A stretch of 64,000 bases of DNA from Hydrolagus affinis (Eukaryota), in assembly GCA_012026655.1 (NCBI GenBank), contig JAAILG010001088.1, positions 1 through 64,000 on the forward strand, written 5' to 3'. The notes under the pieces were generated by a model that saw only the letters and a program-made list of their open reading frames with translations, searched no databases and was not told the origin of the DNA. Both the position numbers and the translations under genes were made by a program. Shown here piece after piece: positions 1 to 64,000 of this stretch; position 1 is the first letter of the stretch; the number at the start of each line of letters is the position of its first letter.

Positions 1-66
1 GGGGGGGGGGGGAAGAGGAGGAGGTGAAATCGAATTGATTTCACTGTCTGGAAACGTAGAAAACTT

Positions 67-159
67 TAATGATAATAATAATAATCCTCGCGTTTGGACA
101 CGGCGCTTTTCACGTCTTCGAGGCGTCTCAAAGCTCCTCGCCGAGTGTACCGCCAAGCG
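67..159 (-). mobile_element. SINE 3' tail, strongly GC-shifted copy
   Basis: (AAT)n-CCTCGCGTTTGG...GCGCTTTTCACGTCTTC aligns to the tail of the window's dominant SINE. Confidence 0.85.
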
Positions 160-3100
160 TACACGTGCGTGAGCCGCGCTGTGTTTGCAAAGCTGGCTAA
201 TTTCGGGGCTACGGTTCGCTCGGGAGCCACTGCGAGGGTTCGCGTTCGGAGCACACGGGGAGCGGGTAGCCCGTCCCAAAGCCGAACTCCCATCGCAGTG
301 AGAGAATCTCTGGACGGTAGCGGGGAGCAGATTGTGTGCAGTGTTTTCAAAAGTGCCCCTGGGTGTATGTGCCTGTGAGCTTTGCCTTGTGCTGTACAGT
401 TAACATGAGTATCTGCGCAGTGATGAGGGAATATTAAGCATTGATGCAGTCGGTAACACACGTCGTCTTGGGGGCTTCCCCAAAATTACAGACGATAAAT
501 AATATACTGGGTGTAATGTAGGCAGTGTTTGCTGACCGGAGTAATTGCGTGTGTGTGTGTGTGTATGCATCGCACATCTGTATGGCCACATGTGCTTGTT
601 TCAATCTGAACAGGTGAGCTGGCACACGGGTGTGTGTGTGTGAGTGCGCGCGCGCGCGTGTATGTGTTTTGATTGCGCTCACAGGCGCCTCCCTCTCCCC
701 TTGACTCGTTGTCAGACTCCGCCACTGTGAGGCTCTCCGGGACTCTACCCTGCGTGAAGGGCGCTACATAAATGCAAGTTGTTGTGGCGGTGGTGCGAGT
801 GTGCGAGAACGTGGCTGTGTGAGTGTGCCGGCAGATATAAACCCTTTTATTACACAGAAGGAGGTCTTTCAGTCCAAGTAATGCTGGTTCTTACAGATCC
901 ACACCCCTACCTTTTCCTCACACTCGTTCCCCCCCCACCCGTCACCCCCCAGCCCCTTTTTGTATAGTTCCTGTTCAAACGTTTGCTTATTTTCTATTAA
1001 AGGCTGTTGTGAATTCTGCCTTGCCTACTGTTTTCTTTGGTCAGACATCCATATCCTACTAACCATCTGCGTTTAAAAAAAAAAACGACTGCCGTGCTTT
1101 TTTTTTGGTAATGAGCTTGAGTTCTTGCCCTGACCAGTAAAAGTAATTTCTCACTATTCACCGTATTAAAACCCTTTGCAGTTTTGAATATCTCTTTAAT
1201 GTCCCCCTAACCTCCTTCCTTTTTAGCGGAAATGTTAACAGAAGCGATTTATGTAGCACCTTTCACATTGAGAGGATGTCTCAAACTCTGCACGATGCTG
1301 ACCGAGAGAAGCTGGGATGGAGTTGGGTGGGATGGAGGGGTTTGGGGTGGAAAACGAGGGAGGGAGGTTAGTAGGAAAGACACCAAAAACACGATGGAAA
1401 AGAAGTCTCAACTTCCCCTCTGTAGTCTCTCTCTCTTGCATTCTGTGCCTCAAATGATAATAAAGCCAAGAATGCCTTTAGCTTTCGGGGGGGGAGCGAA
1501 ACCCATCTTTGTTAACTTGGCCTCACTCTTTTGGCAATTTGTGTATTAACTTCTACATCTCTCTGCTCGTCCACTCCTTTTAAAAGTTTGTCTAATTCAG
1601 TTGCCACTCCTATTGCTTCCCCCAAAATTACCTCATGATTTTTTCTGCATCAAATTTCACCTTATGTCTTCCTAATTTCACTAATTTATGTCTTCCTTAA
1701 TTTGCCGAGAATCCTCTTTCCAGTTAGCCATGCTCCCTCTGTGTCTGTAAATTCTGACATGGTACTCCCTATAACAATGGTATACTATGTACATGTTTAA
1801 GGATACACGTGTGGTATGTATGTGTCATGTGCTTGTATGGTTACGTGTGAATGTGCATGTATGTGTCTGCTTATATGTGGGCATGTACTTTTTTGGGGAT
1901 AATATCAAGACAGACATGTCTATGTTATTGGTGGGTAACGGTTAATCCCAAACCAGCATAAACCCATCCTCAAAATTGTTCCAGAATTGTTCACGTTGCT
2001 AATCCCCGATTAGCCAGAATGAAGCCAGCATTCCAATGCCTTTCATTAACCCCATTACCTATCAGTGTGATGCTGATCACATTAATATGAGGTTGTTAAA
2101 CTCATTCACAATTAGCCAACTGATGAAAGGGCACAGCGGGAAGTGGGTTGGGTCAGTAAAACAAGGAATACTCTGATGATATGGAAACCGGGGAGCAAGC
2201 GGTGTTTCGCTGATGCAGTTGAAAGCTGTACGCTTGCGAGGAGATTGTTTCTGGAAGTTTCTTATTCAGCTAAAGCTACTTTACTTTGCAGAAGTATTTT
2301 CGCCCTGTGTAGCGGTTGCATTAACAAGGGTAGTTAGTCACGGTGGTGAAACATTTAAATAGCTTTGCGGCATGTCCGGGCTTTCGTGTGTTTTCACTCC
2401 CGCCTGAGCAATGGCATAAGAGGAGGGACCGCTGACAGGTTCAGAGCCACGGAGACGTCTGCCTGTCCCGATTCGTTGTTGCCAGCGTTCGGCAAGTCTG
2501 GAACAAAGTGCTGCGTCTTTCAAAAACATGACCAAGACTTGGGACAGGATGCAGCGAGCGCTCGCGTCTGTAACGCAACCAACTCTTGTGGCTTTTTTCC
2601 TCAAATTGTTTTTCTGGGAAAGAGCCAAGCCACGCGGTTGTGAGCTATTGCTGTGCAATTAATAAGGGGTTGATGGAGCTTGCAGATAAAGATTTCTGCC
2701 TGATACCTTGTCTCTCGGGAGTGAGGGAGACACTATTTGGGGCGCGAGGGAGACGCGGAGAGACGAGAGAGAGAGAGAGAGAGAAAGATGCAAAGGAGGT
2801 AGTCATTTTTTTTTCACGACCTTGCAGGTCTGTGTTTGTTCTTGGCATGAGATACTTCTGGCAGCTACCGAAAAGAAAAATTCCTATTATGCTTCCTATT
2901 AACTCACTTAATACTTCTAGGGGCAAAGATGAAGCAAATAAAATCCAGCTGAAAAGTTGCCCTTCACAAATTGTCAATTGCATTGGATTTACAGCTGAAA
3001 CGTTTTATGTTCTCCCCCAGAAAGGATGCTTTGCTTATAAGCTACAGTCAGGCCATGGAGTTTGTCAATGCGATAGATGATGTTTTATTGAAACGCTGGA

Positions 3101-3877
3101 GGGGTAAACAAACTCGGGTTTTGTGGCTATATTTCACAACTTTGCCTACTGCTCGATGGAGTCTCGGGAAGGATGTTGATGATTCGCATTCAAGGATTGA
3201 AGCAGGATGTGTTTCACTTACATAACAGGAACTAACTTTCAAACTGTTCACAAATCCATACCGCTACGTACATACCGTGACACACACACGCTTACCCACA
3301 CTTTTGCACATACTGCATTTTGTCTGGTTGTGTATGGGAATTGCAAAGGAATGTTTTTGATGGGACAGATTCACCCCAAGCCTCCAATCCCACACCCAAT
3401 TTACCCACCCCCCCACCGCCATCCATTCCCCACACCCTCCCTCTCCCCACCTCACAATCAACCAATACACCTTGTCTCAAGGTTCTTAGGTTATGTACAC
3501 ACATCTAATGCATCCATCCCTTTTGGAAGCTAAAGATTCTGAACAATCTCCAGAATGTTATTTAATGGCTTACAGATGATTCTTTGAATATCTGGGAATT
3601 TAATATTAAATCAATGATGCTTGTGCTTTTCATAAAAGATGAGATCGCATGACAAACTGGCTTTTAAAAGCTGACAAATAACTGGCTTTGTAGCAGGGTT
3701 TAACTCTCAGTTGACCAAGTCAGATTCGAGAACTAAACTAGACGGAGTATACAGGACTAGGTTATTTCATAATGAATTCAAGTAGAAAGCCATTATCATT
3801 AGATAACCTGCTATCAAACGGTTTGATAGCAGAGTAAGGATTGTAAAGGGCAATTTCAGGATGGACACTAGGAAGTA

Positions 3878-3987
3878 CAGGGTAACCAAAAAGTCTTATT
3901 TTTCAGCTGTAATATGTTAAAAACAATCATAATTTCTTTAAGACTTTTTAGACATTATAATAGTATCACAAGTTTTTGGTCACCATG
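3878..3987. mobile_element. Tc1/mariner-like MITE, 110 bp, abutting an old CR1 fragment
   Basis: TA|CAGGGTAACCAAAAA...TTTTTGGTCACCATG|TA: imperfect TIR with TA TSD. Confidence 0.65.
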
Positions 3988-4013
3988 TACTGTAATTCGT
4001 TACTTAGGATACA

Positions 4014-4329
4014 GAGTCCAGTAGCTCAGTGGTCAGAGCACTCAGTCGCCTTACAAGCATGAGAACTGTATTCGAATCCTGGCAGGAAGGGGCGAAACCT
4101 TGAGCAAATTTCCTTACTCCACATGCCTAATAATAATCCCTCCAACAAAAGTAATAATAAAATTGGTCATTTCAATCGACAACTGTTTGTGGGACACTGC
4201 TGTGCAAAATTGGCTGCCGCTTTTCGTCCACAAGTATAGTCAAGTCACTTTACAGTATATTCTGTGTAGTGCTTTCAGATGTCTAGAAGATGTGAAAAGC
4301 GCAATATCAAATGCAAGGATTATTATTAT
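4014..4329 (+). mobile_element. Full-length tRNA-derived SINE (dominant family)
   Basis: Box A TAGCTCAGTGG, box B-like TTCGAATCC, body GTTTGTGGGACACTGCTGTGC, tail GCAAGGATTATTATT; more than 25 related copies in the window. Confidence 0.92.
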
Positions 4330-5119
4330 CTTGCAATTGGATCTCCAGAATGAATGGTTGAGGCCAGGATGCTGGACTCATTTGAAGAAGTAGCTTAAGT
4401 GAGAGGTTGGAAGCATGGACGTTCTGGAAGATTAGGTCAAATATGATATCAGCGTGGCTTACTGTTCATTTCTAGCATTTCCAGTGGTTGCCTTGATTCG
4501 AACACAGGTCTTATGCTGGTAAGGCGAGTGCTCTAACCACTGAGCTACATGACCCTTCTAGACGTCTCAAAGCGCTTCACAGAATATACTGTAAAGTGTC
4601 TTGCCTTTTGCACCCGCAAACTATGGGCAGGAAGCCATAGCGGAATTGGCCACAGTCCTGTGCTATTACCAGGGTGTGTTATAGCTGGGTTGGGTTGCAT
4701 CTCGGGTGAAGTTACTGGAACCTCCCTCATTGTTCAAGGGAAGCAAAAGTCAACTCCAGTTACATTGCTGCTTTGCTGCTTTGTTCATTAGCTCATCCTT
4801 GGTTGTCTCCAGTGGACTATTTAGCATTGGCTATTTGACACTCAGCTCAAACTTTGGACTCTTAGTTGCCAATCCCATTCCCTTGTGTTGGGAGGACTCA
4901 GTGAGTTGTGAGCATCTTACTTTGTACAGTACTTTTACTCGGTTCTTCTTTCTTCCATCAGTCATGAGAAATCTTCAGTTCATCTGATCAGTTCCCAAAT
5001 CCCAGAATATGAATTATTTTGCTCAGAATCTTCCTGGAACTGTTGCAATTTGGTACTTGGACCAGAATTAACTCTTGTCTTTGATTTTCAACTAAGCCTT
5101 TTGTACCAACCACACTAAC

Positions 5120-5636
5120 TTGCACTCTGCTGTTAATTACACCTCTACCTCACTTGCATTAATTACACCTTTAACTCTCTCCGAACTCAGTGGGTGAGAT
5201 GTGTAAATAATGGATGAGAGTTAGGGATAATTATTAGTGTGTTAGCTATAATTATTTATACCTCTAGCTGTCTGCTGGTATTTAAGAGGAGTTAGGGTGT
5301 AATAGATAACATTGAGTTAGACTGCTGATAGCTACACCCCCACTGATCTAAATTAAATGTCTAACTTGCTGTCATTAATTGCATTAACCAACCAACACTA
5401 GTTAGATGCTCACAATCCCTGTTACTTTCACCCCCACCGACTGTCATAATTGCAGCTTGAACTTTGCGGTTAATTAGGCTTCCTTTAAACTCTGCCATTA
5501 ATTGCATACAGTAAAAACAAATATTCATTACACCTCAAGCTCTGACACTGATTCCATTCCCAGCCATCTTCCCTAAATTACACCTCTAGCTTTGCAAAGA
5601 ATTAATTACACCTCTAATTCACTGCTATTAATTACT
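5120..5636. repeat. Degenerate ~25-bp repeat with core TAATTACACCTCTA
   Basis: Core copies at 5134, 5160, 5527, 5576 and 5603; inverted copy near 5296; CTG(C/T)N(N)TTAATT variants in between. Confidence 0.6.
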
Positions 5637-5639
5637 GTA

Positions 5640-6180
5640 TCAACAACCTTTTATATAGCACCTTTCACAGAGGAAAATGCCCTAAAGTGCTTCACAGAGA
5701 TGGAGTTGGGGCTCAAACAGGGTGTAATGTGCGATAGTAGAAGGGAAATGACCGAAACCAAAGTGAAGGACGTGTTTTTTTGTTGTTGTAGTACAGTATT
5801 TTGAAAGCAGAGATGGAAGATGGAAGGTGGAGGGATTCATGCAGAGAGTTTCAGAAAGAGAGGTCAGACCATCTGAAAGCTTGGTCTCTGATAATGGGCC
5901 ATTGAGGACAGGAACATTGAGCAGGTTTAAGTTGGCAGAGTACTGTGTAGGAATCAGGCTGGGAAATTGGAACAAATGAGACCAGAGAGAGAGGTTGTGT
6001 GGGGAAGAACATGGAGCCAGTTTTAAAGTTAGAATAGCGATCTTAAAGTTAGTCTGTTGAGGAACAGTGAACCGTTGGATCCTATTGAGCATGGGGTAAT
6101 TGGTTTATGGAGCCTGGAATGGTAAAGTCTGAGGTCATTGGCTGTCACTTGAGGAGGAAGAATTGAACTGTGAAGACCAG
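5640..6180 (-). mobile_element. Old L2 LINE 3' fragment
   Basis: CAACAACC..TATATAGCACCTTTCAC tail; minus-strand remnant NFKIAILTLK. Confidence 0.65.
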
Positions 6181-7253
6181 TGAGGAAGACTCAAGTTGAT
6201 GTTCAGTTGAAAAAAGTTTTGATTCAGGACTTGATTCAGGACTCCCTGGATCCCTGTTTCCAAAGCAGATCGAATTCACGATCCTGAAGTTTTCCTAATA
6301 TGAAAAGTGCTATACCAGATTCAAGGATTATTATTACTATTATTAATACAGTAGTTACAAGTCTGAATCTGCCGTTGTTTGCCAATATAAATTGCTCCTT
6401 TAATTGCTCTCAGCCCCTGTCATTAATTGTCCTTTTTTTAATTCACTAACATTGTAGGTTGGTCAGCATGTTTCAGTATGTGGGTTGCACAGTAATTGTA
6501 GTGTTTCTGTAGTACTCAGATGATGCTTCCACTTTTCTTATTATTTCTGTTTTATTCCTGCAAAGTTATTAAATAATCTCTGAGTGTGCAAAGCAAAAAT
6601 GGGCGCTTTGCCATATAATAGTCCAGGATCTATATAGTGTTTTTATAGCCTTGTAAAAGTTGAAATTTCTGTGTTTATTACTTAAATATATTAACACAGA
6701 CTTTTCACGACTGGAGTCCAGTTTATAATGAAAAAAGGCATCCTAATTGCAGTGCATTTAAACAGAAGTGTAAGAGATGGGGATGGGGGGGGCACAGGAA
6801 TAGGTTTGAGGCCCCTGGAATATGTGTGTCGAGGGGAGAACTGAAATAATATGAGTGGGAATGGAGCATTGGAATAGGAATGAGGTACAGTACTTTATAA
6901 AGTTCTAGCGAGATAGTCTCACTAACATCGCGGTTTCAGCTGATTACACTCAAGCACATATTCTGAGGTCCCCAAGCCTCCACTCTTGCCAACCTGTCCT
7001 TAATACTTTCCGGATTTAGGTAAGCAGGGTGCATCCCTCCAGGGAGAGAGTTTGCATTCCAATCCAGACACAGGGACATTTCCATATGTAAGTGAAACTG
7101 TCTGGTTTGGTTTAAGCACAGTGATGGTATTCCTCATGTGTCAGACACCCAGCGAACCCCAGCCTCCCAACCACCAAAAGGCATTATATGTTATATTTGA
7201 TGTTAAGAGAAGGAATTGAGATCAACAAGTTGGAGAGCTGAACGGATATTTAC

Positions 7254-7580
7254 ATAATAATAATCCTTGCATTTGATATAGCGCTTTTCACATCTTATCA
7301 ACGTCTCAAAGCGCTTTACAGATTATACTGTAAAGTGAATTGACTATATTTTGTGGGTGAAGCGCGGCAGGCAATTGCGCACAGCAGTGTCCCACAAACA
7401 GAAGTGGATCGAAATGACCAATTTTTATTATTGTGTTTTGTTTTTCTGGACGGATTATTATTAGGCGTGTGGAGTAAGGAAACTTGCCCAAGGTTTTGCC
7501 CTGACCTGCGTGGATTCGAACACAGGTCTCACGCTTGTAAGGCGAGTGAGTGCTCTAACCACTGAGCTACAGGAGCTCCA
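7254..7580 (-). mobile_element. Full-length tRNA-derived SINE
   Basis: Reverse complement of the same family, head through (TTA)n tail. Confidence 0.92.
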
Positions 7581-9815
7581 CAAAGGTTGTAAGTGAGAAC
7601 ACAGACTCAAGAGACGTAAACGTCAGGAAAAGAGCAGGAACGAGACTTGAGATGTGTAAGAGTGATGCACGCCAATTGAATATACATCGCGGTGAGCGAC
7701 ATTTAAACCAACTGATGATTCTCATTCCTAAAGAGCAGCATGGTGGAAAGTCTGTGACCTGAGACGCAGACTGAATCCTTTCCAGCAGGAGACTGAACGT
7801 ATTGTCTGACTTTGCTCCAATTGCCATAGGTAAAAGGAGAAATGTGCCTCTGTGAGGGAGCCTTTGAATGCCAAGCTGGTTGTGGGTGGGTTTCCTAATC
7901 ATAGGCTCGTATTCAAACACATATGCTCGCAAGCTGCTCAAATGGACTTCCCTGTTTTTTTCATTTAGCTGCTTGTAGTTTTCGAAAAGGAAATTCAGTG
8001 AAATGGTTTGGCAGAATGAAAAGAGGATCGGTAAAGGAAAATGCTGCTCAATGTAGCACACATTCCAGCTGCTTTTCTTCTAACAATAGACTTAAAGCAA
8101 GATTTAGGAAAAGGATTTGAATCTGCAACCTGGGGCTGAAATTCCACAAGTCCTACTTTCTGTGTTAATGGTGCAGAATTTTGTATAGTGTATGAGGTGA
8201 GACACAAGGCAATTCAACTCAGAGAGGGAGAAAGACAGCTCTTTAGAGTTCTGTCAGAGCAAAGCCAAGATAATCAGTAAGTGTGAAATGTTTCAAGTCT
8301 TCCTATAGGTTTTCACAGACATCTGTTCAGATCTGCTGCAGTGACATATTTAATGTATCTACGGTTGTTTAAACTTGGTTGGTAGGAGATCTGCTTAAAC
8401 ATGCGATGTTTGGCACTGTTCTCTGCACTCCCTGGACATGAAAGAAAAATAGAGAATTTTGTCTGAAAAGAAACGTTATTTGTTGCTGAAACCATTGAAG
8501 TCGTCAAATGTGACTGCTCACACTGCAATTTATTGCTTTCATTTAGTTCTAAATTGAAATAATTTTCGTTTGCAAAGCAATTCCCTAAGTATGTGCTGTG
8601 GTTCCCTGCCTGTGTGAAGAACATGGAACAGTCTTTTAGGCAGTAAATGCCAATCTCTCCCGCAGCGTTGGTTCCTACTGTGGCCCAAAGCAGTGTATTT
8701 GCTGTGTTGTATCTCAAAAGAGCTATTTGACTGGTTTGGTTGTTTTCATATTTGTTATATCTGGTGAAAGGATACGATGGAAGTAATTTAATCATGATTT
8801 AATCATCAAAAATCAAACCACAGTACTACATTTAATTAAAAATTTAATTAAAAAGCAAGTCGTTACATTTCGCCCACGAAACACACAGTCCACACCCACA
8901 ACAACGGCAACAGAATTACATTTGTATATCGCAAACACTATCTGTGAAGCGCTTTGAGACTTCTCAATGATCTGATAAGGCACTATACCAACTGCAAGGA
9001 TTTAAAAAAAATATTATGTTGCCTTAAGGATTATTTAAACTAAGTAAATCAAATTTGTACACTAAAAATGGATCCGTGGAAAGATTATCATAATTGAAAT
9101 AAATGTTTTTCCCAGTCTTTCTTATAGCTTTGCATGTTTCTACAATGTCAATGTACATTAGTAAGTTTTTAATTATTTAAAGCAATGGAATGAATTTGGA
9201 TTGAATAGTACCTTGATTATATTCCCAAACTACCATGTTCACCACATTTGGCGTAAATACCTACCCAGACTCCTCGACCGCAGTAGAGTAATTATTTACT
9301 CTTATCCTGAATATGAGATGTGAACCAAGCTCCTGTTTGCCATTAAAAATCATTAAAAAATCTATGGCACTGTTCGATAGGAGAAGGATGTCATGTCACC
9401 CGGTGACATGCCCGGTCATGGATGTCAACACAACTAGATTAAAAAAAAATCTGTTATGGTTGCCTACAAAATACAGTCACTACATTTTATAGTAAATCTT
9501 TTGAAGCACTTTGAGTCATTTTGACGACATAGGTGCCACATCAAATGCGAGTACGCTATATACAACAACAACATTATGTTTGTGTAGCGCTTTTCATGTC
9601 GGGAGGACATCACACTTATCTCTCAAGTCACACCAGGAGTTGGGAACCTTACTCACATGCTGCTATTGCTTATTGGACACTGGGTGTCACTGCTACAGAA
9701 AGTATAGGTGGACTGTATCTGGATCAGTTGTTGCAGGACTGAGCTGCTTTAGTTAGTTAACTAGCACATTTACACGTGTGCAAGATATTAGAATTTTTTT
9801 AAATTCCATTCCATT

Positions 9816-10123
9816 GGAGTTCTTGTAGCTGGTTACAGCACTCGCCTTACAAGCGTGAGACCTGTGTTCGAATCCGGGCAGATCAGGGCGAAACCGTGGG
9901 CAAGTTTCCTTACTCCATAAATCTAATAATAATCCCCTCCCAACAACAAACAAACACAAAAAAGTAATAATAAAAATTGGTCATTTCAATCCACTTCTGT
10001 TTATGGGACGCTGCTGTGCGCAATTGGCTGCCACAAACGTACGGTCAATTCGCTTTACAGTATATTCTGTGAGACGTTGATAGGATGTGAAAATCCCTAT
10101 ATCAAATGCAAGGATTATTATTA
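9816..10123 (+). mobile_element. Near full-length tRNA-derived SINE
   Basis: GGAGTTCTTGTAGCT...GTTCGAATCC...GCAAGGATTATTATTA. Confidence 0.9.
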
Positions 10124-10511
10124 TCATTCTTACTTCAATGACACTTCTTACATTTACAAACCCCTAGCTTGTGTGGAGTTCCCTCCACTCACTGTGATCT
10201 TGAGAAACTGTCCGTCAAGCTGTTAACGTCAGGACCCTGTGTGAGGCCACTTCATTCACAAAGTGGCAGATGTAATTAATGGATACATTCACTTTGTGGA
10301 TAATGGGCAATAACAGAGGGAGAGAGAGCATATCATTGTCAATCCCATTATTTCGAGCTCGATGCTACAAGTCGGTAGAGTGAGTATTCAGGAAGGATGA
10401 GATCGAATGGCCCAAGGGGGTCTGGCTGCGGTTGAATCTCTCTTGCTTTCTTTGTGAAATGGAGCTTTTTTTTTCCCTCCAGTGTTTCAGCAGGTTGCAC
10501 AGTGGAACGAG

Positions 10512-10595
10512 ATGGGCTGGTACGGAATGCTTGTACTGGGACTGAGCACTTTAGTTTGTTCCTTTCTGGCAGTTCAGTTACAAGCTGCAAAGGCT
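10512..10595 (+). CDS. THSD4: Candidate alternative first coding exon of THSD4 (signal peptide of a short isoform)
   Basis: ATG in strong Kozak context (GAGATGG) opens MGWYGMLVLGLSTLVCSFLAVQLQAAKA. A GC donor (GCT|gcgagt) would join it in phase 0 to the exon at 10704. A polypyrimidine acceptor lies upstream at 10482. Confidence 0.5.
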
Positions 10596-10703
10596 GCGAG
10601 TATTATTCACAGTTAAGTTGGTGTTAAAGTGTAGTGTTGTAACAAGTAAATTTCTTTTTTCTCCCCCAACCACATTCCCCCCCACCCCAACACACACACA
10701 CAG

Positions 10704-10908
10704 AACATTGGCTGTGACGATTACCTGGGCTCTGATAAAGTAGTGGATAAATGTGGAATGTGCGGAGGGGATAACACGAGTTGCAAGGTTGTATCTGGCA
10801 TCTTCAAAGACAGCCTGTCGAGTGTTGGATATCACAAAATCATCGAGATCCCCGAAGGAGCAACGAAAATCAATGTGACTGAAATGGCTAAGAGCAGGAA
10901 TTACCTGG
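10704..10908 (+). CDS. THSD4: THSD4 exon (end of Cys-rich module, start of spacer), 205 bp, phase 0-1
   Basis: cag|AACATTGGC...TACCTGG|gtgagt; [68 protein letters not shown]. Confidence 0.95.
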
Positions 10909-13900
10909 GTGAGTACTCAATGCACAACGGCAACGCGCTAAGAACGCTTCTTCTTAAAAGCGGCATATTAAAAGTATTGGCTGAAATACGTTTAATGTGT
11001 TGATAGCTGGCAATCGAGTCTGTGAATTGCTAACCGAAGCTTGAGTTTAGTGGCTCTCCATCTATTAAGCTGATGTTTCTCATTATCTCACCATATTTCA
11101 TGCTCTGAATTTGGGTTAATTAAATTCCTATGTCAGAGAACTATCTGTGGAGATATTAATCGTGGTTTAATGCTGGAAAGGAGTGGACACATGATTGCAT
11201 TAAGTACACAGTCCTGTGGTTCTCACAGATCAATGAGTGCATGGCTGCTAGAATCTCCTTTTTAAATAAATATTTAGTAGCAATTTAATGGGAGACACTG
11301 TTTTATCGGAGGAAACTTTCTACCCTATCAGTCTGAGCCAGATTCAAACCCAGGTCACAGAGGGGAGTGTGTATCACTGCACCACCTATTGCCCCCTCTC
11401 TCACTGTACGCATATCTTTCAGTCTTTGCTCAGGCTTTTACTGAGAGTTTTAACAATTGACTCCTTTACTTTTGAAGCCCTGCGATATCGGTCTGGACGA
11501 TCTGTCATCAATGGCAACTGGGCCATCGATCGTCCTGGCAAATATGAAGGAGGAGGCACCATGTTCACCTACAGAAGACCCAACGAGATCAGGAGCACTG
11601 CTGGAGAATCCTTTTCTGCCGAGGGACCAACAAACGAAGCCCTGGATGTTTTTGTACGATTTACTTTGACTTTTCTAGCATATGTGTTACTCGACGTTAC
11701 TGCCGTTCTCCAAACACAGAAAGCAATCAACGAACGAGACTATAGAACAAGTTCTAGAATGTAACAGTCAGCAAGTGCAGTTATACAGAGCGTTGGTCAT
11801 TTGGAGTATTGTGGTGATATACTTGCAGCCTTGAAGCGTGATCAGTAATGATTCACCAGATTAATGCCTAGGATGGAGGGGTTTAGTTGTCATAAGAGAT
11901 TTATATTCCTTAGATTTGAGGAGATTAAGGGGTGATTTGGCTGAGATATTCAAAATAATGAAGGAGAATTGACAGGCTAGATCTTGAGGACTCTTTGTCT
12001 AAAAATGTTCCTATCAAACCAACATGGGAAAGAAAACACTTACCTTTTGTGTTTCTTTTCACAGATGATCTATCAACAATCCAATCCTGGTGTTCAATAT
12101 GAGTACATCCTTCCCAATGTTAATGTGGTCAGCCCTTTGCTACCTCCCAGCATAAGACCTGGTAAGACTGAAACCTTCCAGCATCTACCGTGATCAGTGA
12201 GGCATCACGGAGCTTCTTTCACTTGTGTGAAAAACTCATTCCTCTTAAAGTGATGGGTGAGTGAAGCAGGAGATTCCTGCTGCCAATGGAAGAACCTCAA
12301 TAATAATCACTGTATCTAATATTTATCTGGACTTAGGTATTCAAATGGTCAGTAACCCAATCAATGGAAATGTGTGGAAATTGAAAGAGGGGATTCAAAC
12401 TCTTAGCCACTGCTCAAACTTAGCAGGTCTAACTGGTGGAGCCGTCACTCAGTGGGAAGGGACATGTGTCCGAGTTGTGGGCAGGAAGATGGCTCTCATG
12501 CATTTCGCAAGCTATGTTGCCCACCAGGAACCTTGCAAGGACCTTGATCTAACAAACCAATATCCGATAAACCGATAGCACAGGCTTGATGTACTGAATG
12601 GGCACACAGATCTTTTTCACAGAGTGTTGGCTAAGTAAATTGTTTGTCTCTTTGGCTTCTCCCATGTCTGTGGCCATGAAATCCCAGTTTTTCTAGGAAA
12701 TCATATGGCTGCACGTAATGACAGCAAGGACAGATTGCATCAATTTATTTTGATTGGCATTATGTCATTGTGAGCCTCCATAGCAAACAAAATGAGAACA
12801 ACATGTTAATGATAGTTTGTTTTCTTGGGATCCCCAAGTGACACTAAGACTCATATGGTTTATGTGAAGAAAAACACCAGAACAGGATTAAAGGGTTGAT
12901 TAGCCTGGCTCTGCTATAAATTCTGTGAGACCCGCAGGAAGGTCCCAGATCAGCACTTAATTTTCTCCATTGGTCTGATGGTAGAGCCTTGAGTTTGCTT
13001 CCATAGCCCTGGGCTAAGCATGGAAAAAAAACAGTTTGAGTTCTCCCTTTGTTTACTGTCCAGTAAACGCTTATGGAGAGTGCAGGCTGGTGGCACTGGG
13101 TGAGGGTTGCTGCCTTGGGAGATGATGGAAGCAGAAAGTGTTGATTCTTTCGAGGAAAAAATGAGACAGATTTCAGTTAGGAAATAATATCTCGGGTTAC
13201 AGGATACAGTATGGGACATGACATGAGCAGGAGAGTGCTGGGAAGCGAAACAAGATGGACCTTGGTCTTTTGTCTAGCAGTTCTTACGTGCTTATGTGTT
13301 CTTATGAAATATCTTGGTCAGCTAGGCTAATCACACACTTCAGTCAGTCTATTCCATGAGCCAATATGGTTGTGTTGGTCATGGAATTTTATTAAGAGTT
13401 TTCACATGTTGCCAACCGGTGATTACACAGCAGCGTTTCCCTCAGGTGAAGGCAGCCTGGTCTGTTGCAGGCATATCCTACTTGTGAATTCCAGCAGGGA
13501 ATTATGATTGAAAGCCATTTAAGAACCTGCATTTCATGTGCATTTCACTTGATGTTTCAGGCCAACCTAAAAAGGAACATTTGAGGAGGGAGTTAAAACA
13601 GGTTCCGTGGCTCGCTGCAGTTGATGGATAATATTTTAGTTTGGTGGCTCCTGTTAAAAATGGAAACAACCTTCATTGCTGCCTGGAGCGTATTTTGGAT
13701 GAAATTCAGAACAAACTAACTTGGCGTATCTCATTACCTACATACCCTGCGTCTTACATGTGGAGGTTAATGTCAGTTACTGTGTTGATTAGATTCTTTA
13801 CTTTGTGTTTTATTCCAAGGAGAACCATTGAACGGCCAATTGGATGTCACTGAGAACTATCCCGGTTATGAGAATGGACGTTTCCAGCCAGGACAACCGC

Positions 13901-16900
13901 CTCCCCCGGAGCGAGGTCATCAACCAACTCGCCGGGAGTACAACTGGAAACAGGTTGGGGCTACGGAATGTTCGGCAACTTGCGGCAGAGGTAACGAACA
14001 TCAACTCACTTGGGCAGCACCTTTCACTTAAGATGAACGCCTCGGAAAGCTTCACTGAAGCGATCGAGATCAACGGGCAGAAAGGACTGAGTAGAAACTA
14101 GGTGGTGTTGGCCCAAACCACAGTAAAAGATGTGTTTTAAATGGAAAGGAACGTACAAGATGAAAGGATATTGAGGGCGTGGGGGATCTTGTAGCTACAA
14201 AATGCGGTCACTGATAGTGGGAATGTGATTGGGAGGAATGAGTGAACCAAAGTTGGAAGCACAGTGACTGTGGGCAGGAGAGTAAGACTAAAGGGGATTA
14301 AGCTTTGATATAAGGCCTTATCACATCAAAACATCTTCTCTTGCAAAGAATATACAGTAAAAGCCACACACACACAAAAAAATACATTGTGCCGGATAAA
14401 TTCCGGTTAATCGAATGGGGACCCTTTTTTTGAGGTACCGGTTATACTGAAGATTGGGTCACGGATAAACAGGCTTTTACTGTATTTTGTCTTGTGTAGT
14501 GGTTATGGATTGGTACTCAAAGGCAGCAAATAATATGTGCAAAGCAATGTCCTACAATAAGCCATGAAGTAAATGTCTGTTTATTAAAAACAATTGTTAT
14601 TCTCTACAACATTGGGAGAAATCCCTGTCTCTCTTCAAATAGGATCTTTAACGTCCACCTGACAGGTAGAAGGGACTTCAGTTAAACAAATCATCTGAAG
14701 GATGACACCTCCGACAATGTAGCATTCCCCCAAACACTGCAATAAAGTGTCATTTGTCAGCTCAGTGTCCCGATGTGGGGCTTGAACCAATATATAGAAT
14801 ATTTTTATATTGAATTCATTGAGACAGATGGGAGTGGAACCAAGAGGGAACCACTTTGGTGGTCGACTAAGAGAAAAGTTGAAGGAGAATGAGAAGGTTA
14901 AAAGCATTAAAGGGAGTAGAGAGACTGTGGGAATACAAGTACTGTAAATCACACACTGTGAGATACAAGGAAGTAAAGCCTAGACTGATTTGAAAAACCT
15001 GGATCACGGATTCTAATACTCCTTCACCAGATCATGACTTAAAATTTACGTTAAACATTTTTTAAAGTTGCAGCTGCAGGATTAAAAAAATTTATATACA
15101 CACACACCAGCATGCTAGGTTAAAAAAAATGATTGCACCAAATCAGCAGGAGTGAAATGCAATTCTCCACTAGTCTGAGAGGCATTCAGCCGCAAAGCAA
15201 TGTATATTTTTTGGGAACGTCTGGTTTATATAAGTCTGTTTGGTACTTACTGCTGGTTCTCACTGCTGTTTCAGGCTCCCGTTACACAATCTTTCGCTGT
15301 GTGAACAGAAACAGCCACCAGGAGGTTTCAGACAGTCTGTGTGACATTAATATGAAGCCAAGCTCCGAACAGGAGGCCTGTAACACCAACTCCTGTCCAG
15401 CCTTGTAAGAAAACCAACTTGTGATTTTTTGTTTCCATACTTTTCTCCCTCTTCCTTGTGTGTCTGTCCTCTACGACATGTCTAATTGTCAGTTTGGTTC
15501 TCTCTCTCTCTCTCTCTGCCGATAGTTGGGATATTGGTGAATGGTCAGAGTGCAGTAAAACCTGCGGCCTGGGGATGCAGCACCGGCAGATTCTTTGCCG
15601 ACAGGTCTATGCAAACCGCACCACAGCCGTGCAGCCACAGCGCTGCCAATACCTGGAAAAACCAGAGACCACCACCACCTGCCAACTGAAGATCTGCAGC
15701 GAGTGGCAGATTCGGACAGAATGGAGCTCAGTAAGTGTCTCCAGAGATAAGAACGATAATTACACAGGAGAAGTTCGGGTGAAGCGGAGCCTTTGCCCAT
15801 TTCATCTCATCCTTTCCACAATACCCACCTTCCTCTTTTCTCGTCACATCATCAAGCTATTTCTTAAATGTGTCCAGCGTCCTGTCCTCAGCCACCCTTG
15901 CTGATAACCCATTTCATTCTAAAAAGAAATACTTACCGGTGACTCCAAAATGATCCTTTACAACCCTGACCCTCTTTAAACCATTGGTTCTGGGTTTATG
16001 TTCTCAGTCATGTTTAGAAACAAACTGTAAAGTACCTCTAAAGTCCCCTCAAAGCCATCACTTGTCAAGATCGATGAACGTATCTAATTGTTCTCAGAGT
16101 CTAATGTGAATTGATTTGACAATAGAACGAGGCAACCTTTGTCTTGTTTATTGCCTGCTCAACGCTGTTTGACATGATAACCAACAATGAGTAACTTAAA
16201 CACCCCTAGGTCTCGTTTAGCTCCTTGAAAAATGCTAGCCCATCCATGGAGTACATTGTGCCTCCTATTCTCCTATGTGTAATACAGTACCTTGTATTAT
16301 CTGTGTTGAATTCACTGCCAGTGGTCGACTGACGATTGTATCCTCTTTGTGAGTATCAAGCTCTCTTTGTAAGAGGTTGGCTGTCTCTTATTCCAGTTAC
16401 TCTGTAACTCTGTGCAAGGCAATTAAATTGTCAGGTAATACAGAGTCTGTGAATCCAGTCATTAATTGTGCTGGGATGCTAATAGATCACACTTTGCGTT
16501 GGTCAGCCGCAGGGAGCATTGATTATTTATGCTTCTTCATCGGAGAGGGACCTAAAAATAAATCTGAACCTGACAAGCAAAATGCTTTTAGAAGGCATTC
16601 TTGCGGCAAGGATTCACTGGAGATTGAAACAAAGTTGATGCCAAGTCGGCATGGGGAGCGGGGGGGTGGGGGGGTGGCAAATCTGACTCGGTGGGATTTG
16701 GAGAGTTATTCAGCCCCAAATCTGTTAATAAAAGACGAGACATTCTGCCCTTTGATAATTACTACATCACACACTGCAAACCTTCCCCCCCACACCCTCC
16801 CGTCACCCCTACATGTGCAGACACCGAGCAATGCACATAGCTTTCTGCTCAGAACACTGGGCAAAAGGAGCGCAGAAGCAATTCTAAACCTGGAGACACC

Positions 16901-19900
16901 GGTTGCAATTGGAACAGCTGCTTAAAAGGCACATGCCTGATACCAAATAAACTGCTGGAGGTTTGTTATTCTTCTGGTCTTTAAATTTTGCTTCCCAGGT
17001 TTTGCGACGAGTGAGGATTGGCATGTGATGCTTGCAATGCCAGGCGGTGACAGCTGAATAGAGAATGTTTCAGTACAGTCCAGCTCTGTTTCCCTGAGAA
17101 GCATAGCCAGTGATGCCTCAGACCTTTGTTTTGTTGTTTTTGCAAATTTGCTCTTTTCCTTGCTCATTTCTTGATGGTGTACGTACATTTCTAGATGCCC
17201 TCCACTCCTCAAATTCCTCCACTCCTCTGCACACCTCCTACCTCTCCAACCTCCTCTCTCCTCAAACCAGCACCCGTTGCCTTCGCTCCACCGGGTCTTT
17301 CCTCCTTCTTGTTGCTGATGGTGAAGCGGAAGATTTGGGGGACAGCCACTATGCCCCGAGGCTCTGGAACTCCCTTGCTCACTCCCATTGCCTCTCCCCC
17401 TGTCTTCCCAGTTTCAAGTCTCAGCTAAAGACCTTTCTCTTTGACCGCGCCTTTGGTCACCTTTCTCTCCCTGCCCTTGGTTAGTCCCCGGGATCCATTA
17501 TTTTGAAGCGCTCTGAGACGTCGTCCGGTGTGGAGGGCGCTAATATAAATTGAAGTTGTTGTTGTTGTTGCCCTGTGGTTTTTGGTACCTCACTGAAACT
17601 GACCATTGCTCGTGTGTGAGTGGCTGCCGGGGGCATCTAATCCAAATGCGAGCCTTGCCTGAGGTCCATACGTGTACCTTCAAATAGTGGGTCTCTGAAT
17701 TTGGAGCAGGGACCCTGGGTCTCGTAGCCTCAAGCTGCCAGCCTTCTGGTCTGTATAACTTATTGCTGAGACGCGTGACAGATCATGAAATCATTTTCAT
17801 ATTTCTTTCTCATTTCTGCAAAATCTGGGACAAAACTAGTTTCAATCACACTGCCCAACAGATGCTGACGCGATAAGCCCATTGAATGGAACAATCGTTG
17901 AATTGTTTCCCACCTGATTTATTTCATCTCATAGTGCTCGGTACCTTGCGGAGTTGGCCAGAGAAGCAGAGACGTGAAGTGCGTGAGCAATCTGGGCGAT
18001 ATTGTGGAAGATGAAGAGTGCAACATGAAACTAAGGCCCAATGACTTTGAAAATTGTGACATGGGCACGTGTGCTAAGAGCTGGTTCTTCAGTGACTGGA
18101 GTGACCGGGTAAGGATACTCTTTACAGTCAATGTGGGCTATTGTTGAGCTGTGAATTCATACAGTGATTTTTGAATGATAATTATTTTTGAGTGCCAGCA
18201 CATCAATTAAAGTCCATTTGCAGACATAAAACAGATGTGAAGAATGGAAAAAATTGAAGTCGCAAATCATTTTAATGTCAGTCTGGCTTTTAAAAACTGT
18301 TGCGGAGAGATTCCACCTGGGACTGAATTTTGCACTATTTATATAGCATTTTAAGAGTGTCCAGAACTTGGCAAATTGTAGAATTCAGGTTTAACTTTGA
18401 AGCTGTTTTTTTTTCTCTACTGAAATTGTCTTCAGTTTCTCTGAACGCCAACCTGCCCGAACCACGGTCACTTGATTCGTTGAGCTCAACAGCCTGTGGC
18501 AGGTCTTAAGCGATTTTTCAGTGCCACATCACTGCCCATGCAGTGACTGTTCCTCGGGGAAGCAATTTTGTATGCTGAGCTGCACACGCATATTACTGCC
18601 CCGGCATAGAAACGATCTCTTGTCAGGAATGAGAATAAGGAATAAATAAAAAGCTCACTATTGGGATTGCTATTGCAACAACACTTCATCAGTCCCGTAG
18701 TGCAGCGGCTAGCACTCTCGCCTCGCAAGCGAGAGGACACGGGTTTGATTCCCAGGTGAGGCGAAACCTGAGCCAAGTTTCCTTTCTCCACACGCCTCTG
18801 TTTGCCTAGCAGTAAGTAGGAACCTGGTTGTTAGTTGATTGATGGATCACTTTCCGGGATAAGAATTCCTAAAAAAAAAAAAAAAAAATAGTCACTCAAT
18901 CCACGGCTGTTTGTGGGACACTGCTGTGCACTGTTGGCTGGTGCTTGTCGTCCAAAACAAATACAGTCAATACACTTTACAATCTATTCCGTGAAACTCT
19001 TTGGGATGTCTCAATGACTTGATAAGGTACTACATTAAATGCACTGAATATTGTTATCACTAGGATAAAGCTAATCTATTTCATTACAGTCTTTACTCAG
19101 TGCACGTTCCTTATTAGTAGGCGAACAATCCAACACTCGGTGCCTTCACTGCTCTGCTGATGTTCTATAGAAATCTATGATGCAGATTGTATTAGTCATT
19201 GTATACCCATTGTATTAGTCATTGTGCTTGCACTTCCAGTTAAGCCATCCATCCTTGTTCAACTAGTAACAGGATTAAAGGGAATTGGGTTATCCTTGAA
19301 TTTAATATAGTGATATTTCCTGTCGAGGGATGTCTTGAAGTGCTTTATAGTATTTTACTGTATTTACTGTAAATACAGTAAAATACTGCATTTACTGTAA
19401 ATGCAATAAAATACAGTATTTTACTGTAAAGTGAGGTGGGACAAACTTTCAAAACAAAGGTCATCTGACGCAAAATGTTAACATTTTCGACACAAATCGA
19501 ATGTTTGCAGGTGAGTTTAACAAGTGCGTTTCAATGACTTGAGTCTTTGTGTTGTTTCAGTGTTCAGCAGAATGTGGAGAAGGAGTAAGAACCAGGAATA
19601 TCATCTGTCTGACCAATCACATCAGCAGTCTGCCATTGGAAGGTTGTGGGAATGAGCGCCCAGCGGACACGCAGACCTGTGTCTCTGCCTCGTGTTACAG
19701 TCACACGGAGTGGTACACAGGACGATGGAGCCAGGTGAGCACAGTATCCAAAGTGCTGAGTTTGTTCCTCGAACTGGCTCTCGTTTTAATGAGAAGGGTT
19801 AATTGCTGGGATGCAGGACACTCGTTGGCTCCTGGTACAAAGATCATGTGCTGGGACAGATTCGTTAGATCCTCACGTGAGCAAATTCTAGTTTGACAGG

Positions 19901-22900
19901 AGGAAACCGCTTTGTGATATAAATGGGACTTTTATCTGCTTTTGATTAATCTATTCTCCCCAGATCCCTAGTCATTCTCCAGCTCCTATTTGAAGGATTC
20001 TGCTGATCCAGCCTCATGAACTACATGTGGTGAATGAAATCCACACCCCAATTCCAAGTCTATGCCCCCTACCCGATTCTCTAAGATAACAGGGAATAGT
20101 TTTCTCTATTTACATTGTTGTGCCCCATCGGAATTCAAAACATCTCTTTCCAATGGGAAAAACACCAATTTTGCTCCAACCAATATATATTATAGGATTG
20201 TTCAGCTTCCATTTTGGCAAGCTTTATTTGTCACATCCATGGAGTACTTGGGCTCCTATCTATACTTCCTATATGCATTACTTCAATACTTCTGAGAACA
20301 CCCATCTCTTTGTCTATTGTATCACAGAATCTTTTATCATTCCACAGGAACAGGACCTCAGTTAAAATGTCTCATCCGACTTCTGGCAATGCTTCCCCAT
20401 TAATGCACTGGATTATTAGCCTGGATTGTTAGTTTGAGTCCCAGATGTGTGGCTGAACTGGTTCCCTATTTCAAACAATGGCGTACTTCTTGGTTTTCTA
20501 TCAAGAGGCATTCTGACCTAGAGGAGAGAATGACACCTGGTGGGATTACATGAAACAGTATACAGGTGCTATGCTATGTTACTGATCTCAGCCAAAGCTA
20601 CAATTAGTCTCACTGTCCCAAGGTTATGGAGGGGAGGGGGATAATATTTGTACAATTTAGCGTTGCTCACTAACTTTTTTCTGAGAGCAAGGAAATTTTC
20701 ATTTGTTTGGAATGGAGACTCTCTCCGGAGGGATGTACTCTGATCACCTAATCCCGGAAAGTAATAGGTGCAAGTGGACTCGATAGTGTGCATTTAGGGC
20801 ACTGCTGGAGTTTAACCAGCTAACAGCATGGAGCTTGCCATTGCTAGGAATGATTGGCAAGCTTCCCACAGCTTGTCTAATTATTTTACCATTTGGGGCT
20901 GTGGTTTGCTGGATTATCAGCAGACGACCGGGAAGAATGCCTTCCTCTCATTGACTGATTTGCTGCTCCCAAGTCCTGCTGACAATCCAGGCTGGCTGGC
21001 TGTTCAACAGAGTCTCGGAGTGCTGGAGACCTGCCTGGCTCAGGGATCGGTCTATTGAGACCACCACAGAGGATTGATTTGATTCTGATATTCAGTTTGT
21101 CAGACATCGAGCAATACTGCATGTTTATTGGGACTTTCTGAATGTGGTGTTTATATGAATGTTCACTCAAGAGCTTGAGTTATGCTCCCTTCAGTGCTGC
21201 TTTTAGCAAAGGATTTATTACCTGAATTTACAACTTCTCATTTACTCTTCAGTACATTTTGGCAATTTTGTGCTCTTTCAGGAGGTGAAAAATGCAAGCT
21301 TTTTCATAGCAGATGTTGTCAACCATTTGTATTTTTTTTTAAAAACAAACAAACCCCAAATTAGATTTCCGTGTCCTTGAAACAAAAATTCCCAATGTTT
21401 TGTAGGTTTAAATTTTCACCAAAGCTTTTAGTTTAGAAAATGACTATTTAAAATGTCTTGTTCACTGTCTGGTTATAGTGCTCTGCTGAATGTGGCAGAG
21501 GAACTGAGCATCGGGATGTGACCTGCATCAGGAAAACGGAAGGGAGATTTACTGCAGTGGATTCCTTTGAATGCGCTTCTCAAGACAGGCCTCCCTCTCG
21601 GCAATTGTGCTTCCTCAAGGCATGTGGCACAAAATGGTTTTATACTGAATGGAGCACAGTGAGTATTGAATCCAGTCAATCCTCTCCTAGTGTGTGATAA
21701 TCAAATAATAAAGTATTGCCATTCTCATAAGTCCAGTGAGTGGTATGGTAAAAATATCAACACAGTCAAGAAAAGCCCATTTGCCATTGAAAAGAATTAT
21801 GAATTGCATTAGCTTTATATTTTTTTGGTCAATTTTTTTCTCAAACTGGCAAGAGTTGATAGGCTTGACTGTCTGAGGAATTGTTAGAGCTGTTAATCCA
21901 GTGTGTCTCACCATTCCTGTTCGTGAATGGCAACCGTACAGCAGAATGTACCATTAAAGTGATCTGAAATTTACTATTGATTTCGTCCAAAAACGTTACT
22001 TTACAATTTAAGAGGAAGTATAATTTTGTTTATTTTAATTCAGCCTTAATTTAAATCCAATTCCAGTACTCTTGCTGCCTTTAATTTGATGATTACTGTA
22101 CTTTTTTTTTTCCACCTTCCCTTTATAGGGTTTGTTGTGATGTATTTTACTGGTTCCATTCCTACTTGCCCAATACCATCACCACATCTCCTCCAATGGC
22201 TTCTCAATCCTACCGCCCCATTAACACCAATGGCGCTATCAAGGGCTCCATCCTATTCCTTTCCTATTCCTGTGCCATACTGAAGCATCAGGGGACTGAC
22301 ACTTGTAAAATCAGCTAACACCTTCTTTATTTGCTTCAGTGTTCCAAGTCTTGTGAAGGAGGGTTCAGAGTGCGTGAAGTGCGTTGTCTGACAGATGATA
22401 TGATTCCTAGGGACAATTGTGACCACAATCAGAAACCAGAGGAGCATCAGAGCTGCAACAATGAGCCCTGTGTCCCAGAAATAGGTATGTAACCAATCTC
22501 AAACATTCACAGCTTCCTGGGAGATAGAAATGGAACACAGCTGTGACTACAAATGTTGCATGGTATCCCTACCTGTTTCTTCCACTGTGGTATGCAAAGT
22601 TTCACAGACTACTGGAATTCTCTGTATTATTCGCTTCTAAAATGCAGCTACTTTTTTTTATTCGTGATTAATGGAAAAGGGAAATTATTTTGAAGAATCT
22701 GACTTCGCTTGTGCCTGTCATGCTAATGAATACAGAGGTAGTGAATGACTATTACCGGTGAAATCCCTTGAAGGGACAAATGAGAATACAGAGCTAGATG
22801 ACTGCTATTATAGACAATTCAGCTGGTTCTCCTATGCGGGTTATCAGAAACCGTTGCAAATTTATGATTTGTTCCACTTCCATTTATTTGGTCTCCCTTG

Positions 22901-23316
22901 TTCCACACAGTCTGACCAGGGGACAGATTTGCCTCCAGCCTCTTCCACTGTTGCTGTGAAAGTAATTGCTCACAGTTGTATGAGAATGTGTGTGTGTGCG
23001 TGTGTGCATGTGGGGGGGGGAGTTACACTGTCAAATTGGCTCAGTCAGGTGGCACTGTGGCTGTGTGAGGATACAAACTTGGAAACGGAGGGAAAAGAAA
23101 GAACACAAGACTTTTGTTTTTTGCGTTGATTTTGATTTTGACCGTTATTTAAACAATGGATTTCTTTTTCCAGACGAGAACTGCAAAGATAAATACTACA
23201 ACTGCAATGTGGTGGTTCAGGCCCGGCTCTGCGTGTACTCTTACTACAAGACGGTTTGCTGTGCTTCCTGTACCAGAGGGGCACGAAGATCGCCAGGGTT
23301 TGTGGGTCACAGATAA
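10704..23316 (+). CDS. THSD4: THSD4 / ADAMTSL6 (thrombospondin type-1 domain-containing 4), 3' 11 coding exons; 5' exons of the long isoform lie upstream of the window
   Basis: Hand-spliced exons total 1800 nt with matching phases and GT-AG introns. The product runs [18 protein letters not shown]...[21 protein letters not shown]...[21 protein letters not shown]...[33 protein letters not shown]...GFVGHR*, near-identical in motifs to vertebrate THSD4 as I recall it. Confidence 0.96.
11478..11653 (+). CDS. THSD4: THSD4 exon (ADAMTS spacer), 176 bp, phase 1-0
   Basis: tttgaag|CCCTGCGA...GATGTTTTT|gtacga; [59 protein letters not shown]. Confidence 0.94.
12065..12161 (+). CDS. THSD4: THSD4 exon (end of spacer), 97 bp, phase 0-1
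   Basis: cacag|ATGATCTAT...AGACCTG|gtaaga; [32 protein letters not shown]. Confidence 0.94.
13820..13990 (+). CDS. THSD4: THSD4 exon (Pro-rich linker and start of TSP1), 171 bp, phase 1-1
   Basis: ttccaag|GAGAACCA...GGCAGAG|gtaacg; [57 protein letters not shown]. Confidence 0.92.
14355..14482. mobile_element. Tc1/mariner (Tigger/pogo-like) MITE
   Basis: TA|CAGTAAAAGCC...GGCTTTTACTG|TA: 11-bp perfect TIR with TA target duplication. Confidence 0.75.
14590..14790 (-). mobile_element. Old DeuSINE fragment
   Basis: GGATCTTTAACGTCCACCTGA...CATCTGAAGGATGACACCTCCGACAATG is the reverse complement of the Deu core. Confidence 0.7.
15275..15404 (+). CDS. THSD4: THSD4 exon (TSP1), 130 bp, phase 1-2
   Basis: tttcag|GCTCCCGT...GCCTT|gtaaga; [43 protein letters not shown]. 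Confidence 0.94.
15526..15730 (+). CDS. THSD4: THSD4 exon (TSP1), 205 bp, phase 2-0
   Basis: (tc)n...gatag|TTGGGAT...AGCTCA|gtaagt; [69 protein letters not shown]. Confidence 0.95.
17196..17570 (+). mobile_element. L2-clade LINE 3' end (same family as 51955)
   Basis: [23 protein letters not shown]; tail GAAGCGCTCTGAGACGTCGTCCGGTGTGGAGGGCGCT...(GTT)n. Confidence 0.9.
17935..18108 (+). CDS. THSD4: THSD4 exon (TSP1), 174 bp, phase 0-0; absent from the ORF track
   Basis: catag|TGCTCGGTA...GACCGG|gtaagg; [58 protein letters not shown]. Confidence 0.95.
18691..19054 (+). mobile_element. tRNA-derived SINE, longer subfamily with an extra central segment
   Basis: Same head and tail plus GCCTCTGTTTGCCTAGCAGTAAGTAGGAACCTGGTTGTTAG, also seen near 46760-46800 (-) and 57950-57990 (+). 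Confidence 0.85.
19103..19142 (-). pseudogene. 40-bp degenerate fragment of nuclear 28S rRNA
   Basis: CACGTTCCTTATTAGTAGGCGAACAATCCAACACTCGGTG versus the recalled reverse complement of 28S, CACGTTCCCTATTAGTGGGTGAACAATCCAACGCTTGGTG: 35/40 identical, no gaps. Confidence 0.75.
19561..19734 (+). CDS. THSD4: THSD4 exon (TSP1), 174 bp, phase 0-0
   Basis: tttcag|TGTTCAGCA...AGCCAG|gtgagc; [58 protein letters not shown]. Confidence 0.95.
21479..21658 (+). CDS. THSD4: THSD4 exon (TSP1), 180 bp, phase 0-0; absent from the ORF track
   Basis: ttatag|TGCTCTGCT...AGCACA|gtgagt; [60 protein letters not shown]. Confidence 0.95.
22340..22484 (+). CDS. THSD4: THSD4 exon (last TSP1), 145 bp, phase 0-1; absent from the ORF track
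   Basis: cttcag|TGTTCCAAG...GAAATAG|gtatgt; [48 protein letters not shown]. Confidence 0.95.
23174..23316 (+). CDS. THSD4: THSD4 last coding exon (PLAC domain and stop)
   Basis: ttccag|ACGAGAAC...AGATAA; [47 protein letters not shown]. Confidence 0.96.
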
Positions 23317-24417
23317 CAACCACTTAGCTGCCGTGATGCTTCATGAAGAGAATGGTATATGCAGAGATCAGGAGTCTAAAAGGACAAACAGAACTCTTTA
23401 TCAACTCCCAACTGCTTCTGACAAAAGCAAATATTGCTCCCGAGACTTTATAGCAATAGGATTCCAAGTGACATCTTCAGAGTTAAAGAATGGGGTCATT
23501 TTTAAATGCTTTTCCTAGCCAGGTACAGGCCCCGTGTAACTAGGCCTCACACAGAGTTCTTGTTCCATAATATCTTGGAGAAGCAACTGAATTCAATGAA
23601 CTGTGGGCCACCATAGTGTTACAGAAACAATTCTGAGTTTTTCGTCTAGTGGACTAAAGATGAAGAAATGAACATGTAATTCTATTCCTGTAACTCAAAG
23701 AAACCATCCTTTCTCCACAATTCCGTTGGGTTCATTAGGACTGAACAACAGTCAAACGTTGAATTTCCGAAACGCAGATTGCTTGCCTCCCACTGGAAAA
23801 GGGAGGCGAGCACAGCTTGATTCACAGCTTAATGGTTACAATTCGGGGGGAGAGCACTTCTTACATTGAAAGGTTTCTGAGGTGCTGTGAATGCCTACGT
23901 GTGGTTGATGCTCTCAAACCTGCACTGCGGTGACCAATGCGTCACCTGAACATAGGATTGACCAGTTGAACTTATGTTGAGAGGAAACCCACAGCAATTC
24001 CAGGAAGAGTTTGATGGCATTTGACCCACTCCCTACGCAGAGAAGCCTTTCTGAGAATTTTCATTTCAGGATTGCCTTGAGAATAATCTTTGAAAACATA
24101 TCGGAAAACAACAACAACTTGCACTTATATAGCGCCTTTCATGACTCAAGTATTCAGACCAATATTTAGGACATTGGAAGTTTATAGCAAAGGACATTTG
24201 GTTCATCGTGTCCACGCTGGTCCTAGTTCCCCCACTGGAGTTATGTATGTACTGTAATTTCTTTCTCCTCTGCCCCTCCTCACATTTATATTTTTTCTCT
24301 CAAGTATTTATCCAATTCCCTTCCATTCAACTATTTGTGGTAAAACCCTCTGTGATTAAAATAAAATCTACTCCCTCTTTTCTCTTCTGGTGATGATCCT
24401 CAATTTACACTTTATAT

Positions 24418-24723
24418 AATAATAAATAATCCTTGCATTTGATATGGCGCTTTTCACCTCTTCTAAACGTCACAAAGCGCTTCACAGAATATACTGTGAA
24501 GTGAATTGACTATATTTGTGGGTGAAATGTGGCAGCCAATTGCGCACGGTAGCGTCCCACAAACAGTTGTGGATTGAATTTATTATTGTTTTTGTTTTCT
24601 TGAAGGATTATTACCAGGTGTGCGGAGTAAGGAAACTTCCGCAAGATTTCACTGTGCTGGGAATCCAACCCAGGTCTCTCACTTGCAAGGCGAGTGCTCT
24701 AACCACTGAACTACAGGACTCCA
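24418..24723 (-). mobile_element. tRNA-derived SINE, antisense within the probable THSD4 3' UTR
   Basis: AATAATCCTTGCATTTG...CTACAGGACTCCAC. Confidence 0.9.
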
Positions 24724-27700
24724 CCTTCTTATCACTGATTTGTCAATAAGTGGAGTTTGTTTATCTCATCAAAACCATTGCAACCCTCTGAAAACACCCA
24801 GCTTGCAGGAACGTGCATCTTGATCACAGCTTCACTAGCATTAATGCGTGAAGGTCTTTTTTCTTTAGATGCCGATGGGATACCTTTCTCCTGAGTTCTC
24901 AGTTTCTTACCCATTTACAGAACACCCGAACATAGAACTATGCAGGTCAATGAAGTTTCAGGCTAGAAAGTAGAAACAGTGACACAAACATAACTGAAAC
25001 AAACTTCTGCTGTGAACCACCTTGTGTGTTTTTTTTAGAAAAGGTGAAAAATTCATATCTGAAGAGTCAATGAGAAATTGTGAAACAAGCCAAAAGACTG
25101 TACCAAATCGAGGATAATTCAAACCATTGATGAATCATTCTTCCATAGTCCTTAGGCGCATTCCAGTGAATCTATGGAGTACTTTTCATTGCTACTTTCT
25201 ATAGTGGGGTGTCCAAAATTGCATGATCCACCAGCACTCAATATACAAATTCAACATCACCTCAGTGCTTTGGATGGCTTTGGCTTTCTTGGCATAATCA
25301 TATGCTATGGCAGTATACTACACATTCCTACTACTCTTCCTGAAAAAATTCTTTCTTGCCTTGGTTCTACCCCTTCCTATCCCAAATTTAAGATCATGTC
25401 CCCTATTAATTGTTTCTTCCATGGGGAGAGATGGGATGTAATTTAGTATTTTGTTGAACCCCCTCAATCGAAATCACACTTCAACTTCCATGACAAATTT
25501 AATGCTGGCTCTCTGATCAACTTGGATCTGCTCACCTACTATCTGAAGAATGCTTAATTTGGCCTGTATTGACAGGGATCATTTAAACTTTTTTTTTGAA
25601 TAAAGGTACAACATTTCACTACCCTCCAGTTCTTTGATATTAGTCGTGAATACCAGAGAGCACTGGAGGATTGCAGCTAACAGGAATGAAGTAACCTGTT
25701 TTTCAATTATATAGTGGAAGCCATTGAGCTTATGTCCCGCCCGCTATCTCTGGTGTCATGTTGAATTGACTAGACAAATAGTGGGCGACTCTTCCCTCTG
25801 GTGGAGGGAGAGATCCAATCTGAAAGGACATCATTGTAAAAATGGAAACTAAAGCAATTTGAATTCTGATTAGAAAACATCAGAGCTGTGAAAATGTGGA
25901 GTCTGTCTAGTGAAGGCTAAACTGGCCAAATTAATTGGAATATCTATAAAGTAGATAGATGGATACTTTGGAAGTAAGGGTGTTAAGGGATGTAGAGAAA
26001 ATACAGGAACATGAGATGCCAATATCTGCCATGATCTACTTGACTTATCTGTTCCTAAGCGAATTTACGATTTTCTTTAGCTTCAGTAAACCCTACTCTT
26101 TCCTGCACCAATGTTGTACTATTTTGTTTTTCCTCCCATGAAAACCAAAGCCAGGTTTGCTTTTCTGTTTTTTGGCCAAAACGGCATCCTCCGTTATTGT
26201 CTCATCCTTGTGCGTTTTTAATGATCCCATTTTCTTTTTTTACAACCTTTTTTTTACAGTGAATTCAGCAGTATTGGTCACATTCATTCATTGCTTTACT
26301 TTCACTTTAATATTGTTGTAAAGTGTAATTGCCTCTGTGAGTTTACTACTCTATGCTTAATGCTATACATCACATAGCAATCAGAAATCAGCATTCACAT
26401 GACACGCTTATTTTGCCGGCATTAAATCATTACATTCTGAAAAAATCTCTTTGCTGAGTGTCATTGGCACATAATCAAGCCACATGACCCATCAAGCCTG
26501 CACTGGTCATTTTTTCCACATCACTCCTGCAATCCAAAAATTAAAAGTTTCTCCTTTGTCAGCAATTCCCTCTAACTTCTACATGATTCCCTTTTGCGTC
26601 TTCTGTGCTATCAGTCAACATCTTTGGGCAAATTGTAACTTAATTTCTTTGCATTGGTATTGAGAGTTACCAGTACTTATTGAAGGCAAAGTTGCGAGGG
26701 TGAAAGAGTCAAATTATGTAAATTGTGCCTGAAAATATACAGGTCGGGAAATGTTAGGGATTGTATTCAAATATTTAATATTGGTAATCCCTCGAACGTA
26801 TTCACCAAAAATGATTGAATTACAAGCTTGCTGTGTCAATGAACTGAAATGTGTTAGCCTCCCTTTGCCTAAAGTAAAGGTTTCATAAGGCGTTGCTCGT
26901 GGAACTCCAGGCTCTGTGTGGATCCGATACTTAGAGGTTCAACCACAATGTCCCAGCTAAGCAAAGTCCAAGTTAACATCAACCTCCAATGTGATTAACA
27001 ATCTCACCAAGGAAAATATGATGTGTAATAAGATTGAAAGTGTGGTATTTCGGCTTTGTATTAAGGAATCCCTTGAGAAGCCCTGTCGAGTGATGGGATC
27101 ATCCCTCTCAAAGCGGATCACGTGGAGTAAAATTCCCAGGAGTTGACATGTCCAAATTCAGATTGTTGGAAGGGCATCTCATTGCTGTAACTTGGGATTC
27201 CTTTTTAAGAAATAGAAATGGCGCATGTTAGACACCACTTAATGTGCGTTCTCTGCACCAGTAAATTTACACTTTGTAATGGATCTCCACACATATAGTT
27301 CAGGAGATATTTACCCAGTGATCAACTGCTTAAGAAAAATCAAATACATATCCAGCAAATGTTATTCTTTTTTAAATATTGCTGCATCAACGCCATTCAA
27401 TATCTGGTCCATCTTCCAGTATTCATGACATTGTCAATACTGTTGAAGGAACTACTTTGTTAGCCATAACTTATTTGTTATATTGTATGTAAATACAAGT
27501 TGTTTACAGTTTATAGTTGTTCAAGAAATATCTGTAATATTTCTGTTGCATAATCCATTCTATTATGATGTTTAACTATTTTTTACACTTAGAATTCTCA
27601 ATTTTTTTCATACAAAGGGACAAGGCAAAAGTTGTCTTATTTATTTACAGTAACTGATCAAGCGTTGCTTCATAGTTCTGTCAATGTAGCTCATTTTGAG

Positions 27701-27931
27701 ATGGTACATATGACATTATGTAAATTTCAATTTACAGCTGATACTAAAACTGTGTAGACCAAACCTATGGCAGGATCTTAGTGTCAATGTAAACTAAATC
27801 TTTATTAAACCTGCGCAGGTCTTTGTAATGACTGAGCAGTCTGTACAGCAACTTCTATATTGTACACATTTCCCTGAAGGAATATTTTAAACTATTTTGT
27901 TTACAACTAATTTATTTTTTACGATTTTGAA

Positions 27932-27937
27932 AATAAA
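27932..27937 (+). terminator. Polyadenylation signal AATAAA (probable distal THSD4 site)
   Basis: AATAAA with U-rich and TGTA elements upstream and a GU/U-rich element downstream (tctgtcttgtgcagcttttttttgtgttg, ~27982-28010). Confidence 0.6.
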
Positions 27938-29000
27938 CTAATGGAAAAAAATTAACCTGGAAATATAGAAGTTACTTTCTCTCTGTCTTGTGCAGCTTTT
28001 TTTTGTGTTGAATTGGCAGAAAACCACAGATGTGGTATTAACATCAAATTAGCAGCTACGTTTGTTGTTGTTGATGCTGATTCCCCAGAGCATTGGACGG
28101 TTATGCCCTCTTCTACTGAATACTTAACTCATTCCTTGATACTTTGAGGTTGAACTTCTGTAGCCTTCCCAGTTCTGACCTCTACAATTTCCAACAAAAC
28201 TTCACATCCTGCATTCTCTCCATACCAGCCTCTGCATAGCCAACCTCTCTATCCTTACTTCATGAACTCCACTGGTTCTCAGTACTTCAGGGACAATCTC
28301 TGAGTCACTGGACAATGCTGTAGTTACAGTCTCTGAGTATATCCTCCTTCGTGCTAGGGGTCTTCTTGATTGTGGTTGTGTAATAATTACACTCTTGTAT
28401 CATGCTCCACTCCCCCTTCCTATGAAGAGGTGGTAGTTGGGACTGATCCCTTGTAAGGGATCCCCAATCAAGAAGACTCCAACCACAAAGGAGGCTGTAA
28501 CAATGTTCATCCAGAATGCTCATCAGCTGAAACTCTCCTTTGGGCTTCCCAAATACTGCACTGAGTCTCCTGGCTAGTCACCGTGTAAAAGTCTAAATCT
28601 GAGGATTGCTTAGACACTTGCTCTTTTAAAAAATTGCTGGAGTCCTTTTATCGTAACAAACTAGAGCTTGGTGTGTTGGGGGCAACCTCACAGACTGACT
28701 CGAGTCCTAAACGTAATTATCAACAAGAGTTAAGTGTATGATCTGGTTGGTGCTAATTATCAGCCATGATGTGTGTTATTAGGAGGAACTGAATTGGAAA
28801 TTGTTTGGCCCAAAATATCTTGGCTTTGTTGGTTTGAGCGCCAGCAGGTGGTGCTGGTGTAAACTGCTCAACCAAATTAACTGTTTTCAATGAGCACATA
28901 AATAATACAACAGAGAGAAGCCACAATGTCTAATGAAAGTGTGCAACAATAACCACCAATAATAGCAAGTACTGTATAATAAATAGTACCTAATACGTAG

Positions 29001-29627
29001 CAACAACAACAACAAAATTACATTTGTATAGTGCCTTTCACGTCAGGAGGACATCCCAAGGCGCTGGACAGTTATTGATTCAGACCTGAGCTGAGTGTGG
29101 GTTGGTGGGGTGGGTGAGGAGTTGCCGATGGGTCTATCGAAGAGGAGAGTCTTGAGCAAGACTTGAAGGAGGCTAGGGAGGGGGCAAGGCGGAGGGACTT
29201 CAGGATAGAATTCCAGAGGTAGGGGGCAGAGTGGCTGAAGGCTTGCCTGCTAATGGTTGGGTGGGTGGGTCAGGGGACGTGGAGCAGGCCAGAGCCTGCT
29301 GAACAGAAGGGGTGGGCAGGTTGGTAAGGGGATAGGAGGTCACGGATGTAGGGTGGGGCGAGATTGTGGAGGGCTTTAAATGTGATGAACAGGATCTTGA
29401 ATTGGATCCTCTGGATGATGGGGAGCTAATGGAGTCGGGCAAGGATGGGGGAGATGGGATCATGGAGTTTGGAATGGTAGAGGACACGGGATGCAGAGTT
29501 GCGGATTATCTGCAGCCTATGGAGGGAGGAATTGGGAAGGCTGACCAGCAAGGCATTTGCATAATCGAGCTGGGCTGTAGTGTATTGAAGGCGTGGATGA
29601 GGGTTTCACCGGCTTTAAGGGTGAGGT
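29001..29627 (-). mobile_element. L2-clade LINE 3' end (second family)
   Basis: (CAA)n tail followed by the reverse complement of the L2 ORF2 C-terminus; purine-rich on +. Confidence 0.88.
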
Positions 29628-31035
29628 AATGGTGGAGTTGTGAAATGTTGTGGAGTGTTCTCCTGTTCCAGAACACTGTTCCAGTGAGCCACAGACAATA
29701 TGCCCTAGAGCGACCATTAAAATTAAAATGTGATTGTCCTTCCCCACGATCATGGTAACGCCAAGGATTGGTCAATCTCAGAGAGGAAACAGAGAGCAAA
29801 GCTGTCGAAAGAGGTATTTTCCATCTTTGAAGCTCCAGGGCTGACTTGTTCCAGGGTTTCATAAGGAGCATTGGACAGGTAGAGAAAACAGGAGAACCAT
29901 AATGTAGATTCTGTTAAGCTTTTTCACCTTGTACTGAACAGTAGAACCAAAGGCCTGTGATTGAACGGGGGTAAATTCAGAAGAAATCTGAGCGAGTGGT
30001 AAATATGGGGGATTGGTCCTCCCTAATGACACAGAGAGATGGTGGAAGCAGAAATGTTGATTCTTCTAATAACAAATTAGATAGCTTTCTGTTAGGAAAT
30101 GATATCTCAGGAGACAGAATATAGTTTGGGACATGGCATTTACATTCGACTGCCAGGATAGTGAAAGGTGAACTGAATGGACTTAGGTTTTTCGCCTGGC
30201 AAATTCTTATCTTCTTTTATGCAAGGCATAAGTAATATAAATATCACTGTTATTTATGCATGAAGCAGGGCAGCCAATTGTGCCCAGCATTGTCCCACAA
30301 ACAGTGGTGGATTGAGTGACCAAATTATTTTTTAAAAGGGATTATCACCACTGGAAAGTCATCCGCCAATCAACTAACAACTGGGTTCCTACTTAATGCT
30401 GGGTACAAATACGTGGTAAGTAAGATAAGATAAGATCAATGAGGTTTTTGTTCACTTTCCCACAAATTCCCAACATCTGTCACATCCCAGAAACAAAACA
30501 AAAATTGCTCCAAGGAACGAAGTCCTCTGTTTAGGTGTTTGTTTTCTGGCCAAATCACTGAATGCAATGAACTACAAGCCGCAGTCACTCCACTACAGAT
30601 CAGGCGACCCACACTAGCAAGCTCGGTTCAACTCATTGTCGATGCCACCTGTCCACCATGGGATGAACTGCATTCAATACAAAAGTGAGTTTGTTGCAAA
30701 ATGCAACAAAACTGCTTCCATTTAGAATAAATGCAAGAATTGCAAGAATATAACATACAACATCATAACAGTTATGTGGCTATCTCTGACACTCAGCAAC
30801 GTGCGGCTTCTGAGGAAATGTACACAGATCCCAAATGTACACAGATCCTTGACCTCAATAAGGAGTTGGGAAATTGAGATTATGTATCGAGATACATTTA
30901 AAAACCGGGTCACTCTTCTGTAATGCAAAGTTTCTGACACTAGATGGTGCTTTTGAGGTATGTAATTACAACACCACCCATTTGTAATCAAAGTTTTAAA
31001 ATACTACTAGTTTGAGATTCCCCTTGGGTCTAGTT

Positions 31036-31420
31036 TAGTGTCCGGCGATATATCAATATATCGGTTATATCGGTATAATTTTTCATATCAATATGCCGAT
31101 ATTGGAAATTTGAATATATCGGTAGATCGAAAAATTCGGTATAAAAAAAATCGGTATATCGCAAAACATCGGTATATAGTGTCCGCCGATATATCGATAT
31201 ATCGGTTATATCATTATAATACAAACTTTTTCAATATACCTTGTCACCGGCATTGCAAACCTCCTGGGCGTAGAGCATGCATATCGGAATGTGCGTGCAC
31301 ACCCGAAGGCGCGCGCACATCCGAATGCGCGCGTATACACAGGATAAAAAAACCTGGTGATATCGATATATCGGTATATATCGATATGAGCCCAGCCCAC
31401 CGATATATCACTGGACACTA
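31036..31420. mobile_element. Non-autonomous hAT-superfamily DNA transposon (MITE), 385 bp
   Basis: TIRs TAGTGTCCGGCGATATATC / GATATATCACTGGACACTA; exact 8-bp TSD GTCTAGTT at 31028-31035 and 31421-31428; many subterminal CGATATATCG/ATCGGTAT repeats. Confidence 0.92.
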
Positions 31421-33458
31421 GTCTAGTTTAACTCAAAGCATCAGTTTAGAGAGTCCAGAATTTGGGAAATTTTTGAATTCAGTCTTAACTATGAAACCAA
31501 TTTTCTCAAAGCCAGCTTCAAAATGATATTTAACAATCCTTGCATTTAATGTAGCGCATTATCACATCGAGACATTTCAAAGTGCTTCACAGAATATTCT
31601 GTAAAGTGACGTGACTATTTTCTAACTGGATGCGGCAGCCAATTTGTGTCCGAGTCTTTCAAGAGGAGATCAGACAGATTTATTTAGGAAATAATATCTT
31701 TGCATACAGTAAGTAGTTTGGGGGCCACACATGTGCATGAAACTGCCAGGATGGTGGAAGGTGAATTGAATGGACATTGAACTTCTTTCATCCAGCAATT
31801 CTTATGTTATTATGTCCAATGTCCCATAATTTATTCGGTGATTTGGCTGTCCTCTCTTGTATGAGAGGATTTTTAACATCTACCTGGACAGGCAGACTGT
31901 AAGTCGGTTTAACGTAAGGACGGCATGTCCAACCGTGTAGCAATACCAGCATTGCATTGGAATATCAACATAGACTCTATGAATTCCAAAAGCTTAAATC
32001 CACATCAATAGAATAAATCTGATCCCAGGTGAAATTTCTTCCCATAGATTTTCCAATTTACCTCAGTCACCTTTCTAACATTGCCAACTCATAGCTCAGT
32101 AAGCAAATAAACAAAATCAATGTCAATTTGCTACGTGAAAAAGAGAGGAAAGCTGCCACATTATCTCGTCTAAAGGGTATGTGATGAGATAACTGATTTT
32201 TTTATTGTGCAATAAAATGTTTTCGAGTTCTCAAGTGAGTCAGAAGGGTGTATTGGCCACTGTCCCTCAAATAAAAATTGGCCATTCACTTTACAGTTGA
32301 CCTATTGCACCAATCGGCTGTCGTATTTCCCTCCAAACATATTGACAACACCTCATAATAAAATCAATGTGCAACACTTTCCATTGTTTTCAGCTGCTAT
32401 TTCCAAAGTAAGGATTAATATTGTATGGTTTTCAAATTCACTCAATATACAGAGTACTTTTTACTTGCTTTTACCTTCAAAATACGTAGTCATTGTGGCA
32501 TAGTGCTCCCACTGGATTCTAAATCATAAGCTTCTACACTGATTCTAAATCATAAGATTTAATTTTGCCCACAAATACACAGTCAATTCACTTTACAGCG
32601 TATTCTGTAAAGTGCTTTGAGACGTCGCAAAGACATAATAAAGCGCTATATCAAATGCAAGGATTATTTTTATTATAAGCACTCGGAGACCTACTCAGTG
32701 TGATAACTTTTTATAAATGCAAATTTTTATTGTAACTTTGTACCATGCAGTCCTATAATAATAATCCTTCGAGTTGGTATTCTGCCTTTCATGTTGGTAG
32801 GCTGTCTCACAGTGCTTCACAGGGTGTAATGTTATGTGGAGCGACTTTGTTTCGTGTGTGCAATGTGGTAGCCATTTTGTGAACAGCAATGCCCCACAAA
32901 CATCCACAAAGTGAAGCCATATAGCTGACCCGAAGGATTAAGGACATTGGTGCATAAAAGTGGAAATTTCTCCCAAACTGGAGACGAATAGAAAAAAAAA
33001 CCGAAGGAGAAAATGTAAATGAATGAATTAATCTTATGTGGTTACGAAATGATCCACAGACTCAATAAATCTTCACATTGACTGTGCGTGTACTCTTTGA
33101 TTAGGAAATAACATTGATCTACTATAAATAATGTAATGCAATTCTTCCTGGAACTCTATCTACGCCTATTTTTTCTTGTATTGACAGGATTGATTTGTAT
33201 TAGAAAAACATTATGGTGAGACTATTGTTTCCCAAGAACTTGACCTATTCTCTCTGATTATCATCAGCCTTGTTTCCGCCTCACCTCTTGCAGTTATTAA
33301 TTTCCTTGTGGAGCTAAAATACGATGTGTGCAAGGTGAGGTAGTGCGAATGTCAAAATGGTCAAGCTGGATTCAAGAAAAAGCAAAGAATTGATAACACA
33401 GTAACAATCTTTGCATTTGAAATATCTTAAAACTCTTCTGATCTCTTTATACCTCTGT

Positions 33459-33558
33459 NNNNNNNNNNNNNNNNNNNNNNNNNNNNNNNNNNNNNNNNNN
33501 NNNNNNNNNNNNNNNNNNNNNNNNNNNNNNNNNNNNNNNNNNNNNNNNNNNNNNNNNN
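33459..33558. other. Assembly gap (100 N)
   Basis: Run of n. Confidence 1.
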
Positions 33559-33830
33559 TTCGAATCCAGGCAGGTCAGGGCGAAACCTTGGGCAAGTTTC
33601 CTTACTCCACACGCCTAATAATAATCCCTCCAAAAAAAACCACAATAATATAATTGGTCATTTCAATCCACGACTGTTTGTGGGACACTGCTGTGCGCAA
33701 TTGGCTGCCGCGATTCACCCACAAATATACACAGTCAATTCACTTTACAGTATATTCTGTGAAGCGCTTTGAGACGTCGATAAGATGTGAAAAGCGCTAT
33801 ATCAAATGCAAGGATTATTATTATTATTAT
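33559..33830 (+). mobile_element. Young tRNA-derived SINE, head cut by an assembly gap
   Basis: TTCGAATCCAGGCAGGTCAGGGCGAAACC...GGATTATTATTATTATT. Confidence 0.9.
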
Positions 33831-36423
33831 CTTGACTGTTTGAAGGTGAACGCAGCGGGCAATTGGTGTACATCAATGTCCTATGTAATGAATGGTCTAT
33901 TTTTTTTTATTTGGGTGACCATTGGTCAGAAAACGGAGAAACCTGCTGCTGTTTTCAAACAGTGTCTTGCGTTCTTTTGCGTCCGCAATTTGGTTCAACG
34001 TTTCATCTGAAGGACAGCACCTCATTCCGCTAGCACTGAATTGGAGTGTCAGCCTAAACTGCAAACTCAAAATCATTACCTGGGGCTGGGATCTGTCACT
34101 CTCCAGCCCAGAGTCAAGAGTGCTACCAACTGAGCTGTTAACTGTATTGGACATTCAACATTTGCCCTACAAAGTAGATTTGTAGTGTAATTAAACAAAT
34201 CTTTCCCAACGACGAATGGAAAAAAAGGTAGTTCTTATGGGAATACTGAGATTAATTCTGGAAAAAGAACATGAGCAAAGAATGGATTGTGAGATGTTTC
34301 AAAGAGAGGCATTGTTCAAACGAATAATTTATCTGGCTGTCTCTGACCCAAGGTTAGTAAGGTTTGACTGTTGACACTAACTCATCTTCCCTTAAAGTAA
34401 CTACTTTTGTCTTTTAGCAAGTGCTCCACTGTATGTAAAGTCTGACAGTGATCCATCATAGGCCAAGTAATTAGCAGAAATTCCAGTCAGGGGAAAATCA
34501 TGAATGAAGTGTATTCATTTCACAGATCTCCTGTGTGCATCAAGCAATGAGCGGAACACACACCGCCAATGAACGCTTCACCTTTGGTAAAGACTTGCTT
34601 TCTCCAGTCACGTCAGTAAGTGTATGTGCAGTCAAATATTTTGCTATGTATGTTAATCAAAGAATTTCCAGCATCTGACCTGCACTATTTCTGCGTACGT
34701 TGCACAAACAAAGTGGACATTGTCATAGCTCAAAGTAGGCTAATTATTTTATTTCCCTTGAAATCCAAACATCACGTTGTTTAATAGTTGTAGCCCAAAT
34801 TAAAGACTAATGGACAGTAAATATACATATCTTTACTATCTGCTTTGGCACAGAAAGTGTATACTTCTTTACTCTGCTAGGAACTTACAACAGCTGTGTG
34901 TCTTTCTCTCTGTTTACCTTTGAATCCCATTGATCCGCAATTTCTGATACAAGCCATTTGACATTGTATCAGCCCTCTGGGATTTCTGATCACCCAAAAT
35001 GCCAACCTATCTGTCCATTTAATACTAATATTTCATATAAAGCTAATTATATCAAAACACATCTGAACATATAACAGGTCATTGCTGTCAAGTGTGGTGA
35101 CTACTACATTTATAGTAAAAAACAACAGGTCAAGTTACCCAACAATGAATGATTTATCTGGAGAATTGTTGGCCGGGACAATGGGAGAAATTTCCTTCTC
35201 TTTTCAAGGAGTGCATTGGGATGTTTATTGTTTATCGAAACAGACAGGAGGAAACTCCGTTTAATAGCTCAACTAAAGGATTATATTTTCGACAATATGG
35301 GCTGTACTAAAAGTCGTGACTTAGGACGCAAACCAAAAAACTCTTAAGCTCATGAGACCTACTGAGCCAAGCTGAGAGCTCTTTTTTCAGATTTCCAATA
35401 TGCACAATCTTGCTTTTTATCTCTGTCCTGAGCGTAACTTTCCCTAGACTTTGGAGGAACGAAAAGGGTTAAGCTCTCCAACACTTTCTTTGATCAGTGG
35501 AGAAATTCACAAATGAACCAAGCCCCAAAAAACACACACCATCGTATGTCAAACACAAAGATACATTTGAGAAAAGGAGGAAATAGATACTTGGAGATTG
35601 GACTGTGATTTGGATAATCAAATCAAAATTTGCTTAAATAAAGAATGGGGGTATTGTTCTCTTTTCTTAAGAAATGCTACCAACTGTGGCAGTGTTTGCT
35701 GAAGCAAACTTACTGAAAGCAGTAATGATTGATGCTGATCGTCTTTTGTGTACAAAATAATAATGTAGAATTGTATGAACAATGAACAGTCGTTCTTTAA
35801 TACAGTCTCAACATTTTAGCATTAGTGATGGATTGCCAACAAATAAACAGTGTGTTAGATTTATTGCTGAATGGTATGTTGTCCCTTCTTATTACTTATG
35901 TTCAGAATATACCCAGACCTTGTTAAAAGTCTTGATGATCATTGCAAAATATTTGTGTGTGTGTGTGTGCGCGGGGGAGAGCAAAAACCTCTTCAAATGA
36001 GGGGGGGCAGGAGAAAGAATGAAAGAGAAAGAAACACTTTTGGAACACACGACATATATGACCCAGAATAAGTGGTCTTCAATATGACTGTGTACGACAA
36101 TTAAATGATTTAAATAAATTTCCTTGAAAGCAAGGAAAAATGAGTCAATGTTTTGGAACCCTTTGTCAGAACCAATGTACACATTGAAAAGTCCCACAAA
36201 CAGCTATGAAGTGAATGATAATAATAATAATCCTTGCATTTGATATAGAGCTTTTCACGTCTTCTAGACATCTCAAAGGTTCACAGAATATACTGTAACA
36301 TGAATTGACTGTATATTTGTGGGCGAAATGCGGTAGTCAACTACACACAGCAGTGTCCCACAAACAGTCATGGAGTGAGTAACCAAATTATTATTGATTT
36401 TTTTCTTGAGGGAAAATTGTCAG

Positions 36424-38023
36424 GCGCTTTGAGATGTCCTCTCAATGTGAAAAGCACCATATGAAATGATGCAAGGATCATTATGTTTTCTCCTTGTGTC
36501 ATACTTCTACACAGCTGACCACAAAATGAAACTAATTGCTTCAGGTCAACTTACTCAACATAGACCACATTTGTCAACTTCCTAAATCTGACTGTTGCTA
36601 ACTGGATAAACCAATTCATAGTAGGTTATTATCAGTTTTATCTGGAGGATTGTTGGCCAGGAAACCAATTTCGACGAAGGGTTGTGGACCTGAAACATTG
36701 ACTTACTTTTTCTGTCTCCATAGACGCAAAATACCGCAGAGGCTGGAAATCGGAAACAAAAACAGAAATTGCTGGGAACACTGAGTGAAATTGCTGGGAA
36801 CACAAGTCCCACAAGTTGCTGGGTGTTCCCAGCAATTTCTGTTTTTGTTTCAGCACCTGCAGCATGTTGCGTTTTTGGTCCTTGAAATGATTTTGGCTGA
36901 GATTTGGGGCGTGCACATGGATTTGATTAAGAAGACAAAGGATTCAAACAATTCACTGTTTTGTAAGGGTTGCAAGCAGTTTACAACAGCAACAATTTGC
37001 ACTCATATAGCACTTAACAGTGGCGGAAACTGACTCCACACTCTGGAACTCCATCCCTCAGTTTCTTCGCCTCGCTGCCTCCCTCCTTCAAGGCTGATCT
37101 CAAGACCCTCCTCTTCTACTGTGAAATCTGCTGCCCTCCCAACTCTCTCCCTCACCTCCTAACTCTCTCCCTCCCCTCTACTCTGCCCCTCTCGCTTGCC
37201 CGGGTCCCGACCTGACTGTTCAGCACCTTGGAATCTCCTCCCGACATGAAAGGTGCTCTATAAATGTAATTTTGTTGTTGTTGTTGTTCGAGAATGCTGA
37301 GATTGCCAGAGGTTAAACTGAGGCCTCGTCTGCCTGTTTAGGTGGCCAACAAAGGTCCCATTGATACTATCGGAAAAGAGAAGGCAGTTTTTCTCTGGTG
37401 TCCTGGCCAACAATCCTCCAGATCAAAATGATCATTTGCTTCATAGCTGTTTGTGGGACTTTTCTGTGTGTACATTGGTTGCCTCATCTGCTTACAACAG
37501 TCATTTTGCAGTCAATCCTGCAAGTGCTTTGGAATGTCACAATGATTATGTCGAGGCATTATGTGTCTTGTAAATATTACAATCAATATATGCTTCATTT
37601 ATTGAAAAGAAAATCAACCGCAGTGTACAATATCATTTACGTTGCTATAGCCCTCTTCATATCGGGAGGACATCTCAAAGGGTTTTGTCAAACAAGTCGT
37701 CAACTTGTCCCTCAACAAGTCCCTCAAGTTGTTGAGGGAAAGTGACGGATAGGTCAGTAAGGTTAAATATGGTCACAGAGGTAGGGTAGGTCAAAACCAT
37801 GGAGGGATTATCCCAATGGCTCAGCAGGTTTATCCAGTTAGTAACAGTCAGATTTAGGAAGTTGACAAATGTGATCTATGGTCTGTGCTGAGTAAGCTGA
37901 TCTGAAGCGATTAGTTTCATTTTTGTGGTCAGTGGTGTGGGAGTATGACACAAGGAGAAAACATAATGATCCTTGCATCATTTCATATGGTGTTTTTCAG
38001 ATTGAGCGGACAACTCAAAGTGC
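36424..38023. repeat. Inverted duplication, arms 36424-36612 and 37827-38023
   Basis: For example ATTTGTCAACTTCCTAAATCTGACTGTT versus AACAGTCAGATTTAGGAAGTTGACAAAT; colinear over ~190 bp. Confidence 0.9.
36671..36877 (+). mobile_element. Second Penelope-like remnant, rearranged, with a degenerate hammerhead
   Basis: TCGACGAAGGGTTGTGGACCTGAAACATTGAC is homologous to 62074-62105. It is followed by inverted and direct copies of the GAAATTGCTGGGAACAC / GTGTTCCCAGCAATTTC tail. Confidence 0.7.
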
Positions 38024-38857
38024 TTCAAGAGGATTTACTGCAAAGATTACACACAGATTACAGTGGAGTCCTGTAGCTCGGTGGTTAGAGCACCCGCATT
38101 TCAAGCGAGAAACCTGGGTTCAATTCCCGGCAGGGCGAAATCTGGGGCAAGTTTCCTTACTCCACACACCTGACTTTCTCCCTTTCCTCCTTCAAGCCTG
38201 GTCTCAAGACCTTCCTCTTCGACCACGCCTTCGACTCCCCACTAACTCTTCCCCTTCCCCTTCCCCTACCCAGACCCTCCCCCCCCCCCCACCCCTCCCC
38301 CGCTCGGGTCCCGACCTGACTGTTCAACGCTTTGGGACGTCCTCGGCGCTATATAAACGCAATTTTGTTGTTGTTGTTGACAATCATCCCTCAAGAAAAA
38401 ACCCCAATAATAATTTGGTTACTCACTCCACAAATCCATCATCGTGCATAAGAGTAATCAAACCAGAATGAGAGTTCCACATATGTACGGAAATGTCTGT
38501 GTGTCTGGGATGAAGTTTCAAGTTGAATGTTTCACTGAGGATCAGTGTTTCTCTTTAGCCCGCATTGGTCTATGATAATCTCATCCCTTATCCTTTCCAG
38601 AGATCTCTTAAGATTTACTTACCTGTCAGAATCATTTTCTACTTATCAACAGCATTTGAATTAGAGACATCCTTTTTTTCTGTTATGTGGCATTTTTCTA
38701 GTCCTGTTAGTCGGCGCTCACTATCTGACTTGCTATCTAACATAGCTCGCACATATGAACAAGGTTGTAGAGAACTCCTGAAGAGCAAACTTGTGTGTAG
38801 CCTTGGGACATTCTCCTGATGTGAAAGGTGCTTTACAAATGTAATTTGTTGTTGTTA

Positions 38858-39292
38858 GCCTGGCTCAAAAGGTCTCACTCTTGCCTCTGAATTGGAAGAT
38901 TGTGGAATCAAGTCCCACTTCTAGACTGGGAATCCATATAGCCTATATTGAAATGCTCTGAGATGTCGTCTGGCATGGAGGACACTACATAAATCCAAGT
39001 TGTTGTTGTTGTTTTTGGTGTTGATGATGCTCCAACACAGTGTTGTGGGTGCGCTGCATTGTTGGAAGCGCTGTCAGATAAAACATGAAACGGAGGTCCA
39101 AGTGAACGTTAGAGATCCCATGGCACTATTTGCAAAGTAAAGGGAGTTTCTTTGCCCGAATAAAATAAAATTTGTCACTCTCTCCCTGGCTGTTTGTGGG
39201 ATATGGCTGCCTGCAAATTGGCTGCCACACTTGTCTACAAAACACCCACTCACTTCACTTTACAGTATCTCCTGTGAAGCGCTTTGAGACAT
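38858..39292 (+). mobile_element. Old DeuSINE with tRNA head, interrupted by an L2 tail stub (~38950-39012)
   Basis: TGGCTCA..CTCTTGCCTCTGA..TCAAGTCCCAC head; AGATCCCATGGCACTATT core; GTGAAGCGCTTTGAGAC tail. Confidence 0.7.
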
Positions 39293-40210
39293 CATCCACA
39301 TTGTCTTTACGTGCGGGAGCCTTTTATTTAAGATTGGAATTGTAGCAGTTTCTTGAGCCTCAATCTTGATTTCGCAGTTCTTACAGAGGCCCAGCTTCTA
39401 CATTAATTTTCCACAATTCTGTTTGATCTTAAACGTGAAGGCAAAATAGCCTTAGGTAAAGACTCAGTGAAACGTGGGACTCCTGAGGCTTATTAACCTT
39501 CAAACTGAACTTCTTAGCTTGAAAAGTTTTGGACAATGGTTGATGACAGGAAGAAATAAGCACAGAACGTATGTTAATGCTTCCATTGTGTTCATCCGAA
39601 AGTACTGGAGTGATGCAGTGAGCTCAGGGTTGCAGATAAGGGCCATTTTAAGATTGATATCATTGACCCCAGAGACAGAGGGCTTTGTGCTTCTTACTAA
39701 CATCTACCGTTTGTCACTTTTATAGGATGTTGTACCGTGCTTATCTAAACCCCCGGCTTTGCTCTTCTCTGTGTGTATAATGGAGTGGGGGGTGGGTGGG
39801 GCTAATAGACATAGAGCTCATCTTCCACTGCACCGTTGCAAGCAAAGTGAGTAATTGTAAAGCTGTAACTGGACATACTGCATAAATCTCGTGTAATCTT
39901 TGTTCAACATCAATACATTCTTCAATAACATTTGGGGTTTTATATCCTGCATTGCATTTTGTGTTTTATATCCCCCCCACCCCCCCATCCACCCACCCAC
40001 CCACCCACCACCCACAAACACAGTGTTGACAAATGTACCCAATTACCATTATTTCCCCAATGCAACTGCCCAGTGAATTTATCTCCTTTCGCCATGATCG
40101 GGACATTCATGTTTACACACGATGGTTCCCACGTTTGCGAATTCAGAAAGCTACACATCATGAGATAGGTGAAAGCCTCCTGACCAAGGTAAGAGAGCTA
40201 CCTTACCTGT

Positions 40211-40672
40211 AATAATAATAATAATCCTAGCATTTGATATAGCGCTTTTCCCATCTTCTAGACGCCTCAAAGCGCTTCACAGAATATGCAGTAAAGTGAA
40301 TTGACCGTATGTTTGTGGGCAAAACGTGGAAGCCAATTGCGCACAGCAGTGTCCCACAAACAGTCATGGATTGAAATGACAAATTTTATTATTGTGTTTT
40401 TCTTTTGAGGGATGATAATAATAATAATCCTTGCATTTGATATAGCGTTTTTCATGTCCTCTACACGTCTCAAAGCGCTTCACAGAATACTGCATATTGT
40501 AAAGTGAATTGACTATAATTGACTGTAATCAATCATAACCCAATGGACTGCATTATTATTAGGCGTGTGGAGTAAGGAAACTTGCCCATGGTTTTGCCCT
40601 GATATGCCTGGATTCGAACACAGGTACTGTGCTTGTAAGGCAAATGCTCTAACCACTGAGCTACAGGACTCC
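40211..40672 (-). mobile_element. Nested or tandem SINE composite (two tails, one head)
   Basis: Tails at 40211 and 40415; head ends ...GAGCTACAGGACTCCA. Confidence 0.85.
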
Positions 40673-41377
40673 AAGGAATGACAAACAGGCAAATTGATAT
40701 TGACGTTTTGTCAGATTACGATGACTTCAACTTCCAATTCACACCGTAAATACGGGATTAAGATTTGGGCTCTGCTCTCTCAGTTGCAATTGCTGCGTTA
40801 GGCTCTCACTCTTATAAACCAAGCAACCCACAAGACATGGGAGTATGTGTTTTTGTACGAGTTGGACACTGGGCTAACCATAAGAAAAAGACACCATGAT
40901 CAATTTGTAGTTTTTATTAAAGTGTGACGAATATTAACCAAACCGCCTCTTTGTGTGCGTGCAAGTGCTGAATGCTTGGTACAGAGAGAATGGGCAATTT
41001 GAATGTGGGGAGGGACTGTTGACACTTTCAATGATATACTGAGTGAAGCTTAAGTGATTCCCATTACACCATATACCATGCAGGTACCTGACGTGCCATG
41101 TCTTCAATGCAACAAAACCCACACAATGTGGCTTGGCACACGTCCTTTGATAAATTCTGATTCACACGCTTCTGTCTTTGTTGTACTGCAACAGTGAGAT
41201 GTATTTGTTTTCAGTGTCCATTGTTCTAAACTCAAATGACAGGAAAGGAAGGTCCTAAGTCTGGCAACTTGTGAAATGCAAGGAACATTTGCTGTGCCTG
41301 CTCTGTAATTTGGTGATTCACTTCATGGCTGTCTGTGGGCTTTTGAGTGGTGGTTGCGTTTAGAGTGTGCACTTTGT

Positions 41378-41603
41378 GGTGTCCTTTAGCTCAGCGGTTA
41401 GAGCACTCGCCTTACAAACGTGAGATCTGTGTTCGAATCCAAGCAGGTCAGGGCGAAACCTTGGGCAAGGTTCATTACTCCACATGCCTAATAATAATAA
41501 TAATGCCTCCAAAGAAAAAACACAATAATAAAATTGGTCATTTCAAACCACGATTGTTTGTGGGACACTACTGTGCGCAATTAGCTGCCATGTTTCGCCC
41601 ACA
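41378..41603 (+). mobile_element. tRNA-derived SINE, 3'-truncated
   Basis: GTCCTTTAGCTCAGCGGTTAGAGCAC...GTTCGAATCC... Confidence 0.88.
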
Positions 41604-42647
41604 AATTTCGCCCTTCCTGCTTGTGAGATAAAGGTGCTAACCTTATGCCCCTGGACTCTAGCGGAAATAAAGTAAAATTGTAAGCAGATACTAGTATGGT
41701 ATGCATTCAGGTTTGCTTGACTGAATACACTGTGCTGTGCAGACAAAAGAGGGTCAAAGGTTGAAATCCTGTGTGGCTGAGGTGGGGAGAATGGGGGTGC
41801 ATACTGTTTGGATGAATGGCATTTGACCATCAAATACTTATATTGGGAGGGAACCTCAGTACAAAAGTGATTTCAACACAAAAAATTTGGGCTGGTGCAT
41901 TTCTCTACGTTCATTATTCCCTAAGTGCATTCTGCTTAGTAAATGACCCTTTGAGAAGTCAGTAGAATCCATCAATATTTTTAAAGGATATTTGACAGGG
42001 AGGAACAAATCTCCCAAAAAAGCCAAAACACAAGGATAGTAAACATTTGAATTTGTTTTTTGCTATTTAAACATAGGCACAGCAGAAGGTTAATCTGTCT
42101 TCTTGAAAAATTATCTTTCACCTCAGCTCTTCGTGCTAATTTTTGTCAGTGTCGTGACTGTTTTTCATAGTCAAATGCATCTATTTTGCATAAGGAACAT
42201 GAATGATTTGTCTGTAGGATTGTTGTACACTGGACGAAATGCCCTTCTCTTTCCCAATGGAGTTTACCTGTATGGACAGGCAGAAAGGACCATGGTTTAA
42301 TGTCTCATCTGATTCACTGGAGCTAAGGTCTGCAACTGAAGAAGAAGAAGCAGAACAACAACAACAAACAACAACAACAAAATTTCAGTGCCTAGGAAAT
42401 CAGACCCTCCGCCTGCAAATGAGGCCCCAACACTTCAGACACCTGACTCCACATGCCTGATTATAATCCCTCAAGGAAAAAGACAATAATAATTTGGTCA
42501 CTCAATCCACGACTGTTGGTGGGACACTGCTGTGTGTAATTGGCTGCTGCGGTTTGCTCAGAAATATACGGTCAATTCACTTTACGGTATATTTTGTGAT
42601 GCTCTTTGAGACGTCTTTATTGCTGATATATCTTCCCTTTATTAATT

Positions 42648-43021
42648 ACAACAACAAAATTGCATTTGCATTGTCCCTTTCTTGTCATGAAGACGTCCCA
42701 GGCGCTGGACAGTCAGTGTTTCAGACCCGAGCTGGGGTCGGGATCAGGGAGGGTGGAGGAGAGGGGAGGGGAAGGGGTTCACCGATGGCAAAATCGAAGA
42801 GGAGGTTCTTAACGCGGGAGTTGAAGGAGGCTAGGGAGGAGGCGAGGTGGAGGGATTGCGGGGTGGAATTCCAGAGATAGGGGCAGAGTGGCTGAAGGCT
42901 CGCCAGCCGATGGTGGGGCAGGCTGCAGACGGTCAGCGGATATGGAGCAGGCTGGAGCCCACTCAGCGGAGGGAGCGGACAGGTTGGTAGGTGGTTAGGA
43001 GGTCACAGAGATAGGGTGGGG
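42648..43021 (-). mobile_element. L2-clade LINE 3' end
   Basis: Homologous to 29001-29360. Confidence 0.85.
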
Positions 43022-44614
43022 CAATTAGTAATTAGTACATGATGTGTGCATTGGATGTCCAAGATTATCCAAATCACCATTCTGTGCTTTCATTGCTGAA
43101 CTGGCTCACAACATTTTATCTGGGGATTGGTGGCCTGGAGAAACTCCCTTCTCTTCTTGATTAATAATAATTCTTATGTTTGAGATGTCTCAAAGCGCTT
43201 CACAGAATAATCTGTTTCGATATTTTGTAGGTGAGAAGTGCCACAGAATCTTTAATGTCTATCTCTGTGTGCAGGCATGGCTTCAGTTTAAACTTTAATT
43301 TGAACGACGGACGGAAAGTATTGCTTCCATGACTGTGGCCGTTTCTCAAATCTGGCATCTGGCCCTCAGCAGCCAAAAGATTGGATCTCTCTAAACTAGA
43401 CTAAGAGCTCAAAGTACTGATAATGGGGCTTGAACAGTGGGGTAATTCCAATCTTTTCACCGGTCCTGCTATTGATTGTGAGAGTTGTGTGTAATTTCCA
43501 GTATTATTTTTATTGTTTTATATCTACTGGTCAAAAAAATGATTCTACTCTCAACAGCAGCTAAACTTCTTTAACCAGTAATTTCTGAGGCTACGTGTGA
43601 TTGTTGCATTGAACACAAACCATTTTTGTGGTTCCAACAAACTATTTGTGAAGCATGACCTAATTTGTTCTGTAAACAGAAGAGGGTTCAAGTGCACGGC
43701 TGGCATTAATGTCACGGCAAGGTTTCCGATTCTTTTTATCACCAAGTTATTGGAAATTCCATGAACCACCTGACCCCTGACTGTTCGGCGCCTTGGGACG
43801 TCCTTCCAAAGTGAAAGGCGCTATACAAATGTAATTTGGTTGTTGTTGTAGTATTTCTGCATACATGAAGGAGAAAGTGTTACAGGGCGATAAGAGGGGT
43901 GGGTGCTTGTGTGATGTATAGACACTGGGACAGACCAGTTGAACCGAATGATTGTGCAAAACTCACTCAAAATTCAGAAAAAATGACCTACAAAATAGAC
44001 AGTCACTACATTTTACAGTAAATCCCGTGAAGCATTTTTGAGACGTAATCCACAATCTGATAAGGTGCTATATCAACAACAACAACAACAACTTCAATTT
44101 ATATAGCGCCCTCCACACTGGACGGTGTCTCAGAGCACTTCAAAAGTAAGATTAATTATTATTATAAATATTAACTGCTCTGATCTTGATAATCTGGGCC
44201 AATTGAAGGTTTGATAAATTGAAACAATACATGAAACAATACGCTGTATATCACTATCTGAATGTAATTGTCGCCGACTGGAAAGCTGTAAGTCACACCC
44301 ATTCATTTAGTTTGGTCAACCAGGTGTCTAACATACCAGGAAACTCATTGTCATGGTTAATAATATCCAGACAGAGTTAGTCTGTATGGAAATTTCCCTG
44401 TGGAGTACTCACTCTCTCTCTGGATGGATTGACCCTGTTTACCTAATTCCAGAGAGTATTAGACCATTAGACTGAGACTTGGGGAGCCCACACTGTGTCT
44501 GGGGTTCAGGCTGGCTTGTCTGTTATCTACAGTGCCTCGGGAACCGAACATTAATCTTATTGCGTTCTGCCTGTTCAACCAAGGTGCTCAGATGGAGCGT
44601 GTGTGTTGCTGTGC

Positions 44615-44897
44615 CCGCCTTCAAATGAGACGTTAAACCGAGGTCCCGTCTGCCGGTTCAGGTGGACGTTAAAGATCCCACGGCACTATTCGAAAAGTGA
44701 AGGGAATTTCTCCTCATGTCCTGGCCAACAATCCCCAAAATCATATTGATTACTCACTCCACGGCTGTTTGTGGGACATTGCTGTGCGCAACGGGCTGCT
44801 GCATTTCGCCCATAAAATAGACAGTCAATCTGCTTTACTGTATATCTTAACAACATGATAAGGCACTATATCAAATGCCAAGATTATTATTATTATT
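44615..44897 (+). mobile_element. Deu-domain SINE (DeuSINE; AmnSINE1/SacSINE1-related)
   Basis: ATGAGACGTTAAACCGAGGTCCCGTCTGCC..CAGGTGGACGTTAAAGATCCCACGGCACTATTCGAA matches the recalled Deu core, then joins the same tail as the dominant SINE. Older copies occur near 14600-14790 (-), 37300-37575 (+), 38860-39290 (+) and 56560-56890 (-). Confidence 0.8.
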
Positions 44898-45980
44898 TTT
44901 ACACAAATCCCTGTTTTGCAAAACTTCCCCAGGGACACCTTTGTAAGGGTACTTGTCAAAGTACTTGTGCATTTTTACAGCACCTTATCACAGCGAAACA
45001 TTTCAAAACATTTCACAGATAATTACTGTCAAGTGTAGTGACTGTATTTCACAGGATTGCATGAGACACTTGGGGGCAGAATGTCCTTTGGCTCTGTTGA
45101 TATCATCTTTCAAGAATAAACACCCGCTGGCCATCCCATTACAGCAACAAACTGGCTGATGCAATAAAAAGTGACAGTAATTTTTTGTTAGCAAGGCTCC
45201 AGAAACAACACTGCACTGAATGATTGATTAATCTGGAGACCTGTTGACTGGGAAACCTGGAGAAACTCGTTTCTATTTTCCAAAAAATGTCACGGGACAC
45301 AGATCACTAGGTTAAGATCAGAAAAACGGTGCTGTTAACAACGCAAAGTTGCCAAAGGAGTACAGCGACTGATGTGTCATCTTAGACTATGAACTGCTAT
45401 CTGGGTGTCGGTGATGTACAATGAGCCAACCTGATAGTTGATTTGTTGTAATGATGACCTTTGATAACAAGGAAGATATCTGATCCTCACCTGCCAGAAT
45501 GTTCATTGTTCACACATCTTCAATATATTTATTAGTTCTCGGTTTGGGTCCCGACCCAGCTGTTCAGTGTCTTGGGATGTCCTCCCGACGTGAAAGGCGC
45601 ACTATAAATGTAATTTTGTTGTTGTTTTGGGCAAGGGATGCATTCTGATTTACCTAATCTGTGCTTTCATTGCTGACCTTGGCTCAATTTGGATCACCAG
45701 CCTCAACAATTGCTAATATAATCAATCTTGTACTAATTCCTGTAAATGATTTGCCTCATGTAAGTTTTCCCTTACAAACAGGGAAACTGTTTGTAGTTAT
45801 TCTAGTCACTTCCTTATTGTTTTACTACCTCTTTTTTCTGGAAAACCGTTACCCGAGTAGTGATTTCCAAGAACCTAGAAGTTTGTAGCACCAAAGTCCA
45901 TTTATAAAATCACATATGTTAACAATCGCTTGCATTTATATGGAGCCCTTGGCCTTTACAGAGATAGATTGTTGCCAAGC

Positions 45981-46430
45981 CACAACAAAATTACATTTGT
46001 ATCGCGCCTTTCATGTTGGGATGGAAGGCGCTGGATGAGTAAGTGTTTTGGACCTGAGCTGGGTCGGGATTGGGGATGGAGGAGGAAAAGGAGCAGAAGG
46101 GGTGGGGGTGACCTATGGCATGGTTGGTGGAAGAGGTGGGTCTTGAGGTGGGAATTGCAGGAGGCTAGGGAGAGGGAGCGAGGTGTAGGGATTGTGGGAT
46201 GGAATTCCAAAAGATGGGGGCTGAGTGGCTGAAGGCTCGACCGCCGATGGTGGGGCGGGTGGGCGCCTTGGGACGTGAAAGGCGCTCTATAAATGTAATT
46301 TGTTGTTGTTGTATGGGAGCATGGAGCAGGCCAGAGCCCGTTGAACGGAGGGAGTGGACAGGTTGGTATGGGGTTAGGAGGTCTCAAAGGCAGGCTGGAG
46401 CAAGGCCTTGGAGGGCTTTAAAGGTGAAGA
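45981..46430 (-). mobile_element. L2-clade LINE 3' end containing an oppositely oriented L2 tail stub (46262-46312)
   Basis: Homologous to 29001-29390; internal GCGCCTTGGGACGTGAAAGGCGCT...(TTG)n. Confidence 0.85.
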
Positions 46431-46579
46431 CCAAGGGAGGAAGGGCCACAAGGAAAAACCTAATTACAGTACATGGACATAATAATAATACTAGTCCTCC
46501 CAATTCATATACAATAACAACAACAAAATTACATTTAGAGAGCGCCTTTCATGTCGGGAGGTCATCCCAAGGAAAATAT

Positions 46580-46903
46580 AGTGCCTTATCACGTCAAAGC
46601 AATTCACAAAACATACCCTAAAGTGAATTGGTTGTATTTTTTGTGGGTGAATTGTGGCAGCCAATTGCTCATAGCAGTGTCCCACAAACAGTCGTTGATT
46701 GAAATGCTCAATTTTTTTTGATGAATTATTATTCCCGGAAAAGAGATCTGCTAATCGACTGAAAACCGAGCTCCTAGTTACTGCTAGGTAAGCAGATGTG
46801 TGTGGACAAAAGATACTCCCCCAATATTTTGCCCTACCGCGAATTGAACTCAGGTCTCTCACTTGCGAGACGAATGCCCTAACCTCTGAGCTACAGGACT
46901 CTA
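46580..46903 (-). mobile_element. tRNA-derived SINE (longer subfamily)
   Basis: Reverse-complement body and head ending GAGCTACAGGACTC. Confidence 0.8.
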
Positions 46904-47619
46904 CATGTTATACAATCAATAGTAACCTCCACATGAGCCTCCACACATCCTAGTCATCTCTTGAATCCACAGGTGGTTTCTGTATTTAACCTAGCAATGC
47001 TTTTTAAACAAATAGCTTTCGAAGCAATGTTTAGCTTCACATGGATCACACTGAGCTTTTTAAACAGTTTTCACTGCTGCACCAAATTCTTATTCAACCA
47101 CGTCGTCTTTTCATAAGGAGTTCAGAGAGGTCCAAAGTTCCACCCAGCGTCACTCAACTCTCTGCGATTCTCTCTCCAGATACATTCTATTTTGTACATT
47201 GCGAAAAATCATTAAGTTCAGTTTTGAATTTGCAAGTCGGTTTCCGCAGTTTCTAAAAAGAATGGTTTAATGGGTGAAAAACTGAATCTGAGGACTTAAA
47301 TTATGTGCATTCTTAAATTTTTATGAAAAAGTAGCCTAAACATTAGGTGAAGTTTTGCAACAATCATCTGCTGTTTTGATTTGAACATTAAGAGTAAGAT
47401 CATTAGACTATGATTATCTATCAATCAAACTTACATTTATATAGCGCCTTTCACGTCGAGAGGACGTCCCAAGGCGCTGTACAGTCAGGTAGGGACAAGA
47501 GCAGGGTGGGGAGAGGTCGGGGCAGGATGAAGGAGAGTAGCAGGATTGACTGTATATTTGTGGGCGAAACACGGCAGCCAAATTACGCACAGCAGTGTCC
47601 CACAAACAGCCGTGGAAGT

Positions 47620-48000
47620 GGGATTAGGGGAGAAAGGGGGGAAAGATGGCAAGGGGAGGGGTCGGGGTAGGGGGAAGGAAAGCAGGAAAACCGACCGTAT
47701 ATTTGTGGGCGAAATGTGGCAGCCAAATTGCGCAAAGCGCAAACAGAGGTGGAAGTGAGGCCAGGGGAGAAAGGGGGAAAAGAGGGTAAGGGGAGGGAAA
47801 GGTGGGGTGGGGTAAAGTCAGGGAGGAAGAGGGGGGAGAAAGAGGGGTAAGGGGGGAGAGGGAGGGAAAGGTGGGTGGGGAGCAAAAATCAGGGAGAAAT
47901 GGGGAGAAAGGGGGATAAGAGGGAAAAGGGAGGAAAGGGGGAAAGGGGGAGAGAAAGTGGGGAAAGGGAGGGAGGGAAAAAGAAGAAGAGGGGGAGTTAT
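47620..48000 (+). repeat. G/A-rich low-complexity minisatellite (G-quadruplex/triplex-prone); similar sequence resumes at 48692-48850
   Basis: Recurrent GGGAGAAAGGGGG / GGTAAGGGGGGAGAGGGAGGGAAAGGTGGG / AAAATCAGGGAG units. Confidence 0.8.
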
Positions 48001-48591
48001 TGAAAGGCAATGTGGAGTAAGGAAACTTGCCCAACATTTCGCCCTCCTGGGAATTAAACTGGCGATGCAATTGCTCTAGCCACTGACCTGCAGGACTCCA
48101 CAAATACAAGGATTATTATTATTCTTGAAACTATTGAGTTCAGCCCACAAAGTATACGGTCAATTCACTTTACAGAATATTCTGTGAAGCGCTTTGTGAT
48201 GCCTTGTGTGATATCAAATACAAGGATTCTTATTATCAGATGAGGGTATTTATTTTGTGGAGTACAGAGAGTGCCAGAGTGACTGCCAGGGAGTGTGAAT
48301 TGATGTTGTAATACTAACCACAATGTTTATCTGTACAAAGCACCAGTACAGTATGTATCAAGCTACGTGTCCAGCCTAGGACTACCTGTTCAGGTTTTAG
48401 ATCACGCAAATGGTAAAATGTCGTTGCAATCAAGTTGACACTGTTATCGTCCACAAGATACAACTGGTCGCACCACTTTACATTATCTCCCGTGAAGTGC
48501 TACGAGACATCTCTATGACGTGACAAGGCACTTTTTCAAATGCAATGATTATTATTATGCGTATGCCTCATGCCTCAAATTTAATAATAAT

Positions 48592-48691
48592 NNNNNNNNN
48601 NNNNNNNNNNNNNNNNNNNNNNNNNNNNNNNNNNNNNNNNNNNNNNNNNNNNNNNNNNNNNNNNNNNNNNNNNNNNNNNNNNNNNNNNNNN
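48592..48691. other. Assembly gap (100 N)
   Basis: Run of n. Confidence 1.
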
Positions 48692-50167
48692 GTGAAAGTG
48701 GGGCAGGGGAGAACGGGGATAAGGGGGGAGAGGGAGGCAAAGGTGGGGTAAAATCAGGGAGGAAAAGGGGGAGAACGGGGGTTAAGGGGGGAGAGGGAGG
48801 GAAAGGTGGTGATGGCTCAAAAATCAGGGAGAAAACGGGAAAGGGAGAAATTTACTTAATACATATGAATAAAACAAATTGAATGTGTTTTACGGGTGAA
48901 ACACAGCAGCCAATTGCGAATTGCCACCTGCCTGGAATTGAACCCAGGTCTCCCACTTGTAGGGCAAGTGCTCTAACCATCGGGCTGCAGGACTTCACAA
49001 TTGTTCGATTGGTGGATTATTTTCCGGAGGTAATAATCCCGACAAAAAACAATTAAGTTAATAATAATATGGTCACTCCAAGCACAACTGTCTGTGGGAC
49101 ATTCCTGTGCACAATTGGCTGCCGTGTTTCACCACAAAATACATTCAATTCATTTTACAGTACATTCCGTGAGCAAGTTTGCAGGGGAAGAGAGAATCCA
49201 AACTTCGAACTCAAATTTGTTTTTAAAAGAATTCTGGACTATGATATTTTAAATCCATGCTCAGAGAGTTGATCGTCTTGCAAGAGGAATTCTTTTTACT
49301 TTTGTTCTCGCGCCTTGGGACGTTTCCCCCCAACGTGAAAGGCGCTCTATCAATGTAATTTTGTTGTTGTTGTTGCCCTATTTTTTTTATTATGGGCAGT
49401 CTGTGGTATTTTGTGTTTCGTAACACATAAATCAAAATAATTCAAATTGTTCAATGACACTGACCGAAATAAACCAAAAAATGTTTTTACATCAATCAGG
49501 ATGAGATTCCGGGGAGTCTGCATTTATTATTTGTAGTTACAAAAAAACACTCTGCAAACTGATACAGGACAAAAGAGTGGGTGAAATTGGAAGTGCTTGT
49601 TCCTCTTTAAAAGTAAGTATCCATTGAGTGCATTACAGTCAATTCACTTTACAGTATATTCTGTGAGGTGCTTTGAGATATCTAGAAGACATGAAAAGCG
49701 CTAAATCAAGTGCAAAGATTAAAAAAATTATTTTGGTGGTAAACTGTCCAATACTGCACAAAATAATGATGACCTATATTTTTTATTCATGGTCAGTCAT
49801 CAAGAACCTTACGAACTCAGATTCACGTCTCATCCAAGGACTAGTATCTCAGACAATGCAACACGTCCCGAGCACTGCATCGGAGTGTCATCTTACACTG
49901 TATGAGTTCAAAGACCTGATGTGAGGCTTTAACCCGCAACCTTCTGACTTAGAGGCAAGAATGCAATCACTGTGCCAGGTTGGCACACATGAAATAAAAA
50001 CACTTCTGAAATGAAGGTGCAATATGTAAGTTGCAACATCTCAGAAGCAGTCTGGTCTTTAATGCAGCTGCCATAAAAAAAATCTTGACACATAATTAGT
50101 TTAGCTGATGAGTATTACTCCCTGGAATCCACTATTATTCTATTCGTAAAGAAACTGGAAAAACACA

Positions 50168-50446
50168 ATAATAATCCTTGCATTTCATGTAGCACTTTTC
50201 ATGTCTTCTAGAAGTCTCAAAGCGCTTCACAGAATACTCTGTAGAGTGAATTGACTATATATGTCGGTGAAGTGCGGTAGCCAATTGTGCACAGCAGTGT
50301 CCCACAAACAGTCGTGGATTGAAGTGACCAATCTATATTTTTTTAGAGGGATGTGGAATAAGGAAACTTTCCCAAGGTTTCAGCCTTGCCTGGAATCGAA
50401 CCCAGGTCTTTCGCAGGTAAGGTGAGTGCTCTAAGACTGAGCTACA
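50168..50446 (-). mobile_element. tRNA-derived SINE
   Basis: AATAATCCTTGCATTTC...ACTGAGCTACAG. Confidence 0.88.
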
Positions 50447-50810
50447 GCCTTTAACATATTTGTATTTTCTACGTGTATTATATGTATTTTTATACCATGT
50501 GAAATGCTATCGCATGTAAAATGTCTCAAAGTTCTTCAGACATAAGTGCTGTCAACTAAGTCTGCTAACTATACATGTAGGCAAACATGGCAATTATTTG
50601 CACAGGGCATGGTACCACAAACAAGTAAGAAATGAATGACAATAAATCAGGAGGATTTGACCAAGGGAGAAACTTTTTTCGAATAGAATCATGGACTCCT
50701 TTACATTGCCCGAAAATAGGGAGTATTTTAATTATTAACACATTAGTGTAATTGTATCACTTACCATACTGTGCTCCCCCAATAGTGTTCTACTGTATTT
50801 TGTTATTTAA

Positions 50811-50932
50811 TGGTATCAAAGGATATAGAACAAAGGCTGGTAATTGGAGTTGAGGTATAGATCAGCCATGATCTAATAGAATGGCAGAACAGGCTTGAGG
50901 GGCTGAATAGCCGATTATGTTCTGTTGTTCCT
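50811..50932 (+). mobile_element. CR1 3' UTR fragment
   Basis: GATCAGCCATGATCTAATAGAATGGCAGAACAGGCTTGAGGGGCTGAAT is typical of shark CR1 3' ends. Confidence 0.7.
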
Positions 50933-51954
50933 ACCAGAGTGGAAGCCTCAACTCCAAGCTCAATCCACTACCTTCTGAACCAAGAGTGCCACCAACTCAC
51001 CACTGTCTTGTCAACTTGTTCTAAAAATCATTACTCTTCGTTGCACTTATTAAAAGTGGTCTTGTGTTGAGTTGCCACTCACATTGCAACCAAAGTCACG
51101 ATATGAAGGTAAACTTTCCTTCACTTGTTTCCAGTACCTGCAAACCAGTCAAGATGTTATTATTTTATAAGAGAGTCACATTTTCTATTTGTTTTTCCTC
51201 TCCGAATGTATTTGGGAGTATTGCTCTCCATGCATGACCGTGAGCTTAGTTCAATTTAGGGACACAATTCTGGAAGATGAGAATTGCAACAGTAAAGTCC
51301 TGTTGTTTTTGTGATTTTTTTTGCGCACTATGGGATGCCACTCACAGCATCCATTGCATCAGTCTTACATCTGAGACAATCAAATGTTGAGAACTCAGGG
51401 CCTCACAAGCGGGGGCTGCAAAACAGATCCACCTCAAACATGTTGGATGGCATCCAGGGGATGTTCTTGGTGTAAAAAACCATAATAATACAACCGGTCA
51501 TTTTCCAATCCACGACTGTTTGTGGGACACTGCTGTGCGGATTTGGCTGCTGCGTTTCACCCACACATAGACAGTCAATTCACTTTACAGTATATTCTGT
51601 GAAGCGCTTTGAGATGTCTAGAAGACGTGAAAAGCGCGATATCAAATTCAAGGATTATTATTATTATTATTTTATGATAATAGCGCCACGGAATCTTTAA
51701 TGCCCACCTCAACAATAATCATGTGTTTACTGTTAAGCAGTTTATGAAAGCTCACTCGTGGCTCTTGACTGTTTTAAGGCAAAAGTATAAAGTCTGTGAC
51801 CCCAAAAATTCAGATCAAATGACGCTGGGTCATGACCGTCACTGTAGGATTAGTTCAAAGAGGCAGGTCTGACACAAAGACCTTGCAACTGCAATTGAAC
51901 CCTTAAGCAATGATAAATGGCTTTCGTTTTATTTAATTTACAAAATCCAGCTAA

Positions 51955-52433
51955 TTCAAAACTCTGCCGCCCGCATACTCACCCGCACCAAGCTTCGCTC
52001 CCCATTACCCCGATCCTTGCCAGACTTCACTGGCTCCCTGTCACTGAGAGGATCGACTTCAAGATCCTCACCCTTGTTTTCAAATCTCTGCACTGCTCTG
52101 CACCCACCTACCTCTCCGATCTTCTCTCTCCCCAAACCAGCACCTGCTGCCTTCGCTCCCCCAGGTCTAGCCTCCTCCATGTCCCCCGAATCCTCCGCTC
52201 CACCCTCGGCGGCCGTGCCTTCATCCACCACGCCCCAAGGCTCTGGAACTCCCTTCTTCACTCCCTTCGCCTCGCCCCCTCTCTTCCCAGTTTCAGGTCA
52301 CAGCTAAAGACCTTTCTCTTTGACTGCGCCTTTGGTGCCCTTTCTACCCTTGCCCCTGGCTCGGTCCCGGGATCCGCTACTGTGAAGCTCTCTGAGAAGC
52401 CGTCTGGTGTGGAGGGTGGAAATTGTTGCTGTT
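51955..52433 (+). mobile_element. L2-clade LINE 3' end (ORF2 C-terminus and 3' UTR)
   Basis: Translates [62 protein letters not shown], the typical L2 ORF2 end. Confidence 0.92.
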
Positions 52434-52580
52434 AATGTATCATTGTATTCTTCAAGCCTCGCCTCAAGATTCTCCTCTTCGATGGTCCCATGTTCCCAGT
52501 AACCTGTCCAGCGCCTTGGGACATCCTCCTGACGTGAAAGGCGCTATACAATTGTGATTTTGTTGTTAAAATGAGATTCT

Positions 52581-55130
52581 GTTTTATCACACCCTTCAGT
52601 TTGATCTAATAAATCCTCATAAAATAACTGACAGACACAAAGGAGTATAATTGATTAACGATTATTGATCTCTATGTAGAGCACAGACACTATGTCAAAG
52701 GACTACATGTACATGAACTCCACCTATTGCAATACCTGCTGACATAATTAATGGTAAAACATCTACAATCTGGTAGAAATCAGAGTTCAACAGTGTTGTT
52801 TACATCAGTACTCCCTGTTAATATTGTAAAAAGAAATTCAAGGATTATTATAATTAGATTATTAATTTTTATTATATTATTGTTGTAAAAATCTAATTCA
52901 AGGATTATTATTATTATCATATTATTAATTCCAGGCCTTTCTGACAGGATTGTGGCGCTTCTGTCAGTGGTGGAGATTGTGCTGCTGTGGACTCAACTGA
53001 GAGCCCTTTTTGCCAACACTCAATGTTAGAATTAAAAGAAGATGGTTTTAAAGGCTTAAAACCTGGTGGAATTGTGGCTTGAGAGTTTACCACTCCATTT
53101 TGGTCATCTTTCATTATTCTTCGAATGCAATGCTATTTGAGTGTTTTGATGTCTTGCATTCAGTCCTTCATATGGGCAAGGAACAGCAGTGGCAGGTATA
53201 CATATGAAGATTTTTATCACTCATCTACCCAGTGCAAGAGTTAAAGAATGGGGTTTTAGACAATCCTGACCTATGCATACCATCAACGTTAGTATTATTT
53301 CAAAGATTAAGGGAATGGTTGTTTGACATTTTGGTATTTTACGCTATTTTGTTGTTGGGTTAAATTGTAATTCCTGAAATATTTCTTTTCAATTTCACTC
53401 TTTTTCATCTTTTGAAGGCACTAGCGCTGTACAATGCCGAGGATGGACACCGAGCGAGAAGGGGGAGGTGACCCGTAGGAGTGGTTGAAGTCTTAAAGTA
53501 ACATTCATTAGATCCCGAGATAACTTAGCACAGACTTGCACTGAACTTTTCACGTATCAGTTGGTACACCTTAGTCTTGTACCAGGCGGTTCCTCTATCA
53601 CCAGCCCATCCAGGAGGATTAAATATACTGTAAACAAGATAATTATAATAATAATCCTTGCATTTGGCATAGCGCTTTATCATGTCATCAAGACATCTCA
53701 TAGAGCTTCAAGAACAACAACAACTTCGATTTATATAACGCCCTCCACGCCGGACGGTGTCTCAGAGCGCTTGAACTTTTCTATGAAGCTGGGTTACTAA
53801 GCTTCAGAGAATATACTGTACTGTAAAGTGATGTGACTGTGTACTTTGTGGGGACAACCGTAGCCAATTTGTACACAGCACAGTCCCACAAACAACCATG
53901 GAGTGAGTGACCCCCCACCCCCACAAAAAGTAGAATCAATCTACCACTGTTTGTGGAACACTGCTGTGTGCAATCGGCTGCCACATTTTGCCCAGAAAAT
54001 ATACAGTCAATCCACTTTACAACATGTTCTGTGGAGCGCCTGTAGACGTCTCAACGGTGTGATAAGGCGCTATATTAAATGTAAGGATTTTTATTATTAC
54101 TAGGAAGCAAAAATGTTCCGAGCGGGAGAAATACAGGATTAAATAGTTGGGACAAGTTAATAATACCTCTTTCCCCCTCTGCTCACCCAAAGATTTCATT
54201 GTAAAATGTCAGATAGAGGGAACATCTTCCACTAATTGCTTTCCTCTGAGGTGAGGTTGTCATTTCATGAGAACCACTGGAACTCCAGTGTGTTCATTGA
54301 CAGGGAGGTGTTTGATAACCTGTTCCCTTTTGTTTTCCTGCAGGATAGCTGGGTTACTAAGATTGCAAAAAAGCCACAGACAGGAATTGTTGACCAAGCC
54401 CACAAATAAAATTGCCGAAAGCGTCAATCACATTTTACAAACAAAGAGACCGCAGTGACCCGAAGCTACATCACAAGTAAAGAAACGATAGGTTTGCTTA
54501 TGTCAGCCGGGCTCTGATTACTGCTGGTTCAAAATGTTGTGGGTTCAACCCCCACTTGGGCACTTGAGTTCAGCATCTAAATTGATGCTCCGCTGTAAGA
54601 AGTGGAGAAAGGCCACATTGCCAGAGATGCTGTACTTGAGATAAGAGCTTAAACAAAAATCCGAACTGCCCGTCAAAAGTCCTGTGATGGTAAAGATCCC
54701 ATGGACACTATTCAAATTGATTCTTCGTCAGCAAATTAGTCATGAACCTCATAACCTTTACTAGTGCTGACTGTTGTGTTGTACTACAAAAGCAGTCATT
54801 TCACTTGACTACTGACTAGATGTGAAAAATTAAAGAACATTTTCATCTAAACTGGTGTTACAAAAAAAAATTACTTCTACAATATTAACAGGGAGTACTG
54901 ATGTAATCAACACTGTTGGAATCTGATTTCTACCAGATTGAAGATGTTACATTTTCATTATTTATTGTGTCAGCGGGTATTGCAATAGGTTGAGTTCATG
55001 TACCTGAGTCTTTCGACATAGTGTCTGTTCTACTACATAGAATTCAATAATTGTTAATCAATTATATTCCTTTGAGACTGTCAGTTATTTTATGAGGGAT
55101 ATTAGAAAAAACTGAAGGACGTGATAAAAC
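52581..55130. repeat. Inverted duplication, arms 52581-52838 and 54869-55130
   Basis: For example TACATCAGTACTCCCTGTTAATATTGTA versus TACAATATTAACAGGGAGTACTGATGTA; colinear over ~260 bp. Confidence 0.9.
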
Positions 55131-55176
55131 GCTATCTTATTATACAATGATAACTGTATCATTATACAATTATACA

Positions 55177-55411
55177 TTTGACTGTATATTTGCGGACAAA
55201 TGCGGCAGCCAATTGTGCATAGCAGTGTCCCACAAACAGTCGTGGATTGAAATGACCAATTTTTGAAATTGCATTTTTTTGGGGAGGGATTATTATTAGG
55301 CGTGTGGAGTAAGGAAACTTGCCCAAGGTTTTGCTCTGACCAGCCTGGATTCGAACACAGGTCTCACACTTATAAGGCGAGTGCTCTCACCACTGAGCTA
55401 CAGGACTCCAC
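55177..55411 (-). mobile_element. tRNA-derived SINE, tail missing
   Basis: Body and head in reverse complement, ending CTACAGGACTCCAC. Confidence 0.88.
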
Positions 55412-55638
55412 AAAGTCTATTCAAGAAGAGAAGGGAAGTTGTGTGTTCTGGCCAACAATCTCCCAGTTACAATTGGTCTTGGCTGTTTGTGGTGGGACAT
55501 TCCCCTGAATAAATGGTCTGCCACGTTCACCCATATATACACAGTCACAGATTGAACATTACAGTAAAATCCTGGAATGCTTTGAGGCAGGCTACAGACA
55601 TGACAGACACTGTATTAAGTGCAGAGATTACTAGTACT

Positions 55639-55675
<37 letters not shown>

Positions 55676-57847
55676 CCTCTGTCAATGAGTTGTCTAGATC
55701 ATCATTTACCTAATGGAGCATCGAATAACTTGTCTATTATTTCATTAAGGTGAAGAAATGTTGTTGTAAATCTTTTCAACCGAAACAGATGATACTACTA
55801 CGAAAAATAATGCTGTACATGCAATTGACATAGCACCTTATCATGTCTTTGAGACACCTGAAAATGCTTCACAAAATATACTGTAAAGTGAATTGACTTT
55901 ACAGTATATTTTGTAAAGTCAATTTTGTTGTTGTTGTTGTTTTCAGGTCCCATCTGAAAACCTTCTTCTTCAACTGGACTTACGGCCACCTCCCCACCCG
56001 TGACTCAGAACTCTGCCACTGTAAATGCTCTGAGACACTACCCTAAATGGTGGTGGGGGGAAGGGAGGGCGCGGAGGAGGTGGGTGGGGGGGGGCGGGGG
56101 GGTGCGGTGGGGGGGGGGGTTGGTGCATGCTGTTGTAGTTGCTGTTGTTGGTGGTGGTGGTGATGGAGCTCCAGGATCCTGCTTGTCCTTCGTGCTTTCC
56201 GTTCTTCCATCAGTGGCCTCACTTTCAGCCACTATGTCCTGAAACTCTGGAACACTGTCTCAATCCCTCTGCTTTGCTCCTTTCTTCCCCATCTTCAGGT
56301 GGCGCCTGAAAACCTTGTTGTTGTACTGAGGCCACAGAGGTGGTGGTGGGACGGAGGAATTATTCACCCACTCCCTTGGACTCAGGATAATAGTTTGCGA
56401 ACCGAAAGCTGCCCTTATTAAAGGATCACTGTGTCCCGACCATAAATTACAGGGGTATAGCAGAGGATTGTCTGTGAGAATTTAGGAGGAAGGGCGACTG
56501 CAACAATCTCAAAGGACACAATAAAGGCTCAATTTGCACAGCCCTGCCTTTGTGCTACAAACAATAATATATGGGTATTTTATCTATCACCTGCTGAAAT
56601 GACACAAAGTACTGTACTTCACAAAATGCATTACTTTGAAGCAGTGATGTATGTGCAAATGTGATCTGCCACAACACCATGTCACAAACCCCACTGAGAT
56701 AAATTCCCAAATGTAATGGGTTTTCTAGCGAATTGGGACGAGGACGGAATATTGGCCAAGATAACACAAGAACTCCTTGCTCGTCTTCCAAACAATGCCA
56801 TGGCATCTTGAACAGCCAACTGAGATAGAATCTTGCTTTTACAGTCTCTTCTGAAGGCGGCATCACCGACACTGCAGCACTTTTAAAATCACATGGGGTT
56901 ACAGGCCGCAGTTTTCTAAGGCAGATCATTAAGAAAGACAAGTGGCAAGTTTCCAGCCTCTCCTGCCCTCTCTGAGCTCTTCTCTAAGCTCTCTATAGCT
57001 CTCCAACCCCATGGAGAATCTTTGATGTGGTGAGCCTCAGGCTTGAGGCTCTGCAGTTGACACTCCTGCAGAGACACAGAAGGACTCGATGATTATTGGT
57101 GGCTACTGCAGGTTGATGCCGGTCAATTCAATGAGAGCATTGGCTCGGGGAATCTGCACTCAGCCGCAGACAGGTCCCTGTCACAAATATTTACAAAGCG
57201 CGTAGAGCACATCAACAAGGCCAGGTAGCACAACCAATCCGTGGCATACTGCACGCGAGCCACCACCCATTCCTTTTCTCTCCCCTCTGTATCCTTCTAT
57301 TTCACAATTTAGCATCTCAACCAAAATTAGTTGTACATTCACAGCCTTACTCTAGGTAACTATTCTCTTCAACATGTGATTCAACCTCTTACAGCAGTAA
57401 TAGGCTGAAATTCCAATCCGCAATATGTCTAATAACTTTGATGATGACGGCTGCTAATGGGATTCCCACTGTAACCAGCCATCACCAAAGTTGCTACACA
57501 TAATAATGATAATTGGAATTGCGGACCATCTGGGAATCTTGCCCCGTGGCTTAGACTTCCAACCCTTATCTGCCAGCCCATGGAAACCACAGTAATTAAG
57601 GCTATGTGTGCAACTGAATCCATAATTTTGTCTTGTTTCTTTCCTGAATACAGAAGCTGCCCTTTAACCAGCCGACTATCCACAAAAGCTTCAAAACAGT
57701 CATTTGGAGATTATCAAAGGTCTATGATTATGATAAGCACATAAGGACATAAAAGATGCGGGACAAAGTCCTGGCGGTTGCACGCATATAAATCCCAAAC
57801 TACCTATGTACTATGTACCCCATAATATTATTTCCTAATTCATGAAG

Positions 57848-58122
57848 TGGAGTCCTGTAGCTCAGTGGTTAGAGCATTTGCCTCATAAATGAGAAACCTG
57901 GGTTGGTTTCCTGGCAGGACAAAACCTTGGGCAGGTTTCCTTACTCCACAGGCCTCTGTTTATCCAGCGGTATGTAGGAACCCAGTTGTTAATCAAATGG
58001 TGGATTGTTTCCGGAGGTAGTAATTAGTTAAAAAAAATTGTTTCACTTTACAGTATATTCCGTGAGCCCTTTGAGACATTTTGAAGACGTGATGAGGCTC
58101 TACATCAAATGCAAGGATTACT
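57848..58122 (+). mobile_element. tRNA-derived SINE (longer subfamily, internal deletion)
   Basis: GGAGTCCTGTAGCTCAGTGGTTAGAGC...GCAAGGATTA. Confidence 0.85.
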
Positions 58123-58427
58123 AATAGCAGTAGTAATACCCAAGATTATTTCCAGGAAAGGTTAAGACTATTTATTGCATTGAATTCATAAAATTATATA
58201 GCACAGAATTATACAGCTCTTTGAAAATTCTCTGATTTGGGAATATCTGGCAATATCACACCTCTGCTTGAATGTTACATTAGGAATTGAGCCAAAGATC
58301 TAAGCTGATGATCCACTGCAGTACTGGGAAAGTGCTTGGTTGGAGTTGTCACTCTTTAGTTGAGATGGTAAACTAAAGTTCTGCCTGCCTGTTCAAGATT
58401 TTGTGAAAATACTAGTCAAAAATTACT

Positions 58428-58745
58428 GTGGAGTTCTGTAGCTCAGTGGTTAGAGCACTCACTCACCTTACAAGTGTGAGACCTGTGTTTCAAGTCCAGG
58501 CAGGTCAGGGCGAAACCTTGGGCAAGTTTTCTTACTCCACACGCCTAATAATAATCTATCCCCCAAAAAAACTATAATAAATTGGTCATTTCAATCCACG
58601 ACTGTTTATGGGATACTGCTGTGCGCAATTGGCTGCCGCATTCGCCCACAAATATACAGTCAATTCACTTTGCAATATATTCTGTGAAACATTGAGACAT
58701 CTAGAAAAAGTTAAAAGCGCTATATCAATTGCAAGGATTATTATT
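58428..58745 (+). mobile_element. Full-length tRNA-derived SINE
   Basis: Head, body and tail all present. Confidence 0.9.
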
Positions 58746-59852
58746 TTTATTAAAAAGCCTTTGGATAGATTAATTCACTTCATGGCTGTGTGTGGAAATC
58801 TTACTACCCGAAAATAGCTGCCACATTTGCCTACAACAACAGAATTCTGTGACAACAATTTATACAATTTATGACTTTATACTCCCCAAATTAGATATGA
58901 ACATGATTAATGTAATCACATTTACACAGTGGATAAATACACTAGGTCAAAAGTACTATAGCTCATTGAGCTATAGTACTTGAGAGGTTATTTCGTTCAT
59001 TCTGAAGTCAAAGGGGGAGAGAACCTGAGGCCAGTTCATATGTAAAAAAATATGTTTGCCTGAGATGTTACAACCATGAGCTGTATTGGGAAAGTGGAGT
59101 TTGAATGGTTGAGTGTGTTGCTGTCTAATATGTTTAACTATAACCATAAAGTGCATTTTAATAGAGGTCAAGGTCATTTATATTTTGCTTAGGGCAGCAA
59201 AATATGCCCTAAGCAAAATCTAAATGCTTATATCTGACACATGCAGGGGGTCATCACAATGAAAAGAGTATCTGAACTAGATAGAGTTCCACATATGTAT
59301 GCCATCTACACATTGGAAATTTCATTATGTCTGGAATAGAATCTGTTTATCTAATCCTGGAATCTATTTGGTGCAGGTTGATAAGAGCTAAAGCTTGGTG
59401 TAAGAATCCCACTGCTGTTCCATCTAGGACCAAAGTCTATTAGAGCTTTGGTTTGCAGGATTAAAAGGTGATAAATGGGATGAATCTTTGTTTATGCTGA
59501 TTGGTTTGATTCTTCAAGTCCTCCCGATGAGCCAGGCTAAGTGGTCTGTCATCGACAATGCCTGGCCTGGAATAGGCTGGCTGAGGAACGAGACTGCTGA
59601 GACGGCCACAGTGGGTTGGCTCAATTCCAATATTCCATTGTCAAGAAAGTCATCTTGGAACCAGCTTGCCTCCAAGGAGAACCCACTTATCTCTCCCCAC
59701 TCCCTATAAGGAGAAGGCTATTCAGATCAGGAGGCTCTGTTTATCCCCCTTTCTAAATCAAGGCGGCCAAAGCCAATTTATAGTCCCAACTGCTGTGGTG
59801 GTTGAGATCAACTGACAGCACAGATCAGGGTGCAATCTTTCAGATTCTGTGT

Positions 59853-60485
59853 ACATAGAATCGTAGAATCTTATGGCACAAAAGGAGGCCATTCGGCCCA
59901 TTTAGTCTGTGCCGGCTCTTTGAAAAGAGCAATTCAATCCCACTCCCCAGCTCTCTCCCCATAACCGCTCAAACCTGTCCTCCCCAAATAAATGTTGTCA
60001 TCGAATCGGCCTCCACCACGTTTTCAGGCAATGCATTCCACATTTGAACAACTCGGTGAGTGAAAACATTTCTCCTCACCTCTCCCTCTGCTTCTTTTTG
60101 AAACTATTTTAAATCTGTGCCCACGAGTCACTGATGCACCCACCAGTTTTCCCCTGTTTACTCTGTCGAATCCCCTCATGATCTTGAAAACCTCTATTAG
60201 GTCTCCTTGTTACCTTCTCTGCTCCAACGAGAATAAACCTAGCCTCTCTAGCCTTTCCTCATAACTGAAGTCCCTCATTCCCTGTACCATCCTGGTAGAT
60301 CTCCTCTGTACCCTTTTCAATGCCTTAACATCCTTCCTAAAGTATGGTGACCACAATTGAACTCTAGCTGAGGCCTAACCAAAGTTTTATAGAGTTCAGT
60401 CAGAACTTCCTAACTTTTGTACTCTTTAGCCCCTATTTATAAGGCCTAGTGTCCTATATGCTTTTTTAACAGCCTTGTCTACATG
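59853..60485 (-). mobile_element. CR1-clade LINE 3' end
   Basis: Minus strand reads GMRDFSYEERLERLGLFSLEQRR*QGDLIEVFKIMRGFDRVN and ends in the CR1-type octamer tail GATTCTACGATTCTAT. Confidence 0.92.
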
Positions 60486-60622
60486 GGAATACTAACTGAT
60501 CCATCTTCTCCTTTTAGCCCTATTTTACTTCCTGAATCTCTCTCTTTGAATTTTACTTATTTTATAATTTATAAAAACCTATTCCACGACACAGTAACTT
60601 TACAAATTAAGCTAGAACCCTG

Positions 60623-60893
60623 TGAAGTCCTGTAGCTCAGTGGTTAGAGCACTTGCCTTACAAGTGAGAGACCTCGGTTCAAATCCAGGCAGGTCAGGGC
60701 GAAACCTTGGATAAGTTTCCTTACTCCACATGCCTAATAATAATCCCTCAGAAAAACAATAATAAATTGGTTCATTTCAATCTGCGACTGTTTGTGGGAC
60801 CCTGTTGTGCGCAATCGTTTGCCGCGTTTCATCCACAGATGTCTAGAAGGTGTGTAAAGCGCTATATAAAAAGCAAAGATTATTATTATTATT
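60623..60893 (+). mobile_element. tRNA-derived SINE
   Basis: GTCCTGTAGCTCAGTGG...GTTCAAATCC...GATTATTATTATT. Confidence 0.88.
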
Positions 60894-61398
60894 AGTGAAC
60901 CCATTTCTTCTCAGACTTTTTTTTCTGACTCTTGGGACCCACTACAACAAACAGCAACAACAAAATTACATTTATAGAGCGCCTTTCACTTCGGGAAGAG
61001 TTAATCACTAATTAAGTTTGGAGGTAGGATGCCATTTCAATGATAAAATTGTCTTCTAATTTTATGTGGTTGTAATGTAGTTGTGATCTTGGCAAACTTT
61101 AACCTTGTCAATTTCTCAATCAGATTGTATAGGACGAATTACATTATTGTGGCACGGCACGGGTTAAAGCTCATTTTAAAAATGAGTCACTAAATTGTTG
61201 AAGTGAAACACAGGAGAACCAGTGAAATAGTGGGAACACAGAGTACCTTAGATAATGATAAACTTTGTTCAATTGGAAGCACAAACTAAACTGAACTTTC
61301 AACTGCAAAGCAACAGTCAACAAAAAAAAGTACATAATTGGAAGAAATCAACTATTTTCGTAGAGACCACTGAGCAAGCTTCAGGAGAAGGACAGAGG

Positions 61399-61458
61399 AT
61401 GGAGGAGATACAGGAGAACCTGGCAGTGGTGGTCCATGCTCCAGAAGACCTGAGACTG
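61399..61458 (+). CDS. SORD: Sorbitol dehydrogenase, first coding exon; later exons not found in the window
   Basis: Kozak AGGATGG; MEEIQENLAVVVHAPEDLRL|gtaatc. Matches the SORD N-terminus (human NLSLVVHGPGDLRL), including the phase-0 intron right after DLRL. Only 20 aa of evidence. Confidence 0.8.
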
Positions 61459-62010
61459 GTAATCGCCTTTTCCCCTTTTTACACTGTGTGGGTAGTGATC
61501 TGAGTAAAGCTGCCAAATGTTAACAAATTGCTCCTGGAACTCTCATCCCCAAATCCGTCTGCCTTTTACCCTCTCTCCTATTTCCCAAACCGCGGTAAAA
61601 ACCTAGCTCTTCAAGTATAGCGATCAATATTATTATGGTATGAATTATGACACAAATATTCATTTGCACTCCCCACCACCCCCACAAAGAAAAGTATTCT
61701 CTTTCCCAAGATTTTGTAATAATCGTAAATTATTAATTGGATTCACCCTCGTATCCTGCCCCTTACTCTGTTTCCAATTCCGTCTCTACAAAATACTTCA
61801 ACAACACAACAACAAAATTACACTTATAGAGCGCCTTTCATACGCTTTCAGGACGTCCTAAGGCGCTGAGATGTCAAGTTCAAGATGTCATCCTACATGA
61901 AACAAGCTGTATAAGTGGACGTTGTTGTTGAGAAACTGGCACAGACAAATTGCACTTTCATGTATTTATTTGCTGAAGATCTTTGGGAGTGAACATCAAA
62001 AGAAGGGAAC

Positions 62011-62172
62011 AAAACACAAAATACTACAGATGCTGGGAATCTGAAACCAAAACAAAAGTTGTTGGGGAAAGTCCTGACGAAGGGTTGTAGACCCGAAACG
62101 TTGACTCTTTTTCCTTTCTCCATGGATGCTGTTTGACCTGCTGAGTTTCCCCAGCAACTTTTGTTTTGTTTC
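62011..62172 (+). mobile_element. Penelope-like element remnant (pLTR/3' end with an inverted 5' segment)
   Basis: CTGACGAAGGG..CCCGAAACGTTGAC..CTCCATGGATGCTG..CTGCTGAGTTTCCCCAGCAAC, preceded by an inverted copy of its own 3' part (62042-62070 versus 62146-62172). Resembles the widespread shark Penelope-derived repeat, from recall. Confidence 0.75.
62068..62108 (+). ncRNA. Minimal type I hammerhead ribozyme motif (Penelope-associated)
   Basis: Stem I AGTC/GACT; core CTGACGA (62074-62080) plus an extra A; stem II GGGT-TGTAG-ACCC; GAAA (62095-62098); palindromic vestigial stem III AACGTT. Confidence 0.7.
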
Positions 62173-64000
62173 AAAAGAAGGGAGGTTGGAATCAACCATA
62201 TATGTGGGTGAAACACGGCAGCCAATTCCACATAGCAGTGTCCCACAAACACTGGGTCAAAGTGACCAAATTATTATTGTTTTATTTTGAGGACTTAATA
62301 GGCCCAAGGTTTCGAATTAAACTCAGTTGCTCGCTTGTAAGGTGGGTGCTCTAATCACTGAGCTACAGGACTCCACAATGTTTGCTCAAATTGGTGGCCT
62401 CATAGATATGCAGTGGCTACTTTAAGAAGTAATACCAATAATCCTTGCATTTGATATAACATTTCATGTCGTGTAGACGTCTCAAAGTAGCAGTTATCTT
62501 GAAGATAATTGACTATATCAAATGCAAAAATTATCACTACTGACACAGGTTTTTATCGAACTCCTGTTTGATGTGTTTCTTTTGTTAGTCTTTTGTCAAT
62601 GGTTGAGTCAGTACGTCAGCTAATCAACATTACAATACACAACCCGCAGATAGATGAACAACAGCTTTCACTTGTGTAGTGCCTTTCATGCAGAATAACA
62701 TTTCACAGAGCTTTACACAGATAAAGTGGAAACCTTGGCAATTGGGTAGTAGTGGGTGAGTAAAGGAAGTTGGGAAGCCCCCTAAGAATATACCTCTTCA
62801 ATTTTGCTTTCAGTTGATAAAAGTAACCTTTTAAGAGGATTTTAAAAATAGGGGAGGAGGGTGTGAGGCAGCAGAATTTGGGAACAGAATTCCAGGGACA
62901 TAGTTAGTGAATGGAGGAAGCAAAGGACAATCTATGTCCTCCAGTTTCCTAAATGTCATTGCTCTGTGTCTCTTATGTCCCCAATCTTCTGCCATCACAA
63001 ATTTTGCTCTGTTCAAAGCTATGCTAAATGCACTGTTTCACGGCCTCTATTTTAAAGTAGTTAAATCAGAAATGCCTGTTCACTTTCTGAGGATGAGTTG
63101 CTGAGTACATATAATTTTATTTACTTAAGATGCAGCATTGAACAAATAATATAATTTAAGGCATGAGGTGTGGAAGGACAAACTGCTGTGTTAGGTTCCT
63201 AGGAAAGACCAGTTTGGTGACAATTATGTAGTCAGGACCATTGCAATGCTTTTATAATTTTTAAAAGCATTTAAAAATAAACATTCCTATGGCTGATGGT
63301 GCCTGGTCACCTTTACGTAAGGATATTATTGCATGAAAGAACTTTGCAAAGTTCTTGTCTGTAGCTTTGAAACGTGAATTCTAAAGCCAAGCTAAACTAT
63401 CCCTTTCAGCTCATTTGCCACTACTTTGTGCCAGTGTTCTGGGGGGTATGTTTGGCAATGTCAATGTGCACAAGATTGATGATTCACTCCTGGCTGCTGA
63501 TAAACATAGTTCAATGCCACGAAGAAACACTGATCCAGAGCAACGTGTGGTGTTCTAAATTTTAACTGGCGCTGCTTGAAAGCTTCTCCCCACCCCCCGA
63601 TGATTTGACACATTACTCAGTGAGTAACTCAGTTTCAACTGGTTCGTTCCTCAAACTGTGCCAAGTCAGGGCTGCAGTGCCCTAGGTTTGGGAAGGGTTC
63701 CCACTCCTGTCTATTATGCAGAGCCCGCGCCCCACCCTTGATACACATGTGGAGAAGAGATGAGGATTGTGAATATCAATGCAGATGATTTGACTGTGAA
63801 ATACTAATTAGCTAACTAAAAATTCCATACAGTAAAAGTCGCTTAAGTCTGATCTGTATAAATGGTATATATACATTTGTCCAAGTCCCGTTGAATTTCC
63901 TATAAGTTATTCAAATTTCACATACCTCATACTTTGCATAAGTCATATTAAATGTAGGATCCCAACTGATATGACTTATTTGAGGTTTACTGGTCTGAAA

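Follow-up and report, generated by a model that had tools for sequence, protein, structure and literature searches.

Short secreted THSD4 in the chimaera Hydrolagus affinis: a conserved leader exon on a separate contig as the likely start

The 3′ half of THSD4 in the window

The DNA analysed here, which we call the window, is a stretch of 64,000 nucleotides of Hydrolagus affinis, taken from the very start of contig C1088 in a fragmented, 1.11-Gb assembly. It carries the 3′ half of THSD4 (ADAMTSL6) as 11 exons, from 10704 to 23316, encoding 599 aa with a single terminal stop. Comparison with the elephant shark and Pfam showed that orthologous exons encode the spacer, the TSP1 repeats and PLAC. 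The window exons are 76–100% identical to those of elephant-shark THSD4, and the best matches carry the name THSD4. The first exon in the window, referred to below as the shared exon, has 97% identity with elephant-shark THSD4 and no more than 85% with the others among the matches listed. The parts of the gene found in the window are as follows.

1..10703, plus strand: 3′ portion of the long THSD4 intron that precedes the shared exon
10704..10908, plus strand: shared THSD4 exon with a phase-0 acceptor, end of the cysteine-rich domain and start of the spacer; first exon that the long and short forms both contain
11478..11653, plus strand: THSD4 exon (exon 2 in the window)
12065..12161, plus strand: THSD4 exon (exon 3 in the window)
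13820..13990, plus strand: THSD4 exon (exon 4 in the window)
15275..15404, plus strand: THSD4 exon (exon 5 in the window)
15526..15730, plus strand: THSD4 exon (exon 6 in the window)
17935..18108, plus strand: THSD4 exon (exon 7 in the window)
19561..19734, plus strand: THSD4 exon (exon 8 in the window)
21479..21658, plus strand: THSD4 exon (exon 9 in the window)
22340..22484, plus strand: THSD4 exon (exon 10 in the window)
23174..23316, plus strand: THSD4 exon (exon 11 in the window)

The ten exons from 11478 to 23316 together encode the spacer, the TSP1 repeats, PLAC and the stop. The long form has its 5′ exons on contig C2471, the last of which ends in AAG/gtgagc, phase 0; the long form would join the acceptor at 10703 from there.

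At the acceptor of the shared exon (10670–10703) a CA repeat replaces the T-rich tract, with 9 of 17 positions being pyrimidines and none of them T, and a pyrimidine run lies farther upstream. The donor at 11653 (11651–11659), TTT/gtacga, is very weak and was placed by homology; a few intronic reads of the RNA run X4 (see below) fall downstream of it (11641–11853). We also noticed that read-through past the donor at 12162 (12065–12193) would add ten residues and a stop, ending the protein nearly as in a 200-aa elephant-shark model (P0002). Models of 179–258 aa carrying the leader of the short form (the beta leader) are present in cow, a frog and a perch, X4 shows some depth in 12138–12208, and ATTAAA occurs at 12887. 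A spacer-only short form of THSD4 may be conserved.

The start of the contig (1–1000 and 2001–3000) is rich in CpG and microsatellites, with CpG observed/expected values of 1.08, 0.74, 0.76 and 0.66 against 0.44 for the window, and may mark regulatory DNA near an internal promoter. SINE-like repeats with a tRNA-like head are abundant (4020–4330, 7260–7570, 9830–10110 and many later places), and LINE-like coding fragments occur as well, for example at 17107–17481 and 51917–52432. Possible poly(A) signals lie at 24355, 24421 and 25599, and no other clear protein-coding exon was found among the long frames listed for 23400–64000.

A conserved leader exon on contig C175904

Transcript variant 2 of human THSD4 (ADAMTSL6-beta) is described as using an alternate promoter and as having a distinct N-terminus without the 5′ coding exons (PMC8559271). 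The mammalian ADAMTSL6-beta protein is reported to be secreted, to bind fibrillin-1 and to promote microfibrils (PMC10850197). In the elephant shark, Callorhinchus milii, a database model (P0002, UniRef100_A0A4W3IAN0) joins a 31-aa leader straight to the shared exon. This leader matches one place in the H. affinis genome, with 84% identity and an E value of 5.7e-8.

C175904:485-577, minus strand: beta leader exon on a 746-bp contig, with the ATG in a strong context (GTTAGGATGG)

The exon encodes a 31-aa leader, MGSAWLLRITRSLILTVLCFLTSASALLKSE, and codon 31 is followed by the donor GAG/gtgagt, which matches 8 of 9 consensus positions and lies in phase 0, compatible with the shared exon and its xIGCD motif. 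If joined to the 599 aa from 10704, the leader gives a protein of 630 aa.

We compared both leaders with a gapless profile of 21 bony-vertebrate leaders only, aligned on the splice junction. The C175904 leader scored 16.3 and aligned in the same register up to the junction, and the elephant-shark leader scored 12.7; in each case none of 2000 shuffles did as well. Bony-vertebrate leaders among themselves score 36–58, far above the C175904 leader. As judged from these sequences, the homology of the C175904 leader is distant but specific.

The family to which this leader belongs was surveyed in 189 proteins, fetched from the best 120 of 226 and the best 120 of 359 matches. Among them, 106 have the long-form junction (by pattern) and 28 share one family of leaders of 24–31 residues (26 by pattern, with P0090 and P0144 added by eye). 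The rest are 42 with different sequence upstream and 13 without the motif. Many of the 42 give the impression of automatic gene calls that read through an intron. The leader family spans mammals, alligator, frogs, lungfish, gar, sturgeon and teleosts, in addition to the one elephant-shark model. No short isoform from a shark was found among the best 120 of the 359 matches or in the 10 clusters examined.

The contigs probably follow the order C2471, C175904, window contig, with the leader exon in a gap of the assembly that separates C2471 from the window contig; no overlap was found among the ends of the three. C175904 itself is rich in microsatellites and bears the likely true beta leader exon alone. 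An annotation of this assembly would therefore miss the short isoform.

A signal-peptide-like frame in the long intron

The earlier note on this window had placed the start of a short secreted form elsewhere, at a hidden signal-peptide exon just upstream of the shared exon. The features concerned are given below.

10375..10419, strand not assigned: 45-nt fragment of a high-copy dispersed repeat, containing the donor at 10380
10466..10493, plus strand: acceptor-like pyrimidine tract with AG at 10481–10482 and tandem CAGCAG at 10488–10493
10512..10595, plus strand: candidate signal-peptide-like ORF of 28 codons, open to the TAA at 10614–10616; likely unspliced intron sequence
10593..10603, plus strand: proposed GC donor GCT/GCGAGTAT, matching the consensus at +1 and +3 to +8 and mismatching it at −3, −2, −1 and +2

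The layout that was described is indeed present in the sequence. The ATG at 10512 stands in a strong Kozak context (AACGAGATGG) and opens the 28-codon hydrophobic peptide MGWYGMLVLGLSTLVCSFLAVQLQAAKA, whose last codon ends at 10595, 108 nt before the phase-0 acceptor (AG at 10702–10703). Splicing at GCT/gcgagt (10596) keeps the frame and gives 28 + 599 = 627 aa. The GT sites at 10600 and 10612 are both in phase 1 and thus out of phase, as claimed; a further GT at 10617 is in phase 0 and lies past the stop, the unspliced ORF being 34 aa long. The peptide ends in A-K-A, and its 11-residue hydrophobicity maximum is 2.37 versus 2.45 for the C175904 leader, this score being the sole measure by which secretion of either leader was judged.

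Homology to the conserved beta leader was not found for this peptide by profile, local score or database searches. Its profile score is −0.9, equalled by 58 of 2000 shuffles, in agreement with the earlier remark that it does not resemble the known ADAMTSL6-beta leader. None of the 189 fetched proteins begins like it (best local score 32, self 141), database searches recovered no relatives, and Pfam found no domain in the 34-aa unspliced ORF. Scanning the six frames of the window with nine known leaders and an average profile gave no match that has both an ATG start and a donor end.

How often such a frame arises by chance can be gauged from the window itself. Both strands hold 881 ATG ORFs of at least 18 aa; 48 are as hydrophobic as the candidate, and 16 of these also have a phase-0 GT or GC site that matches the consensus at 5 or more of 9 positions. 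Two of the 16 entries are the candidate ORF, which alone has RnnATGG as well. A Markov null yielded 0.6 such ORFs per 64-kb strand, with at least one in 7 of 15 simulations, under thresholds that were taken from the candidate itself and with exon proximity and the acceptor left out of the null; about one such ORF per window is therefore expected. Closeness to the shared exon and the acceptor make the coincidence rarer, and this is the best point in favour of the earlier case.

DNA of a near relative (X1) could be compared over 10150–10670, where one contig at a depth of 33.7 differs at 8 of 521 letters, the relative being about 98.5% identical. Within the candidate the only change in 84 nt is 10521 T>C, which turns Tyr4 into His; the ATG, the GC and the frame are kept. 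The C175904 leader shows 3 changes in 93 nt, two of which alter the residue, both to the one found in the elephant shark. The near relative thus lends no support to a stronger constraint on the C175904 leader. A metagenome scan was uninformative, as a single locus was recovered in 406 stretches, with the exon 63% identical and the intron unrelated and AT-rich.

The GC donor and the upstream acceptor

GC donors account for ~0.8% of human U2 introns, and a better-than-usual match at the remaining positions is reported to compensate for the C (PMC1557818; PMC3167603). The intron 10596–10703 has the GC and AG ends and keeps the frame, and the candidate shares with U2-type GC-AG introns the GC at +1/+2, AGT at +4 to +6 and the AG acceptor. 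A near-consensus match elsewhere, above all G at −1, was not found: natural GC donors, as reported, compensate by a strong exon side, whereas the candidate has no match at −3, −2 or −1. The weakness of the exon side had been conceded in advance, and is evident in a match at 5 of 9 consensus positions, none of them exonic. On the plus strand of the window, 405 GC sites match equally well.

In the supplement to PMC3167603, a table of 500 natural GC donors from human, not fish, GCTgcgagt occurs 0 times, and gcgagt is preceded by G at −1 in 20 of 20 cases. The only GCT entry seen in this table is a U12-type site, that of LZTR1. The table does contain donors with T at −1: tgcaagt is present 5 times, and TATgcaagt, with A at −2 and +3, is found in at least 3 rows. 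Against a motif for the U1 end, the duplex energy of the candidate donor is −3.7 kcal/mol versus −10.8 for the C175904 donor, the pairing being formed by +3 to +8, including +7 and +8. Nine of the ten donors in the window are stronger; the exception is TTT/gtacga at 11653 (−0.7). A second in-frame GC site, CTG/gcagtt at 10569, was considered as a donor and rejected, having no G at +5 and a duplex energy of −1.7.

It had been asked whether base 10597 is C or T in raw data. It is C in the assembly, and the X1 contig is unchanged at 10596–10597; the C of the GC donor is thus not an assembly error, since the relative's DNA has the same base, and a sequencing or assembly error at 10597 is ruled out as far as one relative can show.

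Upstream of the candidate, acceptors end at 10482, 10490 and 10493, as had been noted. The ATG follows 18–29 nt downstream, and the latter two are in frame with it. The tract has 15 of 17 pyrimidines; among 3717 YAG sites in the window, 63 reach 14. The donor AGA/gtgagt at 10380, from which a small non-coding exon ending at 10379 had been proposed, is present and lies within a high-copy repeat. At 10375–10419 up to 39 X1 contigs are stacked, versus one contig at a depth of about 34 on either side, and the RNA reads that align there are mostly less than 90% alike and come from both strands. Weaker copies occur at 15790–15828 of the window and in L017; a genome search with a 71-nt stretch of the repeat, which skipped common words, matched only itself. 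With the donor at 10380 inside such a repeat relic, nothing special speaks for a small non-coding exon any longer. No TATA-like motif was found in 9801–10520.

RNA reads

Expression was examined in three single-cell RNA runs (X2, X3 and X4) from one sample of a near relative, using about 27–30% of each run. In X4, sense reads lie on the shared exons, the joint 10907^11477 is crossed by 3 reads, and depth on the neighbouring exons is 2–4. Near-identical reads are scarce in X2 and X3 (0 of 21 and 2 of 10, respectively, at 99% identity or more), and none lies on C175904. None of 61 aligned RNA reads covers 10434–10646, a stretch that includes the acceptors at 10466..10493, which have no RNA depth. 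One X4 sense read pair lies at 666–714 of C175904, in the 5′ part of the exon upstream of the ATG, and no read of the three runs falls on the coding part. At a depth of 2–4, and with read ends in the repeat at 10676–10705 excluded, no leader junction into 10704 was seen from either the candidate or C175904. These reads neither prove the C175904 leader nor refute the candidate, because a minor form could escape a depth of 2–4.

Which exon starts the short form

Taking the above together, we consider it likely, with a probability of about 0.82, that 10512–10595 is a chance hydrophobic ORF that is not spliced, and that short secreted THSD4 starts at the leader exon on C175904. Given its uncommonly weak splice site and the presence of a conventional leader exon on another contig, the candidate exon is probably unused. 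The C175904 exon would be transcribed from an internal promoter in the long intron, by analogy with human variant 2, and would be spliced to the acceptor at 10703, as suggested by the elephant-shark model and 27 bony-vertebrate models. Its product, 630 aa of leader, spacer, TSP1 repeats and PLAC, would be secreted and would act on fibrillin microfibrils in the way of mammalian ADAMTSL6-beta, for which effects on fibrillin-1 microfibrils and TGF-beta are described (PMC10850197; PMC8559271).

The frame in the window could nevertheless be a real second leader, i.e., a lineage-specific exon running from 10483 (or 10491/10494) to 10595, with a very weak GC donor held by pairing of U1 with the intron side, that yields a minor 627-aa form beside the 630-aa one. 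Its Kozak ATG, hydrophobic core, A-K-A end, phase, strong acceptor and 108-nt intron are all in order, the GC, ATG and frame are kept in X1 with U1 pairing at +3 to +8, and only one of the 881 ATG ORFs passes all four filters while lying 108 nt from the sole exon that accepts a leader. Moreover, GC donors with T at −1 exist in the human table, and THSD4 itself uses a weaker GT donor at 11653. On the other hand, the donor type is missing from the table of 500 natural human GC donors, the peptide has no database relatives, and its role is already filled by the C175904 leader; in addition, the upstream donor is a repeat relic, a TATA-like motif is missing from 9801–10520, and no reads were recovered, though the neighbouring exons reach a depth of 2–4 only. 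We regard this reading as very unlikely. The same low standing applies to its corollary, namely that chimaeras gained a newly born second signal-peptide exon 108 nt before the shared exon, spliced through a GC donor that lacks U1 pairing on the exon side, and that two unrelated leaders feed one short secreted matrix protein.

Alternatively, the frame may be the remains of a leader exon that once had a GT donor and is now silent. The acceptor, the ATG, the hydrophobic core and the donor's intron side are all still present, a single base separates the site from the ordinary donor GCT/gtgagt, and the similarity to the leader profile, weak as it is (58 of 2000 shuffles), points the same way. An intact frame should not persist long once silenced, however, and X1 has the C too; besides, no annotated elephant-shark or shark product among the fetched proteins corresponds to it. 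We hold a decayed exon to be unlikely. It is also conceivable that the acceptor at 10482–10493 serves a cryptic exon used at a low level, which either stops at one of the phase-1 GT sites (10600 or 10612), with a frameshift and decay as the outcome, or is inserted in frame into the long form. The acceptor does have more pyrimidines, 15 of 17, than the real site at 10703, where 9 of 17 are pyrimidines and none is T, but the GT sites at 10600 and 10612 match just 4 of 9 positions each, no reads were found, and the window holds 63 acceptor-like sites of comparable strength. This last possibility appears highly improbable.

The view of the earlier note that a short form with a private signal-peptide exon on the xIGCD exon is ancient holds, and such a form likely exists here; the identification of the window exon as that leader most likely gives way to the orthologue on C175904. 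The suggestion of an independently evolved GC-donor exon is most likely wrong, since with the known leader's orthologue on C175904, behind a canonical donor, no such exon is needed.

Comparison with known short forms

By the homology of its leader, the short form of the chimaera is, at the level of sequence, ADAMTSL6-beta. Human ADAMTSL6-beta (658 aa) uses the same shared exon in the same phase, and the C175904 leader belongs to the same family; the chimaera leader differs in being 7 residues longer at the N-terminus, with a product of 630 aa. The window candidate, in contrast, falls outside the leader family and would require a non-consensus GC donor. The C. milii model has a leader 84% identical to that on C175904, joined to the same exon (97%), and differs in that it runs on into the intron once the spacer exons end, with no TSP1 repeats. 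A long and a short transcript are also described for Drosophila lonely heart (loh; isoforms A and C), a likely ADAMTSL6 orthologue (PMC3708815).

The short isoform is already known in mammals, and database models exist for amphibians, reptiles, lungfish, gar, sturgeon, teleosts and the elephant shark. A search by title found no paper on the THSD4/ADAMTSL6 leader in cartilaginous fishes, a result that carries little weight. Should the GC exon prove real, it would represent a signal-peptide exon that arose anew, with a GC donor beyond the known range. As it stands, the short form of THSD4 is an isoform type already known, and the window exon is probably not the one used. The gain from this locus is a small one: a homology argument for one leader exon across jawed vertebrates, together with the place of that exon in this assembly.
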